From positions 512,001-576,000 of the forward strand of contig CAWKBC010000027.1 in assembly GCA_963847705.1 (NCBI GenBank): a DNA stretch of 64,000 nt, in the 5' to 3' direction. The notes under the pieces are model-generated. The model saw only the letters and a program-made list of their open reading frames with translations. It did no database searches and had not been told where the DNA came from. Every line of letters begins with the position of its first letter. The stretch's first letter is position 1. Position numbers and translations under genes: made by a program. Below are positions 1-64,000 of this stretch, piece by piece. Origin of the DNA: an uncultured Pseudomonadota bacterium (GTDB lineage: Bacteria; Myxococcota_A; Polyangia; Fen-1088).

Positions 1-443
1 GGGCGCCCAGCCGCGGCCGCCGCCGCTGGCGAGGTGGGTGCCGCCCCCGACGCCGACACCGACATGGGGTCGAGCGTGAGCGCGATGATGAGCGCGATGG
101 CGTCGGTCGCTTCGGCGCACGATGCGGCCGACAGGCGACGCGACGAGATCCTGCCGTCGGGCTGGACAATCACCAGCTCGCCCACGGCGCCGTGGGGCCC
201 GTGCGCGATCACCGCCCGGACGGTCGGACCGGTGGCCTGTTCGTCGTCGAAGTGGATGCGATGCGAGCGGGCGGTGACGCGCCCTGCGAGCTCTTCGCGG
301 GTGGTGCAATCGGGGAGGGCCTGGACCTCCAACCGCGCGGACGTGCTGGCAAGCTCGGCCGGAGCGGCCGCGGCGCCGATCACCGGGAGCAGCAGGGCCC
401 CGAGCAGCGCACCCAGGAGAGAGCTGACGCGTGCGGTGCGCAC
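1..443 (-). CDS. Hypothetical exported protein, myxobacterial type (partial, runs off window start)
   Basis: Not in the ORF track. Manual translation: (M/V)RTARVSSLLGALLGALLLPVIGAAAAPAELASTSARLEVQALPDCTTREELAGRV...RRLSAASCAEATDAIALIIALTLDP..., open to position 1 with GC3-rich codons and a signal-like N-terminus. An in-frame ATG exists at 461, but GTG at 443 fits the -10 element better. Confidence 0.7.
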   Translation of the reverse strand, partial: MRTARVSSLLGALLGALLLPVIGAAAAPAELASTSARLEVQALPDCTTREELAGRVTARSHRIHFDDEQATGPTVRAVIAHGPHGAVGELVIVQPDGRISSRRLSAASCAEATDAIALIIALTLDPMSVSASGAAPTSPAAAAAAGR

Positions 444-451
444 CCGCCGCG

Positions 452-461
452 ATGTTAGCAT
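452..461. promoter_or_regulatory. Symmetric bidirectional extended -10 element
   Basis: ATGTTAGCAT reads TG-t-TAGCAT on + (6 nt before ATG 468) and TG-c-TAACAT on - (8 nt before GTG 443). Confidence 0.5.
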
Positions 462-467
462 CGGGGC

Positions 468-1424
468 ATGCGGCCGGTCGCTCTGATCGCGCTGGCGCTC
501 TGCACGCCGGCTTGCTCGACCGGGAAGATCGTCAGCCTGGGAGACATGAACCCCGTGCCGTACCACTTCGACGCGCCGGTGATGGTGGCGGAGCTGGCCT
601 CTCCGTCGCGCACCGACAACCCGACGCTGACCGGCGATCTGCTGGAGATCTACTTCACGACCGACCGGGTGAGCGGCAACGGCGACGTCTGGTTCGCGAC
701 GCGGGCGACGGCGACCGCGCCGTTCGGGACGCCGGCGCCGGTGACCGCCGTCAACGGGGACTCGTTCGAGACCAGCTCGGCGATCTCCGCTGACGGGCTG
801 ACGTTGTGGTTCGGGTCGGATCGCGCCGGGGGCGTCGGCGCCAACGACATCTGGGTCTCACAGCGGGCGACGCGGGCGTCGGCCTGGTCGACGCCGGTGA
901 ACGTGGTGGCGCTGAACTCGACGGCCGACGACATCCCTCGACCGCCCGGCCAGCACGGGCTGGTGATGCCGATGTCGTCGACGAAGACGACCAGCGCCAA
1001 CCCCAGCTCCACCAACTACCAGCTCTACCTGGCGACGCGCCCGACGCCAGGCGCCCCGTTTGGGGCGCCGGTGGCGGTCCTGGAGCTCGACCACACCGAC
1101 AGCAGCACGGTCGACGGCTTCCTGAGCGACGACGGTCTGACGATGTTTTTCTCGTCGGCGCCGGTGGCGGAACGGGCCGACGCGGCGGTCTCCGCGGCCG
1201 ACGCCGGCAAGACGACCGACGCCGGCGTCGCCAACTCGGATCTCTTCGTCGCCTGGCGCCTGTCGACGAACGCATCGTTCTCGGCCGTCCAGCCGCTCGT
1301 CGATCTCAACACCGCGGCCGACGAGCGCGATCCCTGGCTCACCCCCGACGGCACGACGCTCTACTTCACCTCCGACCGGGGCGGCGTGCTCAACATCTAC
1401 ACTGCGGCGGTCAAGCCGCGCTGA
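468..1424 (+). CDS. Lipoprotein with PD40/TolB-like beta-propeller repeats
   Basis: Signal ending in ACS. Repeated PD40-like motifs: DNPTLTGDLLEIYFTTDR, SSAISADGLTLWFGSDR, DPWLTPDGTTLYFTSDR. Confidence 0.8.
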   Translation: MRPVALIALALCTPACSTGKIVSLGDMNPVPYHFDAPVMVAELASPSRTDNPTLTGDLLEIYFTTDRVSGNGDVWFATRATATAPFGTPAPVTAVNGDSFETSSAISADGLTLWFGSDRAGGVGANDIWVSQRATRASAWSTPVNVVALNSTADDIPRPPGQHGLVMPMSSTKTTSANPSSTNYQLYLATRPTPGAPFGAPVAVLELDHTDSSTVDGFLSDDGLTMFFSSAPVAERADAAVSAADAGKTTDAGVANSDLFVAWRLSTNASFSAVQPLVDLNTAADERDPWLTPDGTTLYFTSDRGGVLNIYTAAVKPR

Positions 1425-1430
1425 GGGCGC

Positions 1431-3215
1431 TCAGGTTCCGGGCGGCTGCCAGCCACCGAGGACCGTGGACGGCGAGCTCAACGTCGCGGCTTCCGAGGCG
1501 GAGATCTGCATCGAGCCGGCGTAACGCTTGCTCACGTCGACGGCGGTCCCCGAGGGGGTGACGCTCTGGTACTCCCAGAAGCGCAGCTGCGAGGCGTCGC
1601 TGCCGGCGGTGATGGTCCAGCCGACGGGGGCGATGTTGCTCGTCATCTGGCAGTTGACGTAAGCGACCATGCTGCCCGGGTACGCCGTCAGATCGATGCG
1701 CGCCAGCGCGATGCCGGTCGACACCGAGTCCGAGGTGAGCTTGCAGTCGACGAAGACGTAGCCGTAGGCCCCCGCCGCGTTGCGGGCCTGCACGATCACG
1801 CCGCCCGACCGGTTGATGGTGCGGATCTCGCAACTGTCGAAGTAGACGACGCCGCCCCCCCAGACGTAGTCGACGTTCCCCTCGATGAGGTCGTTCTTGG
1901 CGTAGATGCGGCCGTCCCACAGCAGCGTGTCCTGGTAGCTGATGACCGTCGCGTTGGTGACCACGCACTTGTCGCAGGTCTCGAGCCGGAGCGCCTCGGC
2001 CTGCGACCCCCCCTGTGGCGTCTGGTTGTAGACGGTGAGGTTGTTGATGACCAGGCCGTTGGTGCCGTCGGCGCCGAACAACGCGCGCCCCTTGGTGCTG
2101 GGGTTGAGATTGTTGTTGTTGGTCCCCTCGATGATCGTGCCGGTCTCGCTGGCCCCCTGGATGCTGACGTTGCTCTTCGACTTGAAGTAGACGATCTCGT
2201 GGTAGGTGCCGCTGGCCATGGAGACGGTGACGGCGGCCGTGTTGTTGGCCGGGATGAAGTCGAGCGCGCCTTGCAGCGAGCAGAACGGCGCCGAGCCGTC
2301 CAGCGCCACCCCGACCGCGGCCTTGTTGGTCGGCGCGGCGGAGGCGGTGGTGAACCGCCAGGCCGTCGAGCCGGTGACCACGAACGCGGCTCCCGACGAG
2401 CTCTTGATCGCGCCCGAGGCGACGTTGACGTAGTAGGTCTGGTTGTAGGTGAGCGGCTTCGACGGCAGGTAGACGACCACCGTGTCGCCGTCGACGTAGA
2501 CCGGCCGCTGGGAGGTGAACGTCATGCCGCCGTTGGTGGTGCTGAAGGTGCTGGCGCCGACGTCGACGGACGCCACCGCGGTCCCGCTGGAATTGAAGAC
2601 CTGGATGAGACCGGATGAGCCGATGGTGGGCGCCGCCGAGAAGGTGATGCGGAGCTGTGGATCGGGACAGACGTTGGTGCCGTTCACCGGCGGATAGACC
2701 GAGCTGGCGTTGCCGGGCGCGTTCCCGGTGCCGGTCGTGCCGCCCGTGCCCGTGGTCCCACCCGTCGCTGCGCCGCCGGTGCCGGTCGTTCCACCGGTCG
2801 CCGCTGTGCCACCGGTGCCGGTTGTGCCGCCGGTTCCGGCCTTGCCCGCCGCGCCGCCGGTTCCCGTCGTGCCGCCGGTTTCGGTCGTGCCGCCGGTCGC
2901 GCCCGACGTGCCGCCTTTGGCGCCAGCGCCCGCGGTCCCTGTCGCGCCACCCGTTCCCGCCCTGCCGCCACCACCGCCCGCGCCGGGCGAGCCGGCGGTG
3001 CCGCCGCCGCCGGTTCCCACGGCGCCGCCGCTCCCGTTGCCGCCCGTGGCGCTGACACCACCGCTGCCATTGCCGCCCCCCTCTCCTCGAGCGCTCCCGC
3101 CGGTGGCGTTGTCACCCCCGCTGCCCGAGCCGGCGTCGTTCGCCGTCTCGCTGTTGGCGCAGGCCGCGAGCACGATGGTGATGCAGGTGATGAGCGCGAG
3201 TCGGAGGTTCTTCAT
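1431..3215 (-). CDS. Pectinesterase (CE8) lipoprotein with Gly/Thr linker and Ig-like domain
   Basis: Start MKNLRLALITCITIVLAAC (lipobox), long TGG linker, Big_5-like segment, then CE8 motifs GTYHE, QAEAL, YQDTL, VDYVWG. The ORF-track start at 3527 is too far upstream. Confidence 0.85.
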   Translation of the reverse strand: MKNLRLALITCITIVLAACANSETANDAGSGSGGDNATGGSARGEGGGNGSGGVSATGGNGSGGAVGTGGGGTAGSPGAGGGGGRAGTGGATGTAGAGAKGGTSGATGGTTETGGTTGTGGAAGKAGTGGTTGTGGTAATGGTTGTGGAATGGTTGTGGTTGTGNAPGNASSVYPPVNGTNVCPDPQLRITFSAAPTIGSSGLIQVFNSSGTAVASVDVGASTFSTTNGGMTFTSQRPVYVDGDTVVVYLPSKPLTYNQTYYVNVASGAIKSSSGAAFVVTGSTAWRFTTASAAPTNKAAVGVALDGSAPFCSLQGALDFIPANNTAAVTVSMASGTYHEIVYFKSKSNVSIQGASETGTIIEGTNNNNLNPSTKGRALFGADGTNGLVINNLTVYNQTPQGGSQAEALRLETCDKCVVTNATVISYQDTLLWDGRIYAKNDLIEGNVDYVWGGGVVYFDSCEIRTINRSGGVIVQARNAAGAYGYVFVDCKLTSDSVSTGIALARIDLTAYPGSMVAYVNCQMTSNIAPVGWTITAGSDASQLRFWEYQSVTPSGTAVDVSKRYAGSMQISASEAATLSSPSTVLGGWQPPGT

Positions 3216-3508
3216 TGGGGTCCTGCTCCTGCCTGGACGGCCGGCTGAATGCCCACTCTGCCGCCGGTGCCAGGGGCGCCGCCTGTTCCAACGGTGCCAC
3301 CGGTGTGGATGGCCCCACCGGTCCCGGGAGTCCCTCCGGTCTCGAGCGTCCCGCCGGTGCCTGTCGCGCCACCTTTGCCGTCCGTGTTGGTCGCCCCGCC
3401 GGTTCCCGTCGCGCCACCGCTCCCTCCCGCGTCCACCTCCACCTCGGAGCTCTGACAGGCACAGGCAAGCAGGAAGGCGAGCAAGCTCGCGCGGATGGGG
3501 TGACGCAC
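3212..3508 (-). CDS. Small lipoprotein made only of a signal peptide and a Gly/Thr linker
   Basis: MRHPIRASLLAFLLACAC followed by TGG repeats. RBS-like GGAGG upstream; ATGA overlap with the CE8 start. Confidence 0.6.
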   Translation of the reverse strand: MRHPIRASLLAFLLACACQSSEVEVDAGGSGGATGTGGATNTDGKGGATGTGGTLETGGTPGTGGAIHTGGTVGTGGAPGTGGRVGIQPAVQAGAGPQ

Positions 3509-3573
3509 GGGGGGGACCTCCGGTCATGGCGCGGAATGGCGCCCGCCCCTCAATGCCGTCCGAGGCGTGTCTC

Positions 3574-3771
3574 GATCACGAAATCGGGCCCTGCGTGGCT
3601 CACATCAACGTGGCGCCGCACCTCGGTCGGTGCCCCCGTGTTGACGGGCGTCACACGATGCGACGCCAGGTGAGCCGTCCGGGGCTCAAGCCAACACTTC
3701 CGTCGAGACTTGTTCTCGAAGAGGTGCATCCCCGCGCCACGCGAAACCGACCGGGTGTCGATTTCGTGATC
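3574..3771. promoter_or_regulatory. 13-bp motif CGATTTCGTGATC in inverted copies in the divergent CE8/GH28 intergenic region
   Basis: gatcacgaaatcg at 3574-3586 is the exact reverse complement of cgatttcgtgatc at 3759-3771. Confidence 0.5.
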
Positions 3772-3849
3772 TGCCGGGACAGGTCGCTGCATTCACCGCC
3801 GGCGCGAGCAGTTCCCTCGCCCCGTCCCCGTCCCCCGCGGAGGCCCCCC

Positions 3850-5686
3850 ATGTTGTCCTCGCTGTCGCGCTCGTTCCCCAGTCCCCTCGTCGCCAGGCTC
3901 TGCGCTGGAGGGGGGTTCGCGCTCTTGCTGCTGGCGGGATGTGCGGAAGGCGGTGGGAGCACCACCGACAACGGGACAGGTGGGAGCGGGCCGACGGGTG
4001 AAACCGGGGGGAGCAGTGGGACCGGGGGCTCGGCCAGCGGCGGCAGCGTGGGGACCGGTGGCAACCGAGGGACTGGCGGCTCGGTGGCGACCGGTGGAGT
4101 CATCGGGACGGGGGGCACGACGGGGACGGGCGGCACCACGGCGACCGGCGGCACGACCGGCAAGGGCGGCGCCACCGGCACCGGCGGGACCACCGGGACT
4201 GGCGGTGCTTCGGCAACGGGGGGCACGACGGGGACGGGCGGCACGACGGCGACCGGCGGCACGACCGGCAAGGGCGGCGCGACTGGCACCGGCGGGACCA
4301 CCGCGACAGGTGGCACCACCGGGACTGGCGGTGCCTCGGCGACGGGCGGCACGCCGGGCACCGGCGGGACGACAACCGCGGGGACGTGCGGCGCGGGCGA
4401 CAGCAACATGCCGGCGCAGCCGACGTTGCCGTCGAGCCTCTGCGCGACGCTGTCGGCGACCAAGAACGTCGCCGCCAACGGCGTCCCCAGCGAGTCGAAC
4501 GCCGACACCTCGACGATTCAAGCGGCGCTGAGCGGCTGCGGCGCGGGCAAGGCGGTCAAGCTGGTGCAGAGCGGCTCGAACAACGCCTTTCTCACCGGGC
4601 CGATCACGGTCCCCTCGGGCGTCACCCTCTGGGTCGACACCGGGGTCACGCTGTACGGCACGCGCGATCCCAACGTCTACGGCTCGGCGGGCGCGCTCAT
4701 CGCGGTCAAGGGGGCCAACGCGGGGATCGTCGGTGGCGGCGTCATCGACGGGCAGGGGGGCGAGCCGAACGTCGGCAGCTCGTCGTCCTTCTGGGACGCG
4801 AACGGCAACGGCGGCTCGAGCCCCGCGCTGATCCAGGTGAGCAGCGCCACCAACTTCACGCTCTACCAGATCACGCTCCACAACGCGCCGATGTTCCACG
4901 TCAAGCTCTCGGCGGCCGGGTTCGTCGCCTGGGGCGTCACCATCAAGACGCCGTCGAAGTCGACCAACAGCGCGGGCACCGCGCTCACCTACACGAGCGC
5001 GCACAACACCGACGGGATCGATCCGGGCGAGTCGGCCAGCAACGGCTACATCGTCTGCAGCGAGATCAGCGACGGCGACGATCACATCGCCATCAAGGGG
5101 TCGAGCTCGTCGGGGGTCACCAACCTGACCATCGCGCACAACCATCTCGAGGCCGGCCACGGCATCTCGATTGGCAGCGAGTTCACCGGCGGCGTCTCGG
5201 GGATCAAGGTCTACGACATCGGGATCGATCAGAGCGGGACGGGCACCGGCGGCGGCAGCTCGAACGGGCTCCGGATCAAGTCCGACTCCAGCCGCGGCGG
5301 TCTGGTGAACAACGTCAGCTACAGTGACATCTGCATGCGCGGCGTGGCGAATCCGATCTTCCTGACGCCGACCTACTCGTCCTCCACCGGCAGCGACATC
5401 CCGCACTACACGAACATCACCTTCTCGAACATTCACTACCTGACGGGCGGCAGCAACTCGCCGACGGTGACGCTCGACGGGTACAGCTCCTCGTACATCA
5501 ACAGCGTCACGCTCGACAACGTCGTCTTCGACGCGACCCCCAAGGTGACGGCGTCGTACACCAACGTGACGCTGGGACCGGGCGACGGTGAGCTTCACGC
5601 CGTCGGGAACGGGGGTGACCGTCACCAACAAGGTCTCCGGCTCGTCGACGCCGAACCCCTGCACCAACAAGTTCGTGACCTTCTAG
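3850..5686 (+). CDS. Polygalacturonase (GH28) lipoprotein with Gly/Thr linker; apparent +1 frameshift near 5584
   Basis: Lipobox LLAGC; catalytic motifs HNTDG, GDD, GHG, RIKS. The C-terminus homologous to the paralog (VSFTPSG...PNPCTNKFVTF*) is in another frame and ends with TAG at 5686. The uncorrected ORF ends at 5724. Confidence 0.85.
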
Positions 5687-5690
5687 CGGC

Positions 5691-7229
5691 TCAGCCGCCG
5701 GCCGGCGAGAACGAGAACGGATAGGAGACCACGGCCAGGCCCCCGTGGTCGGGCTGCGGAAACTCCCAGCGCTTGACCGCGTTGACCAGGCAGCTGTCGA
5801 CGGCGGCGACGCCAAGCGACGAGCTTTGCACCACGGAGCTCAGCACGCGCCCGGTGGGGGCGATCGCGAACTGGACGACGATGCGCCCGGTGAGCGACGG
5901 TCGGGTGACGAGCGCCTGCTCGTAGCAGGACTTCACCTCGTTCAGGTGGCGACGGACGGTGCGGCGGATGATCTCTTTGTCGAGCGTTCCGTTCACGTGC
6001 AAGATCCCCGGAATGAAGCTCGGCACGGTGGATTGGCGCGTGTGCAGCCCGCCAACGCCGGGACCGATGCCGTAGACCGGACCGCCCTGGCCGCCGAAGC
6101 GACCGGTCGTTCCGAGCGGGCCGCCGCCGCCGATGGTCCCCTCGCGCTCGCCGCCGCCGCCGCGGCCGGTGCCTTTGACGCCCAGGCCACCCGGACCAAA
6201 GGCGGAGCCGGGATTCGAGGCGACCAGGTTTCCCACGATGTCTTGCACGTCGGCGCCCAGAGCCGGGCCGTCGGCGAAAACGTCGGCGAACGCGCTCTGC
6301 CGCGGGCCGTCGAGCACGGCCAGCAAGCTGTTGTCGTGAATCTGCGCCGCGACCGCCCGCGCATCTTGCGGGCGCGCGGTCCCTCTGATTGTCATGTGGC
6401 GGGAGGTGTCGTGCGACTTTCGATCGCCGGCCTGGCCAGGGGGCTTCGCGGCCGCCGCCGAGCCGCCTCCTCCGGCTGTTTGCGGCAGCGCGCGCGCACG
6501 GTCGATCTCGGGGGCGGTCATCTCCAGCGGGACGGTGATCAGCCGGGCCATCCGGCCCGGGGCGTCGAGCGTGTCGAGCGAGAGCGCGTGCGGATCGGAT
6601 GGAACGAGGTGCGCGAGCGCCAGCAGGAGGCCCAGCACGATCGCCACGGCCAGCGGGTACTTCACGCCGGCGCGCCAGCCTGAGGGGAGCCAGGGCCGGG
6701 GGACCGTCGCCGCCGGCTGCGCCGGTTCGAGGTCGAAGGTCACCTCGCCGCAAGGGACGTGCAGGCGGCTGCCCGGCGGTAGCATCAAGGGGGCTTCGGC
6801 GCGTCCGAGATCGGGCGCGAGCGGCAACGCCTGCCGCTCCGTCTGCAGAACGGCCCGCATTGCGGAGGTGAGGTTGAGAACGAACCCGCCCGGCGCCGGT
6901 TCGATGAACAGGTGGCGGCGCGGCGCCAGCGGATCGTTCATCTCGGGGAGCCAGGCGGGGTTCACCGGCGCGTCGGCGCCGCGCGCGTTCCCGATGGTGA
7001 AGCCTCGCGATTCGTCGCTGCGCAGCAGGCGGCTCGCCAGGGTGATGTCGCGAAAGCGGGCCGAGACGAGCAGCGCCGGCGTGGCGAGGCGGAGCGGCGC
7101 CGAGGCGACAGGCCTCGTCGTCGGGGCGTCGAGCTCGAACGGGGGGGCGCTGCCGGCGAGCGGGACGGGTGGTTGCGGCGGCAGGACGAGCGGTTGGCGT
7201 TGCGAGCGGCGTTGATCGACTGGGCGCAT
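5691..7229 (-). CDS. AgmX/PglI (GltG-like) protein with TonB C-terminal domain
   Basis: RBS AGGAGG before ATG 7229, one TM helix, Gly-rich region, and C-terminal LDKEIIRRTVRRHLNEVKSCYEQAL...GRIVVQFAI...CLVNAVKRWEFPQP...VSYPFSF. Confidence 0.8.
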   Translation of the reverse strand: MRPVDQRRSQRQPLVLPPQPPVPLAGSAPPFELDAPTTRPVASAPLRLATPALLVSARFRDITLASRLLRSDESRGFTIGNARGADAPVNPAWLPEMNDPLAPRRHLFIEPAPGGFVLNLTSAMRAVLQTERQALPLAPDLGRAEAPLMLPPGSRLHVPCGEVTFDLEPAQPAATVPRPWLPSGWRAGVKYPLAVAIVLGLLLALAHLVPSDPHALSLDTLDAPGRMARLITVPLEMTAPEIDRARALPQTAGGGGSAAAAKPPGQAGDRKSHDTSRHMTIRGTARPQDARAVAAQIHDNSLLAVLDGPRQSAFADVFADGPALGADVQDIVGNLVASNPGSAFGPGGLGVKGTGRGGGGEREGTIGGGGPLGTTGRFGGQGGPVYGIGPGVGGLHTRQSTVPSFIPGILHVNGTLDKEIIRRTVRRHLNEVKSCYEQALVTRPSLTGRIVVQFAIAPTGRVLSSVVQSSSLGVAAVDSCLVNAVKRWEFPQPDHGGLAVVSYPFSFSPAGG

Positions 7230-7330
7230 GGCGGCCTCCTGGATCGAAGGACACGCCCTGGGCGCCGCAGTTCCGTGAGAACTTTCGGCGCACGCCGTTG
7301 TCGCGCTGGCGATCGCGGCTGCGCGCGTGG

Positions 7331-7921
7331 CTACTGAAAGTTCTGCACGGCCGTGATCTGACCGTTCACGGTGGCCATGCCGCAGGCGACCATCGTGTAG
7401 CTGGTGTTGGTCATGTTGATGAAGTGGCCGTACTTCTCGAAGCAGCTTCCGTCGCAGGGATCGGTGGGCGGCGGTCCCTCGTCGAACATCTGTTGCAAAC
7501 AGCCGCTGACGACGGAGGTCTCGGACGGCCAGGCGGGACACTCGTCCTGCGCGTACCCCTCGGGCGAGCAGATCCGCGCGATGAACCCCGCGTGCGCGCT
7601 GTGCGAGGGATCGTAGGCGGCGTCCTGGTCGGCGCAGGCCTCGCCGGCCGTCCAGCGGCTGAGCGGCGGAAGACAGACGCAGGCGCGGAACTGGTTCACC
7701 CGCGCCACGCAGTCGGCGTCGTAGTCACCGGTCTCGGGGGCCGTCGGCATGCAGGTGTCATCGGGGGTGCAGCCGCCGCCTCCGCCCGAGGAGCCACCTT
7801 GCCCAGCCTGCGCGCTCCCCCCGCCGCTCCCGCTGCCGTTCAGGGGGCCAGGCAGGGCGTTGCACGCCAGCCCCGCGACCCCCAGCAGCCCCCCGCGCAG
7901 CCAAGCCCTCCACCCCTGCAC
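7331..7921 (-). CDS. Cys-rich lipoprotein with CAP/SCP-like domain
   Basis: Lipobox GLAC; VARVNQFRA..LPPL, GHFINM, VACG and AVQNF match the CAP fold pattern. Confidence 0.65.
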   Translation of the reverse strand: MQGWRAWLRGGLLGVAGLACNALPGPLNGSGSGGGSAQAGQGGSSGGGGGCTPDDTCMPTAPETGDYDADCVARVNQFRACVCLPPLSRWTAGEACADQDAAYDPSHSAHAGFIARICSPEGYAQDECPAWPSETSVVSGCLQQMFDEGPPPTDPCDGSCFEKYGHFINMTNTSYTMVACGMATVNGQITAVQNFQ

Positions 7922-8004
7922 CGATCGAGGCTAGCACGCGCTCGATCGATGAACCCCAAGGGACGCGCGGGTCCCCGGACGCTCGCGTTCTCGGCTGTCC
8001 GCGA

Positions 8005-9366
8005 CTACCCCGGGTTCCCGGATCCGTCGCAGGTGTAGTACTGCTTGTAGGTCGAGTCGGCGTTGGAGACGTTGCCCTTGTACGCGCAGGTCGGCCGGCA
8101 GCAGTCCTGCATCGTCGTCGTGGTGTAGCCGGACGAGAAGCCCTTGCTCGACGCCGAGGTCATGTCGATGGCGGTCGGATCCGCCGCCGGCAGGTTCTGG
8201 GAATTGAGCTTGCAGCCGGTGACGCGGGTCAGGTTGGCCGGGCACTCGATCCGCTTGGCCATCACGTTCCAGTTGAGGTGATAGAGGTTCTGCGTCTGGC
8301 TCGTCTCCTCGCAGGAGACCTGCGTCGCGCTCTGCACCGCCGCGTTGCTCGCGGTGATCATGTCGCAGTCGCTGGCGATGGCCGACTGGCAGGACATGGT
8401 GGCGATCGACGAAGAGCTGAGCGCGCCCCCGGTGCCGGCGCACTGGCTGACGTTCTGCGCGCGGATGCCGCCGTTGTTCGGCTGGCCGATCGTGGGGTAG
8501 GCGGTGTACTGCTTGCTGCAGCCGGCGGTGTTGGCCCCCTCGCCGCCGCTCCCCATGAAGATGTCGAAGTTCTTGCCGCCGCCCGCGCCGGTGTTGAACG
8601 CCTGGACGATCATCGGTTTCGGAGTCGCGACGCCGGTCACGGCGTCGCGCGGCGAGGTGAAGACCAGCTGGTAGCACTGGCAGCAGGCGTTGCTGCCCGA
8701 CTCGGTGTCGAGGCCGCCCGTGTCCATGTCGTGACCGACGACGCCGTAGACGAATTGCGGGTTGGTCGGCGAGGCGAAGTCGTCCGTCTCGGCGACCTTG
8801 AGCTCCGGGCTGAAGACCATGTCGCGCGTGCACATGAAGGCGGGGCCGCCGTTGCAGCCGCTCCCCACCGTGTCGCCCGTGTTCGGTCCGTTGATCTTGT
8901 AGCTCGGGCAGGCGCCGCAGGAGCCGCCGCAGTCGACGCCGGTCTCGCTGCCGTTCTGCATGTCGTCCATGCACGACGAGGGTCCCGAGCCCGCGGTCCC
9001 GCTGTTTCCGCCAGCCGCGCCGCCGGTTCCGCTGGCACCTGCCAGGCCGCCGCCAGCGCCGCTGCTACCGCCTTTGGCGCCGCCGGTGCCCGTCCCACCG
9101 GTTCCCGCTCCGCCGGTGCTCGTCCCACCGGTTCCCGTGCCGCCGGTGCTCGTCCCGCCGGTGCCGGTCCCGCCGGTGCCGCTCTTGGTCCCGCCGGTGC
9201 CGGTCCCGCCGGTTGCCGTGCTGCCGCCGGTCGCCGCGCCGCCCGTCCCGGCGCCAGTCTGTCCACCCGTGGCGCCGGTCATGCTGTCGCTGGCAGCGCA
9301 TCCATGCAGGGCCACGGTGAACAGAGCGGTGGCCGTGAAACCAACTAAGCGAATCCGATTCTTCAT
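8005..9366 (-). CDS. GH45-like endoglucanase lipoprotein (circularly permuted) with Gly/Thr linker and a DCGG Cys motif
   Basis: Lipobox LHGC, GAGG RBS. GH45 motifs CCQCYQLVFTS, MIVQAFNTG, NFDI.MGSGG.G and ECPANLTRVTGC; the DCCRPTC motif sits at the C-terminus. Confidence 0.75.
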   Translation of the reverse strand: MKNRIRLVGFTATALFTVALHGCAASDSMTGATGGQTGAGTGGAATGGSTATGGTGTGGTKSGTGGTGTGGTSTGGTGTGGTSTGGAGTGGTGTGGAKGGSSGAGGGLAGASGTGGAAGGNSGTAGSGPSSCMDDMQNGSETGVDCGGSCGACPSYKINGPNTGDTVGSGCNGGPAFMCTRDMVFSPELKVAETDDFASPTNPQFVYGVVGHDMDTGGLDTESGSNACCQCYQLVFTSPRDAVTGVATPKPMIVQAFNTGAGGGKNFDIFMGSGGEGANTAGCSKQYTAYPTIGQPNNGGIRAQNVSQCAGTGGALSSSSIATMSCQSAIASDCDMITASNAAVQSATQVSCEETSQTQNLYHLNWNVMAKRIECPANLTRVTGCKLNSQNLPAADPTAIDMTSASSKGFSSGYTTTTMQDCCRPTCAYKGNVSNADSTYKQYYTCDGSGNPG

Positions 9367-9563
9367 TAGATACACCTCAAACTGTACGAGGGGGGGGCGC
9401 CCCAGTGTAGCCCGGTCAGTGCCGTGCGGGCCAGCTCGTCATCGATTTTCCGAGCCAGGGCGGTCGCTCCACGGGGCACCTGCGGGCGTCACATTTCCGA
9501 CGGAGAGGGACCCACGGTCATGAGCCGTTTTCTGGCGACCAGAAGACCCTTGGGAGAGGTCCA

Positions 9564-11150
9564 ATGTCCCTTAGCCCGAGACTCTTCGTTCTCTTGCTCG
9601 CTCTCCTTCTCTCGTCCGCGTCGTGCGGCACGAACCAAGGACCGACGCTCACCGGCAGCGCCGGCGCCGGCGGAAGCACCGGCGCCGGGGGATCGGGTGG
9701 GAGCGGCGGCGCTGGCACGGGTGGCACCTCCACCGGCGGGAGCGCGGGACTCGCGACCGGAGGGAGCGGGACCGGCGGCAGCGCGGCAGGCGCGAATGGA
9801 ACCGCGGGGCGTGCCGGCCAGGCTGGAGCCTCGGGTGCCGGGGCCACCGGGAATCCTTGCGCGACGATCGATGCGACCCTCCCCGCGGAGCCGACGATCC
9901 CGCCGGCCTGCGCGACGCTCACGGCGAGCTTCGCGATCGTGACCGGCACGCCGCCCAGCGAATCGAGCCTCGACACCTCTCGCCTTCAGATGGCGTTGAA
10001 CGGCTGCGCGGCGGGGCAGGCGGTGCGTCTGACGACGAGTGGAACCAGCAACGGCTTCATCACCGGCCCGCTCAACGTCCCCACGGGCGTCTCGCTCTGG
10101 GTCGACAGCGGCGTCACTCTCTTCGGCACCCGCGATCCCAGCGTCTACGGGCAGGCGACGGCGCTCATCTCGGTGCGGGGCGCCAACTCCGGGATCGTGG
10201 GTCTGGGGGCGATCGACGGGCAGGGGGGCGAGCCGCAGATCGGCAGCACGATGTCGCCCTGGGACGTCAACGGCGGCGGCGGCGACAGCCCGGCCCTCAT
10301 CCAGGTGCTGGGGGCGACGAACTTCACCCTCTACGAGATCACGCTGCACAACGCGCCCAAGTTCCACGTCAAGCTCGGCGCGGCCGGCTTCGTCGTCTGG
10401 GGGATCACCATCAAGACGCCGTCGGCGGCCACCAACAGCGTGGGCACCAAGCTCTCCCCCTCGAGCGCGCACAACACCGACGGCGTCGATCCGGGCGAGG
10501 CCGCCAGCAACGGGTTCATCGTCTACAACCAGATCAGCGTCGGCGACGACCACATCGCCATCAAGGGCGGGACCAGCGTCCAGCACCTCACCATCGCGCA
10601 CAACCACTTCGAGGCCGGGCACGGCATGTCGATCGGCAGCGAGACCAATGGCGGCGTCTCCGACGTCACCGTCTGCGATCTCTCGATCGACGGGACCAAC
10701 ACCGGCCTTTCGGGCGGCAGCGCCAACGGCATCCGGATCAAGTCGGATCCGAGCCGCGGGGGTCTGGTGCAGAACATCTTCTACGGGGACGTCTGCGTCC
10801 GGGCCCTCACCAACCCGATCATCCTGACGCCGATGTACTCGAGCGCCACCGGGACGGAGTACCCGCACTTCACGGGGATCACGATCCAGAACTTCCGCTC
10901 GATGAGCACCTCGACCACGCCAAAGGTGACCCTGCTCGGCTACGACGCCACCCATATGCTCGGTCTGACGCTCGACAACGTGGTGGTCGATGACCTCATC
11001 TCGGCGAACGTTTCGGCCTCCTACGCGGACATCACGCTCGGACCCGGCAGCGTGAGCTTCACCCCCTCGGGCTCGAGCGTCACGGTGAGCAACGAGGTGT
11101 CGGGCTCCTCGACCCCCAACCCCTGCACGAACAAGTGGGTGACTTTCTAG
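9564..11150 (+). CDS. Polygalacturonase (GH28) lipoprotein, paralog of 3850..5686
   Basis: Signal ending SASC, Gly/Thr linker, motifs HNTDG, GDD, GHG, RIKS. Confidence 0.9.
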   Translation: MSLSPRLFVLLLALLLSSASCGTNQGPTLTGSAGAGGSTGAGGSGGSGGAGTGGTSTGGSAGLATGGSGTGGSAAGANGTAGRAGQAGASGAGATGNPCATIDATLPAEPTIPPACATLTASFAIVTGTPPSESSLDTSRLQMALNGCAAGQAVRLTTSGTSNGFITGPLNVPTGVSLWVDSGVTLFGTRDPSVYGQATALISVRGANSGIVGLGAIDGQGGEPQIGSTMSPWDVNGGGGDSPALIQVLGATNFTLYEITLHNAPKFHVKLGAAGFVVWGITIKTPSAATNSVGTKLSPSSAHNTDGVDPGEAASNGFIVYNQISVGDDHIAIKGGTSVQHLTIAHNHFEAGHGMSIGSETNGGVSDVTVCDLSIDGTNTGLSGGSANGIRIKSDPSRGGLVQNIFYGDVCVRALTNPIILTPMYSSATGTEYPHFTGITIQNFRSMSTSTTPKVTLLGYDATHMLGLTLDNVVVDDLISANVSASYADITLGPGSVSFTPSGSSVTVSNEVSGSSTPNPCTNKWVTF

Positions 11151-11299
11151 CGCGTGCGTCGGACCCGATCGCGACAGATTGGCCCGCTTCGACCCCCGGG
11201 GCGGGGACTCGGCCTGGCAGCCCCCGCCTTTGCGGGGCCATCCCGGCCGGGCGCGGTGGCCCCCACATTGCTGCATCTTCAGCTAGGGTGAAGGCCAAG

Positions 11300-11755
11300 A
11301 TGAGGAAAAGTCTGGTGGCCGGGGTGGCATTGGCGCTTGCCTTCGGTGCGACCGCCGCGATGCCTTCGGGCGCGCAGGCGGCCGCCGGCGCCGGTCGCGC
11401 CACCGATCGGGCGCAGCCCGTCGCTGCTCGCGCTTGCAGCAAGCTTCCGGCGGGGAAGCGCGTCGTGAAGCTGAACCTCAAACCCGAGACCGAGGTCGCC
11501 GATCTGGTCGCCTGGATCTCGTCGATCACCTGCAAGCAGTTCGTGCTCCCCGACGTTCCCGCGAGCCACGCCAAGGTGACGATCGTGGCGCCGAGCCTGA
11601 TCACGACCAGCGAGGCCTACCGACTGTTTCTCGAGGCGCTCGACTCGGTCGGGTTGGCGGTCTATCCGTCCGGCTCGTTCATCCGCATCATCGAGAGCGG
11701 AAAGGCGAAGACCTATCCCATCCCGGTCTTCGTCGGTCTCGACGATCACGGGTAG
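11300..11755 (+). CDS. Exported stand-alone secretin (GspD) N0-like domain protein
   Basis: Signal peptide MRKSLVAGVALALAFG..AQA. EVADLVAWISSITCKQFV..KVTIVAPSLITTSEAYRLFLEALDSVGLAVYPSGSFIRII resembles GspD N0. No secretin C-domain follows. Confidence 0.65.
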   Translation: MRKSLVAGVALALAFGATAAMPSGAQAAAGAGRATDRAQPVAARACSKLPAGKRVVKLNLKPETEVADLVAWISSITCKQFVLPDVPASHAKVTIVAPSLITTSEAYRLFLEALDSVGLAVYPSGSFIRIIESGKAKTYPIPVFVGLDDHG

Positions 11756-11775
11756 GGTCGACAGCGGCCGGCCCG

Positions 11776-11913
11776 TCAGCGGGTCAGGATCGTATAGAAG
11801 ACCACGACCATCGCAACGAGTCCGCCGGCGGCCACGATGGCAGCCCCCAGCTCGATGAGACGACCCCTGCGGGCGCTTTTCCAGGCGAGCGTTTCTGCTT
11901 CCGACACTTGCAT
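11776..11913 (-). CDS. Small single-TM membrane protein (about 45 aa)
   Basis: Not in the ORF track. MQVSEAETLAWKSARRGRLIELGAAIVAAGGLVAMVVVFYTILTR*; AGGGGA upstream; GTG 11907 is an alternative start. Confidence 0.45.
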   Translation of the reverse strand: MQVSEAETLAWKSARRGRLIELGAAIVAAGGLVAMVVVFYTILTR

Positions 11914-11970
11914 TCCCCTGGCCCTTGTCTCGGCGGGTCAGTGGGCGGGCTTGAGGGGCGCCACCAAATG

Positions 11971-12005
11971 AAAAAGCCCCGGGAAATTGCTCCCCCGGGG
12001 CTTCT
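11971..12005 (-). terminator. Rho-independent terminator after the Lys-rich small protein gene
   Basis: AAGCCCCGGG/CCCGGGGCTT stem followed by a T-tract on the - strand. Confidence 0.75.
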
Positions 12006-12042
12006 AAACCGCGATCCGGGAGACCCGGACCAGCGGAATGAA

Positions 12043-12213
12043 CTACTCGGCCTTCTTCTCTTCCTTCGGCGCGTCCGCCTTCTTGGACTTCTTGGCCTTC
12101 TTCTCCTTCTTGGCCGGCGCGTCAGCGGCCGGGGCGTCCTCGGCCTTGGCAACGGTCCAGCTGGCGGGGAGAAGAACGGCGAGAGCGAGGAAAACAACGC
12201 GGGTGAGCTTCAT
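12043..12213 (-). CDS. Small secreted Lys/Ala/Glu-rich protein (acid-shock/Asr-like composition)
   Basis: AAGGAGA RBS; 56 aa MKLTRVVFLALAVLLPASWTVAKA-EDAPAADAPAKKEKKAKKSKK...; has its own terminator. Confidence 0.75.
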   Translation of the reverse strand: MKLTRVVFLALAVLLPASWTVAKAEDAPAADAPAKKEKKAKKSKKADAPKEEKKAE

Positions 12214-12270
12214 TGGTATCTCCTTGATTCGTTTTGGACGGGAACCCGTCCGCAGTGAGCCGAACAGAGA

Positions 12271-12286
12271 AGCAGAGGTCATGCCA
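12271..12286 (-). promoter_or_regulatory. Putative sigma-54 (-24/-12) promoter
   Basis: TGGCATGACCTCTGCT on the - strand has GG-N10-GC spacing, about 60 nt upstream of ATG 12213. Confidence 0.55.
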
Positions 12287-12410
12287 GGTGCGTCACCGAT
12301 GCCCGAGCATCCAAGATCGCCTGAACTCGCGGACATTTTTGATGAACCGGGTCGCGGCCGGGCCCGGTGTGTGGCGTTCTTGTCTGCGGTCCGTGCGACT
12401 GTGTAGAACT

Positions 12411-14774
12411 TCACCCCACGGTCGACGAGCCCGCAGGCTCGGCCGTCAGGAACGCGTTGGTCGCCGGGTCGGCCCGCAGCAGGTTGGCGAAGAGCCAGAC
12501 GAAGGCGAAGAACAACAGCAGCGTCGAGTCCTGGAAGTGCCGATCCAGATCCGGATCGAGCGAGGCCCAGTAGCCGCCGATGCAGAGCACGAGGAGCGGC
12601 GTGGCGACGCGCTGGAATGGCACGACCAGCGGGATGGTTTTGGGTTGTGCCCCGTCTGGCCCGGCCGACGCCCGCGAGACGCCAGCGTCGGCGAGCAGCG
12701 CGAGCAAGAAGATGAAGTGGCTGTAGTAGTTCGACGGGTTGGAGATCACCAGCACGAGCGGCATCGCCAGCACCATCGCCTGATGGAGCGGCCTGCGGCG
12801 CGCCAGGAGCGCGACGCAGGCGATGCAGAGGATCTCGCAGCCGATGAAGATGACCAGGCGCGCCTGGAACACGGCGCCGGACATGCTGTCAGCCCCGGCG
12901 ATGAGCGCGCGCAAACTGATCTCGTTCACGCCCACGTCCCGGTTGAGCAGCGTGACCTTGTGGAACCAGCTGACCCAGGCGCCCGGTGAGTAGAGGATCG
13001 CCGTGAGCCCGACCATGAAGACGATGCAACCCGCGGCGCTCAGGAGCACCTGCACCGTCGCCCGCTGCTCCGCCAGCCAAGGCCGGAGCGCCGGCCGCTG
13101 GCGGTCCTTCAGCCACTGCTCGCCGAAGGCCCAGAGCGCCGGCAGCGCCACCCCGAGCAGCGCCACCACCGGGAAGAACCTGATGAGCGCCGAGAGCGCC
13201 AGGCAGATCCCCGCCGCCGTCCAGTGCTCGCGTTTGAGGGCGGCGGCGCCAAAGCCCAGCAGCGCCAGCCAGTCGTGGCGCAGGGTCGCGCCGGTCCAGT
13301 TGGTGCCGAACATGTAGAGGTCGTTGGCCCCGAACACGGTCATCGCCAGCAACATCGGCCAGAGGCCAAACGACCGCCAGAGCGCCACCGCCATCAGCAG
13401 CAGCAGCAGGGCGTCGACGAGGCCGGTGGTGATCAGCAGCCCTTCGGACGCCGGGGCGTGGGCCATGAGCAATCGCCCGAAGAAGACCCACACCGGGGTG
13501 GCGTTGGCGCCATGATCGGTGAGCGTGGAAAGGTATTCCGGCCCCATCACATTCTGGAAGTAGTTCATGTCTTTCTTGAACTCTATCCAGCGCTCCGGGC
13601 TGAACCGATCGCGCACCCCTCGAATCTCGTCCTCGATCTCGCGCACGTGCCGGATCCGGTGGTCGCCGAGACCGCGCAGCTCCTGCGTTCCGAGCGAGTC
13701 GAGCGATCCCCCCCGGTGGTCCTCGGCGTAGGCCAGCACGCTGGCGGTGTAGACGCCGTCGTAGCCCAGCTCCTTGAAGTACTTGGCGAACGGCTGGTAG
13801 ACGCGCAGGTCGTTGGTGTGGACGAACTCGGGGCGGTTCTCCTCGTGGTTCCAGAACTGGGGCCGACCGAGGTTGTAGAAAGCCAGAAAGGCCACGATCG
13901 CGCTGGTGGCGAGCGCGGCCGTGACGACGGAGCGGTGGGCCGGCCAGCGCCTGCCCGGGATGGCGGCCCGCGCCGCCGCGAGGAGCGCGATGGCGGCGGC
14001 CGTCGCGCGGACGAACGCCACCTCGCGGTTGACGAGCGGCCATCCGGTGGAGATGGCGTCGACGACGAAGCCGAGCGCGACCAGCGGGAGGAGCGCCACC
14101 AGCGCAACCACCCAGCGCCGCGACCGGCTCTGCGTCACCGCCAGCAGCAGGCCGAACGCCGCGATCAGGTAGAGGAGCGAGGACCGGACCGCGGCCGCCT
14201 GGTTCTGGCCGGCCAGTCGGTGCAGCTGCGGGGGCATCACCGACGGGGGGTGCTCGAAGAGCTGCAGCTCCGCGACCGAGTAGGCCGAGTCGCCGCCGCG
14301 AACGGTGAGGCGAACCCAGCGCCCGTGCGCGGAGAGCTGGTCGGTCCAGCGCTGGCGCATCCCCGGTTCCGGGCGCGGCTCCGCCGTCCAGAGCGGAACG
14401 AAGTTGGCATGGTCCTCCGAGATCGACACCACGTACTCGTCATTGTTGTCCCCCTGGAGGTAGCCGGCAGCGATGGGGACGCTGCGGCCGAGGTCGTACT
14501 CGGCGTAGGCCCTCTCGGAGCTGAACAGCGCGGCGACCGAGCTGTTCCATTCATCCCCCTCGAAGGCGTCGACGCCGTCGGTGATCGCGCGGGCATTGGA
14601 GACGCCCGAAGAGGACGACGGGCGAAGACCCGCCAGGAGGTTGTCGTCGGCCCGCGCCGGGCGTGCGGCGCTGGTCGCCAAAAGCCCGGCGACGAGACAG
14701 ACGAGAGGAAGGAGCAGGGGGGCGATTCGCCGGCGCCGGTGGGGCGAATGTACGAGCATGTGGGTGATCGTCAT
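12411..14774 (-). CDS. Polytopic membrane protein: discoidin/F5-8-like domain plus GT-C (GT87-like) glycosyltransferase-like region
   Basis: Signal peptide, AITDG..YAEYDLG..GRWVRL..SVAELQLF, many TM segments, and a soluble loop beginning HTNDLRVY. Confidence 0.55.
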   Translation of the reverse strand: MTITHMLVHSPHRRRRIAPLLLPLVCLVAGLLATSAARPARADDNLLAGLRPSSSSGVSNARAITDGVDAFEGDEWNSSVAALFSSERAYAEYDLGRSVPIAAGYLQGDNNDEYVVSISEDHANFVPLWTAEPRPEPGMRQRWTDQLSAHGRWVRLTVRGGDSAYSVAELQLFEHPPSVMPPQLHRLAGQNQAAAVRSSLLYLIAAFGLLLAVTQSRSRRWVVALVALLPLVALGFVVDAISTGWPLVNREVAFVRATAAAIALLAAARAAIPGRRWPAHRSVVTAALATSAIVAFLAFYNLGRPQFWNHEENRPEFVHTNDLRVYQPFAKYFKELGYDGVYTASVLAYAEDHRGGSLDSLGTQELRGLGDHRIRHVREIEDEIRGVRDRFSPERWIEFKKDMNYFQNVMGPEYLSTLTDHGANATPVWVFFGRLLMAHAPASEGLLITTGLVDALLLLLMAVALWRSFGLWPMLLAMTVFGANDLYMFGTNWTGATLRHDWLALLGFGAAALKREHWTAAGICLALSALIRFFPVVALLGVALPALWAFGEQWLKDRQRPALRPWLAEQRATVQVLLSAAGCIVFMVGLTAILYSPGAWVSWFHKVTLLNRDVGVNEISLRALIAGADSMSGAVFQARLVIFIGCEILCIACVALLARRRPLHQAMVLAMPLVLVISNPSNYYSHFIFLLALLADAGVSRASAGPDGAQPKTIPLVVPFQRVATPLLVLCIGGYWASLDPDLDRHFQDSTLLLFFAFVWLFANLLRADPATNAFLTAEPAGSSTVG

Positions 14775-14971
14775 CGGGGGCGGTCCTCGTTGCGCCGCCG
14801 ACTGGCTCGGCGAGCGGCGCCACTCTACCCCAGAGCGCGCTCGGGGTTGTGTTCCTCAGGGGCCTGGGACCAGCTCCTTCCGGGGCCTTCGCGAGCCGTG
14901 GGGTGGCGCACGGCCGAGGCCCAGAGGGCCAAGCGGGAGGCCAGCAGAAGGCAAACTGGAGCCAAGAAAAT

Positions 14972-15002
14972 TTGCAGCAGCACGCGACAGGCGTGCTAAT
15001 TT
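14972..15002 (+). promoter_or_regulatory. Putative sigma-70 promoter of the RRM gene
   Basis: TTGCAG at 14972 and extended -10 TG-c-TAATTT at 14994-15002. Confidence 0.45.
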
Positions 15003-15134
15003 TTCGGGTGACTCCTTCGTCTCCGTCCTCGTGGACGCCGCCGGCAACTGGGCCGGGACGGCCTTCGGTGACCGGAATGTTAGAGGGTTCTGCAGACGGC
15101 AGCTCCGTCGGTCACTGAAGCAAACGAGGAAGAA

Positions 15135-15542
15135 ATGGGAACGAGACTCTACGTTGGAAATCTGTCCTACAGCATCACCGAGCTGGACCTGCGCGAGCTG
15201 TTCGCAGGTCTCGGCACCGTCACGGACGCCAAGATCATCACCGATCGTGAGACGGGCCGCCCGCGCGGCTTCGGCTTCATCGAGATGGCGACCGAGGAAG
15301 AGGCCCGCAAGGCCATCGAGGAGCTGAACGGCCGCGACGTCCAGGGACGCCAGGTCGCCGTCAAGGAAGCCGAGGATCGCCGTGGTGGCGGTGGCGGCGG
15401 CGGTGGTGGTGGATACGGCGGCGGCGGCGGTGGCCGCGGCGGCGGCGGCGGTGGATACGGCGGCGGTGGTGGCGGCGGTGGTCGTGGCGGCGGCGGTGGC
15501 GGGCGTGGCGGCGGTGGTGGCGGCGGACGTCAGCGCTGGTAA
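15135..15542 (+). CDS. RNA-binding protein (RRM) with Gly/RGG tail
   Basis: RNP2 LYVGNL, RNP1 RGFGFIEM, Gly-rich tail. Confidence 0.95.
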   Translation: MGTRLYVGNLSYSITELDLRELFAGLGTVTDAKIITDRETGRPRGFGFIEMATEEEARKAIEELNGRDVQGRQVAVKEAEDRRGGGGGGGGGGYGGGGGGRGGGGGGYGGGGGGGGRGGGGGGRGGGGGGGRQRW

Positions 15543-15602
15543 CCCAGACGTAGAGCCGCGCGACTTTCGCGCGGGCTACAGGTTCCAAGTTGCAAGTTGG
15601 AT

Positions 15603-15638
15603 GAGAGCCCGCCCCTCGAGGCGGGCTTTCTCTTTTTC
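15603..15638 (+). terminator. Rho-independent terminator
   Basis: GAGAGCCCGCC-loop-GGCGGGCTTTC followed by TCTTTTT. Confidence 0.7.
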
Positions 15639-15669
15639 TGAGACATGACTTCTGGAGGCACGACCGAAG

Positions 15670-16281
15670 ATGTCGGAGACGCTGGTCCTCTACACTGACT
15701 TCGTCTGTCCGTTCTGTTTCATCGCCGAGCAGAGCACGGTGCCGCGGCTGCTCGCCGAGTTCGAGCTGACGCTCGACTGGCGCGGGTTCGAGCTGCACCC
15801 GAACACGCCGCGCGGTGGGCTTTCGCTCTCGAAGTTGTTCCCCGGCGTGCCGCTCCCGGCGCTGCACGAGCGGACCCGCCAGTTCGCGTCGCGGTTCGGC
15901 GTCAAGAACTTCAACCCGCCGGACGAGCTGCACAACACCCGGCGTGCGCTGGCGATCGGGGAGCTGGCGCGCGATCGAGGGTGTCTGGAGCCGTTCCGTG
16001 CGGCGGCCTTCGAGGCGCACTGGCGGCAGGGGAAGAACCTCGAGGACGACGGTGATCTGGGGGCGATCGCCGTCGCGGCGGGGCTGACCCGGGACGAGGC
16101 GCTCCGGGCGGCGGACGATCCGGCGATCCTGGCGCGCGTCGATCAAAAGCAGGCCGAGGCGCGCGCGCGCGGCGTCACGGGAATCCCCACGTTCATCATC
16201 GCGGGCGAGGAGGTCGTCGGCTGCCAGCCCTACGAGATCCTGGCCGCCGCCGCGGCGCGCGCAGGCGTGCGCCGCCGCTGA
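15670..16281 (+). CDS. DsbA/FrnE family oxidoreductase
   Basis: DFVCPFC CxxC motif, FELHP, and GVTGIPTFII cis-Pro motif. Confidence 0.9.
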   Translation: MSETLVLYTDFVCPFCFIAEQSTVPRLLAEFELTLDWRGFELHPNTPRGGLSLSKLFPGVPLPALHERTRQFASRFGVKNFNPPDELHNTRRALAIGELARDRGCLEPFRAAAFEAHWRQGKNLEDDGDLGAIAVAAGLTRDEALRAADDPAILARVDQKQAEARARGVTGIPTFIIAGEEVVGCQPYEILAAAAARAGVRRR

Positions 16282-16521
16282 TGGGCCCGGTGCCGTAAGA
16301 AACTTCAACGCGCTGCCCACCTTCCCGGCTCCAACGTGCGGGCTCTCGTGCAGTCCGGAAATGCAACGTCTGGCGCGGGACCCGGCAAAAAGTCGCCGCC
16401 GCGGATGAGGTCTTGCTTTCGCCCCATCTGCGGCGGATTCTCGAACCTTCGAGCCCGGCGAGCATCTCGTGCGTGCCCCCAGGTCGCCCCGGCTACCCCC
16501 CAGTTGCCCGAGGAGATCGTC

Positions 16522-17565
16522 ATGAAGCCTCACTCGCGATCGTTGGTTTCGCCGCGCGGCCTCGGCGCCTCCCTGGTTCTGGTGAGCGCGCTGGTGGTGG
16601 CGCCTCGCGCCGCACGGGCGCACATCAAGATGTCAGCGCCGGCGGACTGGATCGTGACCAACTCCGAGGGCGACCCTCAAAAGATCACCCCCTGCGGCGT
16701 CGATCCGACGATGCCCATGACCTTCACCGTCACGAACGCCGTCACCACCCTCCACGTCGGCGACAAGGTCACGTTCAACTGGACCGAGACCGTCCCTCAC
16801 GATGGCCACTTTCGGATCGCGCTGGCGATCAACTCGCGCGACGAGCTGACGGATCCCGCCGTCACCCAGATGAACTCGGACGGGACGGCGGCCGCGGTCG
16901 CGATCTCGACCGCCTACCCGGTGCTGGCCGACAACCTCTTCCCTCATACCGCCGCCTCCGTTTCGCCCGGCAAGGCTTACACGTACACGGTGACCATCCC
17001 CAACACCCCGTGCACGAAGTGCACGATGCAGCTCCTGCAGTTCATGGCCAATCACCCGCTCGACCCGTCGTACTTTTATCATCAGTGCGCTGACGTCACG
17101 ATCCTCGCGGCGGCCGGCAGCGGCGCGACCGGCGGCACCACCGGCGCCACGGGCGGCAGCAGCGGCGCTGCCGGCAAGACGGGCGGCGCCGGCGGCGCGA
17201 CCACGGGTACGGGGGGAACGGTGGCGGGCACGGGCGGAACGACCACCGGGACCGGAGGAGCCGTGAGCGGCACCGGCGGCGCGACCACGGGCACGGGCGG
17301 AACGGCCACGGGCACGGGCGGGACGGCCACGGGCACGGGCGGGACGAACGCGGGCACCGGCGGCACCGCGGAGAGCAGCGGCAGCGGGGGGAGCGGGGCG
17401 ATCGGCGCCGGCGCCAGCGGCAACGGCGGCGGTAGCCCCGAGGGCGCCGGGTCGAGTGGTGGCTGCGCTTGTCAGCTTGGCGCGGCAGACGTGGGGTCGA
17501 GCGGACTCGGGTTTCTGGGCGTGGTGGCCCTCATCGGCATCCGCCGGCGCCGGCGCGCGCGCTGA
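16522..17565 (+). CDS. SCE4755-family polysaccharide monooxygenase-like protein with MYXO-CTERM anchor
   Basis: Signal ending ARA-H (His1 of the mature chain), QK..PCG, WTETVPHDGHFRIA, CTKCTMQLLQFM, YHQCAD; Gly/Thr linker; GGCAC..hydrophobic..RRRR tail. Confidence 0.85.
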   Translation: MKPHSRSLVSPRGLGASLVLVSALVVAPRAARAHIKMSAPADWIVTNSEGDPQKITPCGVDPTMPMTFTVTNAVTTLHVGDKVTFNWTETVPHDGHFRIALAINSRDELTDPAVTQMNSDGTAAAVAISTAYPVLADNLFPHTAASVSPGKAYTYTVTIPNTPCTKCTMQLLQFMANHPLDPSYFYHQCADVTILAAAGSGATGGTTGATGGSSGAAGKTGGAGGATTGTGGTVAGTGGTTTGTGGAVSGTGGATTGTGGTATGTGGTATGTGGTNAGTGGTAESSGSGGSGAIGAGASGNGGGSPEGAGSSGGCACQLGAADVGSSGLGFLGVVALIGIRRRRRAR

Positions 17566-17723
17566 TGACGGGCGACTGGTCCGAGACAATCATCCGAATG
17601 TTCGTCACCGGCACGATCGGGACGCTGCTGATCTTGGTCGTGATGCGCCCGGTGGAGCGGTCTCGGGTGCGGCGTCACGCGGCCGTGCCCGAACCGACGC
17701 CCGCACCCGACACCGATCGATAA
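17565..17723 (+). CDS. Small membrane protein (52 aa)
   Basis: TGATG coupling to the upstream stop; one hydrophobic segment MFVTGTIGTLLILVVM. Confidence 0.45.
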   Translation: MTGDWSETIIRMFVTGTIGTLLILVVMRPVERSRVRRHAAVPEPTPAPDTDR

Positions 17724-17742
17724 GACGGTATGCTGGGCGGAA

Positions 17743-18348
17743 ATGTCGCCCGCCGCGCGCTCTCCGCTCAAACGCTGCTTCTGGGCTGGGGACGATCCCC
17801 AGATGATCGCCTACCACGACGAAGAGTGGGGCGTCCCCATCCACGACGATCGGCGCTGGTACGAGAAGCTCCTGCTCGACGGGGCACAGGCCGGCCTCTC
17901 CTGGTCGACCATCCTGCGCAAGCGTGAGGGGTACCGCAAAGGCTTCGCCGGGTTCGACCCCGCCAAGATCGCGCGCTTCACCGACAAGGACGTCACCCGT
18001 CTCATGGGAGACGCTGGCATCGTCCGCAACCGGCTCAAGATCCGCTCGGCCATCAGCAACGCGCGCGCCTTCCTGGCGCTGCAGGACGAGCACGGCTCGT
18101 TCGACGCCTGGATCTGGCGCTTCGTCGGCGGCAAGCCGATCCGGGGGAACGTCCGGGGGCGGGGTGACATCCTCGCGCGCACGCCGCTGTCGGATGCGCT
18201 CTCGCGCGAGCTCCGCAGCCGCGGCTTCAACTTCGTCGGCTCGACGATCATCTACGCCTTCATGCAGGCGGGCGGGCTGGTCAACGACCACACGGTCGGC
18301 TGCTTCCGCCGGTCCCAGGTGGCGGCGCTCGCCAGCCAGAAGCGATGA
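17743..18348 (+). CDS. tag: DNA-3-methyladenine glycosylase I
   Basis: RC.W, YHDEEWG, QAGLSW.TIL.KR, IVRNRLKI, FVGSTIIYAFMQA.G.VNDH..C. Confidence 0.95.
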   Translation: MSPAARSPLKRCFWAGDDPQMIAYHDEEWGVPIHDDRRWYEKLLLDGAQAGLSWSTILRKREGYRKGFAGFDPAKIARFTDKDVTRLMGDAGIVRNRLKIRSAISNARAFLALQDEHGSFDAWIWRFVGGKPIRGNVRGRGDILARTPLSDALSRELRSRGFNFVGSTIIYAFMQAGGLVNDHTVGCFRRSQVAALASQKR

Positions 18349-18422
18349 CGAAGCGCTGGTGCATCAGCCTGGGCGACGAGCAGACGCCGCGGTGTGAAAG
18401 GCACTGATAATCTCGTGATTAT

Positions 18423-18998
18423 CTAGTCTGCCGGGCCGGGCCCAGCGTCCAGCTTGGCGAGAAGCTCAGGGATTGGAATTCCGGCCGCATGACGGGCGGC
18501 GTTACGGCCGGTGGAGAAGGTTCGAGACCTCATACGGTCGATGTAGAGGGTCCCGCCGAGGTGGTCGATCTCGTGCTGGAGAATGCGGGCGTACCAGCCG
18601 CGCGCGTCGATGGTGATCGGCTCGCCGTGCTGGTCGAGCGCCTTCACCTGGACCGTGCGGGCGCGGGGCACGACGGCCTGGAAGCCTTCGACGCTGAGAC
18701 AGCCCTCGAAGAAATCAACCATCTCCTCGCCGAGCGTCAGCTGGGGGTTGGCGATGACGTGGAACGGAATCGGCGTGCGCTCGGTCGCCTCGATCTCGGC
18801 GACGTCCTCGATCACCGCGAGCTGGAGCGGCAGCCCGATCTGCGGCGCCGCCAGTCCGACGCCGGGCGCGTCGCGCATCGTCTCGCGCATCATCTCGATG
18901 AGGTGTTGAATCTCGGCGCTGGCGATCTCGGCGGGGGTGAGCGGGCGCGCCGCCGCACGCAGAACGGGCTCGCCGGCCTGGACGATCTTGAGGTTCAT
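18423..18998 (-). CDS. def: Peptide deformylase
   Basis: GVGLAAPQIG, EGCLS, QHEIDHL; start MNLKIVQAGEPVLR. Confidence 0.95.
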   Translation of the reverse strand: MNLKIVQAGEPVLRAAARPLTPAEIASAEIQHLIEMMRETMRDAPGVGLAAPQIGLPLQLAVIEDVAEIEATERTPIPFHVIANPQLTLGEEMVDFFEGCLSVEGFQAVVPRARTVQVKALDQHGEPITIDARGWYARILQHEIDHLGGTLYIDRMRSRTFSTGRNAARHAAGIPIPELLAKLDAGPGPAD

Positions 18999-19251
18999 CC
19001 GGTCAGTGTAGAGGATCGCGAGGGCGCGGGTGAGCCGAGGGCCGACGAATGAGTTCGAGGGGACGGTGGTGACGTTGGCGGCGATGACCCCGTTGGCGAT
19101 GCGGGCATTGATGGTCGCCGCCGTGGCGTTCGACCAGGTGTCGCCCATCGCCGAGGCGCCGAAGCTGGTGTCGACGAGGATCGTCTTGCCGCTCGACGAT
19201 CCAAAAATCAGCGGCTTGCGTCCTGGCGATTGGCGTCCTACACCTCCGCAC

Positions 19252-20241
19252 ATGAAGGTACGTACGCTCGGCACGAAGAACGGCCTGCAGGTCTCGGCGC
19301 TCGGCCTCGGCTGTATGGGGATGAGCGACTTCTATGGCCCCGCCTCGGAGGACGAAGCGATCGCGACGATCCACCAGGCGCTCGACCGCGGCGTCACCTT
19401 GCTCGACACGGCGGATATGTACGGTCCGTTCACCAACGAGACGCTGGTGGGCCGTGCGCTGCGTGGCCGGCGCGACGGCGTCGTGCTGGCGACCAAGTTC
19501 GGCAATGTTCGGGCAGCGGACGGGAAGTTCCTGGGGATCAACGGGCGGCCGGAATATGTGCGGCAGGCGTGCGACGCCTCGCTCAAGCGGCTCGGCGTCG
19601 ACCATGTCGACCTCTACTATCAACACCGCGTCGATCGGGAGACGCCGATCGAGGAGACGGTGGGCGCGATGGCCGAGCTGGTGCGCGCCGGGAAGGTGCG
19701 CCATCTGGGCCTCTCCGAGGCGGGACCTGCCACGATCAGACGCGCGCACGCGACGCATCCGATCGCGGCGCTGCAGACCGAGTACTCGCTCTGGACGCGC
19801 GATCCCGAAGACGAGATCTTGCGGACGGTGCGTGAGCTGGGGATCGGTTTCGTCGCTTACAGCCCGCTCGGGCGCGGCTTTCTGACTGGACGCTTTCGCA
19901 CCGGCGCCGACTTCGCCGCGGGCGACTACCGGACCTCCAACCCCCGCATGGACGCGCAGAATCTGGCCAAGAACGTGGCGCTGGCCGATCGGGTGCGGGA
20001 GCTCGCCGCCGAGAAGAACGTGACCGCCGGCCAGCTCGCGCTGGCCTGGGTGCTGTCGCGGGGCGAGGACATCGTGCCGATCCCGGGAACCACGCGCCGC
20101 ACGCACCTCGACGAGAACCTGGCCAGCGTCGAGGTCCGATTGACGGAGAGCGAGCTCGGGCAGCTCGATGCCGCCTTCCCGCGGAACGTGGCCGCCGGCG
20201 ATCGCTATCCAGAAGGCGGCATGCGCAACGTCAACGTCTGA
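19252..20241 (+). CDS. Aldo/keto reductase
   Basis: [49 protein letters not shown]. Confidence 0.95.
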
Positions 20242-20256
20242 CGAAGGCGCCCGCTC

Positions 20257-21699
20257 TCACCCGGCGGCCGCCAGCTTGGGCGGCGCGGCCTGGCGCGCCA
20301 GCAGCTGCGCGAGATCGCCGCGGCAGGAGCCGCACCCGGTGCCGGCCTTGGTCACCTCGCCCAGCGCCTCGACGGTGCAGGCGCCTGCGCCGATGGCGTC
20401 GCAGAGGCGCGCTTCGTTCACCTTGTGACAGGTGCAGACCAGGCGATCGGCCGCGGCGCCCGCGCCGAACGCGGCGCCCGGGCAGAGCGCCTCCAGCGGA
20501 TCGTCGGGGAGCGTGTCGCCGCGATCGTAGAGCTGCACCAGGCTGGCGGCCGCCTCGGTGTTGCCGACGAAGAGCGCGCCGACCAGCTTCCCCTCGCGGA
20601 CGATCATCTTGCGGTAGGCGCCGCGCCGGGTCTCGACGATCTGGATGACCTCGTCGCTGTCGAGCTCGGGCTCGACGCGTCCCATCGAGGCGACGTCGAC
20701 GCCGGCCACCTTGAGCCGGGTGTAGAGCTTCGAGCCGCGGTAGCGCGCCTGGGGATTCGCGCCGGAGAGGATGTCGCCGAGGACGGCCGCCTGCTCCCAG
20801 GCAGGGGTCACGATGCCGTAGGTCTTGGCGGCGTGCTCCGCGCACTCGCCGATGGCATAGACGCCGGGCGCCTCGGTGGCCATGGCGTCGTTGACGATGA
20901 TCCCCCGGTTGATGGGAATGCCGGAGGCGCGCGCGATCTCGACGCGGGGGCGGACGCCGCAGGCGAGCACCACCATGTCGGCGGCCAGCGTCCTGCCGTC
21001 GTCGAGCCGCACCCCCTCGACGGCCACCTGACCGACGACCGCCTCGATGGTGCGGGCGGTGCGCACGAAGATCCCGCAGCGTTCGATCTCGCGCTCCAGC
21101 ATCTCGCCGCCCAGCTCGTCGAGCTGCGCGTTCATCAGGGTCTTGCTGGCGTGAATGACGGTGACGTGGAGGCCCCGATCGGCCAGCACCTTGGCGGCCT
21201 CGAGGCCCAGGAGGCCGCCGCCGAGGACGATGGCGGTGTCCCCGGAGCGGGCGTGGGCGCGCATGCGCGCGCAGTCGTCCATCGTCCGGTAGACGAAGAC
21301 GCCGGGGCGCAGCTCGCCGCCGGGGATGGTCATCCCGTCGAGCGGCGGCACCGTCGGCTGACTGCCGGTGGCGAGCACGGCGGTGTCGTAGCGGTGGAGC
21401 GCGCCGTCGGCGGTCTCGAGCTGTTTGGCGGCGGTGTCGAGCCGTTTGACGACGGCGCCGTCGCAGAGGTGGATGCCATGCGCCTCGTACCAGCCGCGCG
21501 GCTTGGTGACGATCGACTCGGGCGCGGCGCCGCCCAGCACCTTGCTGAGCAGGATCCGGTTGTAGGCGCCGCCTCTCTCCTCGCCGTAGACGACCACCTC
21601 GTAGCGAACGAGCGCCTGTCGCTCGACCAGCTCGTCGAGCAGGCGACAGGTCGCCATCCCGTTGCCGATGAGGGCCAGGACCTTCTTGCGCCCGCTCAA
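20257..21699 (-). CDS. NAD(P)H/FAD oxidoreductase with BFD-like [2Fe-2S] domain (assimilatory nitrate reductase electron-transfer subunit, NirB N-terminal-like)
   Basis: IGNGMA, YNRILLS, LATGS, GGGLLGLEAA, YAIGECAEH, CTCH..GTGCGSC. No siroheme domain. Confidence 0.85.
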   Translation of the reverse strand: MSGRKKVLALIGNGMATCRLLDELVERQALVRYEVVVYGEERGGAYNRILLSKVLGGAAPESIVTKPRGWYEAHGIHLCDGAVVKRLDTAAKQLETADGALHRYDTAVLATGSQPTVPPLDGMTIPGGELRPGVFVYRTMDDCARMRAHARSGDTAIVLGGGLLGLEAAKVLADRGLHVTVIHASKTLMNAQLDELGGEMLEREIERCGIFVRTARTIEAVVGQVAVEGVRLDDGRTLAADMVVLACGVRPRVEIARASGIPINRGIIVNDAMATEAPGVYAIGECAEHAAKTYGIVTPAWEQAAVLGDILSGANPQARYRGSKLYTRLKVAGVDVASMGRVEPELDSDEVIQIVETRRGAYRKMIVREGKLVGALFVGNTEAAASLVQLYDRGDTLPDDPLEALCPGAAFGAGAAADRLVCTCHKVNEARLCDAIGAGACTVEALGEVTKAGTGCGSCRGDLAQLLARQAAPPKLAAAG

Positions 21700-23807
21700 G
21701 AGGCGCCTCGCACGCTGGTCGTCACCGGGCCGGGCGCGAGGGCGGCGCGTACGGCGCAGACCTTGAATTCGGGCATCCGGCTCACCGGGTCGAGCGCCGG
21801 CATGGTCAGGGTGTTGGCGGCGCTCTTGCCGCCCCAGTGGAACGGCGCGAACAGCGTGTCGGGACGGATGTCGGGGCTGACCGCGACAGAGAAGATCACC
21901 TCGCCGCGGCGGCTCTCGACGAGGAGACTGCCGCCGTCGGCGACGCCGAGCTGGGCGGCCAGGCGGGGGTGAATCTGCAGCCGCGGCACCGGCCGAACGT
22001 CGCGGAGCGCGGCCACCCGGCGGGTCTGCGCGCCCGAGTTGTAGTGCTCCTTGGTGCGCCCGGTCGTGAAGTAGAGCGGGTAGGCGGCGTCAGGGAGCTC
22101 GGCCGCGGGACGGTGGCGCACGGCGATGCAGCGGGCCTTTCCGTCGGGGAAGGCGAAGCGCTCGGCGAACAGACGCGGCGTGCCGGGATGGTCCTCGGCG
22201 GGACAGGGCCAGAAGACCCCGTCGGCGGCCCGGATCTTGTCGTAGGTGATCCCGCTGTAGTCGGCGCGGGCGCCGGCCGTGGCCCGGCGGAGCTCGGCGA
22301 AGACCTCCTCGCTCGAGGAGAACTGGAAGCGCGGGCCCTCGCCCAGGCGCTCGGCCAGCGCGGCGAGGATCTCCAGGTCGCTCTTCACGCCCGGCGGGGG
22401 TGGGCGGACGCGGCGCCGCAGGATCACGCGGCCCTCGAGGTTGGTCATCGTGCCGTCCTCCTCGGCGAACTGGGTGATCGGCAGGATGACGTGGGCGGCG
22501 GCGGCGGTCTCGTTGACGAACGCATCGCACACGACCAGCAGCTCCAGCGAGGCCAGCCGCTGGTCGATGTGGCGGGCGTTGGGCGAGGCGACGGCGACGT
22601 TCGAGCCGAACACCAGCAGCGCGCGGATGCCGCCCTCCGGGCCGAGCGCGTCGAGGAGCTCGTAGGCGCTCTTCCCCTTGCCGGGCAGCGCCGCCGGGTC
22701 GACGCCCCAGACGCGGGCGATCGCCGCGCGGTCGTCGGCGCTCTCGATCAGCCGGTAGCCGGCGAGCTGATCGGCCTTCTGGCCGTGCTCGCGCCCCCCC
22801 TGACCGTTCCCCTGTCCAGTCAGGCAGCCGTAGCCGCTGTGCGGCTTGCCGACCTTGCCGAGCGCGAGCATCAGGTTGGTGAAGGCGACGACCGTGTCGG
22901 CCCCCTTTGACTGCTGCTCGGGACCGCGCCCGGAGAGCAACATGCTGCTCTCGGCTTCGGCCAGCAGATGGACCGTCCGCCGTTGCCTTTCGATCGACAC
23001 GCCCGTCATCCGCTCGACGTGCGCCGGGTGGACGTCGAGGACGGCCCGTCGGACCTCGTCGTATCCGACAGTGCGGCGGGCGAGGTAGTCGAGATCGACC
23101 AGGCCATCCTCGATCGCCAGGTGCAGAAGGCCGTTGGCCAGCAAGAGGTCGGTCCCCGGCGTGAGCTGGAGGTGCAGCTCGGCACCCTTCGCCGTGTCGG
23201 TGCGGCGGGGATCGACGACGATCAGCGCCCCCTGAGCGCGCTGCGCCGAGATCCACTGCATGAGCGGCGGCATCGTGTCGGCCACGTTCGAGCCCCAGAG
23301 CAGCAGCGTCTTGGTCTCGGCGATGTCGCTCACCGGAAACGGGAGGCCGCGGTCGATCCCGAAGGCACGGTTCTGGCCGGCCGCCCCCGAGGCCATGCAG
23401 TAACGGCCGTTGTAGTCGATGTGCGGCGTGCGGAGCGCCAGGCGGGCGAACTTGCCCAGCAGGTAGGCCTTCTCGTTGGTCAGCGCCCCGCTGCCGAAGG
23501 CGGCCAGCGCCTCGGGGCCGTGCGCGGCGCGAATCGCCAGCAGCCGCTCGGCGATGAAATCGAGCGCGGTCTCCCAGCTGGCCGGCGCCAGGCGGCCGTC
23601 GGGCCCGCGCAGGAGCGGCGTCGTCACCCGTTCGGCGTGGTCGAGCAGCTCCGCTGAGGTGAACCCCTTGGTGCACATCTGGCCGCGGTTGACCGGGAAC
23701 GTCTCGTCGGGGCGGACCTCCAGCGCCTGCGAGACGGTCATCCCGCACTGGAACGCGCAGTAGGGGCAATGCGTTCGGGTGGGGAGCGTGGCGAGTGAGG
23801 CGGACAT
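21696..23807 (-). CDS. nasA: Assimilatory nitrate reductase catalytic molybdopterin subunit
   Basis: THCPYCAFQCG..C [4Fe-4S] motif, LTNEKAYLLGKFAR, DYNGRYCM, TGQGNGQGGREHGQKADQL, SRMPEFKVCAV. Confidence 0.9.
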   Translation of the reverse strand: MSASLATLPTRTHCPYCAFQCGMTVSQALEVRPDETFPVNRGQMCTKGFTSAELLDHAERVTTPLLRGPDGRLAPASWETALDFIAERLLAIRAAHGPEALAAFGSGALTNEKAYLLGKFARLALRTPHIDYNGRYCMASGAAGQNRAFGIDRGLPFPVSDIAETKTLLLWGSNVADTMPPLMQWISAQRAQGALIVVDPRRTDTAKGAELHLQLTPGTDLLLANGLLHLAIEDGLVDLDYLARRTVGYDEVRRAVLDVHPAHVERMTGVSIERQRRTVHLLAEAESSMLLSGRGPEQQSKGADTVVAFTNLMLALGKVGKPHSGYGCLTGQGNGQGGREHGQKADQLAGYRLIESADDRAAIARVWGVDPAALPGKGKSAYELLDALGPEGGIRALLVFGSNVAVASPNARHIDQRLASLELLVVCDAFVNETAAAAHVILPITQFAEEDGTMTNLEGRVILRRRVRPPPPGVKSDLEILAALAERLGEGPRFQFSSSEEVFAELRRATAGARADYSGITYDKIRAADGVFWPCPAEDHPGTPRLFAERFAFPDGKARCIAVRHRPAAELPDAAYPLYFTTGRTKEHYNSGAQTRRVAALRDVRPVPRLQIHPRLAAQLGVADGGSLLVESRRGEVIFSVAVSPDIRPDTLFAPFHWGGKSAANTLTMPALDPVSRMPEFKVCAVRAALAPGPVTTSVRGAS

Positions 23808-23890
23808 CAGAGCGTCTCTCGGAGCGCTTCGGGGCGCTCTCATTGATTAGACGCTGTCTCGTTTCGGCTACGTTTCGTGGTGCCCGTTCT

Positions 23891-25972
<2,082 letters not shown>

Positions 25973-26278
25973 TCAGCCGAAGCGGCGCAGATCCCGTTGC
26001 CGGCGCAGGGCCGTCGCGAACGCCCATCCGAACAGCGCCGACAGGACATCGCCCAGCGAGTTCGCCAGCGTGTCCTGGGTCGGATAGGCGAAGACGGAGG
26101 GGACCAGGTTCTTGAAGACGTGCTCCACGATCTCCCACCCGACGGCGATCCCCAGGGTGGGCCAGAACCCCAGGCCGATCAGCCCCGCGGCCACACCCAC
26201 CAGGCCGTGCAGGGGCGAGTAGCGGTCGAAGGGCGGGTAGTTGATCTCTCCCGGTCGCGCCGTTCGCTCCGCGAACAT
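25973..26278 (-). CDS. Small hypothetical membrane protein
   Basis: FDRYSPLHG..IAVGWEIVE..NSLGD..GW pattern with hydrophobic helices. Confidence 0.7.
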   Translation of the reverse strand: MFAERTARPGEINYPPFDRYSPLHGLVGVAAGLIGLGFWPTLGIAVGWEIVEHVFKNLVPSVFAYPTQDTLANSLGDVLSALFGWAFATALRRQRDLRRFG

Positions 26279-26389
26279 GCTCTCAATCTGGGGCCGATTC
26301 CCCGCCGGGCCTAGGAGGGCATCGCCGAAAGGCGCCGGTGAGCGGAGCGAACGACAACGTGGCCCGACGACGTGGCGCCCGAAGCCGGC

Positions 26390-27379
26390 CTAGTGGCTGA
26401 AGTGCAGGTGCAATCCCAGCTGAACGATCGCCACGGTCAGCGCGGCCACGACCGGCACGGTGACCCACCTGGCCCGTGACCACCAGGCGGTCATCTGCAG
26501 GGTGGTCAGGCGCTCGGTGGCGACCGCCGAGGCGAGCGGGTTGACGGTCGCCATGACCGCGGCCGGGCGCAAGGCCCAGGCCGCGAGATCTGGACGCCGC
26601 ATGATCTCGGCGGTGCCGTGCACCCGCCTCCGGGGCGGACGCGCTTCGACCGCCCGCGCGTCGCGGGAGAGGCCCGCCGCCACCACCACCGAGGGCAACG
26701 GCTGCCCGCAGGGGGGTGGCAGGTTGATGGGCGGGAGGCGGGGCGGCGCGGGGGCCGTCCGAGGGGCCTCGACTCTCGGCGTTCCATACCGCCTGGTGCG
26801 GGCGCGCTTCTCGTCATCGAGCGCGACGTCGAGCGCCAGCCGCGGAACACCGTCCGTGGTCGATGGATCGACGGAGATCTTGCGGATGGTCCCGGCGGCA
26901 GCAATTCCCCCTTGCTCGCCCAGAAGGACGTCGACGCCGCCATCGAGCCGCAAGAAGGGCAGCGTGGCGGTCAACCGCACCATCTGCTCATCCACGTGCG
27001 CTTCGCAGCGGAGCGGCTTGTCGACGCCGTCGATCCGCAGCTTGGCCGGCAACGCCTGCTTGGTGCGCTCGGCGAGCAGGTTGGCGATCACCGCCGCCAC
27101 CGCCGGCTTGAGCTCGCCGAAAGCGACCGCCAGCTCGAAGCCTCCCGGCGCGGCGGTGACGCGCACGATCCTCCCGGTCACCGGGCGAGGTCCGTGCGGC
27201 AGCAGGATCTCGCACTTGATCTCGGTCCCGATCGGACAGGACTCCGTCGAGACGAGTGAGATGCCGCTGGCGCTCAGATCCAGCCCGCGCCCGTAGAGGC
27301 GGCCCTTCCCGTCGATTCGCGCCAGGCAGATCGCTTCGTCGTACGGGATCCGGGGTGAGTCTCGCCGGGCTTGGGTCAT
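26390..27379 (-). CDS. PilZ-domain protein with C-terminal TM segment
   Basis: RRDSPR (RxxxR) and DLSASG (DxSxxG) motifs; start MTQARR after GAAGGGGG. Confidence 0.75.
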   Translation of the reverse strand: MTQARRDSPRIPYDEAICLARIDGKGRLYGRGLDLSASGISLVSTESCPIGTEIKCEILLPHGPRPVTGRIVRVTAAPGGFELAVAFGELKPAVAAVIANLLAERTKQALPAKLRIDGVDKPLRCEAHVDEQMVRLTATLPFLRLDGGVDVLLGEQGGIAAAGTIRKISVDPSTTDGVPRLALDVALDDEKRARTRRYGTPRVEAPRTAPAPPRLPPINLPPPCGQPLPSVVVAAGLSRDARAVEARPPRRRVHGTAEIMRRPDLAAWALRPAAVMATVNPLASAVATERLTTLQMTAWWSRARWVTVPVVAALTVAIVQLGLHLHFSH

Positions 27380-27522
27380 GCGGCCCCCTTCACGTCGAAT
27401 TGTGGCACGTGCCGCGGGCGAGAGAAGACGTATGCGCCCCCTCTCTGCATTTTGGGCGGATGTCCCGCCACACCGACGGAGGAGTGGCCTCTTCGGGGCT
27501 GACGTAGGGAACGGTGCTCCGC

Positions 27523-28359
27523 TCAGCTTTCGAGCCGGGGCGGAACCTCCGGCCAGGGCGGCAGGGGAGGCAGCCCCAGCGCCTCGCGGACCAGCGCGAA
27601 CGACCGACGGTGAACCGGGCAGGCGCCCAGCTTCGCCAGGGCGCTGGCGTGCGCCTGCACCGGATAGCCCTTGTGCTGCGCGAAGCCGTAGCCAGGAAAC
27701 TGGACGTCGAGCTCGCGCATCTTCGCGTCGCGCGCGGTCTTGGCCAGGATCGAGGCCGCGGCGATCGACAGGCTCTTGGCGTCGCCGCCCACGATCCGCT
27801 GTTGCGGCAGCGCGACGTCGCCCAGCTTGCGGCCGTCGATCAACAGATGCTCGGCCGCCGGGGCCAGCGCCGCGATGGCCCGCCGCATGGCCGCCAGGCC
27901 CGCCCAGTAGATGTTGATGCGATCGATCTCCTCGACCTCGGCGAACGCCACCGCCCAGGCGACCGCCTGCTTCTTGATGACCGGCGCCAGGCGCTCGCGG
28001 GTCTCGACGTCGAGCCGCTTGGAGTCGTCCACCTCGGGAATTCGGGTCCCCGGCGCGAGAATGACCGCGGCGGCTGCCACCGGTCCGGCCAGCGGGCTCA
28101 TGCCCGCCTCGTCGACCCCGGCGATCCGCGTGACGCCGCCGTCCCACAGGGCGGTCTCGAAGCGCAGCATGGTCCGCAGGCGCTGTCCTTCCGCGCGGTT
28201 GTCCCGCCTCCGCCGGGCGACCGCCTCGAGGATGGCACGCGCCCCCGCCCGCGGGTCAGCCGCCAGCGCCGCTTCCACGCTGGCGGGCAGCGGACGACCG
28301 CCCTCGACGTAGCGCGCCCGCAGCTCGAGCAGCGACGCCGGTCGCGCGGGGCGGGTCAC
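27523..28359 (-). CDS. rnhB: Ribonuclease HII
   Basis: [45 protein letters not shown]. Confidence 0.95.
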
Positions 28360-29198
28360 GGGGGAAGGGTGGCCAGCGCGGCGCGCGCCTCTTCCGCGTG
28401 CGTGCCGAGCGGGGCCAGCTCGAGATATTTGCGGTACGCGTCGCGCGACGCCGGGAGCCGTCCGCTGTCGTGCTGGACCTTCCCGACGACGATGTAGGCG
28501 TTGGAGAACCGGGGATCGGAGCCGAGCGCCAGGTTCGCCAGATCGAGCGCCTCACCGCCTCGACCCTGCGCGAGCGCGGTCTCTGCGCGCTGGGTCAGCA
28601 CAGCCGCAGGCTCTGCAGTCGCGGCGGCAGGGGCATCGGCGGTGGACCGATTGCGGGACGCCTGACCGTGCAGCGCCAGGGCCACCACGCACGCCACGAT
28701 GGTGGCGGTCCCGATCACGACGACCGTGCGCTTGCGGCCGGCGACCGGCGCGCGGGGATCGTAATGGGGCGCCGTGCCGGGATCATCGGCGATCGGCTCA
28801 ACCGCGTGCTCGCCATCGACCAGCCAGTGCAGCGTCGATTCCGAGAGACCCATCTCCTGCTTGGGCTCGGCGGCGGGCGGGAGCGGCTCGTCGCTCTTGG
28901 CGGCGGGCGGCTCCTCGGGCTTGCTCAGAGCTGGCTCGTCCGTGGCCGCGGCCGTCGTCGTCGGGGCGACCTCAGCCGGCCTGGCGGGCTCATTGGCGGG
29001 CTCAGAAGATATCGAAGCCGGCTCTTCGGGCCGCGCTTCTGCCGGGGGCCAGGCCGGCTCGTCCGATTTGGCGCGCTCTCCTTCCGGCGTTTCCGGCGTT
29101 TCCGGCGTTTCCGGCGCTTCCGGCGCTTCCGGCGCTTCCGGCGCTTCCGGCGCTTCCGGCGCAGGCCGGGTTTCGTCCTCGGACTCCGGGCTCGGCAT
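28356..29198 (-). CDS. Membrane-anchored TPR protein with disordered Pro/Glu-rich N-terminus
   Basis: (A/T)PE repeats, one TM, C-terminal TPR ending [11 protein letters not shown]. Confidence 0.75.
29082..29162. repeat. 9-bp tandem repeat x9 (TTCCGGCGY), coding APE/TPE
   Basis: 3x ttccggcgt followed by 6x ttccggcgc. Confidence 0.95.
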
Positions 29199-29294
29199 GT
29201 CGTGACCAGGAAGACTAGTGCATTTCCATTCTGCCCGTGTCCGGAAAATCGCCCAGCGCGACTGTCAGTTTCCATCTGTTAACATGCTCCGGAG

Positions 29295-30188
29295 ATGGCG
29301 AAGCCCGTCGACGACACCACGCTCGAGCGTCAGCCAACCATGGAGCCGCCCGAGATCCCGCGCGGTCCGAGCGCCTATCTTCTCGTGATCGCGGGGCCGA
29401 GCTTCGGCGAGATGCACCGGCTGCAGGGGAACCGCTCGGTGATCGGTCGCGCCGACACCGCGGCCATCCGCGTGCTCGACGACGGCATCTCGCGCGAGCA
29501 CGCCGCGGTCGAGCGCGACGGCGGCAAGAACGTGCTCGTCAATCTCGGATCGACCAACGGGACGTTCTGCAACGGAGCGAAGATCGAGCGCCAGGAGCTG
29601 GCCGACGGCGACAAGATCTCCCTCGGCGCGTCCACGATCTTGAAGTTCACCTACCAGGACCAGGTGGACGAGCGCTACCAGAAGCGCCTCTTCGAGTCGT
29701 CGCTCCGGGACGGGCTGACCTCCACGTTCAACCGCCGCTACTTCGTCGATCGGCTCAACACCGAGATGCGGTTCGCCTCGCGTCACGACAAGTCGCTGGC
29801 CTTGCTGTTCATCGACGTCGATCACTTCAAGAAGATCAACGACGGCTTCGGGCACCAGGCGGGGGACTACGTCCTGGCGGCGGTGGCACGCGAGATGATC
29901 GCCACCCTCCGCGCCGAGGACGTGCTGGCCCGCTATGGCGGGGAGGAGTTCGCCGTCATCTGCCGCGAGATCGAGAAGGACGGCGCGCTGGTGCTGGGCG
30001 AGCGGCTGCGGGCGGCCGTCGCGCGCGCTCGGTTCGAGCACGAAGGCCGGGTCATCCCGGTCACCATCAGCGTGGGCGCGGCGGTCGCGCGCAAGCCCCA
30101 GCAAGCCCAGCCGCTGATCGCGGCCGCCGATGCGGCGATGTACGAGGCCAAGCGGGCCGGCCGCAACCGTGTCTCATTTCATGAATAA
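29295..30188 (+). CDS. FHA-domain diguanylate cyclase
   Basis: FHA motifs IGR..ISREHA..GSTNGTF; GGEEF active site with RAED I-site. Confidence 0.92.
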   Translation: MAKPVDDTTLERQPTMEPPEIPRGPSAYLLVIAGPSFGEMHRLQGNRSVIGRADTAAIRVLDDGISREHAAVERDGGKNVLVNLGSTNGTFCNGAKIERQELADGDKISLGASTILKFTYQDQVDERYQKRLFESSLRDGLTSTFNRRYFVDRLNTEMRFASRHDKSLALLFIDVDHFKKINDGFGHQAGDYVLAAVAREMIATLRAEDVLARYGGEEFAVICREIEKDGALVLGERLRAAVARARFEHEGRVIPVTISVGAAVARKPQQAQPLIAAADAAMYEAKRAGRNRVSFHE

Positions 30189-30227
30189 ATAGAGACAGCG
30201 GCGGGGTCATTGGTATGGTGGGGGCGG

Positions 30228-32366
30228 ATGAGGGGACGTGCACGTCGCGGGCTCGCGGTGGCGAGCCTGATCGCGGTGCTGGGCTGCCGCGAATCGGCCG
30301 GTCTTCACGGGGAAGGTGCGCCCGCGAGCAACGCCGGGGCTCCGCCTCCGGCGGCGGGCGCCACGGGCGGCAACAGGCCCGGCAGGCCGCATCCTCCGCG
30401 CGGCTCGGTGTCCGAGGCCGAGGCCTTGAAGCCCCGCCCGGATCTGCTGCCCGTCGATCGGGCGCTGGTGGTGATTGGCGCCGCGCCGGCGCAGGGCGGG
30501 CAGGCCGGGCAGTCCGGCCAGGCTGGGCAGCCGGCGCACCCAGGGCAGCCCGCGCCGCATCTGGAGGAGCGCTGGATCGACGCCGAGGCGGCCGAGGCGG
30601 CCGGCTACACGCTGGTCGATCTTTCCGACGCGTGGACGCCCTACATCTTCGCCGAGCAGACCGGTCCTGACGGACAGCCGCTGCCCAACCGCTACCGGCG
30701 CATCTTCATCGGCCTGGCCAACGATCAGCTCGATGAGGACGGTGAGCCGCTGCCGCCCGGGTCGAAGAACTACCTGGAGCTCTACGGGATCTTCCCCTCG
30801 CTGTCGGTGCTGCGCGAGCGGTTCCTCGGCGACGAGCAGCATCCCTGCCAGGATCAGGAGAGCGCCGACGCGCTCGACGCCGTCGAGACCGTCACCTACG
30901 TCGCGCCGGCTGATCTCAAGAAGGACGAGCGCCACCTCTCGCGCATTCGCCAGGAGCTGGAGGAGGCGCGCCGGAAGGCGCACGCGGCGACGCTGGACGA
31001 TCTGGCGGCGAAGCAGCCGGCGTACGCCGCCAAGGTGAAGTTGCTCGAGAAGCGGGCCGCGGAGAAGCCGGCCATGACCGCGGTCGAAAAGCGCCTCACC
31101 TGCGAGGGGCTCCTGGGCGGGAGCGCCCGGACCACGCACCACCAGGCGGGGATCTACGACGACGCCATGCGGATCGCCGTTCGGCGCTTCCAGCAGAAAC
31201 ACATGATCTACGAGGCGAACTTCCTGCGCCGCAAGACGGTGGAGGCGCTGTCGCGCTCGCTCATCGAGAACGACTACGACGCGCTGGTCCGTGCGCTGCG
31301 CGAGCGGGTGGTGTCGGCCGCGGAGATTGTGGAGGACGGGTCGACCTCCAAGGTGCGCAACCTGGTCGACGAGTACACCAAGGTGACGCTCGACCAGCTC
31401 GGCCTGACCGACGGCGCCGCGGCGCTGGCCTTCTTCAAGCGCCACGACAGGAACGAGCTCAAGACGTTGCGGGTGGCGGTGAAGCTGCCGCCGCGCCCCG
31501 ACTACTATTCGCCCGACATGGACCTCTCGATCGTCGTCGATCGCGGCGACGTCTGGTACGACGTGCCGTTCGACGACAAGGGGCACTACAAGCCGCAGAC
31601 GCGCAAGAAGTACCCCTCGCTCACGCTCTACGGCAAGGTGGGGGGCAAGCAGGTGGCGCTGGCGCGCTGGCGCACGACCATCGGCGGGTGGCGCGCCGAT
31701 CAGGCCAGCAACGGCTACGAGTACTTTCGCTACAAGGGCTCGGACATCGGTCCGCGCGTGATCCGTCACATCGTGTCGGGGCCGGTCTGGATCGCCCCGA
31801 CCTCGACGCCGATCCGGACGCTGGTGAAGGGGAAGCTGGTCAACGGCAAATGGATGGGCGTCGTCAACTACGACGAGCTCGGGCCGGGGTATCTGTCGGC
31901 CTACGGCCTCATCGCCGGCTACTTCGTGGTGCCCGGCCTGAACGGGCACAACGACTTCGACAACGGCGTGCGCGCGCACGGCTCGTCGGACTACCTGTCG
32001 ATCTACAGCGCCAACGGCTACTCGCACGGCTGCCACCGGCTCCCCAACCACCTGGCGATCCGCCTCTACTCCTTCATCCTGCGGCACCGGCACATGAAGG
32101 TGGCGGGCGACCAGCCGATGGGTTTCACGCGGCAGTTCCTCTGGAAGAACACCGTCTATGAGATGCGGATCCCGTCGCGCGGCTATCTCTACGAGATGGA
32201 TCCGCCCGTGCCGGTCAACGTGCTCGAGGGGAACATCATGGGCGATCAGAAGAAGCCGATCCTCGACTACGTCCCCGAGCCCTGGAACAAGTACCCGCCC
32301 GGCCCGCCGCCGCCGGCGCCCACGACCGGCGACAAGGCCGGAGGAGGCAGCTGTTGCGGCGAGTAG
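30228..32366 (+). CDS. L,D-transpeptidase family lipoprotein with peptidoglycan-binding segment
   Basis: Lipobox VLGC; GIYD..AVRRFQ; YkuD catalytic motif RAHGS...SHGCHRL. Confidence 0.8.
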   Translation: MRGRARRGLAVASLIAVLGCRESAGLHGEGAPASNAGAPPPAAGATGGNRPGRPHPPRGSVSEAEALKPRPDLLPVDRALVVIGAAPAQGGQAGQSGQAGQPAHPGQPAPHLEERWIDAEAAEAAGYTLVDLSDAWTPYIFAEQTGPDGQPLPNRYRRIFIGLANDQLDEDGEPLPPGSKNYLELYGIFPSLSVLRERFLGDEQHPCQDQESADALDAVETVTYVAPADLKKDERHLSRIRQELEEARRKAHAATLDDLAAKQPAYAAKVKLLEKRAAEKPAMTAVEKRLTCEGLLGGSARTTHHQAGIYDDAMRIAVRRFQQKHMIYEANFLRRKTVEALSRSLIENDYDALVRALRERVVSAAEIVEDGSTSKVRNLVDEYTKVTLDQLGLTDGAAALAFFKRHDRNELKTLRVAVKLPPRPDYYSPDMDLSIVVDRGDVWYDVPFDDKGHYKPQTRKKYPSLTLYGKVGGKQVALARWRTTIGGWRADQASNGYEYFRYKGSDIGPRVIRHIVSGPVWIAPTSTPIRTLVKGKLVNGKWMGVVNYDELGPGYLSAYGLIAGYFVVPGLNGHNDFDNGVRAHGSSDYLSIYSANGYSHGCHRLPNHLAIRLYSFILRHRHMKVAGDQPMGFTRQFLWKNTVYEMRIPSRGYLYEMDPPVPVNVLEGNIMGDQKKPILDYVPEPWNKYPPGPPPPAPTTGDKAGGGSCCGE

Positions 32367-32845
32367 TGGTGAGGGGCGCGGGCGCAGCGATCATCGCCGG
32401 GCTGGTGATCTTCGCGCTGGCGCCGTTCGCCCTCCACGCGGCCTCCGACGGCGGCACCGCGCCCCCGGTCGGCGTGGCCGCCCCGGCGGCGCCGGCCGAG
32501 CCATCGCCGAACGTGCGCATCGTCTTCACCATCGTGCCGAACACCAAGAAGGCGATGGTCTTCTGGGGGAAGAAGCGCCTCGGCCTCATCGCGCCGCACG
32601 CGCCGCTGATCGTCACCCGCCCGCGCGACTCCGGCCCGCTCGACGTGGTCGTGAAGTCCGACGGCTACGTGACGGTTCAGACCCGCGCCTACACCTTCGC
32701 CGACAACAAGGTCTCCGTGAAGCTGACCGCGCTCGACGAGAAGAACACGCTGCTCGGCTACCGCGAAGAGCTCCCCCCCGACGGCGGCGCGCCACCCGGC
32801 GGCGGCGCGCCATCGGGCGGCGTTCCCGACGGTGGCCTGCCCTAG
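32366..32845 (+). CDS. Exported hypothetical protein (PEGA-like beta domain)
   Basis: Signal-like N-terminus, T.P..A.V.WG...LG..PL..DGY pattern; abuts the L,D-transpeptidase stop. Start uncertain. Confidence 0.6.
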   Translation: MVRGAGAAIIAGLVIFALAPFALHAASDGGTAPPVGVAAPAAPAEPSPNVRIVFTIVPNTKKAMVFWGKKRLGLIAPHAPLIVTRPRDSGPLDVVVKSDGYVTVQTRAYTFADNKVSVKLTALDEKNTLLGYREELPPDGGAPPGGGAPSGGVPDGGLP

Positions 32846-33003
32846 GCGAAGCTTTCCTTTCAGGGGCCGCTGCAGATTCCGCAAGACGGTCGCGGCGGGG
32901 CTCACGCCCGAGCGCACACAGATGCTGCTCGAGATCCTCGAGGAGTTGCGCACCCCCTCCACGGGGCTGCAGCCCCGCTTGCCCGTCGATCCATCACCGC
33001 CCG

Positions 33004-34332
33004 CTACGGCCCGCCGGAGACCGGCCAGCCGTTCGCGTCCCAGGCGATCTCCGAGATGCGCAGCGTGGCGGCGCCGCTCGAGCTCCCCTTGAGCGCGTGG
33101 TAGATGTTGTAGGTCTTGTTGTCGTAGGTGATGACCGCGTTGTGGCCGGGGGCGATCCAGTCGCTGTTCCCCTGGACGAGCAACGTCCCGCCCCCCTTCA
33201 TGAGGTCCGTGCCCGCCTCGTCGACATAGGGCCCGGTCACGGTCGTCGAGCGTCCCACGCGGATGTTGTAGTCGTAGGCGCCGCTGCAGCAGGCGCCCCA
33301 CGAGGAGAACAGGTAGTAGTACCCGCAGCGCTTGAACACCCAGCCCCCCTCGAGGCTCCCCTTGGAGTTCGCTCCGTTCGCCAGGGAGTAGAGCGTGGTG
33401 TCGGCGCGGAGGCCGTTCGAGGCGTCCAGCTTCACCATCTTGAGGCCGCTCCAGAAGCTGCCGAGCTCGAGCCAGGGCGTTCCGGCGTCGTCGATGACGA
33501 CGTTCGGGTCGATGGCGTTCCAGTTGTCGGTCTCGCCCATGTTCGAGCAGAGCACCATCCCCTGGTCGGCCCAGCTGCCGCTGTCGAGCGCCGCGCGCGT
33601 CGCCTGGCCGATGCACGACTTGTTGCTGCCGAAGGTCGAGGCCGCGTAATAGAGGTGATACACGCCGCCGAAGTAGGAGATGTCCGGCGCCCAGAGGTTG
33701 GTCGCACCGGTGGCCGTCGCGGCCCAGGCCGGCAGCGCCAGCGGCGTGGGGGCGTTGTTCCAGGTCGTCAGGTTGGTCGACGTCTTGGCGATGAGGCCGG
33801 TCGCGGCGAGGTAGATCGTGCTGCCCAGGACGTAGGCCGCCGGATCGTGGGCGCCCAGGCTCCCGGACAGCGTGAGCGCCTGTGGTGGATTGCTGGCGTC
33901 GTAGGTCGCGCCGGGGCAGGACATTGAACCACCACCGCCACCGGAGCCGGTCGTTCCGCCGGTGCCGGTCGCGCCCGACGAGCCACCTTGGCCCTTGCCG
34001 CCGGCGCCGCCAGTCCCCGTGCTGCCGCCCGTTGCCCGCGCGCCCGCAGCGCCGCCTGTTCCACGCGCGCCGGCTGCGCCGCCCGTTCCCGTCGCGCCGC
34101 CGGTCGCGCTCGCCCCGCCTGTTCCGTTGACGCCGCCGGTGCTCGAGACACCGCCGGTTCCGGTGATGCCGCCCGTGCCCGCGACGCCGCCGGCTCCAGT
34201 CTCGCCGCCGGTACTCGTGACGCCGCCAGTGCCCATCGCGCCGCCGGTTCCAGTCTCGCTGCCGGTCCCCGATTGCCCGCAGCCGAGGAGGGCGCCCATC
34301 CCCAGGAGCGCCATCGTCCGGCGAAGTCTCAT
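33004..34332 (-). CDS. GH43 endo-1,5-alpha-L-arabinanase-like lipoprotein
   Basis: Lipobox LLGC, Gly/Thr linker, AHDP, WAPD, NAIDP, GSFWSG, LEG, APGHN; ATGA overlap with the upstream gene. Confidence 0.88.
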   Translation of the reverse strand: MRLRRTMALLGMGALLGCGQSGTGSETGTGGAMGTGGVTSTGGETGAGGVAGTGGITGTGGVSSTGGVNGTGGASATGGATGTGGAAGARGTGGAAGARATGGSTGTGGAGGKGQGGSSGATGTGGTTGSGGGGGSMSCPGATYDASNPPQALTLSGSLGAHDPAAYVLGSTIYLAATGLIAKTSTNLTTWNNAPTPLALPAWAATATGATNLWAPDISYFGGVYHLYYAASTFGSNKSCIGQATRAALDSGSWADQGMVLCSNMGETDNWNAIDPNVVIDDAGTPWLELGSFWSGLKMVKLDASNGLRADTTLYSLANGANSKGSLEGGWVFKRCGYYYLFSSWGACCSGAYDYNIRVGRSTTVTGPYVDEAGTDLMKGGGTLLVQGNSDWIAPGHNAVITYDNKTYNIYHALKGSSSGAATLRISEIAWDANGWPVSGGP

Positions 34333-36284
34333 GATCCCGTCCTCACGAAGGTGAAGTCGTCGAGCGTGACCGACTGGTTGGCGGCGGCCGTGGCAGTGAC
34401 GCCGATCTGGCAGGTCCCGTTCGTCACCGCGATGCCGGTGATCGACACCTGGGTGAACCCGGTCATCGCCTTGGTCAGGGAGGCGTCCTTCTCGCTGCCG
34501 CCGTATCCCTTGGCATAGAGGTTCGCCGTCGTCTGGCCGCCCGTGCTCTTGGCCCAGACCGACAGCGTGTACGTCCCGTCGGGCAGGTTCGCCACCGCCT
34601 GGTTGAGCGTCGCCTGGTAGGCGGCGCTGTCGGTGAGCTGCCAGCTCCAGTTGCCGGTGTGGCCGCCGGAGACATTGGTATAGGGGGTGCCGCCGCTCGT
34701 GGTGGTGGTCGTCCACCCTGCCGGCTGGGTCATCGCCACCCGGTCGGCCTCGAAGCTCGGGTTGAGCGCGTAGTTGTTGTCGGGCCCGACGGTCCAGGTG
34801 CCGGCGGCGGCGTTGAGCGACCACTCGCTCATCGACGCCATGCTCGGCGTGGTCCCGCTGAAGGTGAGCGGGCACCACTGGTTGTAGCCGAGCCCGTTGC
34901 CGGCGAAATCGCTCCAGCGATCGCCGGCGAAGATGACCGTCGTCCCGGCCGTTCCCTTGACGGTGATGAAGAAGCCCGTCTGCGATACGTGGCTGAAGTC
35001 GTCGTCGGTGTTGCCGATGACGCCCTCGGCGCCGTAGGGGCCCATGATGTTGGTCGCCGCGATGTAGTAGCTGTGCGAGGCGTTCCAGCCGTGCAGATCC
35101 GACGAGCAGAAGTAATAGCTGCCGTTGTACTTGAACATCGTGTTCCCCTCGCGCCCCGCGCCGCCGAAGATGCGCGTGGCCGCGTCGATGCTCAGCGAAT
35201 CGGAGGCGTGCACCGGCGCCACGTAGAGGTTGCTGCGCCCGCTGCTCGACGAGCAGATGAGGTAGGACTTGCCGTCGTCGTCGGTGAAGATCGTCTGGTC
35301 GCCGGTGGTCATGTTGGCCACGTTGGTGACCACCGCCTGCACGTGATCGAAGGCGAACGTCCCGGTCGGCGTGTCGCTGGTGGCGAACAGCTCGCCGGTC
35401 CCCGCCGGACCACCCTGGTACTGCGAGATGAGCACGTATTTCTTGGTGGTGGCGTTGTAGACGACGCCCATGCGGCCGATCCAGGTCCCCGAGTCGACGT
35501 TCGCGCCGAGGCTGGCGGTGGTCAGGACGTCGTTCTCATGCTTCCAGGTGACCAGATCCGTCGACGAGTAGCAGGTGATCGCCGCGAAGCTGGTGTCGCT
35601 GTTCTTCTTCAAGCTGGTGACGTAGCTGACGGCGCCGTTGTATTTGACGCCGTACCAGTAGTACGTGCCGTTGAAGCTGAAGACGCCGCCCCCCTGCGAG
35701 TAGATCGGCGTGCCGGAGGTGTCCTTCCAGAAGGTGTCGTTGTGAATCAGCGCGCCAGCTCCAGGCGTGCCCCCGGTCGCGGAGGTCCCGCCAGTTCCAG
35801 GCGTGCCGCCGGTCGCGGAGGTCCCGCCAGCTCCGAGCGCCCCGCCGGTTCCGGAGGCGCCCGCGTGCCCTGCAGCGCCTCCGCTGCCGCCCGCGCCCGC
35901 GCGTCCTCCGCCAGAGCCGCCGCTCGCGCTTCCGTTGCCGCCGGTGGCGCCACCGCCTGTCCCGCCTCCGGTTCCGAGGGCACTGCCGCCTGTGCCACCG
36001 CCGGCGCTCGCGCCACCGGCTCCCGTCGCGCCGCCCGAGGCGGTCGCGCCACCGGTTCCCGTCGCGCCGCCCGAGGCGGTCGCGCCGCCGCTGCCGGGTG
36101 CGCCGCCGGTCGCGCCGGTCTCGCCGCCTTCACCGGTCTGCCCCCCCGAGCCCGCGGTCGAGCCCGAGCTCCCGCACCCGAGCGAGCAGAGCGCGACGCC
36201 GAGCGCCAGGAACGCAACCGATCGGGGCCGCGAAGCGAGGCGATGCCCATCGAACCGATGCCAGGGGTAGGGGCGGGTGTGCAT
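34329..36284 (-). CDS. GH43 (subfamily 24-like, exo-beta-1,3-galactanase-type) lipoprotein with C-terminal CBM-like domain
   Basis: Lipobox SLGC, linker, WKDTSG.PIYSQGGG, YYWYG, CYSSTDL, GREG, GWN, SQTGF, GDRW; NPSFEAD CBM start. Confidence 0.8.
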   Translation of the reverse strand: MHTRPYPWHRFDGHRLASRPRSVAFLALGVALCSLGCGSSGSTAGSGGQTGEGGETGATGGAPGSGGATASGGATGTGGATASGGATGAGGASAGGGTGGSALGTGGGTGGGATGGNGSASGGSGGGRAGAGGSGGAAGHAGASGTGGALGAGGTSATGGTPGTGGTSATGGTPGAGALIHNDTFWKDTSGTPIYSQGGGVFSFNGTYYWYGVKYNGAVSYVTSLKKNSDTSFAAITCYSSTDLVTWKHENDVLTTASLGANVDSGTWIGRMGVVYNATTKKYVLISQYQGGPAGTGELFATSDTPTGTFAFDHVQAVVTNVANMTTGDQTIFTDDDGKSYLICSSSSGRSNLYVAPVHASDSLSIDAATRIFGGAGREGNTMFKYNGSYYFCSSDLHGWNASHSYYIAATNIMGPYGAEGVIGNTDDDFSHVSQTGFFITVKGTAGTTVIFAGDRWSDFAGNGLGYNQWCPLTFSGTTPSMASMSEWSLNAAAGTWTVGPDNNYALNPSFEADRVAMTQPAGWTTTTTSGGTPYTNVSGGHTGNWSWQLTDSAAYQATLNQAVANLPDGTYTLSVWAKSTGGQTTANLYAKGYGGSEKDASLTKAMTGFTQVSITGIAVTNGTCQIGVTATAAANQSVTLDDFTFVRTGS

Positions 36285-36469
36285 GGATGGTCCCTTCAAT
36301 GAAGCAAAGGGTTCGGAGGGGCGAATCTGTGCCTCTCGGGCTCCGGATCGGATACTTATTTTGCGGACGTTGACGCCGAAAAAGGCCGCCTCGCAGGCGC
36401 TTTTGTCCGGCCGGGGTGATACTATTTTCGGACTATCTTTACGTGGACTGCTTTAAGCGGACAGAACGA

Positions 36470-37174
36470 ATGAGAGCGGGTCGCGTTGTCCTCTACGGCC
36501 TGTTGGGCAGCCTGGCAATGTTCTGGTCCGCCTCCTGCCAGGGGCCCCAGGAGTTTTTCCGCGACAACGCGCTCAGCATGGGGACCGGCGGCGTGGTCTC
36601 GACGGGCGGCGGGCCAGGCACCGGCGGCGCCCTCGTCAGCGGATCGGGCGGAACCGGAACGGGCGGTGGGGTCTCGACCGGCGGGGTGACCGGAACCGGC
36701 GGCCACACCACGGGCGGCGTGACGGGAACTGGCGGCATCGTGGCGACGGGCGGCGTGACCGGGACGGGCGGCATCGTGGCGACCGGCGGCGTGCCGGGGA
36801 CTGGCGGCATCGTGGCGACGGGCGGCGCGCCGGGGACAGGCGGCATCGCGGCGACGGGCGGCGTGCCGGGGACGGGCGGCGTACCCGCGACCGGTGGGAC
36901 GACGGGCGCGGCCGGATCGTCCGGGACTGCGAGTAACTGCGTCGACGCCATCAAGCTCGCCGGGTACGCGGCGGGCGGGCAAGCCTGCAGCGCTTGCAAG
37001 GAAAACGGGGCCGACAAGTCGATGAACTGCATGAAGGTGATCGACTGTCTCGACACCAACTATCCTTGTGGCTCGGCCAACAACTGCGCCCTGCAGTGCA
37101 ACAATTCGGGCAGCGCCGACAGCATCGTCAGCGCGTGCGTGACCACGCTGCTCTCCGCCGCTGCTTGCATGTAG
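36470..37174 (+). CDS. Lipoprotein with 12-aa Gly/Thr repeats and a small Cys-rich C-terminal domain
   Basis: Signal ending SASC, GGVTGTGGIVAT-type repeats, and about 10 Cys in the last 65 aa. Confidence 0.7.
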   Translation: MRAGRVVLYGLLGSLAMFWSASCQGPQEFFRDNALSMGTGGVVSTGGGPGTGGALVSGSGGTGTGGGVSTGGVTGTGGHTTGGVTGTGGIVATGGVTGTGGIVATGGVPGTGGIVATGGAPGTGGIAATGGVPGTGGVPATGGTTGAAGSSGTASNCVDAIKLAGYAAGGQACSACKENGADKSMNCMKVIDCLDTNYPCGSANNCALQCNNSGSADSIVSACVTTLLSAAACM

Positions 37175-37219
37175 CGCGCAGCTTGCGCCACGACGAATGA
37201 GCCCGTAACTTCCGGGCCC

Positions 37220-38077
37220 ATGAAAAAGCCCTTTCTTCTGTCTGCTGGCACCGCCGCGCTGTCGTTCTGTCTCCTGGGCGGCCTGGCGCGCGCCGATCTC
37301 GACCTGCCGCGGCCGAGTCCGTCCGCCAAGGTGGTTCAGACGGTCGGGCTGACCGACATCACCGTCGACTACAGCAGCCCGGGGGTGAAGGGGCGAAAGA
37401 TCTGGGGCGCCGTGGTTCCCTACGACCAGCTGTGGCGCGCGGGCGCCAACAACCCGACCAAGATCACCTTCAGCCGTGACGTCAGCTTCGCCGACAAGCC
37501 GGTGCCGGCCGGGACGTACGCCTTCTTCGTCATCCCGACCAAGGGGGCCTGGACGGTCATCCTCAGCAAGAAGACCGATCAGGCGGGGACGGGGCGCGAC
37601 TACAAGCAGGCGGACGATCAGCTGCGCGTGCAGCTGACGCCGAAGGCGGCGCCCTTCCGCGAGCGGCTCGCCTACCTCGTCACAGACTTCACCGACGACA
37701 AGGCGTCGCTCGATCTCGAGTGGGAGAAGCTGCGCCTGGCGATCCCGATCGCGGTGCAGACCTCCGCCCAGGCGCTGGCCAACATCAACAGCACCATCGA
37801 CGGCACCTGGCGCACCTACGCGAACGCGGCGCGCTACCTGCTGGAAAACAAGAAGGACTACGACACCGCGATGAAGTACGTCGACCAGTCGCTGGCGCTG
37901 AAAGAGGACTGGTACAACGTCTGGATCAAGGCGGAGCTGCAGGCGGCGAAGGGGAACACCAAGGACGCGCGCGCCACCGGCCAGCACGCCTACGAGCTCG
38001 GCAAGAAGAGCGACGGGTTCTTCCTGGAGGGTGAGGTCAAGAAGACCCTCGAGGCGTGGAACAAGAAGAAGGCCTAA
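37220..38077 (+). CDS. DUF2911 domain protein with C-terminal TPR-like helices (exported)
   Basis: PRPSP..V.Q.VGLTDI.VDYS.P.VKGRKIWG.VPY..WRAGAN. Confidence 0.9.
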   Translation: MKKPFLLSAGTAALSFCLLGGLARADLDLPRPSPSAKVVQTVGLTDITVDYSSPGVKGRKIWGAVVPYDQLWRAGANNPTKITFSRDVSFADKPVPAGTYAFFVIPTKGAWTVILSKKTDQAGTGRDYKQADDQLRVQLTPKAAPFRERLAYLVTDFTDDKASLDLEWEKLRLAIPIAVQTSAQALANINSTIDGTWRTYANAARYLLENKKDYDTAMKYVDQSLALKEDWYNVWIKAELQAAKGNTKDARATGQHAYELGKKSDGFFLEGEVKKTLEAWNKKKA

Positions 38078-39282
38078 CCTTCGGGACGGTCGCTCAGCAC
38101 CCGGCGGTAAACCGCGACGTAGCGGTCGACCGCCGGCTCGATCCGGTAGCGGGTCTCCGCCAGGTGCCGGGCGGCCAGCGAGAGGCGCCGGTGAAGGTCG
38201 TCGTCGCCGAGCAGCCGGCCCGCGGCCGCGGCCATCGCCTCGACATCCCCGAGCGGACAGAGAAAACCGACCTCGCCCTCGGGGATCACCTCCGGGAGAC
38301 CGCCGACCGCCGAGGCGATCACCGGGACGCCGCAGGCCATCGCCTCGAGCGCGGCGAGGCCGAAGCTCTCGGTCTCGCTGGGGAGCAGGAAGAGATCGGC
38401 GTCGCGCAGGATGCCCGGAAGGTCGACGCGCTCGCCGAGAAACTCGACGTCGGCGGCGAGACCGAGCGCGGCGACCTGGGCGGCGATCCGGGGCCGCTCG
38501 GGACCATCGCCCACCAGGCGAAGGTGGGCCGGGCGGGCGGCGCGCAGGCGGGCGAACACCTCGACGACGTCCTGAACTCGTTTGACCGGACGGAAGTTGG
38601 AGACGTGAACGACGATCGGCCGCTCCGGCAACGGACGCGCCGCGGGGCCGGCCGGCGAAAACCGATCCGCGTCGACGAAGTTGGGAATGATGTCGATCGC
38701 CACCGTGTCGGGGACGCCCAGCGACTCGTGCGTGGCGCGGGCGAGCCAGGCGGACGGGGTGGTCACCGCGTCGCTGGCGGCGATCGAGAACCGGGTGAGC
38801 GGCAAGAAGCTCGGATCGCCCCCGACCAGGGTGATGTCGGTGCCGTGGAGCGTGGTCACCAGCTTGGGGGCGGCGGCCCGGCCGCCAGCGTCGGCGGCCA
38901 GCACCTCGCGCGCCAGGTGGGCGCTCACCGCGTGCGGGATCGCGTAGTGGGCGTGCACGACGTCGAGCCGTTCGCGGCGCGAGACCTCGACGATCTTCGA
39001 GGTGAGCGCCAGCGTGTAAGGCGAGTGTTTGAGCTGGGGGTAGGCAGGGGGCGCGACGCGGTGGAAGGTGACGTTCGCGCGCGCCGGGTCGAGGCGGCCA
39101 GGGACGTCGTCGCTGAAGACGTGAACGGCGTGCCCGCGCCGCGCCAGCGAGGTGGCGATCTCCGCCGCCACGACGCCGCTGCCGCCGAAGGTCGAGAAGC
39201 AGACGATGCCGACCCGGAGCGGCGCCCGCGTCTGGCCGGGCTCGCCCGGCCTGTTGCCTGCCTTGCCGGGCCCAACCGTCAT
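38074..39282 (-). CDS. bshA: N-acetyl-alpha-D-glucosaminyl L-malate synthase
   Basis: GI.C..TFGGSGVVA, HAHYAIPHA, TTLHGTDITLVG, HVSNFRPVKR, ESFGLAALEAMACGVP. Confidence 0.93.
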   Translation of the reverse strand: MTVGPGKAGNRPGEPGQTRAPLRVGIVCFSTFGGSGVVAAEIATSLARRGHAVHVFSDDVPGRLDPARANVTFHRVAPPAYPQLKHSPYTLALTSKIVEVSRRERLDVVHAHYAIPHAVSAHLAREVLAADAGGRAAAPKLVTTLHGTDITLVGGDPSFLPLTRFSIAASDAVTTPSAWLARATHESLGVPDTVAIDIIPNFVDADRFSPAGPAARPLPERPIVVHVSNFRPVKRVQDVVEVFARLRAARPAHLRLVGDGPERPRIAAQVAALGLAADVEFLGERVDLPGILRDADLFLLPSETESFGLAALEAMACGVPVIASAVGGLPEVIPEGEVGFLCPLGDVEAMAAAAGRLLGDDDLHRRLSLAARHLAETRYRIEPAVDRYVAVYRRVLSDRPEG

Positions 39283-40922
39283 GGCTCGAGGTCCTGCAGC
39301 GCCGTCGTGAACGGGCCGACGGCGGTGAGGCGCGCGAACACCAGCGCCTTCAAGGCCGCGGGGCCCAGCCGACCGGCGAGCGACGGCCAGGCGTAGGCCC
39401 GCTCCTGCGGGACGCCCCCGGGCGCGAGCGCGTTCTGCACGCGCGCGAGCCGGCCCAGGGCCACCCCCTCACGCTCGGCCAGCTTGCGCCCGTAGCGCCC
39501 GGTCAGCCGGGCGAGCGCCCGGGCGACCTGCGCCCGCGTGCGCTCCGCCGCGCGGGCGAGGTTTCGATCCTTGGGATTGAGGGCGGTCGCGGCGGCGGCG
39601 ATCTGCTCGACGGCGGGGGCGATCTCGGCGGCCACCCGCGCGGCCAGGTCGGCGGCGGATGGGAGCTCTGGCGATGCGGTGTGAGGCAGCCGCGCCAGGA
39701 GCTCGGCCTGGGGGCGCGCGACGTCGTCGGCGGCCAGACCGAGCTCCCTCAGCCGGCGCCGCGTGTGCGCGTCGAGACAGCGAAAGCGCCCGCGCGGGAC
39801 GATGAGCGGCATCGCCAGGCGGAAGTGTTCGTAAAGCGGTCCCGTCTGGGCGAAGTAGCTCACCTCCGCCAGGCCCCCGACGTAGGCCGCCGTCGGCAGC
39901 AGCGTGTCCTGGACGATCGGTCGCAGCAGCGCGGAGGTGGAGAAGCGGAGCGGTTCGTGCGCCAGCGCCTGGGCAACCTCCTGGTCGGAGAAGGCGCCGT
40001 CGGCTCCGGTCAGCCTCCAGGCCGACGTCCCGCTCCCCTCGGTGCGCTCCATCCGAAAGCGAGGGCCGTGCGCCGAACCGCGGTGACCGAACACCAGCGC
40101 GCAGCCGGGCCGCAGCGGGATCTGCCGTTCGAAGCCCGCCTCCGCCAGGGCCGCGCCTTGCTCGTCGAGGCGCTGGCCGAGCGTGGTGCAGGCGCCGAGC
40201 GCTTCGCGGTAGATCGGGGCGGCCAGGGCGGCGACGCGCGCCTCGCGGGGGTCGAAGATCAGCAACCCCTCATCGGCGAAGAGCTCGGCCAGGACGCCGG
40301 CGAACGCCTGCGCGATGGGGCGTCCGACGGTGTAGTGGGCGCGCAAGAGAGCCAGCGTCTCCTTCGCGGCTGGTCCGGCCCCCAGCAGCTCGGCGAGCGT
40401 GTCGAGGAGCGCGCCGACCTCCGCGGGGAGCCGGCGGTGCGCAACCGAGACGCGCGCCTCCGCGGGCGGCTCGCCCGGGAGCGACAGCTTGACCGGCGCG
40501 CCGCCGCCACCGGCGACCGTCGCCGAGGCGATCTCGGTGAAGTCGTGGTCCTCGGTCTGCAGCCAGAAGAGGGGCACGCAGCGGACGCCCGACTCCGCCT
40601 CCAGCGCCCGCGCCACCGCGATCGCGGATGCTGCCTTGTAGAATCCGTAGAGCGGCCCCAGGAAGAGACCGACCTGCTGGCCGGTCGCCACCACGGCCGT
40701 TCGCCCTGCACCCAGCGCCGCCAGATTGTGCGCGCGCGCACGGCTGGGCGGGAGGGCGGCCTGTTGATCGCGCAGCACCGGGAGGAGCTGGGGTGAGATC
40801 CGGCGCTCGGCCGCGGCGCGAGCGCGCGCCACCCGGTCGGCGCCCGATCGGAAGTCGAGCGCGATGAACCTGCGCGCGATCTCCTCGCCGGCAAGGTAAG
40901 AGCTGGAGAATGGCCGGGGCAC
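39279..40922 (-). CDS. bshC: Bacillithiol biosynthesis cysteine-adding enzyme
   Basis: TGQQ.GLF.GPLY..YKA, FW.QTEDHDF.EI, LLRPIVQD.LLPT.AYVGG.AE.SY.AQ, PQER; ATGA overlap with bshA. Start GTG 40922 or ATG 40931. Confidence 0.9.
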   Translation of the reverse strand: MPRPFSSSYLAGEEIARRFIALDFRSGADRVARARAAAERRISPQLLPVLRDQQAALPPSRARAHNLAALGAGRTAVVATGQQVGLFLGPLYGFYKAASAIAVARALEAESGVRCVPLFWLQTEDHDFTEIASATVAGGGGAPVKLSLPGEPPAEARVSVAHRRLPAEVGALLDTLAELLGAGPAAKETLALLRAHYTVGRPIAQAFAGVLAELFADEGLLIFDPREARVAALAAPIYREALGACTTLGQRLDEQGAALAEAGFERQIPLRPGCALVFGHRGSAHGPRFRMERTEGSGTSAWRLTGADGAFSDQEVAQALAHEPLRFSTSALLRPIVQDTLLPTAAYVGGLAEVSYFAQTGPLYEHFRLAMPLIVPRGRFRCLDAHTRRRLRELGLAADDVARPQAELLARLPHTASPELPSAADLAARVAAEIAPAVEQIAAAATALNPKDRNLARAAERTRAQVARALARLTGRYGRKLAEREGVALGRLARVQNALAPGGVPQERAYAWPSLAGRLGPAALKALVFARLTAVGPFTTALQDLEP

Positions 40923-40933
40923 CGAGAGCATCA

Positions 40934-40941
40934 ACTATACT
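40934..40941. promoter_or_regulatory. Overlapping divergent -10 hexamers between bshC and the LmbE operon
   Basis: actatact reads TATACT on + (40936-40941) and TATAGT on - (40939-40934). Confidence 0.5.
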
Positions 40942-40989
40942 CGGTCGCGTCGCTGCCGCCCGTCCCGCCTGCTTGCTTGCGATCCCTCC

Positions 40990-43566
40990 ATGCATCACCG
41001 CGCCCCCCGCCTTATTCTTTCGGTTCTCCTCTCGCTGCTCATGTTTCGCCACGCTGTCCTGGCGGCCGGTCCTCCGCCGCAACCGAACGCCGCGCAGATC
41101 GCCCTCGGCCTGCGCAAGCTCGGCGTCGCCGGCAGCGTCCTCTACGTGGCGGCGCACCCCGACGACGAGAACACCGCGCTGCTCGCCTATCTGGCCAACG
41201 GGGCGCTCTTGCGCACGGCTTACCTGTCGCTCACCCGGGGTGACGGCGGCCAGAACCTGATCGGCTCCGAGCAGGGGCCGGCGCTGGGCCTCATCCGCAC
41301 GCAGGAGCTGCTGGCGGCGCGCCGGATCGACGGCGCGGAGCAGTTCTTCACCCGCGCGCGCGACTTCGGCTTTTCCAAGAGCCCCCAGGAGACGCTGCGC
41401 ATCTGGGGCAAGGACGCCGTGCTGGCCGACGTGGTGGCGGTCATCCGGAAGTTTCGCCCCGACGTGATCGTCACCCGCTTCTCGCCCGAGCCGGCGGAGA
41501 CGCACGGGCACCACACGGCCTCGGCCATGCTGGCGCTGGAGGCGTTTCATGCGGCCGCCGATCCCAAGTTTCACCCCGAGCAGCTGGTGGGCGGCGTCGG
41601 CGTCTGGCAGGCGCGGCGGATCTTCTGGAACCGATCCTCCTTCTTCATCAAGCCGACCGACGACGTGAGCGGCGACGCCAAGCTGGACGTCGACGGCTAC
41701 AACCCCCTCCTGGGCGAGTCGTACGGCGAGATGGCCGCCGACGGCCGCAGCATGCACAAGAGCCAGGGGTTCGGCGTGGCGCGCACGCGCACGCCGATCG
41801 TCGAGTACTTCAAGCTGCTGGCGTCGTCGGACCCGAAGGAGATCGGGGCCGGGAAGCCGCTGGCGGGAATCCTGGCCGGCATCGACGTCACGCTCAAGCG
41901 CTTCGCCGGGGCGGCGCGGCTGCGGGGCCTGGTCGACAGGGCGATCGCGAAGTTCGACCCTGCCGCGCCGTACGCCTCGGTGCCGGCGCTGGCCGCCGTC
42001 GACGGCGCGCTGTCGGAGATCTCCGACGCCGGCTGGCGTGGGGAGAAACAGCGCGAGGTCGGCGAGCTGGTCGTCGCCTGCGCAGGGCTGTTCGTCGAGG
42101 CGACGGCGGCCGATTACCGCGCGGCGCCCGGGACGGCCGTCGAGATCACGGCCACCGCCGTCGACCGCTCACCGGTGGCGGTGACGCTCGACGAGGTCCG
42201 GTTCCCGTTCGAGGCCACCGGTCATGCCGTGGCGCACAAGCTGGAGACGCCGAAGCAGGACGGGCAGCGGATCTCCGGCGCCGCGGCCCCCTTCGAGCTC
42301 AAACAGAGCGTGAAGCTGCCTGCCGAGCTGGCCCCCACGACGCCGTACTGGCTCGAAGCGCCGCCCGACGCCGGCCTCTATCACGCCGCTCCGGCGTTCA
42401 TCGGCCTGCCCGAACGCGCGTCGCCCGTCGAGGTCACGTTCGGCTTCACGATCGGCGGTCGCCGTTTCACCGTCGCGCGTCCGGTCAGCTACAAGTGGAC
42501 CGATCCGGTGATGGGGGAGCGCTATCGGGCGCTGGAGGTGACGCCGGCGGTGTCGGTTCGCCCCGAGACGAGCGTCTTGATGTTCCCCCGCGGCGCGGTT
42601 CAGACGCTCACGGTGCGATTGGTGGCGGGCGTTGCCTCGGCATCAGGCCTGCTGCGTCCCGAGGCGCCGGCCGGCTGGACCGTCGAACCGGCCTCCGCGC
42701 CGTTCACGCTGGGCGCCGTGGGGAGTGAAGCGGTCGTGAGCTTTCAGGTGCGCGCCAATGCCGGTGCTGGAGCCTCGCCCGCCCCGTTGCAGGTCGTCGC
42801 CGAGCTCGCTGGCGCCCGTCTGTCGCGGGGCGTGGTTCGGATCGAGCACCCGCACATTCCGATCCAGACCTACCTCGTCGCCGCCGACGTCCAGCTGGTC
42901 CCGGTGGATCTCGCCATTGCCGGCAAGCGGATCGGTTACATCCCGGGACCGGGCGACGAGGTCCCAGCCAGCCTGCGCCAGGTGGGTTACGAGGTGACGA
43001 TCCTCGGCGATGAGGCGCTGGCCGCCGGCGCGCCGGCGCTCGGGCGCTTCGACGCGATCGTGGTCGGCGTCCGCGCCTTCAACACCAACGAGCGGCTGCG
43101 CGCCGCGCACGCCGTGCTCATGGCCTACGTCGAAAACGGCGGGACGCTGGTGGTGCAGTACAACACCAACAACCGACTGGCGGCGCTCACCGTCCCGCTC
43201 GGACCCTGGCCGTTCGACATCGGCCAGAAGCGCGTCACCGACGAGACGGCGGCGGTCACCTTGGCGGCGGCCCGTCACCCCGCGCTCACCACGCCGAACC
43301 TGATCGGCCCCAAGGATTTCGAGGGTTGGGTGCAGGAGCGTGGTCTCTATTTCGCCGACAAGTGGGACAGCCACTACGAGACGCCGCTCTCGATGCACGA
43401 TCCCGGCGAGCCGCCGCAATCAGGGAGCCTGCTCTGGGCGCGCTCCGGGAAGGGGACCTTCGTCTACACCGGCCTGGCCTTCTTCCGGCAGCTCCCGGCG
43501 GGCGTGCCGGGGGCCTATCGGCTGTTTGCCAACCTGCTGGCCGGCGGACATCCGCGGGCGCCCTGA
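40990..43566 (+). CDS. Exported PIG-L/LmbE family deacetylase/amidase with NEW3-like and GATase-like C-terminal domains
   Basis: Signal-like N-terminus, AAHPDDE, TRGDGGQN, RTQEL, HGHH, SMHKSQGFG, WVQERGLYF, FFRQLPAGVPGAYRLFANL. Confidence 0.9.
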   Translation: MHHRAPRLILSVLLSLLMFRHAVLAAGPPPQPNAAQIALGLRKLGVAGSVLYVAAHPDDENTALLAYLANGALLRTAYLSLTRGDGGQNLIGSEQGPALGLIRTQELLAARRIDGAEQFFTRARDFGFSKSPQETLRIWGKDAVLADVVAVIRKFRPDVIVTRFSPEPAETHGHHTASAMLALEAFHAAADPKFHPEQLVGGVGVWQARRIFWNRSSFFIKPTDDVSGDAKLDVDGYNPLLGESYGEMAADGRSMHKSQGFGVARTRTPIVEYFKLLASSDPKEIGAGKPLAGILAGIDVTLKRFAGAARLRGLVDRAIAKFDPAAPYASVPALAAVDGALSEISDAGWRGEKQREVGELVVACAGLFVEATAADYRAAPGTAVEITATAVDRSPVAVTLDEVRFPFEATGHAVAHKLETPKQDGQRISGAAAPFELKQSVKLPAELAPTTPYWLEAPPDAGLYHAAPAFIGLPERASPVEVTFGFTIGGRRFTVARPVSYKWTDPVMGERYRALEVTPAVSVRPETSVLMFPRGAVQTLTVRLVAGVASASGLLRPEAPAGWTVEPASAPFTLGAVGSEAVVSFQVRANAGAGASPAPLQVVAELAGARLSRGVVRIEHPHIPIQTYLVAADVQLVPVDLAIAGKRIGYIPGPGDEVPASLRQVGYEVTILGDEALAAGAPALGRFDAIVVGVRAFNTNERLRAAHAVLMAYVENGGTLVVQYNTNNRLAALTVPLGPWPFDIGQKRVTDETAAVTLAAARHPALTTPNLIGPKDFEGWVQERGLYFADKWDSHYETPLSMHDPGEPPQSGSLLWARSGKGTFVYTGLAFFRQLPAGVPGAYRLFANLLAGGHPRAP

Positions 43567-43567
43567 G

Positions 43568-43729
43568 ATGGCTCCCGAGCTGGAAGACGACGGCAAGGAG
43601 CCCGCGGCGCGCGCCGAGCTCGACGACGCGCCGCCGTTCCTCACCTGGCGCGCGATCTATCTCATCGTCCTCGGCGCGCTGGCTGTGGAGGTGTTGCTCG
43701 GCGCCGCGTTGACCCTGGCCGCCTCGTGA
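43568..43729 (+). CDS. Small single-TM protein preceding the symporter
   Basis: MAPELEDD...PPFLTWRAIYLIVLGALAVEVLLGAALT; GTGA overlap with the symporter start. Confidence 0.75.
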   Translation: MAPELEDDGKEPAARAELDDAPPFLTWRAIYLIVLGALAVEVLLGAALTLAAS

Positions 43730-45441
43730 GCACGCTCGACTGGGCCGTCCTGTTCGGGACGCTGGCCGCCATCGTCGCTTACGGCATCTGGAAGACGCGC
43801 GGCCCGTCGAGCATGACCGACTACGTGCACGGCGGTTACCGCGACCGCTGGCTGACGATCGGCCTCGGCGTGATGGCGACCCAGGCCTCGGCCATCACCT
43901 TCCTCTCGATGCCGGGGCAGGCCTACGAGGACGGCATGCGCTTCCTGCAGTTCTACTTCGGCCTGCCGATCGCGATGGTGATCCTCTCCGTCGCCTTCAT
44001 CCCGCGCTTCTACAAGCTGCGCGTGCTCACCGCGTACGAGTACCTCGAAGGGCGCTTCGATCTGAAGACGCGGCAGCTGGCGGCGCTCCTGTTCCTCCTC
44101 CAGCGCGGGCTCTCCGCCGGGATCACCATCTACGCGCCGGCCATCGTGCTCTCCAAGGTGCTGGGCTGGCCGCTGAACCTGACCTGCGTGGTGATCGGTG
44201 GCCTCGTCATCCTCTACACGGTGGCGGGTGGGACGCGCGCGGTCAGCCAGACGCAGCGGCAACAGATGGTGGTGATGCTGGGCGGGATGGTGGTGGCGTT
44301 CGTGGTGATCGTCCACAAGCTGCCGGCGGAGCTGTCCTTCCGACACGCGGTGTCGCTGGCCGGGACGCTGGGGAAGATGAACGTCGTCGACTTCTCTCCC
44401 GATCTCGGGAACCGCTACACCTTCTGGTCGGGCCTGGCCGGCGGGGGCTTTCTGGCGATGGCCTACTTCGGGACCGACCAGTCGCAGGTGCAGCGCTATC
44501 TGTCGGGAAGGTCTGTGACGGAGAGCCGGCTGGGGCTGCTGTTCAATGGCCTGCTCAAGGTCCCGATGCAGTTCCTGATCCTCTTCGTCGGGGTGATGGT
44601 CTTCGTCTTTTATCAATTCAACCAGCCGCCGCTCTTCTTCAACGAGTCGGAGCTGGCGCGCGTCGCCCAGACCTCGCGCGCGCCAGAAATGCAGGCGCTG
44701 GAGGCCGAGCACCGGCTGGCCTTCGCCAGGAAGCGCGTCGAGGTGGCGCGGCTGGCGGCGGCGCTCGACGGGGGGGACGCACCGGCGATCGCGGACGCCC
44801 GCGCGGGCCTGCGCGCGGCGGCCGCCGGCTCGGAGGCGATTCGTGAGAGGGCGCGGAGGCTCATCGCCGCCGCGGTGCCGCGCCCCGAGATCCACGACGG
44901 CGACTACGTCTTCCTGTCGTTCGTGATGGCCAATCTGCCGCGTGGCCTCATCGGGCTCCTCCTGGCCGTCATCCTGTGCGCCGCCATGTCGTCGACGGCC
45001 AGCGAGCTGACGGCCCTGGGCGGCTGCACCGTGGTCGACTTCTACCGGCGCAGCTTTCGCCCGGAGGCCACCGACGCGCACTACCTGCGGGTCGCCAAGA
45101 TCGCCACCGGCGTCTGGGGGCTCCTGGCGGTGGCCTTCGCCGGGTTCGCCTCGCTGGTCGACAACTTGATCCAGGCGGTCAACATCCTCGGCTCGCTCTT
45201 TTACGGCACCATCCTGGGGATCTTCCTGGCGGCCTTCTTCTTTCGCCGCTTGCGGGCGACGCCGGTCTTCGTCGCCGCGATCGTCTCCGAGTTGCTGGTC
45301 GTCGGGCTCTGGCTGGGGACGAAGATCGGATTCCTCTGGTTCAACGTGATCGGCTGCGGCGCCGTGTTGCTCTTGTCATTGCTGCTGAGCGGGTCAGACT
45401 TCGGCCGCCACTCAACCCGGACCAGGGAGCCCTCCCCATGA
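43726..45441 (+). CDS. Sodium:solute symporter (SSS family)
   Basis: ATQASAITFLS.PG, YEYLE.RF, YFGTDQSQVQRYL, AAMSS; many TM segments. Confidence 0.93.
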   Translation: MSTLDWAVLFGTLAAIVAYGIWKTRGPSSMTDYVHGGYRDRWLTIGLGVMATQASAITFLSMPGQAYEDGMRFLQFYFGLPIAMVILSVAFIPRFYKLRVLTAYEYLEGRFDLKTRQLAALLFLLQRGLSAGITIYAPAIVLSKVLGWPLNLTCVVIGGLVILYTVAGGTRAVSQTQRQQMVVMLGGMVVAFVVIVHKLPAELSFRHAVSLAGTLGKMNVVDFSPDLGNRYTFWSGLAGGGFLAMAYFGTDQSQVQRYLSGRSVTESRLGLLFNGLLKVPMQFLILFVGVMVFVFYQFNQPPLFFNESELARVAQTSRAPEMQALEAEHRLAFARKRVEVARLAAALDGGDAPAIADARAGLRAAAAGSEAIRERARRLIAAAVPRPEIHDGDYVFLSFVMANLPRGLIGLLLAVILCAAMSSTASELTALGGCTVVDFYRRSFRPEATDAHYLRVAKIATGVWGLLAVAFAGFASLVDNLIQAVNILGSLFYGTILGIFLAAFFFRRLRATPVFVAAIVSELLVVGLWLGTKIGFLWFNVIGCGAVLLLSLLLSGSDFGRHSTRTREPSP

Positions 45442-46064
45442 AGATGCGATCCTCTCTCCTGATTGCCGCCGTGGCCACCCTCGGCCTCGGGGCCTTCGTG
45501 GCGCGCGCGGAGGCCAAGAAGGCCGCCACGCCGGCCGGCGCCAGCAACGGATTCCAGACCGACTTTCTCGGCCTGCTCGACGACGTGCAGAAGAAGATCT
45601 TGTCGCTGGAGGACGCCATCCCGCAGGACAAGTTCAAGTGGCGGCCGGGCCCCGGCGTCCGCTCGGTCTCCGAAGCCTTCCTGCACATCGCCTACGGAAA
45701 CTACGGTTTCACCAAGGGCGCCACCGGCAAGGCGCCGCCGGCCGACGTCGGCTGGGGAGCGGACCACGCCAAGTGGGACGCCAAGACGACCGACAAGGCC
45801 GAGATCAAGAAGACGCTCGAGGCCTCCTTCGAGCAGGTGCGCGCGGCGATGAAGGACGTCACGGACGCCGACCTCGACAAGAAGGTCAACGTGTTCGGGC
45901 ACGACCTGACGGAGCGCGCGGTCTGGATGGCGCTCCTCGGCCACCTGAACGAGCACATGGGGCAGGAGGTCGCCTACGCCCGCGCCAACGGCGTCGTCCC
46001 GCCCTGGAGCATGCCGAAGGGCGCAAATGGCGCGAACGGCGCAAACGGGGCAAACGGTGGTTGA
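45438..46064 (+). CDS. Exported DinB/YfiT superfamily protein
   Basis: Signal peptide, WRP..GVRSVSE..LHIA and H..EH.GQ metal-binding His set; ATGA overlap with the symporter. Confidence 0.85.
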   Translation: MKMRSSLLIAAVATLGLGAFVARAEAKKAATPAGASNGFQTDFLGLLDDVQKKILSLEDAIPQDKFKWRPGPGVRSVSEAFLHIAYGNYGFTKGATGKAPPADVGWGADHAKWDAKTTDKAEIKKTLEASFEQVRAAMKDVTDADLDKKVNVFGHDLTERAVWMALLGHLNEHMGQEVAYARANGVVPPWSMPKGANGANGANGANGG

Positions 46065-46107
46065 CCGCCGCGGTCGCCGCCGGCGTTCAGTCACCACGCG
46101 GGCCTGA

Positions 46108-46920
46108 CTAGCGCGCCGTCCAGCCGCCGTCGATGAGCAGCGTGGTGCCGGTGATCATGGCGGCCGCCGGCGAGCAGAGGAAGACGACGGAGGCGGCGAC
46201 GTCCGCCGGCTCACCGACGCGGCCGAGCGGGATGCGCGCCAGGAGATCACGGCGGAAGTCGTCGTCCTCGAGCCACTTCACCGTGCCAGGGGTGCGGATG
46301 AAGGTCGGCGCGACGGCGTTGACGTTGATGCCGTACGGCGCCCACTCGACCGCCAGGCACCTGGTGAGGTGGGCGATGGCCGCCTTGGTCATGCAGTAGA
46401 CCGACTCGGTCGGCAGCGCCACGAAGCCAGCCTGCGAGCTCAGGCTGACGATCCGGCCGCCGCGCCCGGCGGCGATCATCGCGCGCCCGACCGCCTGGCT
46501 GACGAAGAACGTTCCCTTGAGGTTGACGGCCACCGTCGCGTCGAAGTCGGCCTCGGTCACCGACTCCGCAGCGTTGGGCGGACCGATGCCGGCGTTGTTG
46601 ACCAGGATGTCGAGGTGGCCGAAGTGACCGACCGCCTGCGCGACCGCCGCCGAGACCTCCGCCGGCCGCGCGACGTCCATCTGCAACGGCAGCGCGTGGC
46701 GGCCGAGCGCGCGGACGACGTCGGCGACATCACCCGCCGCGCCGAGATCGCGAAAGCCCAGCGCCAGATCGGCGCCGGCCCGGGCCAGGGCGATGGCCAC
46801 CGCGCGGCCGATCCCGCGCGCGGCGCCGGTGACCAGCGCGATTCGTCCGGTGACGTCGAAGGGCCGTGCGGCGTCCGTGCCGGAAGGCGCGGTCGTCATC
46901 GAGGTTGGCGTTTCATTCAT
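46108..46920 (-). CDS. Short-chain dehydrogenase/reductase (gluconate 5-dehydrogenase/KduD-like)
   Basis: [21 protein letters not shown]. Confidence 0.9.
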
Positions 46921-46936
46921 TGGCGGAAGGTATCGC

Positions 46937-46961
46937 GTAACCACCTGCGACGGGCGACGTA
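46937..46961 (+). promoter_or_regulatory. Putative ECF sigma promoter of the bufferin cluster
   Basis: GTAACC-N15-CGTA about 60 nt upstream of the precursor gene. Confidence 0.45.
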
Positions 46962-47019
46962 GCACCGGTGAACGAGGACCGGGCCGCGGTGGCCCTTCGA
47001 CCTAACCCAGGAGAGAGAC

Positions 47020-47265
47020 ATGAGCATCAAGGGAGCAATGATCGCCGCTTCGGTGGCCGGGCTGTTCACGATGGGCGTCGCCGGCATGGCTTCGGCGAAA
47101 AAGGGAGACGACGTCATGTGCAGCGGCGTCAACGCCTGCAAGGGGCAGAGCGCCTGCAAGGGTGGCGACAACGCCTGCAAGGGGAAGAACGGCTGCAAGG
47201 GGCAGGGGAACATGAAGATGAGCAAGGCCGACTGCGAGACCAAGGGCGGAAAGGCCGTCAAGTAA
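47020..47265 (+). CDS. bufA: Bufferin-type (BufA2-like) Cys-rich RiPP precursor
   Basis: Signal peptide, six Cys, C.G.N.CKG..CKG..CKG.N.CKG.G; directly upstream of a DUF692 gene. Confidence 0.85.
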   Translation: MSIKGAMIAASVAGLFTMGVAGMASAKKGDDVMCSGVNACKGQSACKGGDNACKGKNGCKGQGNMKMSKADCETKGGKAVK

Positions 47266-47288
47266 CGGGCAAAGAGACGTGAACGACA

Positions 47289-47318
47289 GGCCGGCGGCGC
47301 CTCGACGCGCCGCCGGCC
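47289..47318 (+). other. Intra-operon 12-bp GC hairpin after the precursor gene
   Basis: GGCCGGCGGCGC-ctcgac-GCGCCGCCGGCC with no U-tract. Confidence 0.6.
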
Positions 47319-47337
47319 GCTCGTCACCCGAGACGCC

Positions 47338-48195
47338 ATGACGAACACCTCGACAGCGCAGCTGTTCCCCAACCTGGGTCGCGGCCTGGGGCTGCGGCGC
47401 GAGCACTACCAGCACGTCGTCGAAAATCGGCCGCCGGTCGGCTGGTTCGAGGTGATCTCGGAGAACTTCCTGGGCGCCGGCGGCAATCCGCGGCGCGTGC
47501 TGGAGGCGGTCCGCCGCGACCACCCGGTCGTCCTGCACGGCGTGTCGCTGTCGATCGGTTCGACCGACCCGCTCGACGAGCGCTATCTCACCGAGCTGGA
47601 CGCGCTGGCGCGGGCCGTCGAGCCGGCCTGGATCTCGGACCACCTCTGCTGGGGCGCGGCGCACGGGATCAACGCGCACGATCTGTTGCCGCTGCCGTAC
47701 ACCGAGGAGGCGCTGGCCCACGTCGCGCGCCGGGTGGAGATGGTCCAGGAGCGGCTGGGACGGAGAATCCTGCTGGAGAACCCTTCCAGCTACCTGGTGC
47801 TCGAGGGCGACATGCCGGAGCACGAGTTCTTGGCCGCGCTGGCCCGGCGCGCCGACTGCGGCATCCTGCTCGACGTCAACAACGTCTTCGTGAGCGCCCA
47901 CAACCACGGATGGGATCCGCAGGCCTACCTGGCGGCGATGCCGGCCGAGCGGGTCGGTCAGATTCACCTGGCCGGTCATTCCGAAGAGGGCGCGCTGCTC
48001 ATCGACACCCACGACGGACAGGTCGCCGACGGCGTCTGGCAGCTCTATGCCGAGGCGGTGAGGCGGTTCGGGGCCCGATCGACGATGATCGAATGGGACG
48101 CCGACGTCCCGGCGTTCGAGGAGCTGGAGGCGGAGCTCGGTCGGGCGGCGCGGTGGGAGAAGATGGCGCTGGGGGAGCGACGCGATGCGGCCTGA
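47338..48195 (+). CDS. bufB: DUF692 multinuclear non-heme iron oxidase (MNIO)
   Basis: GLGLR, FE.ISEN, HGVSLSIG, SDHLCW, DLLPLPY, LENPS, LLDVNN, HLAGH, IDTHD, EWD. Confidence 0.93.
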   Translation: MTNTSTAQLFPNLGRGLGLRREHYQHVVENRPPVGWFEVISENFLGAGGNPRRVLEAVRRDHPVVLHGVSLSIGSTDPLDERYLTELDALARAVEPAWISDHLCWGAAHGINAHDLLPLPYTEEALAHVARRVEMVQERLGRRILLENPSSYLVLEGDMPEHEFLAALARRADCGILLDVNNVFVSAHNHGWDPQAYLAAMPAERVGQIHLAGHSEEGALLIDTHDGQVADGVWQLYAEAVRRFGARSTMIEWDADVPAFEELEAELGRAARWEKMALGERRDAA

Positions 48196-49003
48196 GCGCG
48201 CGCCACGGCCCTCGCTGGCGGCCGTCCAGGCGGCGCTGCTGTCGCGGATCACCGGCCAGGAGCTGGGCGCGCCAGCGTGGGACACGACGTCGTTGATTCA
48301 GGGAGACGCGCGGGCGAGCGCCGAGGAGCGGCTGGCGATCTATTCGTTCATGTACGGCGCGCGCTTCGTCGAGGCGCTGGAGTCGCAGTTCCCGCGGCTG
48401 GCGCGCCAGATCGGCGCCGATGCGTTCGCCGACCTGACGGCCAACTACACGGCCGCTCGCCCGTCGCGCCACCCGTCGCTGCGTGAGCTGGGGCGCGCGC
48501 TGCCCGGCTGGCTGGCGGCGCAACAGCCCGACACACCGGCGCTGGCGGCCCTGGCGGCGCTCGAGTGGGCGCGCGCCGACGTCTACGATCTCGCCGACGA
48601 GCCCGCGATGACGCTGGAGGCGCTCCGCGCCTTTCCGCCTGAGCGCTTCGGCGAGCTGCCGCTCAAGTTGATCGCGGCGCACCGCTTCGTGGAGGTCGAG
48701 CGCGGGACCGAGGCGCTGTGGGACGGGCTGGCACCAGACGCGGGCGAAACGCCGGACCTGCTCCCGGCATCGCCGCAGGCCGGTCCGGGCGCGACGCTGC
48801 TCGTCTGGCGCCAGGAGATCGCCGTCTACCACCGCGCGGTCGATCCAGAGGAGCGCGCGGCGCTCGCCTTGATGTCATCCGGCAGCCGGTTCGGGGTCAT
48901 CTGCGACGCACTCTCCGCGGCGCATGGCGACGAGACCGCCGCGACGCGGGCGTTCGCCTGGCTCTCGACCTGGATCTCTGACGGCCTGCTGACCGAGCTC
49001 TGA
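48185..49003 (+). CDS. bufC: DUF2063/HvfC-type MNIO partner protein
   Basis: RLAIY...Y.AR..EAL...FP, LAALEWA..D, LLVWR; overlaps the MNIO stop. Confidence 0.85.
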   Translation: MRPERAPRPSLAAVQAALLSRITGQELGAPAWDTTSLIQGDARASAEERLAIYSFMYGARFVEALESQFPRLARQIGADAFADLTANYTAARPSRHPSLRELGRALPGWLAAQQPDTPALAALAALEWARADVYDLADEPAMTLEALRAFPPERFGELPLKLIAAHRFVEVERGTEALWDGLAPDAGETPDLLPASPQAGPGATLLVWRQEIAVYHRAVDPEERAALALMSSGSRFGVICDALSAAHGDETAATRAFAWLSTWISDGLLTEL

Positions 49004-49023
49004 CACCTTCCGCCTCAGTCGCG

Positions 49024-50154
49024 CTACAGCGCCAGCGGCAGCGCCGGCGGTTGCAGCGGCGTTCCGCCGCCGCCGATGGTGCTGGGCGCGTTGTTGTCGA
49101 CCACCGCCAGCGCGCCGAACAGACGATCCATGTCGCGCGCCCAGGGGGTGTCCTTCGACGACGGCGTCATGCTGAATCCCCAGTCGCTCTGAAACTGCTG
49201 CGTGAAGTCGCCGTCAGGGCCGAGCTCGACGCAGAGAGCGTAAACGGCCCAGGCGGTGTCGTCGACCACGTAGGCGCCGTAGTTTTGCAGCGTGAAGCCC
49301 AGGGCGGCCGCGGCGGCCGTCTCCAGCCCCAGGCCGGCGACGTCGGTGCCGATCGGGATCGCCAGCAGGGCGCCCGGCTCGAGCGCGGCGTTCGGCCCGC
49401 CGTAGCTCGTCGTCGCGTAGGTGTCGGCCTGGATGGCGGGCCAGCGGTAGCAGCTGCTGTACGTGGCGCACCTGCCGTAGTTGATCGCAGCGTCGAGCTC
49501 GATCTTGAGCGCGTGCCGCACCGGCGGGCCGCCCGGACGCAGCTCGCCCACCCGCAGGGTGCCCCCGATCGCGGACAGCCCCGAGCCGCCGTGCGCGCCG
49601 GTGATGCCGTCGCCGGCGATGTCGACGTCGGCGAAGTCGTAGTGCGACGTGGCCGGACCCCCGGCGGTGCAGCGCGAGAACGGCTGCGTCTGCTTGAGCG
49701 TCCGTCCGTCGGCGGCCAGGATCGCCGCCGACGCGTTCGGGGTGTTCGGCAGCACCGGCTTGAAGACGAAGTCATCCGGGACCGGCGCCGAGAACAGCGC
49801 CGGCGCCGACGCCGGACAACGATCCATCGTGTCGTTCCAGTCGGCGGTGCTGGTCATGACCGCCAGCGCCGGGGCGCCCGGCCGCATGACGATCAGATCT
49901 TGATCGACCGTCATCCCGTACGCGGTCGCCGGCGTGATCTGCGCGGCGACATAGACGGCGCCGCTGCCGATCGGCGTGTTCCAGATGCTGGTCGGCGAGA
50001 AGGGCCAATGCAGCGGATCGCGCGTCGCCGCCGCATCGACACCCGTTGCGCCGTCGTGGCTGGCCGCCCCGTCGCCAGAAGGATGACTGCCGGCCGCGCT
50101 CCCGGCGCTGCACGAGGCGGTGGCGACCAACCAGGCAACCGCGATCGCGCGCAT
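49024..50154 (-). CDS. Uncharacterised lipoprotein
   Basis: Signal ending TASC; WPFS..SIWNTPIGS, GAHGGSGLSAIGGTLR.GE, HAL, WPA..AD, LQNYGAYVVD. Confidence 0.75.
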   Translation of the reverse strand: MRAIAVAWLVATASCSAGSAAGSHPSGDGAASHDGATGVDAAATRDPLHWPFSPTSIWNTPIGSGAVYVAAQITPATAYGMTVDQDLIVMRPGAPALAVMTSTADWNDTMDRCPASAPALFSAPVPDDFVFKPVLPNTPNASAAILAADGRTLKQTQPFSRCTAGGPATSHYDFADVDIAGDGITGAHGGSGLSAIGGTLRVGELRPGGPPVRHALKIELDAAINYGRCATYSSCYRWPAIQADTYATTSYGGPNAALEPGALLAIPIGTDVAGLGLETAAAAALGFTLQNYGAYVVDDTAWAVYALCVELGPDGDFTQQFQSDWGFSMTPSSKDTPWARDMDRLFGALAVVDNNAPSTIGGGGTPLQPPALPLAL

Positions 50155-50174
50155 GTCCCTATTTTAATCGGGGG

Positions 50175-50665
50175 TCAGCGCTGAATCTCGACCAGCAAGA
50201 CCCAGGAATTGGCGATCGCCGCGGCGAAGGAGAGCAACGCGCCAGCGGCCAACCAGTAGAGGCCACCTCCGGCGCCCAGCAGCAGCGAGACGCCACAGAC
50301 GACGAGCGGGACCGTTCCTATCTGGTGGGTGAGCGCCCGGGTCAGCGCCCAGTGAAGCGGGGCGTTCGGTATGACGGCGCGCTTCTGGAGCACCATCGGC
50401 CAGATCCAGACCAGCGCGGCCACGGCGAGGATCTCCGCGCCCAGGGCCACCCGCGGCTGCCCGGGAATGAGACCCAGCGAGGCGATGACCAGGACGGCCA
50501 TCAACATCATCAGCGACTTCCGGCACGGCCCGGGAGCTGCGGGAACGCCAGCACCTTCGTCAGGTTGATCGAGACGGCCACGAACAAGAGCCCGGTCAGC
50601 GCGGCCGCCGCGCCGACCTCGGCGACGAAGAAGGTCTCCCATCCCGCCGTGGCGTAGGGGCTCAT
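50175..50665 (-). pseudogene. Membrane protein split by a 1-nt deletion near 50519 (or assembly error)
   Basis: The N-part MSPYATAGWETFFVAEVGAAAALTGLLFVAVSINL..LPGRA stops early. The C-part SLMMLMAVL...GGLYWL...NSWVLLVEIQR* is in another frame. Total length 491 = 3n-1. Confidence 0.7.
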
Positions 50666-50777
50666 GCGCCGCGCAGCCTATCACGGTCGAAAACCGCGCC
50701 ACACCGCGTGTAAGATGAGCTCGCGTGGCGAACCTGCGATTCGGTGCTGCTTGCGCGGGGCTGCTCACCGGCGCGCG

Positions 50778-51989
50778 ATGAGGTTGCACTTCAAGGACGA
50801 GCTCTACGACGCGCAGCTGTTGCGCGCGGTCAGCCACGCGACCTATCACGGGGCCGAGCTCGGCGAGTGTCTGGCGACGGTCGCAGGGGTGAGGGAGCTC
50901 GACGCCGACGGCTGGTACGACGCCTGGATGAAGTCCGCCCGCCGGGTTCAGGCGCTCGGCGACGAGAGCCTCGCCGCCGGGCAGTCGGTCTCTGCCCGCG
51001 GCGCCTACCTGCGGGCCTCGAACTACTACCGGACCGCCTACGTCTTCATTTTCAAGAAGCCGCTCGACGAGCGTCTGAGGGCTGCCTACGATGGGCAGTC
51101 GGAGACGTTCCGAAAGGCGGCGGCGCTGTTTCGTCCGGCGTTCGAATTCGTCGGCGTTCCGTACGAGAGTGGCGCGCTGCCCGCGTACGTCGCCAGGGTC
51201 GACGATCGAAGGCGTCCGCTCTTGATCCTCGTGGGCGGATACGACAGCACGATGGAGGAGTCGTACTTCTTCAACGTTCAGGCGGCGCTCGCGCGCGGCT
51301 ACCACTGCCTCTGCTTCGACGGGCCAGGGCAGGGGGAGATGCTGGTCAAGCGCGCGACGCCGTTTCGCGCCGACTGGGAGGCGGTCGTGCGGCCGGTGGT
51401 CGACTACGCGCGAACCCGACCGGAGGTCGACGGGGACAACATCGTCTTGATGGGTCTCAGCTTCGGCGGCTACCTGGCGGCGCGCGCGGCCGCCGGCGAG
51501 CCGCGGCTTCGCGCCTGCGTCGTCGATCCGGGACAATTCGACATCCATGACGCGATCGTCGCCCGGCTGCCGGGGCCTCTGCGCGGTTTCGTGGGGAGCA
51601 CGAACAGGCTCAAACGCGCGCTGCTGCGCGCCATCTTCAAGTCGGTGCTCGCCCATCCCAGCAAAGGGTGGGCGATGCGGCGCGCGCTGCTGGTCCACGA
51701 TCTGCCGACCGTCGAGGCGTACCTCGACCTGATGCGCTCGTACACGCTGCGGGGGTTCGCCGAAAAGATTTCGTGCCCGACGCTGGTCTGTGACGCCGAG
51801 AACGATGATATCGCCGCCTTCGCCCGGACCTTCTTCGAGCAGCTCACCTGTCCCAAGGCCTATCTGCGATTCCTGGGGAGCGAAGGGGCAGGAGCCCACT
51901 GCGAGATGGGAGGCCGCGCGCTCTTCCATCAGAAGGTCTTCGCCTGGCTGGAGGGGCTCGGTGGGGCCCTGGCCAGCCCGGGCGGGTAG
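50778..51989 (+). CDS. Alpha/beta hydrolase (S9/2,6-dihydropseudooxynicotine hydrolase-like)
   Basis: YLRASNYYR, GGYDS..EE, FDGPGQG, GLSFGG nucleophile elbow, AHCE. Confidence 0.9.
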   Translation: MRLHFKDELYDAQLLRAVSHATYHGAELGECLATVAGVRELDADGWYDAWMKSARRVQALGDESLAAGQSVSARGAYLRASNYYRTAYVFIFKKPLDERLRAAYDGQSETFRKAAALFRPAFEFVGVPYESGALPAYVARVDDRRRPLLILVGGYDSTMEESYFFNVQAALARGYHCLCFDGPGQGEMLVKRATPFRADWEAVVRPVVDYARTRPEVDGDNIVLMGLSFGGYLAARAAAGEPRLRACVVDPGQFDIHDAIVARLPGPLRGFVGSTNRLKRALLRAIFKSVLAHPSKGWAMRRALLVHDLPTVEAYLDLMRSYTLRGFAEKISCPTLVCDAENDDIAAFARTFFEQLTCPKAYLRFLGSEGAGAHCEMGGRALFHQKVFAWLEGLGGALASPGG

Positions 51990-52001
51990 AGTCACCTCAT
52001 C

Positions 52002-52643
52002 GTGGCGTTCTTCGATCCACCGCCCGCTCCCTCGGGGGGGCTGCACGCAGCCGCCACCGAGCGGAACCGTGGGCCCATCCTGGAGGTTCTCCGGCGTGTC
52101 CTTCCGCCCGCCGGGGTGGTGCTGGAGATCGCCAGCGGAACGGGGCAGCACGCGGCGTTCTTCGCGTGCGAGCTGCCCGCGCTCGGCTGGCAGCCGTCGG
52201 ACCCGTCGCCCGCCCACCTCGACAGCATCCGCGCCTGGACGGTCGCCTCCGGCGCAAGCAACATCGCGGCGCCGTTGCCGCTGAACGTCGAGCGCCTGCC
52301 CTGGCCGATCACCCAGGCCGACGCGATCTTGAACATCAACATGATCCACATCGCCCCCTGGTCGGCGGCCGAGGCGCTGTTTCGCGGGGCCGCGCGCCTG
52401 TTGCCAGCGGCCGGCGTGCTCTTTCTTTACGGTCCCTTCAAGCGCGAGGGGCAGCACACGGCGGAGAGCAACGCGCGCTTCGACGAGCGGCTGCGCGGCG
52501 AGGACGCCCGCTGGGGCGTGCGCGACCTCGGCGACGTTCAGACGCTGGCCGCCGCGGCCGGATTCGGGGCGCCCGAGGTGATCGCCATGCCAGCGAACAA
52601 TCTCTCGCTGGTGTTTCGCCGGAGCGGGCGCGCCGGGTTCTAG
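52002..52643 (+). CDS. DUF938 SAM-dependent methyltransferase
   Basis: RNRGPIL, LEIASGTGQH, WQPSD, NMIHI.PW, YGPF, MPANN. Confidence 0.92.
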   Translation: MAFFDPPPAPSGGLHAAATERNRGPILEVLRRVLPPAGVVLEIASGTGQHAAFFACELPALGWQPSDPSPAHLDSIRAWTVASGASNIAAPLPLNVERLPWPITQADAILNINMIHIAPWSAAEALFRGAARLLPAAGVLFLYGPFKREGQHTAESNARFDERLRGEDARWGVRDLGDVQTLAAAAGFGAPEVIAMPANNLSLVFRRSGRAGF

Positions 52644-52662
52644 CGCAGTCCTGAGCGCAGTC

Positions 52663-54159
52663 CTAGAGCCGGCTGGCGTAGGCCGTCTTCATCAGGGGGT
52701 AGAGCGCCAGGTCGGGCAGGGCGGTGTAGCTGTTCCCCGACCGCTGCCAGAGCGCGTGGGTCGTGGTCGAGGAGTCGGACGGCTGCGCTTCGTTCCAGTC
52801 CCCTTGCGTGGTCGGCTCCCAGTCGAACGTTCCCAGCCCCTGGTTGTTGGGCAGCCCGAACACGACGTCATTGATCTGCCGCTCCATCGGGCCGTACTCG
52901 GCGGCGAAGAACCGGATGTTCGGATAGTTTGTGGCCAGCTGCGAGAACGTCGTCTGCCAGCCGTTCTGCGTGTTGGTCTGGCTGTTGATGTCCCCTTGGT
53001 ACTGCTGGTAGCAGGACTCGCCGAAGGTGTCCGGGGTGGCGCCCTGTTTGATCGCGCTGTCGAGCCAGCTCTTGCTGGTCGAGTAGGTGCTGCCGCGATC
53101 GATGTGGAACGAAATCAGGATCCCGGTGTCGACATCCTTGACGCCCTGGATGCCGGCCTTGAGCAGCATGCCCAGGTTCGGCCAGCCCGCGGTCGAGGCG
53201 GCGCCGGTGACCTTCGGTGTCATCCCGTCGATCGGCTGCCCGCCCGAGTCGCAGAGGTGGAGCAGCATGCCGGGCGTCGTCTCGTTGCCGATCTGGACCA
53301 TGTCCGGCCGCGCGCCGCCCGCGATGAGTGCGGTGATCGAGCTCTTCACGTAATCGTGCAGCGCCCCCGAGAGGTCGGCGATGTTGGTGTAACCCTGCCA
53401 GGCGACCGGCACGCACTGCTTGCCCGGGTCGGCCCAGTTGTCGCTCATGTGGAAGTCGATGAGCAAGCCCATCCCGGCGGCCTTGACCAGCGCGCCGAAC
53501 GCGACGGTGTGCGTGATGTCGTCGTAGCCGTTGGTCCTGTCGTATCCGTCGGCGGCCTTCGGGTCGACGAAGGTCCGCAGGCGGACGAAGTTGAAGCCGT
53601 TGGCCTTCATCGAGGTGAGCAGGTTGTTGATGGCTGTCGTTCCGGCCGGCTCCTGATCGGTGACGTCGGCGCCCAGGAAGTAACTCGGCAGAGTGCTCGT
53701 TCCCGCGCCGCCGGTTCCGGTCGCGCCGCCGGTCGCCTTGGCACCGGCCGCGCCCCCGGTTCCGGTGGTTCCGCCGCTGGCCTTGGCGCCCGCGGCGCCG
53801 CCGGTTCCGGTGGTTCCGCCGGTGGCTGCGGCGCCGCCGCTGCCTTTTGCGCCGGCCGCGCCCCCGCCGGTTCCCGTGACGCCGCCGGTGGCTGTGGCGC
53901 CGCCGGTGCCTTTTGCGCCGGCCGCGCCCCCGCCGGTCCCCGTGACGCCGGTGCCCCCGGTCCCGCTGCCGCCGGCGCCCGAACCACCTGTTCCGCTCGC
54001 GCTACCTCCCGAGCCGCTGCCACCGCTGCCGGTACCGCCGCTGGCCGTCGCTCCACCGGTGTCGGAAGCACCGCCCTCACCCGTGTCGCCGGTCCCCTGG
54101 CCGTTGGTGCAGCCCCAGAAGGTCGCCGCGAGGAGAAGGACACAGGTGGATTTGTGCAT
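52663..54159 (-). CDS. GH53 endo-1,4-beta-galactanase lipoprotein with Gly/Thr linker
   Basis: Lipobox FWGC, GADV, RLRTFVDP, DFHMSDNWADPGKQ, MVQIGNE, AEYG, WEP. Confidence 0.9.
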   Translation of the reverse strand: MHKSTCVLLLAATFWGCTNGQGTGDTGEGGASDTGGATASGGTGSGGSGSGGSASGTGGSGAGGSGTGGTGVTGTGGGAAGAKGTGGATATGGVTGTGGGAAGAKGSGGAAATGGTTGTGGAAGAKASGGTTGTGGAAGAKATGGATGTGGAGTSTLPSYFLGADVTDQEPAGTTAINNLLTSMKANGFNFVRLRTFVDPKAADGYDRTNGYDDITHTVAFGALVKAAGMGLLIDFHMSDNWADPGKQCVPVAWQGYTNIADLSGALHDYVKSSITALIAGGARPDMVQIGNETTPGMLLHLCDSGGQPIDGMTPKVTGAASTAGWPNLGMLLKAGIQGVKDVDTGILISFHIDRGSTYSTSKSWLDSAIKQGATPDTFGESCYQQYQGDINSQTNTQNGWQTTFSQLATNYPNIRFFAAEYGPMERQINDVVFGLPNNQGLGTFDWEPTTQGDWNEAQPSDSSTTTHALWQRSGNSYTALPDLALYPLMKTAYASRL

Positions 54160-54325
54160 TTTTGGAGGCTCTCACCTTCCAAGGGGCAGCGAATCGATTT
54201 CGTTGCTCGGGAGCGGTCGGTCATGGCGCGATACGTCAGCGGCGCCCGGATCTCCTTCCCTGGCGATCCCACCTCCGGAAGCGAGAGAGCCGAAGAGTGG
54301 CCGCTGGGAAACAAATTTGCCCGAG

Positions 54326-55960
54326 ATGAACCCTCTGGATGATGTGGGCTTCAGCGTGAGACCATCGCGGGCTGGGTCGTTGGCGCTGGCGTTCGCCTTG
54401 GTGGCGATCGGGTGCTCGTCGGGAGCGTCGCCAGACGACGGCGGCGAAGGCTCGGGAACGGGGGGACACCTCACCGCGGGCAGCGGAGGCCAGGGCGGGG
54501 GTGGCGCGACCGGGGAGATGAGCGGCGGGACGACCGGCCTGGGAGGCACTGGCGGCAAAGGGGGCGGGGCCGCCAGCGGCGGCTCGGTCGGTTCGGGCGG
54601 AGCAAGCGGTGGGGGCGGAGGGTCGTCCGGCGGGACCGCCGGCGCTGCCGCTGCGACCGGCGGGGGCGCGGGCGATGGCGGCGGGAAAGGCGGCGGCGCG
54701 GGCAACGGTGGGGTCGCCAGCAAGGGCGGCAACGGTGGTGCGGGCAACGGCGGCGTCGCCGGCAAGGGCGGCAACGGTGGCGCGGGCAACGGCGGCGCCA
54801 CCGGCAAGGGCGGCAACGGCGCCGCGGGCAACGGTGGCGCGAGCACCTGCGGCGGCGGCAACGGCGCCCTGCCCGCCACCGGCCTGGCGGTGCGCTTCGC
54901 GAACGCCGTGATGTCGCGCTGGCCCGATCCGGCCAACATCACGAGCCAGAGCGGCTGGGAGTACAACCACGGGATCGTCCTGCGCGGGATGCAGCAGGTC
55001 TGGTCGCACAGCTGCGACCCGAAGATCGTCAGCTACATCCAGAAATACGCCGACGAGTCCGTCAACGCCGCCGGTACCGTGAACATCCCGGCGGCGCACA
55101 GCTTCGACAACATCGAGCCGTCGGTGCTGCTGCCGTTCCTCTATCAGCAGACGGGGATGGCCAAGTACCACACCGCCGCCGACCAGATCCGCGCCCGCTA
55201 CGACACGATCCCGACCAACGCCGACGGCGGCTTCTGGCACAAGCAGACCTACCCGAACCAGATGTGGCTCGACAGCATCTACATGGGCGAGCCGTTCCTC
55301 GACCAGTACGGCGTCGTGTTCGGCTCGTGCGGGACGTTCTGCTCCGACACGATCTTCAAGCAGATGCTGCTGCTGTCCCAGCACGTGCGCGACACGACGA
55401 CCGGGTTGCTGTACCACGCCTGGGACGACAGCCCCGCCGGCCAGAAGGCCGCCTGGGCCGACCCGACGACGGGGCGGTCGTCGGTGGTGTGGGATCGGGC
55501 CCTCGGTTGGTACGCGATGGCGCTGGTCGACATGCTCCCCGACCTGCCGGCGGGCGCGAACCGCGACAGCCTGCTGGCGATCCTGGGCGGCATCGCGGCC
55601 GCGCTGAAGAAGGACCAGGATCCGGCGACCGGCCTCTGGTTCGAGGTGGTCGACGCGGGGAGCATGAGCACCGACTGGGTCGAGACCTCGGGAAGCGGGA
55701 TGTTCGTCTACGCGCTCAAGGTCGGGGTGAACCGCGGCTACCTCGATTCGAGCTACCTGGCGGTGGCCAACAAGGGGTGGCAGGGCCTGCAGACCAAGGT
55801 GACGACCGATTCGGGCGGTCTGCCGACCATCACCGACGCGGTCCAGGGGGTCAGCGTCGGGGACAATTACGCGGCCTACATCAACCAAACGACGCTCTCG
55901 AACTCGAGTCACGGCCTGTGCGCAATCTTGCTGGCCGCGTCGGAAATGGAGGCGCAGTAG
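54326..55960 (+). CDS. GH105 unsaturated rhamnogalacturonyl hydrolase lipoprotein with Gly linker
   Basis: Lipobox AIGC, WEYNHG, FDNI, GGFWHK..YPNQMWLDS.YM, LYHAWD, W.RA.GW..MALVD, ETSGS.MF.Y. Start 54326 or GTG 54356. Confidence 0.9.
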   Translation: MNPLDDVGFSVRPSRAGSLALAFALVAIGCSSGASPDDGGEGSGTGGHLTAGSGGQGGGGATGEMSGGTTGLGGTGGKGGGAASGGSVGSGGASGGGGGSSGGTAGAAAATGGGAGDGGGKGGGAGNGGVASKGGNGGAGNGGVAGKGGNGGAGNGGATGKGGNGAAGNGGASTCGGGNGALPATGLAVRFANAVMSRWPDPANITSQSGWEYNHGIVLRGMQQVWSHSCDPKIVSYIQKYADESVNAAGTVNIPAAHSFDNIEPSVLLPFLYQQTGMAKYHTAADQIRARYDTIPTNADGGFWHKQTYPNQMWLDSIYMGEPFLDQYGVVFGSCGTFCSDTIFKQMLLLSQHVRDTTTGLLYHAWDDSPAGQKAAWADPTTGRSSVVWDRALGWYAMALVDMLPDLPAGANRDSLLAILGGIAAALKKDQDPATGLWFEVVDAGSMSTDWVETSGSGMFVYALKVGVNRGYLDSSYLAVANKGWQGLQTKVTTDSGGLPTITDAVQGVSVGDNYAAYINQTTLSNSSHGLCAILLAASEMEAQ

Positions 55961-56089
55961 CCGGGCCCTCCCCGTAACTTGCGGAATTCCCAATAAAAAA
56001 TAGTTACCCACCTGTCGTGATTCGTGTTGCTTGAACCTACCAGGGGCGTAGATTGGGCCTCGATCGAGGTTGACGACGGGGGTAAGGAA

Positions 56090-56896
56090 ATGCGTAAGAC
56101 ACTTTTTTCGCTGGTGGCGGTGACGGTGGGTCTCTCGGCAGTCGGATCGCCGGCGCGCGCGCGGAAGGTGTCCGAGGAGACGCAACGACGCGCGTTGCTC
56201 AGCCAGCTGGCGGCGGCGTCGGCCGAGGTGGCGCCCGAGGAGCGCACCGACGCCGACCTGATGTACGAGGCGATGCGGCAGTGGCACGGCGATCCGCGTG
56301 GAAGCGCCGCGGTCGATCGGGCGCTCGCGCAATCGAAGAAGGACATCGGGCTCGATCGCAAGCAGATCGCGGAGAAGGTCCGCAGGCTGTTCTGGAAGGA
56401 TCCCTTCTCCGACGAGGTGGTCCCGGTCTCGAAGTCCGACCGCGATCTCCTGCGGGCGCACGCCGCGCGGGAGTCGCGCGTGCGCGACGACGCGCGTGAG
56501 GACGAGGTCGCGCGCCTGCGGGCCGAGGTCGCCGCCACGCGCGCCGAGAACGCGCGTCTGAGGTCGGAGCTGGCCCGGACCGACGAGGGCGCGAGCAGCA
56601 GCGAGACGGTCGTTGCGCAGACGGAGTGCGCGCTTCCCAGCCGACGTCTTCACGCGGGCAACGCGAGCGGCGGGCATTCCCGGCGCGACGGCGGTGAGCT
56701 GGAAGCTTTGAACGCGCCGGCGCACCACCGCCGGTCGGGGGCGTCGAAGATGCCCGTGCAGCCCGAGGCGCCGGCCGAGCCCGTTGCTGCCGCGGCTCCT
56801 GCAGAGGCCGTCACCGGACCTCCGGCGGGATGGCAGAGCAGCGATCCGCGCGGGATCATCGTCGTCCCGATCACCGCCTCCATCCACGGGCACTAG
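56090..56896 (+). CDS. Hypothetical exported protein with coiled-coil
   Basis: Signal peptide MRKTLFSLVAVTVGLSAVGSPARA; EVARLRAEV..ENARLRSEL coiled-coil. Confidence 0.65.
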   Translation: MRKTLFSLVAVTVGLSAVGSPARARKVSEETQRRALLSQLAAASAEVAPEERTDADLMYEAMRQWHGDPRGSAAVDRALAQSKKDIGLDRKQIAEKVRRLFWKDPFSDEVVPVSKSDRDLLRAHAARESRVRDDAREDEVARLRAEVAATRAENARLRSELARTDEGASSSETVVAQTECALPSRRLHAGNASGGHSRRDGGELEALNAPAHHRRSGASKMPVQPEAPAEPVAAAAPAEAVTGPPAGWQSSDPRGIIVVPITASIHGH

Positions 56897-56960
56897 GCGC
56901 GCGCGTTGAGCGCCGGGTGGCGCCAGGGCGGCGCGGCGAAACGCCGCGCGGTGCGCGTGG

Positions 56961-57680
56961 CTACTGGTCCGCGCGCGAAACGAGACGCCTGACGAAAGCG
57001 GTGGCCGGCTCCGCGGCCAGAGCTGCCAGCTGTCCGCGCTGCACGACGGCGCCGGCCTCGAGCACCACCACGTCCCCCTCGAGGGCTTCGGCGTCGGCGC
57101 GATCGTGGGTCACCACCACGGTCGGCAGCGACCAGGCGCGCAAGCGCGCGGCCAGGAAGCGCCGCATGTCGCGGCGGAGCGAGACGTCGAGCGCCGCCAG
57201 CGGCTCATCGAGCAGGAGCGCGCGCGGTCGCGCGGCCAGCGCGCGGGCCAGGGCCACCCGCTGCGTTTCACCGCCCGACAGCTCGGCGGGATGCCGCGTC
57301 GCCAGCGCCTCGACCTCGAGATCGCGCAACATCTCGCGCGCCAGCCGCAGGCGCTCCGCGCGAGCGGGCGCGGCCACCCCGTAGCCGACGTTGGAGAGGA
57401 CATCGAGATGCGGGAAGAGGGCGTAGCGCTGGGGAAGAAACCCGATCCGGCGCTGCTCCACCGGGAGATCGAGCCCGCGCTCGGCGTCGAAGAGCGGCGC
57501 GCCGTCGAGGGTGACGCGGCCGCGGCTCGGTCGGGTGGCGCCGAGGATCATCATGAGCGTCTGGGTCTTCCCCGCACCGTTGGGTCCGACCAGCACCAGC
57601 GGCCTGGCCTCGGCGCGAAAGGCGACCTCGATCGCCAGCGTTCCGGCCGTTCCCTGCAGCGCAACCTCGAGCCCGCTCAC
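56961..57680 (-). CDS. modC: Molybdate ABC transporter ATP-binding subunit
   Basis: [32 protein letters not shown]; downstream of modAB. Confidence 0.88.
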
Positions 57681-58504
57681 CGCCGCGCCCCCGCGCGGAT
57701 GGCGACCAGCAGCGCGAAGGCGACCGCCACCAGGAGGATCGAGAGGCTCTGGGCGGTGCGGAGATCAGATTCGAGCGCCGTGTAGATGGCCAGCGGCATC
57801 GTCTGCGTTCGTCCGCTCATGTTGCCGGCGAACATCAACGTGGCGCCGAACTCGCCGAGCGCACGGGCCCAGCTCATCGCTGCCCCGCCCGCCAGGCTGG
57901 GCCACGAGACCGGGATGGCGACCGTGAAGAGGAGGCGCGGGGGGGAGGCGCCCAGCGTGCGCGCCACCAGAACCAGATCGGGATCGAGGCGACGAAAGGC
58001 TGCGATGGCGGCTTGCAGATAGAAGGGCGCGGCCACGAACGTCTGGGCCACGACCACGGCCGCCCGGGTGAACGGCAGACCGATTCCCGCCGCCGCCAGC
58101 CCCGGGCCGAGCAGGCCCCGGCGCCCGAAGGCCAGCAGCAGCGCCACGCCTGCCACCGCGGGCGGCAGCACCACCGGCAGCTCGACGAGGGTCTCCAGCA
58201 GGCGCCAGATCCGGCCCGCGTTTTCCCCCCGGTCGACGCGGCCGGTGCGGCGGGCGATCAGCCAGCCGAGCGGTGTGCCGCAGGTCAGGATCACCAGCAG
58301 GCTGACCGTCGTGGTGAAGAGCGTCAGGCGCAGCGCCGGGACGACCAGCGGATCGGAGAGGCCGGCGAGGAGCTGGCGCGGCGACGCGGAGAACAGCAGC
58401 CCGGCGACCGGGAGCGCGACGAGAAGCAGAAGCAGGCCCGACAGAAGTCCGAGCGCGCCCGGCCAGGCGATCGCCAGGAGCGCACGACGCCGCGCCGCGC
58501 TCAC
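57677..58504 (-). CDS. modB: Molybdate ABC transporter permease
   Basis: [43 protein letters not shown]. Confidence 0.92.
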
Positions 58505-59307
58505 CGACCGGGACAGGAGACGAACCCTGCCTCGCGCAGCACGGTGGCACCCGCCGGCGAGCGCACGAGGTCGATGAAGGCGCGCGCCAGGGTGGGGTTG
58601 GGCGCCGCCTGCAGCGCGGCGATCGGGTAGGCCGCCGTCACGTTGAGCTCCGGGGGGATCTCCACCACGGCGACCTTGCCCTTGGCCGCGAGCGCGTCGC
58701 TGCGGTAGACGATCCCCGCGTCGGCCTCGCCGAGCACGACCTTGGCCAGCACCTGGCGAACGTTCAGCTCGCGCGAGACGATCTTGGCCTGGAGACGCGT
58801 CGCAAAGTCGGGCCCCAGCTTGGCCGACGCCTTCTGCCAGATCTGCAGCGTGTAGGCGCCGATGGGGACCTCGGGCGCGCCGACCACGATGCGCTCGGCG
58901 CGCGGCAGGTCGGCGAAGCTCTTCAGCGAGGCCCCGAGGGCGCTGCGAACGACGATGACCGGCTCGTTGCAGGCGAAGAGGGCCGGCCCGACGACCAACC
59001 CCTCGCTGGCGAGCGCGTCCATGTGGCGCTGGTCGGCCGAGGCGAAGACGTCGGCGACGGCGCCATGCTCGAGCTGCGCGCGAAGCTCCTGGCTGCCCGC
59101 CGTGTTGGCGACGACGTGGGTCCCGGCGTGGTCCTTTTCGAACCGCGCGGCCAGCGCGGCGAACGCCTCCTTCAACGACGCGGCCTCGAACACCACCAGC
59201 TCACCCCCCGGCGGATTGGCCGCGACGGCCAGGCCGCGCCCGAGGGTTGTGGCGAGGAGGACGGCCGCGAGAAGAGACGCGATCAGGAAGCTTGGAGGTC
59301 GGCGCAT
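58501..59307 (-). CDS. modA: Molybdate ABC transporter substrate-binding protein
   Basis: [13 protein letters not shown]...[33 protein letters not shown]. Confidence 0.92.
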
Positions 59308-59315
59308 GCCTGTTT

Positions 59316-60674
59316 CTACCCCGAGGCGCCTCCCGGGGGCGCGTCCAACTCGACCTCCACGGTCGTCCCCGCGCCCGGCGCGGAGGTCAGCTTGAACCGG
59401 CCGCCGCGGGCCCTGATTCGCTCGCGCATTCCCAGCACGCCGAGGTGGCCGTTCGCCGCCGCGTCGTCGAGCGTGCCGAGGTCGAAGCCCCGGCCGTCGT
59501 CCTCGACCGAGAGCGAAATTCGGGTCGCGGAGCGGACGATGCGCACGTCGAGCCGCCGGGCCGAGGCGTGGCGGAGGGCGTTGGTGATCGACTCCTGCAC
59601 CACGCGGAAGCAAGCGATCTCCAGGTCGGACGGCAGGCGCGCCATCGTTCCCGGGCCGGGCTCCTCGGCGCGCAGATCGATCGCCAGGCCGGAGATCTGG
59701 GCCTGGGTCTCCAGATAGACCCGCAGCGCGGAGACCAGCCCGACCTCGTCGAGGAGCGGCGGGCGAAGATCGACCGAGATCTTGCGGACGCGGGAGATCA
59801 AGTCGTCGACCAGCGCGATCGGTTCGGTGGTGGGGTTCGCCGGGTTGCTCGCCGGCCCGCCCGCGCGCTCGCCGAGCTGAAGGCGCAGCTTGAGCGCCGT
59901 GAGCGTCTGTCCGAGCTCGTCGTGCAGCTCGCGCGAGAGGAACCGGCGCTCCTCCTCCTTCGTCGCCTCCAGCTTCTGGTGAAGCCGGCCCAACCTGTCG
60001 TAGGCCACCCGCAGGTCCTGTTCCTGTTTCGCCCGCTCGGCCGCGGCGACCTGCAGCCGCACCAGCGCCTCGGTCACGGCGCGCCCGTTGGCCTCGACGT
60101 GGCGGATGACGAAGTCGATCACCGACATCAGCAAGACCGACAGCAACGACGAGGTCGTCCCCATCCGGAGCCAGTTGCGAAAGCGATAGGGATCGGTGTC
60201 CGCCGCCGTCAGCGTCAAGACGTGGTGCGAGGCCAAGAAACCGATGCAGACGTAGGCGGCCGCGGTGACGCCGATGATGGCGAATCCGATCCGGCGGCTG
60301 GCTGCGATGAGAGCCAGGACGGAGAACGTCGCCAGCGAGACGCTGAGGCCGGCGGTGAGGCCAATCCGCCCCAGCAGGAAGATGCTGGTGGTGCAGGCGG
60401 TGGCGAGCATCAGCAGGGAGCGCGTCGCCAGTGATCCGCGCATGAGCCGGTAGAAAGGGAGCAAGAGGCCGATCGCCAGCAGCATGGCGTCGTCGAGCCA
60501 GGAGCGCGGGCCGGCGCGAAGCAGGAACGCCGAGGTGACCACCGGCGGCGCGAGGAGCGCGGCCATGGTCAACATCCCGAGCCGGACGCTCTCCCTCCAG
60601 GCGTCGGGCCTCGGCGCGCCCGGCAAGCTCGGCTCCTCCGGCAAGCTCGGCAAGTTTGGGTCCTCTGCACCCAT
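59316..60674 (-). CDS. Membrane sensor histidine kinase (HisKA_3)
   Basis: About six TM segments, ERR..SRELHDELGQ, FRVVQESITNALRHA, DDGRGF, GMRER. Confidence 0.92.
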   Translation of the reverse strand: MGAEDPNLPSLPEEPSLPGAPRPDAWRESVRLGMLTMAALLAPPVVTSAFLLRAGPRSWLDDAMLLAIGLLLPFYRLMRGSLATRSLLMLATACTTSIFLLGRIGLTAGLSVSLATFSVLALIAASRRIGFAIIGVTAAAYVCIGFLASHHVLTLTAADTDPYRFRNWLRMGTTSSLLSVLLMSVIDFVIRHVEANGRAVTEALVRLQVAAAERAKQEQDLRVAYDRLGRLHQKLEATKEEERRFLSRELHDELGQTLTALKLRLQLGERAGGPASNPANPTTEPIALVDDLISRVRKISVDLRPPLLDEVGLVSALRVYLETQAQISGLAIDLRAEEPGPGTMARLPSDLEIACFRVVQESITNALRHASARRLDVRIVRSATRISLSVEDDGRGFDLGTLDDAAANGHLGVLGMRERIRARGGRFKLTSAPGAGTTVEVELDAPPGGASG

Positions 60675-60754
60675 CTCGGCCGCGCCGACTCTATCCGAAT
60701 CCTGCCCAGCGATGACCAGGCTGGATTTGGGTGTATGCTGGTGCAGGTTTCGGG

Positions 60755-61417
60755 ATGCGGGTGCTGCTGGCGGACGATCACGCGTTGGTGCGGGCTGGGA
60801 TTCGTGCGCTCCTGGTGGCGCTCCCCGAGGTCGAGAGCGTGACCGAGGCCGGCGACGGCCAGCAGGCGCTGGCGCTGCTGCTGGAGACGCGGCCCGACGT
60901 GGCGCTGATCGACATCGGGATGCCCGGGCTCAACGGCCTGGAGCTGGCGACGCGTGTCCAGCGCGAGGCGCCGGGGACGCGGCTGGTGATTGTCTCCATG
61001 CACGGCACGCCGGGGCACGTCGCCCAGGCCTTGCGCGCAGGCGTCAGCGGCTACGTGCTCAAGGACGCGGCGGCGGACGAGCTGCCCGTGCTGCTGCGCG
61101 CGGTGATGCGCGGCGAGACCTACCTTTCGCCGGCCATCTCCAAGCAGGTGGTCGAGGGGTATCTCGGCCGGGCGCCTTCTGGCGGGACCGGAACGGGGGA
61201 GGGCGAGACCCCCGAGGTCTTGACCTCGCGCCAGCGCGAGATCCTGCAGCTGGTGGCGGAGGGGAAATCGACCAAGGAGATCGCCCAGCTGCTCGACCTC
61301 AGCGTGAAGACGGTCGAGACGCACCGGGCGCAAATCATGGATCGACTGGGAATCCGCGAGCTTGCGGGGTTGGTTCGCTATGCGATCCGGACCGGGCTCG
61401 TCTCCTCGGAGAGGTAG
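60755..61417 (+). CDS. NarL/LuxR family response regulator
   Basis: ADDH REC domain; LT.RQREIL.L.AEG.STKEIA..L.LSVKTVETHR HTH. Confidence 0.95.
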   Translation: MRVLLADDHALVRAGIRALLVALPEVESVTEAGDGQQALALLLETRPDVALIDIGMPGLNGLELATRVQREAPGTRLVIVSMHGTPGHVAQALRAGVSGYVLKDAAADELPVLLRAVMRGETYLSPAISKQVVEGYLGRAPSGGTGTGEGETPEVLTSRQREILQLVAEGKSTKEIAQLLDLSVKTVETHRAQIMDRLGIRELAGLVRYAIRTGLVSSER

Positions 61418-61501
61418 ATCGACCCGGCAGATCGACAGCGCGACGGGAGCGCGTCGACCGCGTCTCGGGGTTCATACCCCCGGTTCTAGGGGAGGTCACC
61501 G

Positions 61502-62008
61502 ATGGCCCCCCCTGGCCGACTGGAGGACCCTCAGGGTGTGAAGAGCGAAAGACCGGACCCGCAGCGCATCGTGGTCGTCGACGACTCGGACGGGTTTCGC
61601 TCGCTCTTGCAGTGGTTCCTGGGCTCGCTGCCCGAGGTCCAGATCGTCGCCGAAGCGCGTGACGGCGTCGACGCGATCGCGCAGGTGGAGCGGACCAAGC
61701 CTGACCTCGTGTTGATGGACGTCTGCATGCCGAAGCTCGACGGCCTGCAGACCACCCGCAAGCTCCGGACTGGCGGAGAGTCGGCGCGCATCGTCCTCCT
61801 CACCGCCTACGGCGACACCATCCCGCGCTGGCTGGCCGAGGAGGTCGGGGCCGACGACGTGCTCGACAAGTCGAACCTCGGAGAGCGGCTGCGCGAGGCG
61901 GTCGTGAGCGGCGCCCGCCGGCCCCCCAGAGCCCAGGAAAAGGCCGCTCGACCGAACGAAGACAGCCAGGAGAGCAAAAGAGTGGGCAAGAGGACGGGAG
62001 AGAAATGA
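61502..62008 (+). CDS. Single-domain response regulator (REC)
   Basis: VVDD, PDLVLMD..MP..DG, LT, K. Start may be GTG 61538. Confidence 0.85.
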
Positions 62009-64000
62009 AGCAGGGGGAACGACACGAGGCGCTGTCGCGCGTGCTCACCAGCCTGGCGGGTGTTCCCCCGTCGGCCGATGACATCAGCGACGATCGGGTG
62101 GCGGCCATCGTCGCCACGGGGCTCTTGACCCTGCCCACGACCGCCATCGACGAGGTGATCCGTCAATCGCTGGCGGCGGTGGGTCTTCAGCGCGGCGTCG
62201 ACCGCGCCTACTACTACCGTCTGGACGAGGCCGCAGGAACGATCGAGCTGACCCACGAGTGGCACGCGCCCGAGGTGGGATCGCTCGGCAGCGTCCCGAA
62301 GTACGCCCGGATGACGCTCGATCTCCTCCCGCCCGCCTTCCTGGCCAATCTGAAGCGGGGGGGGATGTTGCGGCTGCCGAGCACGCGCCAATTTTTGGGC
62401 GGGCCGGTCGAGCAGCTGGTCGCGCCCGACGGAGATCGTGCGCTGGCCCTGGTCCCCGTCCTGGTCGAAGGACTGCTGGTGGGCGTCGCCGGATTCGCCG
62501 CCGCCCCCGGCACCCTCTGCGAGCCAAAGGATCTGGTGCTGTTGCAGGTGGTCGCGCAGGGGGTGGCCCGCGCGGTCGAACGCGGTCGGATCGATCAGGC
62601 GCTGGCGGCCAGCGAGGGGCGCTTCCGCGCCACCTGCGAGGCGTCGCCGTTCGGCATCTTCCTGTCGGGGCCGCGCGGCGAGTGCCTGTACGTCAACGCC
62701 GCGGGACAGCGAATCCTCGGGCTCTCCGCGGACGACGCGCAGGGGCGGGGATGGATGAGCGCGCTGCACCCCGAGGATCGCGACCGGATCATTTCTTATT
62801 GGGGGTCGGCGGTCGAGACCGGCGCGGGTTACACCACGCCGATCCACCGGTTCGTCCACCCGAACGGCGCGGTCGCGTTCGTCGAGGTGCGGGCGGTGCC
62901 GGTGACCGGCACGCTCGGCGACCGGAACTTCCTGGGGATCCTCGAGGACGTCACCGGGCGAATCGCCGCCGAGCGGGAACGACAGGAGCTCCTGGCCAGC
63001 GCCGAGGCGGCCCGCATCGAGGCCGAGACCGCGCGCAAGGAGGCGGAGAACGCCCGCTCCGAGGTCGCCAGCATCCTCTCGCGCATCTCGGATGCCTTCA
63101 TCGCGCTCGATCTGGAGGGGCGGTACACCTACGCCAACGATCGCGCCATCGCGATGATGGGGCTGACGCGCGAAAATCTCCTGGGCCAGGCCGCCTGGTC
63201 GCTCTTCCCGCACATCCAGGGGAGCGCCTTTCAGCAGGCGTTCGAACAAGCGGTGCGGGAGCAGCGTCCGGTCGCCGTCGAGGGGCGCGCCACCAACGAC
63301 AACCGCTGGTTCGACGTGCGCGTCTATCCTTCCGCCACCGGCGTGTCGATCTTTTTCGAGGACGTCTCCGATCGCAAGCGCCACGAGGAGGAGCTGACCG
63401 CCGATCGCGACTACCTGCGCCAGGAGCTGGGCGGGCGCGACGCGGAGTCCGAGGTGGTCGGGCTCGATCCGGGCCTGCGGCGGGTGATGGAGACGGTCGC
63501 GCGCGTGGCCGGCACCAACACCAACGTCCTCATCACCGGCGAGACGGGGACCGGCAAGGAGCTGGTGGCGCGGGCGATTCACGACGCCAGCCCGCGGCGC
63601 GAGCGGCTCCTGGTGAAGGTGAACTGCGCGGCGATCTCGGCGGGGCTCGTGGAGAGCGAGCTGTTCGGTCATGAAAAAGGGGCCTTCACCGGCGCCGTGC
63701 AGCGGCGCAAGGGGCGGTTCGAGCTGGCCCACGGCGGCACCCTGTTCCTCGACGAGGTGGGCGAGCTCCCTCCGGAGACACAGGTCAAGCTGCTGCGGGT
63801 CCTGCAGGAGCGCGAGTTCGAACGGGTCGGCGGCAGCGAGACCGTGCGCATCGACGTGCGCCTCATCGCCGCGACCAACCGCAACCTGCGCGAGATGGTG
63901 GCGCGCGGGCGCTTCCGCGAAGATCTCTATTACCGGCTGGCGGTCTTCCCGGTCGCGCTCCCTCCGCTGCGCGAACGGGTGGCCGACATCCCGCTCCTGG
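62005..64000 (+). CDS. Sigma-54 enhancer-binding protein with GAF-like and two PAS domains (partial, runs off window end)
   Basis: Not in the ORF track because it has no stop in the window. [10 protein letters not shown]...; PAS motifs [10 protein letters not shown] and DAFIALD; AAA+ motifs [39 protein letters not shown]; ATGA overlap with the REC gene. Confidence 0.93.

Follow-up and report, generated by a model that had tools for sequence, protein, structure and literature searches.

A lipoprotein-like gene of an uncultured Polyangia bacterium encodes a GH45 domain that appears to be a natural circular permutant

A gene on the minus strand of the window, the whole 64,000-nucleotide stretch of DNA that was analysed, encodes a GH45 domain in which the canonical N-terminal block stands at the C-terminus. 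This arrangement is almost certainly a circular permutation. The natural circular permutant proposed by an earlier sequence-only reading is borne out by swapped sequence matches, a large collinear family, a GH45 subfamily-A core fold and paired cysteine losses. The product is predicted from its sequence to be a surface-tethered inverting endo-beta-1,4-glucanase acting on plant-wall glucan, with beta-1,4-glucanase as its main activity, at a probability of roughly 0.6; that it is an active glycan hydrolase of some kind is predicted with high confidence.

Gene architecture and the swapped order of motifs

The earlier assignment to 8005-8950 covers the catalytic domain, and the gene itself extends to an ATG at 9366, with a GAGGTG site directly upstream on the minus strand. 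Residue numbers below refer to the full product (P0001), from which the domain used in most analyses (P0002, 322 aa) is numbered by subtracting 131, and canonical numbers refer to Humicola insolens EGV. The features of the gene are as follows.

8005..9366, minus strand: whole gene, a single open frame from ATG 9366 to the stop at 8005-8007, product of 453 aa
9298..9366, minus strand: signal peptide with a lipobox-like LHG-C23 at its end, from the sequence
8974..9297, minus strand: Gly/Thr/Ala/Ser stalk, residues 24-131, by composition count
8908..8973, minus strand: small four-Cys module CMDDMQNGSETGVDCGGSCGAC, residues 132-153, distinct from GH45, by repeat matches in other proteins
8209..8901, minus strand: GH45 core, residues 156-386, canonical ~36-200, by phmmer against PDB, AF2, Foldseek and VIA
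8728..8736, minus strand: G211-H212-D213, Gly at the Ala74 position followed by a His-Asp pair, by alignment to 5GLX/5GLY
8563..8565, minus strand: D268 in NFD, equivalent of the catalytic acid Asp121, by alignment and census
8140..8208, minus strand: linker, residues 387-409, from the canonical C-terminus to the moved block, from the sequence
8008..8139, minus strand: moved block, residues 410-453, canonical ~1-38, by phmmer against PDB
8104..8106, minus strand: D421, equivalent of the catalytic base Asp10, by census

The signal has a basic start followed by a hydrophobic stretch, and a His at position -2 is atypical of the lipobox consensus. The first Cys, found within residues 11-45, stands in xx[GAS]C in 67 of 99 long relatives, and lipid anchoring at C23 is plausible. 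The Gly/Thr stalk described earlier ahead of the GH45 domain is indeed there (48 G, 24 T, 14 A and 13 S among 107 residues counted). The module behind it reads C-x-D-x-x-Q-N-G-x-E-T-G-V-D-C-G-G-x-C-x-x-C, has low pLDDT and no Pfam match, and occurs in 111 of 120 close relatives versus 1 of 120 members of a distant clade. It also forms long tandem arrays, with up to 39 matched stretches, in unrelated secreted proteins (P0156, P0161-P0178), many of which carry metallopeptidase and C-terminal sorting domains and two of which are named Bacteroidota. The module looks like an unnamed repeat family.

The core comprises five barrel strands and an enlarged helical region. It carries SGCNGGPAFMC (residues 169-179) and CCQCYQLVFTS (residues 228-238), followed by MIVQAFNTG, NFDIFMGSGGEG with D268, GCSKQY and IECPANLTRVTGCK, which runs to K386. 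After the 23-aa linker, which AF2 models at pLDDT 92-96 and which relatives' contigs from other sequencing runs bridge, come GYTTTTMQDCCRPTCAY with D421, then YYTCD and then the stop. Every motif quoted in the sequence-only reading was found, in the order given there and in one minus-strand frame. The moved block holds strand 1, T417 (Thr6), M419 (at the Tyr8 position), D421, C422, C423, C427 and C446, and its stretch G413-C427 corresponds to window positions 8086-8130.

Comparison with known structures places these segments in swapped order. A phmmer search of the 322-aa domain against 177,635 PDB sequences gave 12 matches, among them 10 GH45 chains (E 1e-8 to 3e-5), with query residues 35-172 aligned to chain residues 47-156, 240-260 to 189-209, and 280-316 to chain residues 4-37. 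A profile of seven canonical Polyangia GH45s matched in swapped order in 154 of 177 proteins and in canonical order in 0 of 177; 17 of the 23 non-swapped proteins match solely through the Cys repeat. The moved block keeps the register T-x-x-x-D-C-C-[KR]-P-[ST]-C-x-[WY] with a later C-D. Where canonical enzymes have T-x-Y-W-D-C-C at the N-terminus, the permuted gene reads T-T-M-Q-D-C-C at the C-terminus, and the replacement of YW by MQ (M419-Q) noticed earlier is real. The approximate cut is at canonical residue 36-38, with the core starting at YKINGP and the block ending in CDGSGNPG.

Standard profiles see only part of this protein. PF02015 matches the trimmed domain in one stretch, model positions 46-167 of 214, at 41 bits against a cut-off of 27, and this match together with PDB GH45s at E 1e-8 places the domain in GH45 by sequence similarity. 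Of the two PF02015 hits in swapped order that had been foreseen, one partial stretch on the trimmed domain was obtained and no second, swapped match. The full-length protein gave no Pfam match at E<=10 and no NCBIfam match, so the expectation that standard HMMs would score the permutant partially was correct. Of 401 genomes of the phylum, PF02015 matches six, with the partial pattern in the own genome only; as the model is insensitive to the permutant, this is no sign of absence elsewhere. Precomputed PF02015 matches cover 27 of the 120 listed homologues of the window's domain and 0 of the 120 listed for a distant query. The nearest ESM Atlas clusters are GH45, at scores of 0.82 or lower, which is a lead only.

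The rearranged family, its fold and the docking of the moved block

Used as a query, the window's domain found 726 homologue clusters at near length, with 56-100% identity among the 120 listed; the DCC block lies near the C-terminus in 118 of these, and the remaining two are truncated or frameshifted. A distant member found 528 clusters, and all 120 listed end in MEDCC. In a census of 415 distinct domains, chosen on core motifs only, the C-terminal block pattern is present in 403, MQDCC with a variant tail in 7 more, and 5 are cut or frameshifted, so that 410 of 415 carry the moved block. An upstream, N-terminal [YF]WDC was found in 0 of 400 scored domains. Both Asp equivalents named in the sequence-only reading are present and near-invariant: the base D421 in all 403 domains in which the block was scored, and the acid D268 in 399 of 400 scored domains, with His in a single member (P0222) and Asp seen by eye in three rows that the pattern missed.

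Matches occur in 56 of the 89 genomes of the host's taxonomic family, and many of them keep two to three permuted paralogues. By title, 30 named genome loci come from Polyangia, Myxococcales, Myxococcota, Polyangiales/Polyangiaceae, unspecified proteobacteria and one Cellvibrionaceae, and metagenome contigs add 381 confirmed relatives. Among 57 matches in longer proteins, 40 are family members and 17 share the Cys module alone; the representatives-search counts of 2471, 591 and 102 are diluted by this repeat and are not family sizes. Runs holding the window stretch do so at shares of 0.29 or less, and portions of the gene are covered by relatives' contigs from RNA libraries, which do not show transcription. 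Frameshifted or split copies also occur among relatives (L032, P0074, P0101, G465:C32, G472:C3, G407:C1).

AF2 on 84 sequences modelled the domain at pLDDT 86 and pTM 0.88, with a strand at domain residues 280-287, in the moved block, at pLDDT 90-96. Foldseek returned 10 matches under E 0.001, all subfamily-A GH45 (E 5e-8 to 7e-7, 22-26% identity). VIA-align over 48,161 chains placed two GH45s at Z 13.5 (rmsd 2.7, 175 aligned, 6MVJ) and 13.2, and the next row from outside subfamily A at Z 3.1. Both methods align in sequence order, so their aligned range is the core (model 28-266) and the moved block lies outside it; for the core, AF2, Foldseek and VIA agree on a double-psi beta-barrel with subfamily-A loops. 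A BFVD fold search listed 35 rows, none of them under E 0.001.

The position of the moved block was approached through its cysteines. In Humicola EGV the N-terminal block is tied by disulfides that we take to be 11-135, 12-47, 16-86 and 31-56, and all eight cysteine equivalents are present in the permuted protein. Among 400 domains, Cys 422 and 283 are both present in 396, both absent in 3 and discordant in 1; in addition, P0435 and P0443 have neither, and the tree places both apart from the first three losers. Cys 427 and 228 are both present in 399 and both absent in one (P0322). C423 is lost in three members (L031 and its kin P0316; P0330), in each of which the C171 equivalent is also absent by inspection. 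A control pair within the core, 229/385, is complete in 375 of the 400 domains, absent in 24 and discordant in 1. The comparison covers three of the four block pairs (422/283, 423/171 and 427/228) and amounts to about five separate paired losses versus two unpaired ones (L072, P0286), kin not being independent. D421 adjoins C422, and the partner of that cysteine, C283, follows D268 at a distance of 15 residues.

Removal of the block points the same way. A core-only model built from the same alignment fell to pLDDT 78 and pTM 0.82. Across domain residues 124-173, pLDDT without the block was 73, 77, 58, 69 and 65 versus 84, 90, 83, 88 and 87 with it, and across 34-53 it was 60 and 63 versus 77 and 89, while the helical part dropped less, to 79-92 from 89-95. 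Model confidence is not stability, and the drop falls where the block should touch. Mean-field coupling (310 sequences, effective 85) was noisy and carries no weight here; two pairs in the expected register, G133-T284 and N135-T284 in domain numbering, ranked 35 and 54. Because block cysteines are lost with their core partners and removal of the block lowers confidence near the acid Asp, the moved block likely docks in its usual place in the barrel.

Two rival explanations concern the permutation itself. The protein might be an N-terminally truncated GH45 with an unrelated C-terminal strand, a reading that can draw on the change of YW to MQ and on the scores of the last 45 residues alone against PDB, each of them weak (E 0.02-0.15). 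The best five of the seven matches in that search are nevertheless all GH45 N-termini, the Cys-motif register is kept, and block cysteines vanish together with their canonical partners, which leaves truncation very improbable. We give almost no credence to an assembly artefact or a recent accident in one genome. The sequence does come from a binned genome, 84.7% complete and 6% contaminated, and a few relatives are frameshifted. Against this stand the 726 and 528 homologue clusters, collinear matches that reach the C-terminus in 51 of the 89 genomes of the family (table count), relatives' contigs from independent runs that span the junction (X15 record 8002-8253, X16 8097-8359), and near-equal GC3 in core (0.97) and moved block (0.98).

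Remodelled active site, clades and predicted function

The permuted domains keep D268, D421, T417 (Thr6) and N258, with an aromatic residue at 429 in the window gene's clade. D268 corresponds to Asp121 in [H/N/Q]FD, the catalytic acid, and D421 to Asp10 in D-C-C-x-P-x-C, the catalytic base, roles described in excerpts of PMC5829257. The surroundings of this pair are altered throughout the bacterial clade: Tyr8 is replaced by M419, Trp9 by Q/E and Ala74 by G211; Asp114 is deleted, falling in a gap of the 5GLX/5GLY alignment where the loop ahead of D268 has no Asp; and the Tyr147 position is mostly non-aromatic, with Asn in the window gene. New invariants of the clade are H212, D213 and D220, and G211-H212-D213 is found in 314 of 314 members of a set itself selected on GHD.

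The three accessory residues of canonical subfamily A, Tyr8, Ala74 and Asp114, are each changed here (M419, G211 and a gap), which, set beside the beetle data that follow, speaks more strongly than anything else against simple endoglucanase activity. In beetle GH45s, according to excerpts of PMC6509783, Asp114 changes correlated with loss of activity in five proteins and not in two others, Asp114 to Glu accompanied xyloglucanase activity, and Ala74 to Gly was suggested as the cause of activity loss in two. Because Asp114 is deleted, Ala74 is Gly and the His-Asp pair is new, the substrate and activity are more open than the word endoglucanase implies.

The distribution of these changes separates clades. 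A viral scan with a narrow alignment found 0 of 41 candidates, and a broader alignment of distant permuted proteins found 13 viral-collection loci, 11 of them named GVMAG, a label that we take to mean giant-virus bins. In 12 of the 13, a G-[FY]-D loop occupies the Asp114 position and His-Asp is missing, yet TTMQD and the Gly at Ala74 are shared. These are permuted GH45 genes in giant-virus-type contigs (L072-L083); a second viral-collection type (L071) lies inside the His-Asp clade. By pattern, 348 domains divide into 320 with His-Asp only, 14 of Asp114 type only, 8 with both and 6 pattern misses, the 8 forming one small bacterial group with the Asp in a different loop sequence.

A tree of 43 rows and 208 columns was built from the shared core, leaving the moved block aside and with SH-aLRT as its sole support measure. 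Seven myxobacterial canonical sequences served as outgroup, and P0439 and most near-duplicates were left out. A long branch splits 36 permuted rows from the 7 canonical Polyangia rows (SH-aLRT 100); 27 His-Asp rows group together (96), and eight Asp114-type viral rows (99) and P0435 stand outside them. A root on the canonical side is supported because GH75 V-Csn has a base-equivalent Asp near its N-terminus, as stated in excerpts of PMC9485262. Given that root, we infer that the permutation came first and the loss of Asp114 later, and the data are consistent with a single origin of the permutation; tandem two-domain intermediates were not found among 40 long relatives. The origin would be a single ancient event, probably a tandem duplication followed by trimming, with a cut near canonical residue 36-38; the change of YW to M[QE] would have arisen together with it, and the loss of Asp114 would have followed in the window gene's clade. 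A tentative and somewhat doubtful extension is that an old GH45 branch rearranged its chain a single time, spread through myxobacteria as well as other cellulose-binding bacteria and giant viruses, and later underwent a two-step rebuild of the active site. In this rebuild, His212-Asp213 would have replaced the Asp114 loop and provided the large bacterial clade with a new substrate or catalytic assist.

In the proposed mechanism, the permuted domain would sit on its Gly/Thr stalk, tethered to the surface through the likely lipoprotein signal. The C-terminal strand would insert into the double-psi barrel, pinned by four disulfides (C422-C283, C423-C171, C427-C228 and C446-C179), and D421 would face D268 as Asp10 faces Asp121. 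In EGV these two carboxyls are 11.3 A apart (PMC5829257). D268 would protonate the glycosidic oxygen and D421 would activate water, an inverting reaction. More weakly, the His212-Asp213 loop might make the substrate contacts formerly provided by the deleted Asp114 loop.

In favour of endoglucanase activity stand the near-invariance of both Asp, the carbohydrate-binding modules of relatives and neighbours that act on pectin and polysaccharides. Among the 40 long relatives, precomputed Pfam places CBM2 in 8 and CBM3 in 8 (16 of 40 in all), and a re-scan of 12 confirmed six CBM2/CBM3 proteins, one of which also carries CBM10. The neighbours of the permuted gene in the window, and the canonical GH45 locus of the same genome, are the following.

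1431-3527, minus strand: pectin methylesterase with a Big_5 domain behind a Gly/Thr stalk, by Pfam; its true start is probably the internal MKNLRL
~3700-5724 and 9564-11150, plus strand: two paralogous GH28-like lipoproteins on Gly/Thr stalks, flanking the gene; the second is GH28 by Pfam
5691-7229, minus strand: AgmX/PglI C-terminal domain protein, downstream of the permuted gene on the same strand
7331-7921, minus strand: CAP-domain lipoprotein-like gene, just below the Pfam cut-off, downstream of the permuted gene
12411-14774, minus strand: 787-aa membrane protein with no significant Pfam match
16519-17562, plus strand: SCE4755-family polysaccharide monooxygenase-like protein with MYXO-CTERM, by NCBIfam, with a weak LPMO_10 match
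L001:1483-2661 (G000:C27:323104-326757), minus strand: canonical GH45 lipoprotein, from the sequence
L001:384-1358, plus strand: convergent neighbour of the canonical GH45, from the sequence; its motifs presumably recall a GH8 enzyme

The GH28 neighbour is conserved in just 9 of the 30 loci, each from a close relative. The two GH28-like paralogues cross-match at ~62% in relatives; the tail of the first departs from its paralogue after 'GPG', which suggests a frameshift of the assembly near 5620-5640. In 9 of the 30 loci the membrane protein accompanies the permuted gene, with identities of 70-92%, and an SCE4755-type relative adjoins the permuted gene in one locus (L019). The canonical GH45 lipoprotein lies ~195 kb away from the permuted gene. 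Its presence hints at a different job for the permuted one, and the two may differ in substrate. A need of the permutation for N-terminal anchoring is ruled out, the canonical paralogue having the same signal and stalk.

The permuted fold and its Asp pair could also serve another glycan, such as xyloglucan, glucomannan, mixed-linkage glucan or an amino-sugar polymer, in a cleft remodelled by Met for Tyr8, Gly for Ala74, the missing Asp114, the new His-Asp and the absence of a Tyr147 equivalent. These changes are invariant across the clade, the canonical paralogue coexists with the permuted gene and many genomes hold two to three permuted copies; small changes at Asp114/Asp121 go with xyloglucanase activity in beetle GH45s (excerpts of PMC6509783), and GH75, with the same barrel and an N-terminal Asp, is a chitosanase (excerpts of PMC9485262). 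The CBM2, CBM3 and CBM10 fusions point instead to cellulose-rich material, although hemicellulases can carry such modules. For GH75 itself there was no Pfam match and no chain among the Foldseek/VIA matches listed, a listing that may leave out a matching family. We judge another main substrate unlikely, if still a serious candidate. A protein of expansin/loosenin type that binds glucan or loosens walls with little or no hydrolysis, its Asp pair kept for binding, would fit the three changed accessory residues, whose loss is linked to inactivity in beetle GH45s (excerpts of PMC6509783), and the His that P0222 has for the acid Asp. Expansins, however, lack an Asp10 equivalent (excerpts of PMC5829257), and here both Asp and Thr6 are near-invariant, from close relatives out to members that share ~27% identity with the distant query, with closed subfamily-A loops retained. 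Where expansins, loosenins and subfamily C combine an absent Asp10 base with an open groove, the permutant has an invariant Asp and a subfamily-A Z of 13 versus 2-3 (weak VIA matches of its core to 3X2G, 1WC2 and 1N10 at Z 2.3-3.1). A wall-loosening role is distinctly improbable, and a beta-1,4-glucanase remains the preferred reading.

Significance and comparison with known systems

Industry uses GH45 cellulases, and the two-Asp mechanism of the family is well studied. A natural permutant whose cleft has been rebuilt offers a direct test of that mechanism's need for Tyr8, Ala74 and Asp114, and shows how a disulfide-pinned barrel tolerates new termini. Clades that keep Asp114 and clades with His-Asp form a ready pair for functional comparison. 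Because the full-length protein escapes Pfam and NCBIfam, counts probably underestimate how far uncultured soil Polyangia, and some giant viruses, can break down cellulose. Should the two-step rebuilt branch prove true, it would amount to a new CAZy subfamily with well above a thousand members, mostly missed by Pfam, and would include overlooked viral wall-degrading enzymes.

The sequence-only reading knew of no description of this arrangement, and the open-access literature, including that on GH45 in Myxococcota and giant viruses, yielded no description of a circularly permuted GH45; a brief mention elsewhere is possible. The CAZy curators distinguish four groups within GH45 and three activities, the known ones being endo-beta-1,4-glucanase, xyloglucanase and mannanase, and the excerpts of their account do not speak of permutation (PMC10461819).

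The reference systems are the subfamily-A enzymes Humicola insolens EGV/Cel45A (2ENG, 3ENG, 4ENG, 1HD5), Thielavia terrestris Cel45A (5GLX, 5GLY), Neurospora crassa Cel45A (6MVI, 6MVJ), Melanocarpus albomyces (1L8F, 1OA7) and Cryptopygus antarcticus CaCel (5H4U). GH45 subfamily C (PcCel45A), expansins and GH75 V-Csn share the double-psi barrel and a conserved acid, according to excerpts of PMC5829257 and PMC9485262; PcCel45A and expansin lack the Asp10 equivalent (excerpts of PMC5829257), whereas the permutant keeps it. The canonical paralogue of the same genome (G000:C27:324604-325257, in L001) has the same lipoprotein-type signal and Gly/Thr stalk but, unlike the permutant, shows canonical order, an N-terminal SRYWDCC and a full PF02015 match (1-212).

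With subfamily A the permutant shares the core fold, the acid and base Asp, Thr6, the cysteine set and the CP...TGC end motif. It differs in carrying residues ~1-38 at the C-terminus and in its size, ~300 versus ~210 aa, with a helix inserted after the Cys56 equivalent and a larger helical region. Its cleft also departs from that of subfamily A, with Met-Gln for Tyr8-Trp9, Gly for Ala74, Asp114 deleted, Asn for Tyr147 and a new His-Asp. Because the canonical order and the three accessory residues are absent, we file it, on sequence grounds, as a permuted lineage derived from subfamily A, and not as a canonical member.

Follow-up and report, generated by a model that had tools for sequence, protein, structure and literature searches.

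Gamma-glutamyl transpeptidase (GGT) is a periplasmic enzyme whose cleavage products are taken up again. It is an amide hydrolase (PMC6336425), and E. coli exports glutathione to the periplasm (cited in PMC5790435). For bacillithiol (BSH), the latter paper describes import or export of BSH or BSSB as unclear. BSH derivatives have been argued to be the most widespread bacterial thiols, and Verrucomicrobia are listed without any predicted thiol in PMC6282198. The enzymes of thiol metabolism closest to the hydrolase described here are BshB1 and BshB2/Bca of Bacillus and S. aureus and MshB/Mca of mycobacteria, which have an HXDD+H metal site (PMC4101496, PMC5790435). A single dual BshB/Bca of S. 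aureus provides a precedent for combining deacetylase and amidase, and PIG-L enzymes have a broad range of GlcNAc substrates (PMC4101496). The bacillithiol S-transferases BstA-H belong to the DinB/STL superfamily, which is functionally diverse (PMC5815605).

Divergent bacillithiol and hydrolase genes in a Polyangia genome

The window, i.e. the whole stretch of 64,000 nucleotides that was analysed, comes from a Polyangia myxobacterium. Its minus strand carries bshA, encoding GlcNAc-malate synthase (38074..39282; TIGR03999, 457.7 bits, cut-off 273.7), and bshC, encoding the cysteine-adding enzyme (39279..40922; TIGR03998, 373.1 bits, cut-off 265.8), both scoring above the curated cut-offs of their equivalog models. 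Diverging from them on the plus strand are genes for a long PIG-L/LmbE zinc hydrolase (40990..43566; 858 aa; PF02585), a single-TM peptide (43568..43729; 53 aa), an SSS symporter (43726..45441; 571 aa; PF00474, and TIGR00813 above cut-off) and a DinB/STL-superfamily protein (45438..46064; 208 aa; PF12867, E 3e-14). A DUF2911 gene (37220..38077, plus strand; 285 aa; PF11138, E 5e-50) abuts bshA, and its end overlaps the bshA stop. Every gene lies where the original prediction had placed it, and the tight coupling proposed for the plus-strand operon is borne out by a 1-nt gap between the PIG-L and small TM genes, a GTGA overlap between the latter and the SSS gene, and an ATGA overlap between the SSS and DinB genes. 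A longer open reading frame for DinB (44976-46064) was rejected, as its first 154 codons overlap the SSS gene and the true start is ATG 45438.

The bshC gene probably starts at GTG 40922, which we prefer because this start register is kept in relatives. The gap to the PIG-L gene is then 67 nt, or 58 nt from the alternative ATG 40931, and is in either case below the 70 nt predicted. The overlapping -10-like hexamers noted earlier are also present (40934..40941), with TATACT on the plus strand (40936-40941) and TATAGT on the minus strand (40934-40939), and are likely to form a bidirectional promoter. Of 20 divergent loci checked, 9 have TATACT and 6 the ACTATA form; a sigma-70 scan returned no complete -35/-10 pair.

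The long hydrolase, the symporter and their partners

The hydrolase consists of a PIG-L domain, a helical region, two beta-sandwiches (the second NEW3-like) and a C-terminal GATase1/ThuA-like domain (AF2 model, pLDDT 95). The model matches MshB (Z 21.2, rmsd 4.0, 244 aligned) and the GATase1-like structure 3rht (Z 15.2, rmsd 3.2, 196 aligned). Residues H56, D58, D59, R103, D125, H172 and H175 are invariant across 140 hydrolase sequences and align to H13/D15/D16/R68/D95/H144/H147 of MshB. With its HXDD + H metal site, equivalents of Arg68/Asp95/His144 and MshB-like fold, the protein belongs to the PIG-L/LmbE superfamily, and the metal- and sugar-binding site of LmbE enzymes is intact in it. Like BshB and MshB, it has the conserved Arg/Asp/His for N-acylglucosamine binding and a genetic link to thiol synthesis. 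It is not an orthologue of BshB1, Mca or MshB, being 858 aa long with a signal-like N-terminus and scoring 29, 43 and 36 bits against curated cut-offs of 183, 277 and 224, respectively. Unlike BshB1, BshB2/Bca, MshB and Mca, it has three additional domains, is coupled to an importer, and carries the motif HGHH where these enzymes have HPDH. Moreover, since Asp112 of BshB is replaced by His and the malate-contacting Arg109 is without a conserved equivalent, malate recognition by the hydrolase is putative.

Signal-like N-termini, called by a hydrophobicity heuristic and not by SignalP, were found in 115 of 118 PIG-L, 48 of 60 DUF2911 and 117 of 120 DinB homologues, and in none of the BshA (0/26), short BshB1 (0/18) and BshC (0/30) sequences compared. 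By this heuristic, the signals originally proposed for the LmbE and DinB proteins of the window are a family-wide property, and the long PIG-L enzyme is likely to be exported. A Tat or lipoprotein route was ruled out by the finding of 0 Tat motifs and 1 lipobox among 136 sequences.

The symporter scores above the SSS family model (TIGR00813, 214.6 against 184 bits) and has at least 10 hydrophobic segments. Its nearest solved relatives are 5NV9 (E 6e-44), which we take to be the sialic-acid transporter SiaT, followed by NIS, SMCT1 and SMVT (E 1e-38 to 1e-36) and vSGLT (E 1e-23); judged by these matches, it is closest to anion carriers. It is, however, only ~30% similar to 5NV9, NIS, SMCT1 and SMVT, carries a ~80-residue insertion near 302-397 relative to 5NV9, and has a peptide partner encoded upstream. 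Complex prediction of the hydrolase with this insertion (residues 296-402) scored 0.03 and gave no answer. The 53-aa peptide has one hydrophobic segment and a PP..W..IY motif; a similar peptide was detected with a strict pattern in 61 of 101 PIG-L/SSS intervals, and it is likely an accessory subunit of the symporter.

The DUF2911 protein combines a beta-sandwich (~33-179) with TPR helices behind its signal-like N-terminus (AF2 pLDDT 92). In fold searches that barely probed the beta-sandwich, matches to solved folds were confined to the TPR part. DUF2911 was found in 72 of 127 loci with the long PIG-L and is a core member of the module, for which we infer a ligand-binding or scaffold role.

A His triad is the hallmark of Bst bacillithiol S-transferases, and the DinB/STL domain of the window has it as His83 and His169-x3-His173. 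Among its homologues, strict patterns recovered the first-His motif in 110 of 120 and the HxxEH motif in 85 of 120. The protein thus resembles BstA-H in fold family and His pattern (compare PMC5815605), and gave weak matches to Bacillus DinB-like structures (E 0.025-0.16). It differs from BstA-H in its signal-like N-terminus and in standing outside the core of the module, and any S-transferase activity is putative. Within its own genus, 11 of the 18 other genomes have DinB after the SSS gene, as do 3 of 20 loci from Acidobacteriota; no other examined locus from Myxococcota, Verrucomicrobiota or Bacteroidota has DinB at that position. DinB is accessory, and the core role that the original prediction gave it within a thiol system falls with this patchy linkage; DUF2911, by contrast, is a core part.

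Association of the module with bacillithiol genes

The conserved core of this widespread module comprises the long PIG-L hydrolase, the small membrane peptide, the SSS symporter and DUF2911, with the SSS gene within 3.2 kb downstream of the long PIG-L gene in 101 of 118 loci. Co-occurrence in three phylum samples and several gene orders lend good support to the proposed linkage between this exported PIG-L and SSS module and the genes of bacillithiol synthesis. In the own-phylum sample of 151 genomes, the full-length hydrolase was present in 15 of 15 BshC genomes, head-to-head in 11 of them, and 135 of the 151 were without both. In Acidobacteriota, 84 genomes had both, 6 the hydrolase only, 21 BshC only and 50 neither, so that BshC accompanies the hydrolase in 84 of 90 genomes; two of the six hydrolase-only genomes carry mini-bshC-bshA-lmbE-SSS in a single run. 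Among 151 Verrucomicrobiota genomes, all seven with the module carry DUF2911-lmbE-SSS-mini-bshC-(bshB)-bshA as a single run, and no mini-BshC was found in the remaining 144. Fisher values overstate these associations, as kin genomes are not independent. In the Bacteroidota sample, the module is missing in 136 of 193 BshC-positive genomes, and where present it is not adjacent to bsh genes (in 1 of many loci, bshB1 lies 9 kb off); its presence in 0 of 8 BshC-less genomes (p 0.11) means that this sample cannot discriminate. BSH producers can do without the module, which is missing in these 136 genomes and in the 21 Acidobacteriota.

We also looked for the pattern that would speak against the linkage, namely a module common in genomes without bshA/bshC and a linkage unique to the window's genome. 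The module is not common in such genomes, and the own-phylum and other genomes rule out a unique linkage. Among cultured bacteria, Myxococcus, which also has bshB1, and Bacteroidota carry the module. Among the 2,194 rows listed in the RB-TnSeq table of PMC13440311, there were no bsh rows and one PIG-L row (RS05285) without an adjacent symporter. No description of the module was found in the open-access literature, subscription papers being outside the search.

Module genomes that appeared to be without BshC carry an unannotated candidate, a 255-aa mini-BshC, whose gene is always beside bshA or bshB. For similarity to the BshC Rossmann domain, one of four proteins matched PF10079 and TIGR03998 at E 6e-4, under the cut-offs; hhalign gave E 7e-4 at a probability of 26%; the Atlas score to a BshC cluster was 0.91; and a sequence search of the PDB returned zero matches. 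The first seeming exception to the association, a module without BshC in Verrucomicrobiota, would be resolved by this candidate in the same run, which, if true, would provide the first prediction of a low-molecular-weight thiol for Verrucomicrobiota.

A candidate extracytoplasmic arm of bacillithiol metabolism

We consider it fairly probable that the module constitutes an extracytoplasmic arm of bacillithiol metabolism, in which an exported amidase/deacetylase is combined with the import of GlcN-Mal for BshC. BSH, BSH disulfide, S-conjugates or GlcNAc-Mal would reach the periplasm either because the cell itself exports them or after lysis of neighbours or prey; none of the loci examined yielded an exporter for BSH or for GlcNAc-Mal. 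The zinc hydrolase would cut the glucosamine amide, releasing Cys, Cys-S-R or acetate, the SSS symporter, together with its small partner, would take the liberated GlcN-Mal into the cell, and BshC would re-add cysteine. DUF2911 may serve as the binding or scaffold accessory and, where present, an exported DinB could perform periplasmic S-conjugation upstream. Where bshB1 has been lost, as in the window's genome, the same route would supply deacetylation, in the manner of S. aureus BshB/Bca. As in glutathione export and GGT salvage in E. coli, an extracytoplasmic thiol would meet a dedicated amide hydrolase and its parts would be recovered. Of the overall interpretation put forward originally, the PIG-L/SSS-bacillithiol link is retained, as is amide cleavage with subsequent GlcN-malate import as the preferred reading, and DinB as a core part is not.

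The missing classical short bshB, reported earlier for the window, extends to the whole assembly (84.7% complete), in which no short BshB1/BshB2 was found and the long protein is the sole PIG-L match; none of 21 genus relatives has BshB1 above cut-off. BshB1 is absent from 35 of the 46 genomes that have both the module and BshC, and these lie on several branches. In 16 of 37 family genomes, and in two others, the long hydrolase is the sole PIG-L match. Both counts agree with the proposed extracytoplasmic arm. The same 35 genomes would also favour a biosynthetic detour, in which the long hydrolase is the main BshB, GlcNAc-Mal moves out, is deacetylated and returns via the SSS, and cleavage of conjugates or BSH is minor; so would 8 genomes, each at least 90% complete, with no PIG-L besides the long hydrolase, and the retention of bshA in 5 of 5 tested sole-PIG-L genomes (split over contigs in one). 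We regard this as rather unlikely, since the module is retained despite BshB: 11 genomes have BshB1 and the long hydrolase in one cluster, and a bshB-like gene is found in 6 of 7 Verrucomicrobiota operons. In the bshB1-less genomes, a non-PIG-L deacetylase could act instead. The earlier suggestion that LmbE replaces BshB, set against salvage, agrees with the 35 genomes but is not exclusive.

Distant homologues of the hydrolase offer a further view of its substrate. In four Acidobacteriota loci they stand beside an extra ArgH-like lyase and a transporter; that this lyase is the housekeeping argH was ruled out by a separate canonical argH in the same genomes. All six plasmid loci examined combine a distant homologue with a ROK regulator, an ABC transporter, the same lyase subfamily and a sugar kinase; 3 of the 6 have DMT/EamA genes after the hydrolase, and 1 has a cysteine dioxygenase-family gene. 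bshA is absent from five genomes that carry distant homologues (32-36% identity). As the alphaproteobacterial homologues have no signal peptide and an adjacent ABC importer, the intact substrate would there be imported first. The lyase, which occurs beside the distant homologues only and not in the window, keeps SSxMPxKxN; its best matches are 6G3D, presumably EDDS lyase, and 6RX8, both deposited as 'argininosuccinate lyase'. Like EDDS lyase and ArgH-like lyases, it comes from a family whose members split fumarate off succinyl compounds; unlike them, it is proposed to cleave a malate glycoside (C-O), for which carboxymethyloxysuccinate lyase is a precedent. The lyase loci fit a breakdown of glucosaminyl-malate, and the substrate could also be an N-succinyl compound.

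The signal-less alphaproteobacterial homologues beside an ABC importer, together with the DMT/EamA and cysteine dioxygenase-family genes, could also point to an SSS that imports intact BSH, or to exported BSH serving periplasmic redox, with a hydrolase that only degrades damaged or conjugated forms or frees nutrient cysteine. YpdA above cut-off in 0 of 5 Myxococcota genomes, and gshB passing in 3 of 5, count in the same direction. We nevertheless judge this unlikely: with an exported amidase beside the importer, BSH would be broken down before it could be taken up, and bshC kept beside the module better fits import of the BshC substrate. It is very improbable that the module handles an unrelated N-acetyl amino-sugar of cell wall or glycan, with bsh proximity reflecting shared history or co-regulation, for although it is unlinked to bsh in Bacteroidota, nagB follows the hydrolase in one locus and PIG-L enzymes accept many GlcNAc compounds (PMC4101496), it has repeatedly joined bsh in different orders in three phyla with a tight presence/absence match, and non-producers carry a fumarate-lyase-family partner.

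Extending the periplasmic arm, we tentatively raise the possibility that BSH is trafficked and shared between bacteria. Producers (Myxococcota, Bacteroidota, Acidobacteriota, Verrucomicrobiota) would cycle BSH periplasmically through export, the exported amidase and a GlcN-malate symporter, in some lineages as the sole deacetylation route, and non-producers (Aminobacter, Rhizobium, roseobacters) would feed on BSH or GlcNAc-malate with the help of an ABC importer, the same enzyme family, a C-O lyase that releases fumarate, and a kinase. If true, this would add a transporter for the BSH core and a catabolic pathway for BSH, each the first of its kind. For the question of BSH/BSSB import and export, the module supplies candidates for the hydrolase, the transporter and the substrate; it would also give DUF2911 a role and explain why many Polyangia have bshA and bshC without bshB. 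In cultured Alphaproteobacteria, the lyase loci would indicate a breakdown route that is as yet undescribed. A metagenome scan with the lyase yielded 1 weak locus.

Gene arrangement and predicted export of the hydrolase

In the window, a DUF2911 gene (+) is convergent with bshA (-), which is followed by bshC (-) and then by the genes for an 858-aa PIG-L/LmbE hydrolase (long PIG-L, or lmbE; 40990-43566), a 53-aa transmembrane (TM) peptide, an SSS symporter and DinB, all on the + strand; every gene of the original prediction was found as described. BshA and BshC both score above curated cut-offs, and the names of homologues place the host in Polyangia. The gap between bshC and long PIG-L is 58-67 nt, and the PIG-L/TM peptide/SSS/DinB junctions are 1-nt gaps or 4-nt overlaps. 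A promoter scan of the bshC/PIG-L gap scored no full sigma-70 promoter; TATACT at 40936-40941 was seen again in 9 of 20 divergent loci examined. The C-terminal end of DinB (46000-46064) is a GANGANGANGANGG repeat that the orthologue at locus L040 lacks. Also in the window are an SDR dehydrogenase gene (46108-46965, -) convergent with DinB, whose ORF scores near GolD/DthD (256 vs 286 bits), a MbnB/TglH/ChrH (DUF692) enzyme followed by a DUF2063 protein (47338-49003, +), likely a RiPP modification pair, and three glycoside hydrolase genes, two of family GH43 and one of GH53 (33004-36299 and 52663-54159, -).

Residues H56, D58, D59, R103, D125, H172 and H175 of long PIG-L do not vary in 140 aligned sequences and align with H13, D15, D16, R68, D95, H144 and H147 of MshB, which are metal, base and substrate residues according to PMC4101496. 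The AF2 model (pLDDT 95) has MshB as its best structural match (Z 21.2, rmsd 4.0, 244 aligned), with a NEW3-like sandwich preceding a C-terminal GATase1/ThuA-like domain. Unlike the known enzymes, long PIG-L has His at the position of MshB D146/BshB D112 and no conserved counterpart of BshB R109; it scores far under the BshB1, Mca and MshB curated cut-offs and falls outside the BshB/Bca orthologue groups. By a hydrophobicity heuristic rather than SignalP, an N-terminal hydrophobic stretch is found at 115 of 118 long PIG-L loci, compared with 0/26 BshA, 0/18 BshB1 and 0/30 BshC. A similar test is passed by 127 of 136 database homologues, none of which has a Tat motif.

Co-occurrence of the module with BshC

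Loci of the module were drawn from Myxococcota, Bacteroidota, Verrucomicrobiota and Acidobacteriota. Among the 118 loci with enough sequence beyond long PIG-L, 101 have SSS downstream of it; the small TM peptide was found in 61 of these 101 (at least one of the matches is false, and a few contigs appear twice among the loci), and DUF2911 lies, at varying positions, in 72 of 127. Within the host genus, 11 of 18 other genomes have DinB after SSS, as do 3 of 20 Acidobacteriota loci, where one copy is a remnant; DinB is thus a recurrent accessory, not a core member of the module.

That the module is seldom found apart from BshC, and that its linkage to bsh genes is not peculiar to this genome, were both borne out. 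Among 151 genomes of its own phylum, all 15 with BshC over cut-off carry full-length long PIG-L (head-to-head with bshC in 11), 135 have neither, and one has a 34% homologue only, with no SSS, BshC or BshA. The 161 Acidobacteriota comprise 84 with both (83 without the unpublished genome G582; some BshC matches are weak), 6 with long PIG-L only, 21 with BshC only and 50 with neither. Two of the six carry mini-bshC-bshA-lmbE-SSS-DinB-DUF2911 in one run, and four have distant homologues and no bshA; two further Acidobacteriota have DUF2911-bshC-bshB1-bshA-lmbE-SSS as a single run. All seven of 151 Verrucomicrobiota with long PIG-L lack PF10079 and show DUF2911-lmbE-SSS-X-(bshB)-bshA, where X is a mini-BshC-like protein. 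Among 201 Bacteroidota (a sample of unknown make-up), 57 have full-length long PIG-L and 193 BshC; long PIG-L is in none of the 8 BshC-less genomes (p 0.11), 136 BshC-positive genomes lack the module, and it is unlinked to bsh genes. Since kin are not independent, the differing, repeated gene orders weigh more than p-values. One Verrucomicrobiota genome (G480, L127) has a canonical bshC-bshB1-bshA and no module match.

This candidate mini-BshC is a 255-aa family annotated hypothetical (6,889 matches) with weak similarity to BshC. It is absent from 144 other Verrucomicrobiota, though the seven positives mostly built the search profile. Its loci (L128-L134, L083, L148, L149; e.g. L134:6419-7186) are always flanked by SSS or other genes and bshB/bshA, and predict a bacillithiol (BSH)-type thiol in some Verrucomicrobiota and Acidobacteriota. 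Seven Acidobacteriota (G594, G608, G620, G644, G677, G697, G715) have weak PF10079 matches in open frames of ~400-420 aa, which may represent a BshC class of intermediate size.

Possible roles in bacillithiol metabolism

We consider it reasonably probable that the module pairs a predicted exported amidase/deacetylase with a glucosaminyl-malate (GlcN-Mal) importer supplying BshC. Long PIG-L would act outside the cytoplasm, and the importer would bring GlcN-Mal in for BshC, a cycle resembling Bca/Mca recycling and glutathione salvage. Of the rival readings, a mainly biosynthetic detour is unlikely, import of intact BSH slightly more so, and handling of an unrelated sugar very improbable. No description of a PIG-L/SSS/DUF2911 module was found in the literature searched.

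Long PIG-L is the sole PIG-L match in the window assembly (84.7% complete), in G068 and G163 (three others compared have further PIG-L genes) and in 16 of 37 BshC-bearing family genomes, of which 6 reach a completeness of 90% or more. BshB1 is over cut-off in 11 of 47 genomes (46 with BshC), inside the cluster each time, and absent from the other 35 BshC genomes, which do not form a single branch but are scattered across several in a FastTree tree built from 85 of 128 rows after thinning of the Bacteroidota; as its outgroup was not monophyletic, we claim no direction of change. The prediction that long PIG-L replaces BshB therefore stands in part: genomes that have it seem able to do without BshB, although a non-PIG-L deacetylase is also possible, but with BshB1 beside it in 11 genomes it is not simply a substitute. 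PMC5790435 offers a parallel, one dual enzyme in S. aureus for BshB-type and conjugate-amidase roles.

The symporter is closest to 5NV9, NIS, SMCT1 and SMVT, with vSGLT more distant, which suits an anionic substrate but is no proof of one.

In five Myxococcota genomes (G000, G031, G032, G068, G209), YpdA is over cut-off in none and gshB in three, being present or partial across all five, a hint that their main cytoplasmic buffer is something other than BSH; they may have both glutathione and BSH without the known BSSB reductase.

Lyase loci in distant relatives

An Acidobacteriota sister clade has TonB receptor-SSS-PIG-L-ArgH-like lyase at four loci (L152, L154, L155, L156), with a ROK regulator in three and bshC ~6 kb away; a separate canonical argH in all four genomes rules out the lyase as the housekeeping argH. 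Distant (~30%) PIG-L homologues occur in 22 plasmid records, and in all six loci examined (L189-L194) the neighbours of PIG-L include a ROK regulator, an ABC transporter, a kinase gene and 'argH'; the Bacillus gene, annotated hypothetical, we take to be a kinase from its motif. Five of the six come from Alphaproteobacteria and probably descend from a single cluster, and a signal peptide is absent from all three alphaproteobacterial PIG-L proteins checked. Four plasmid lyases score 310-390 bits against the Acidobacteriota lyases and 149-207 against the argH of the window genome. The lyase genes annotated 'argH' probably serve other than arginine synthesis, and both sets of loci are catabolic candidates. 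We infer that this combination would meet the needs of N-acyl-glucosaminyl-malate breakdown: a hydrolase acting on N-acylglucosamine, a lyase of a fumarate-eliminating family, a kinase for the sugar and a regulator of the amino-sugar type; an N-succinyl sugar is an alternative substrate. The plasmid loci also carry a DMT/EamA gene (3 of 6), a cysteine dioxygenase-family gene (L193) and a creatininase-family gene (L190).
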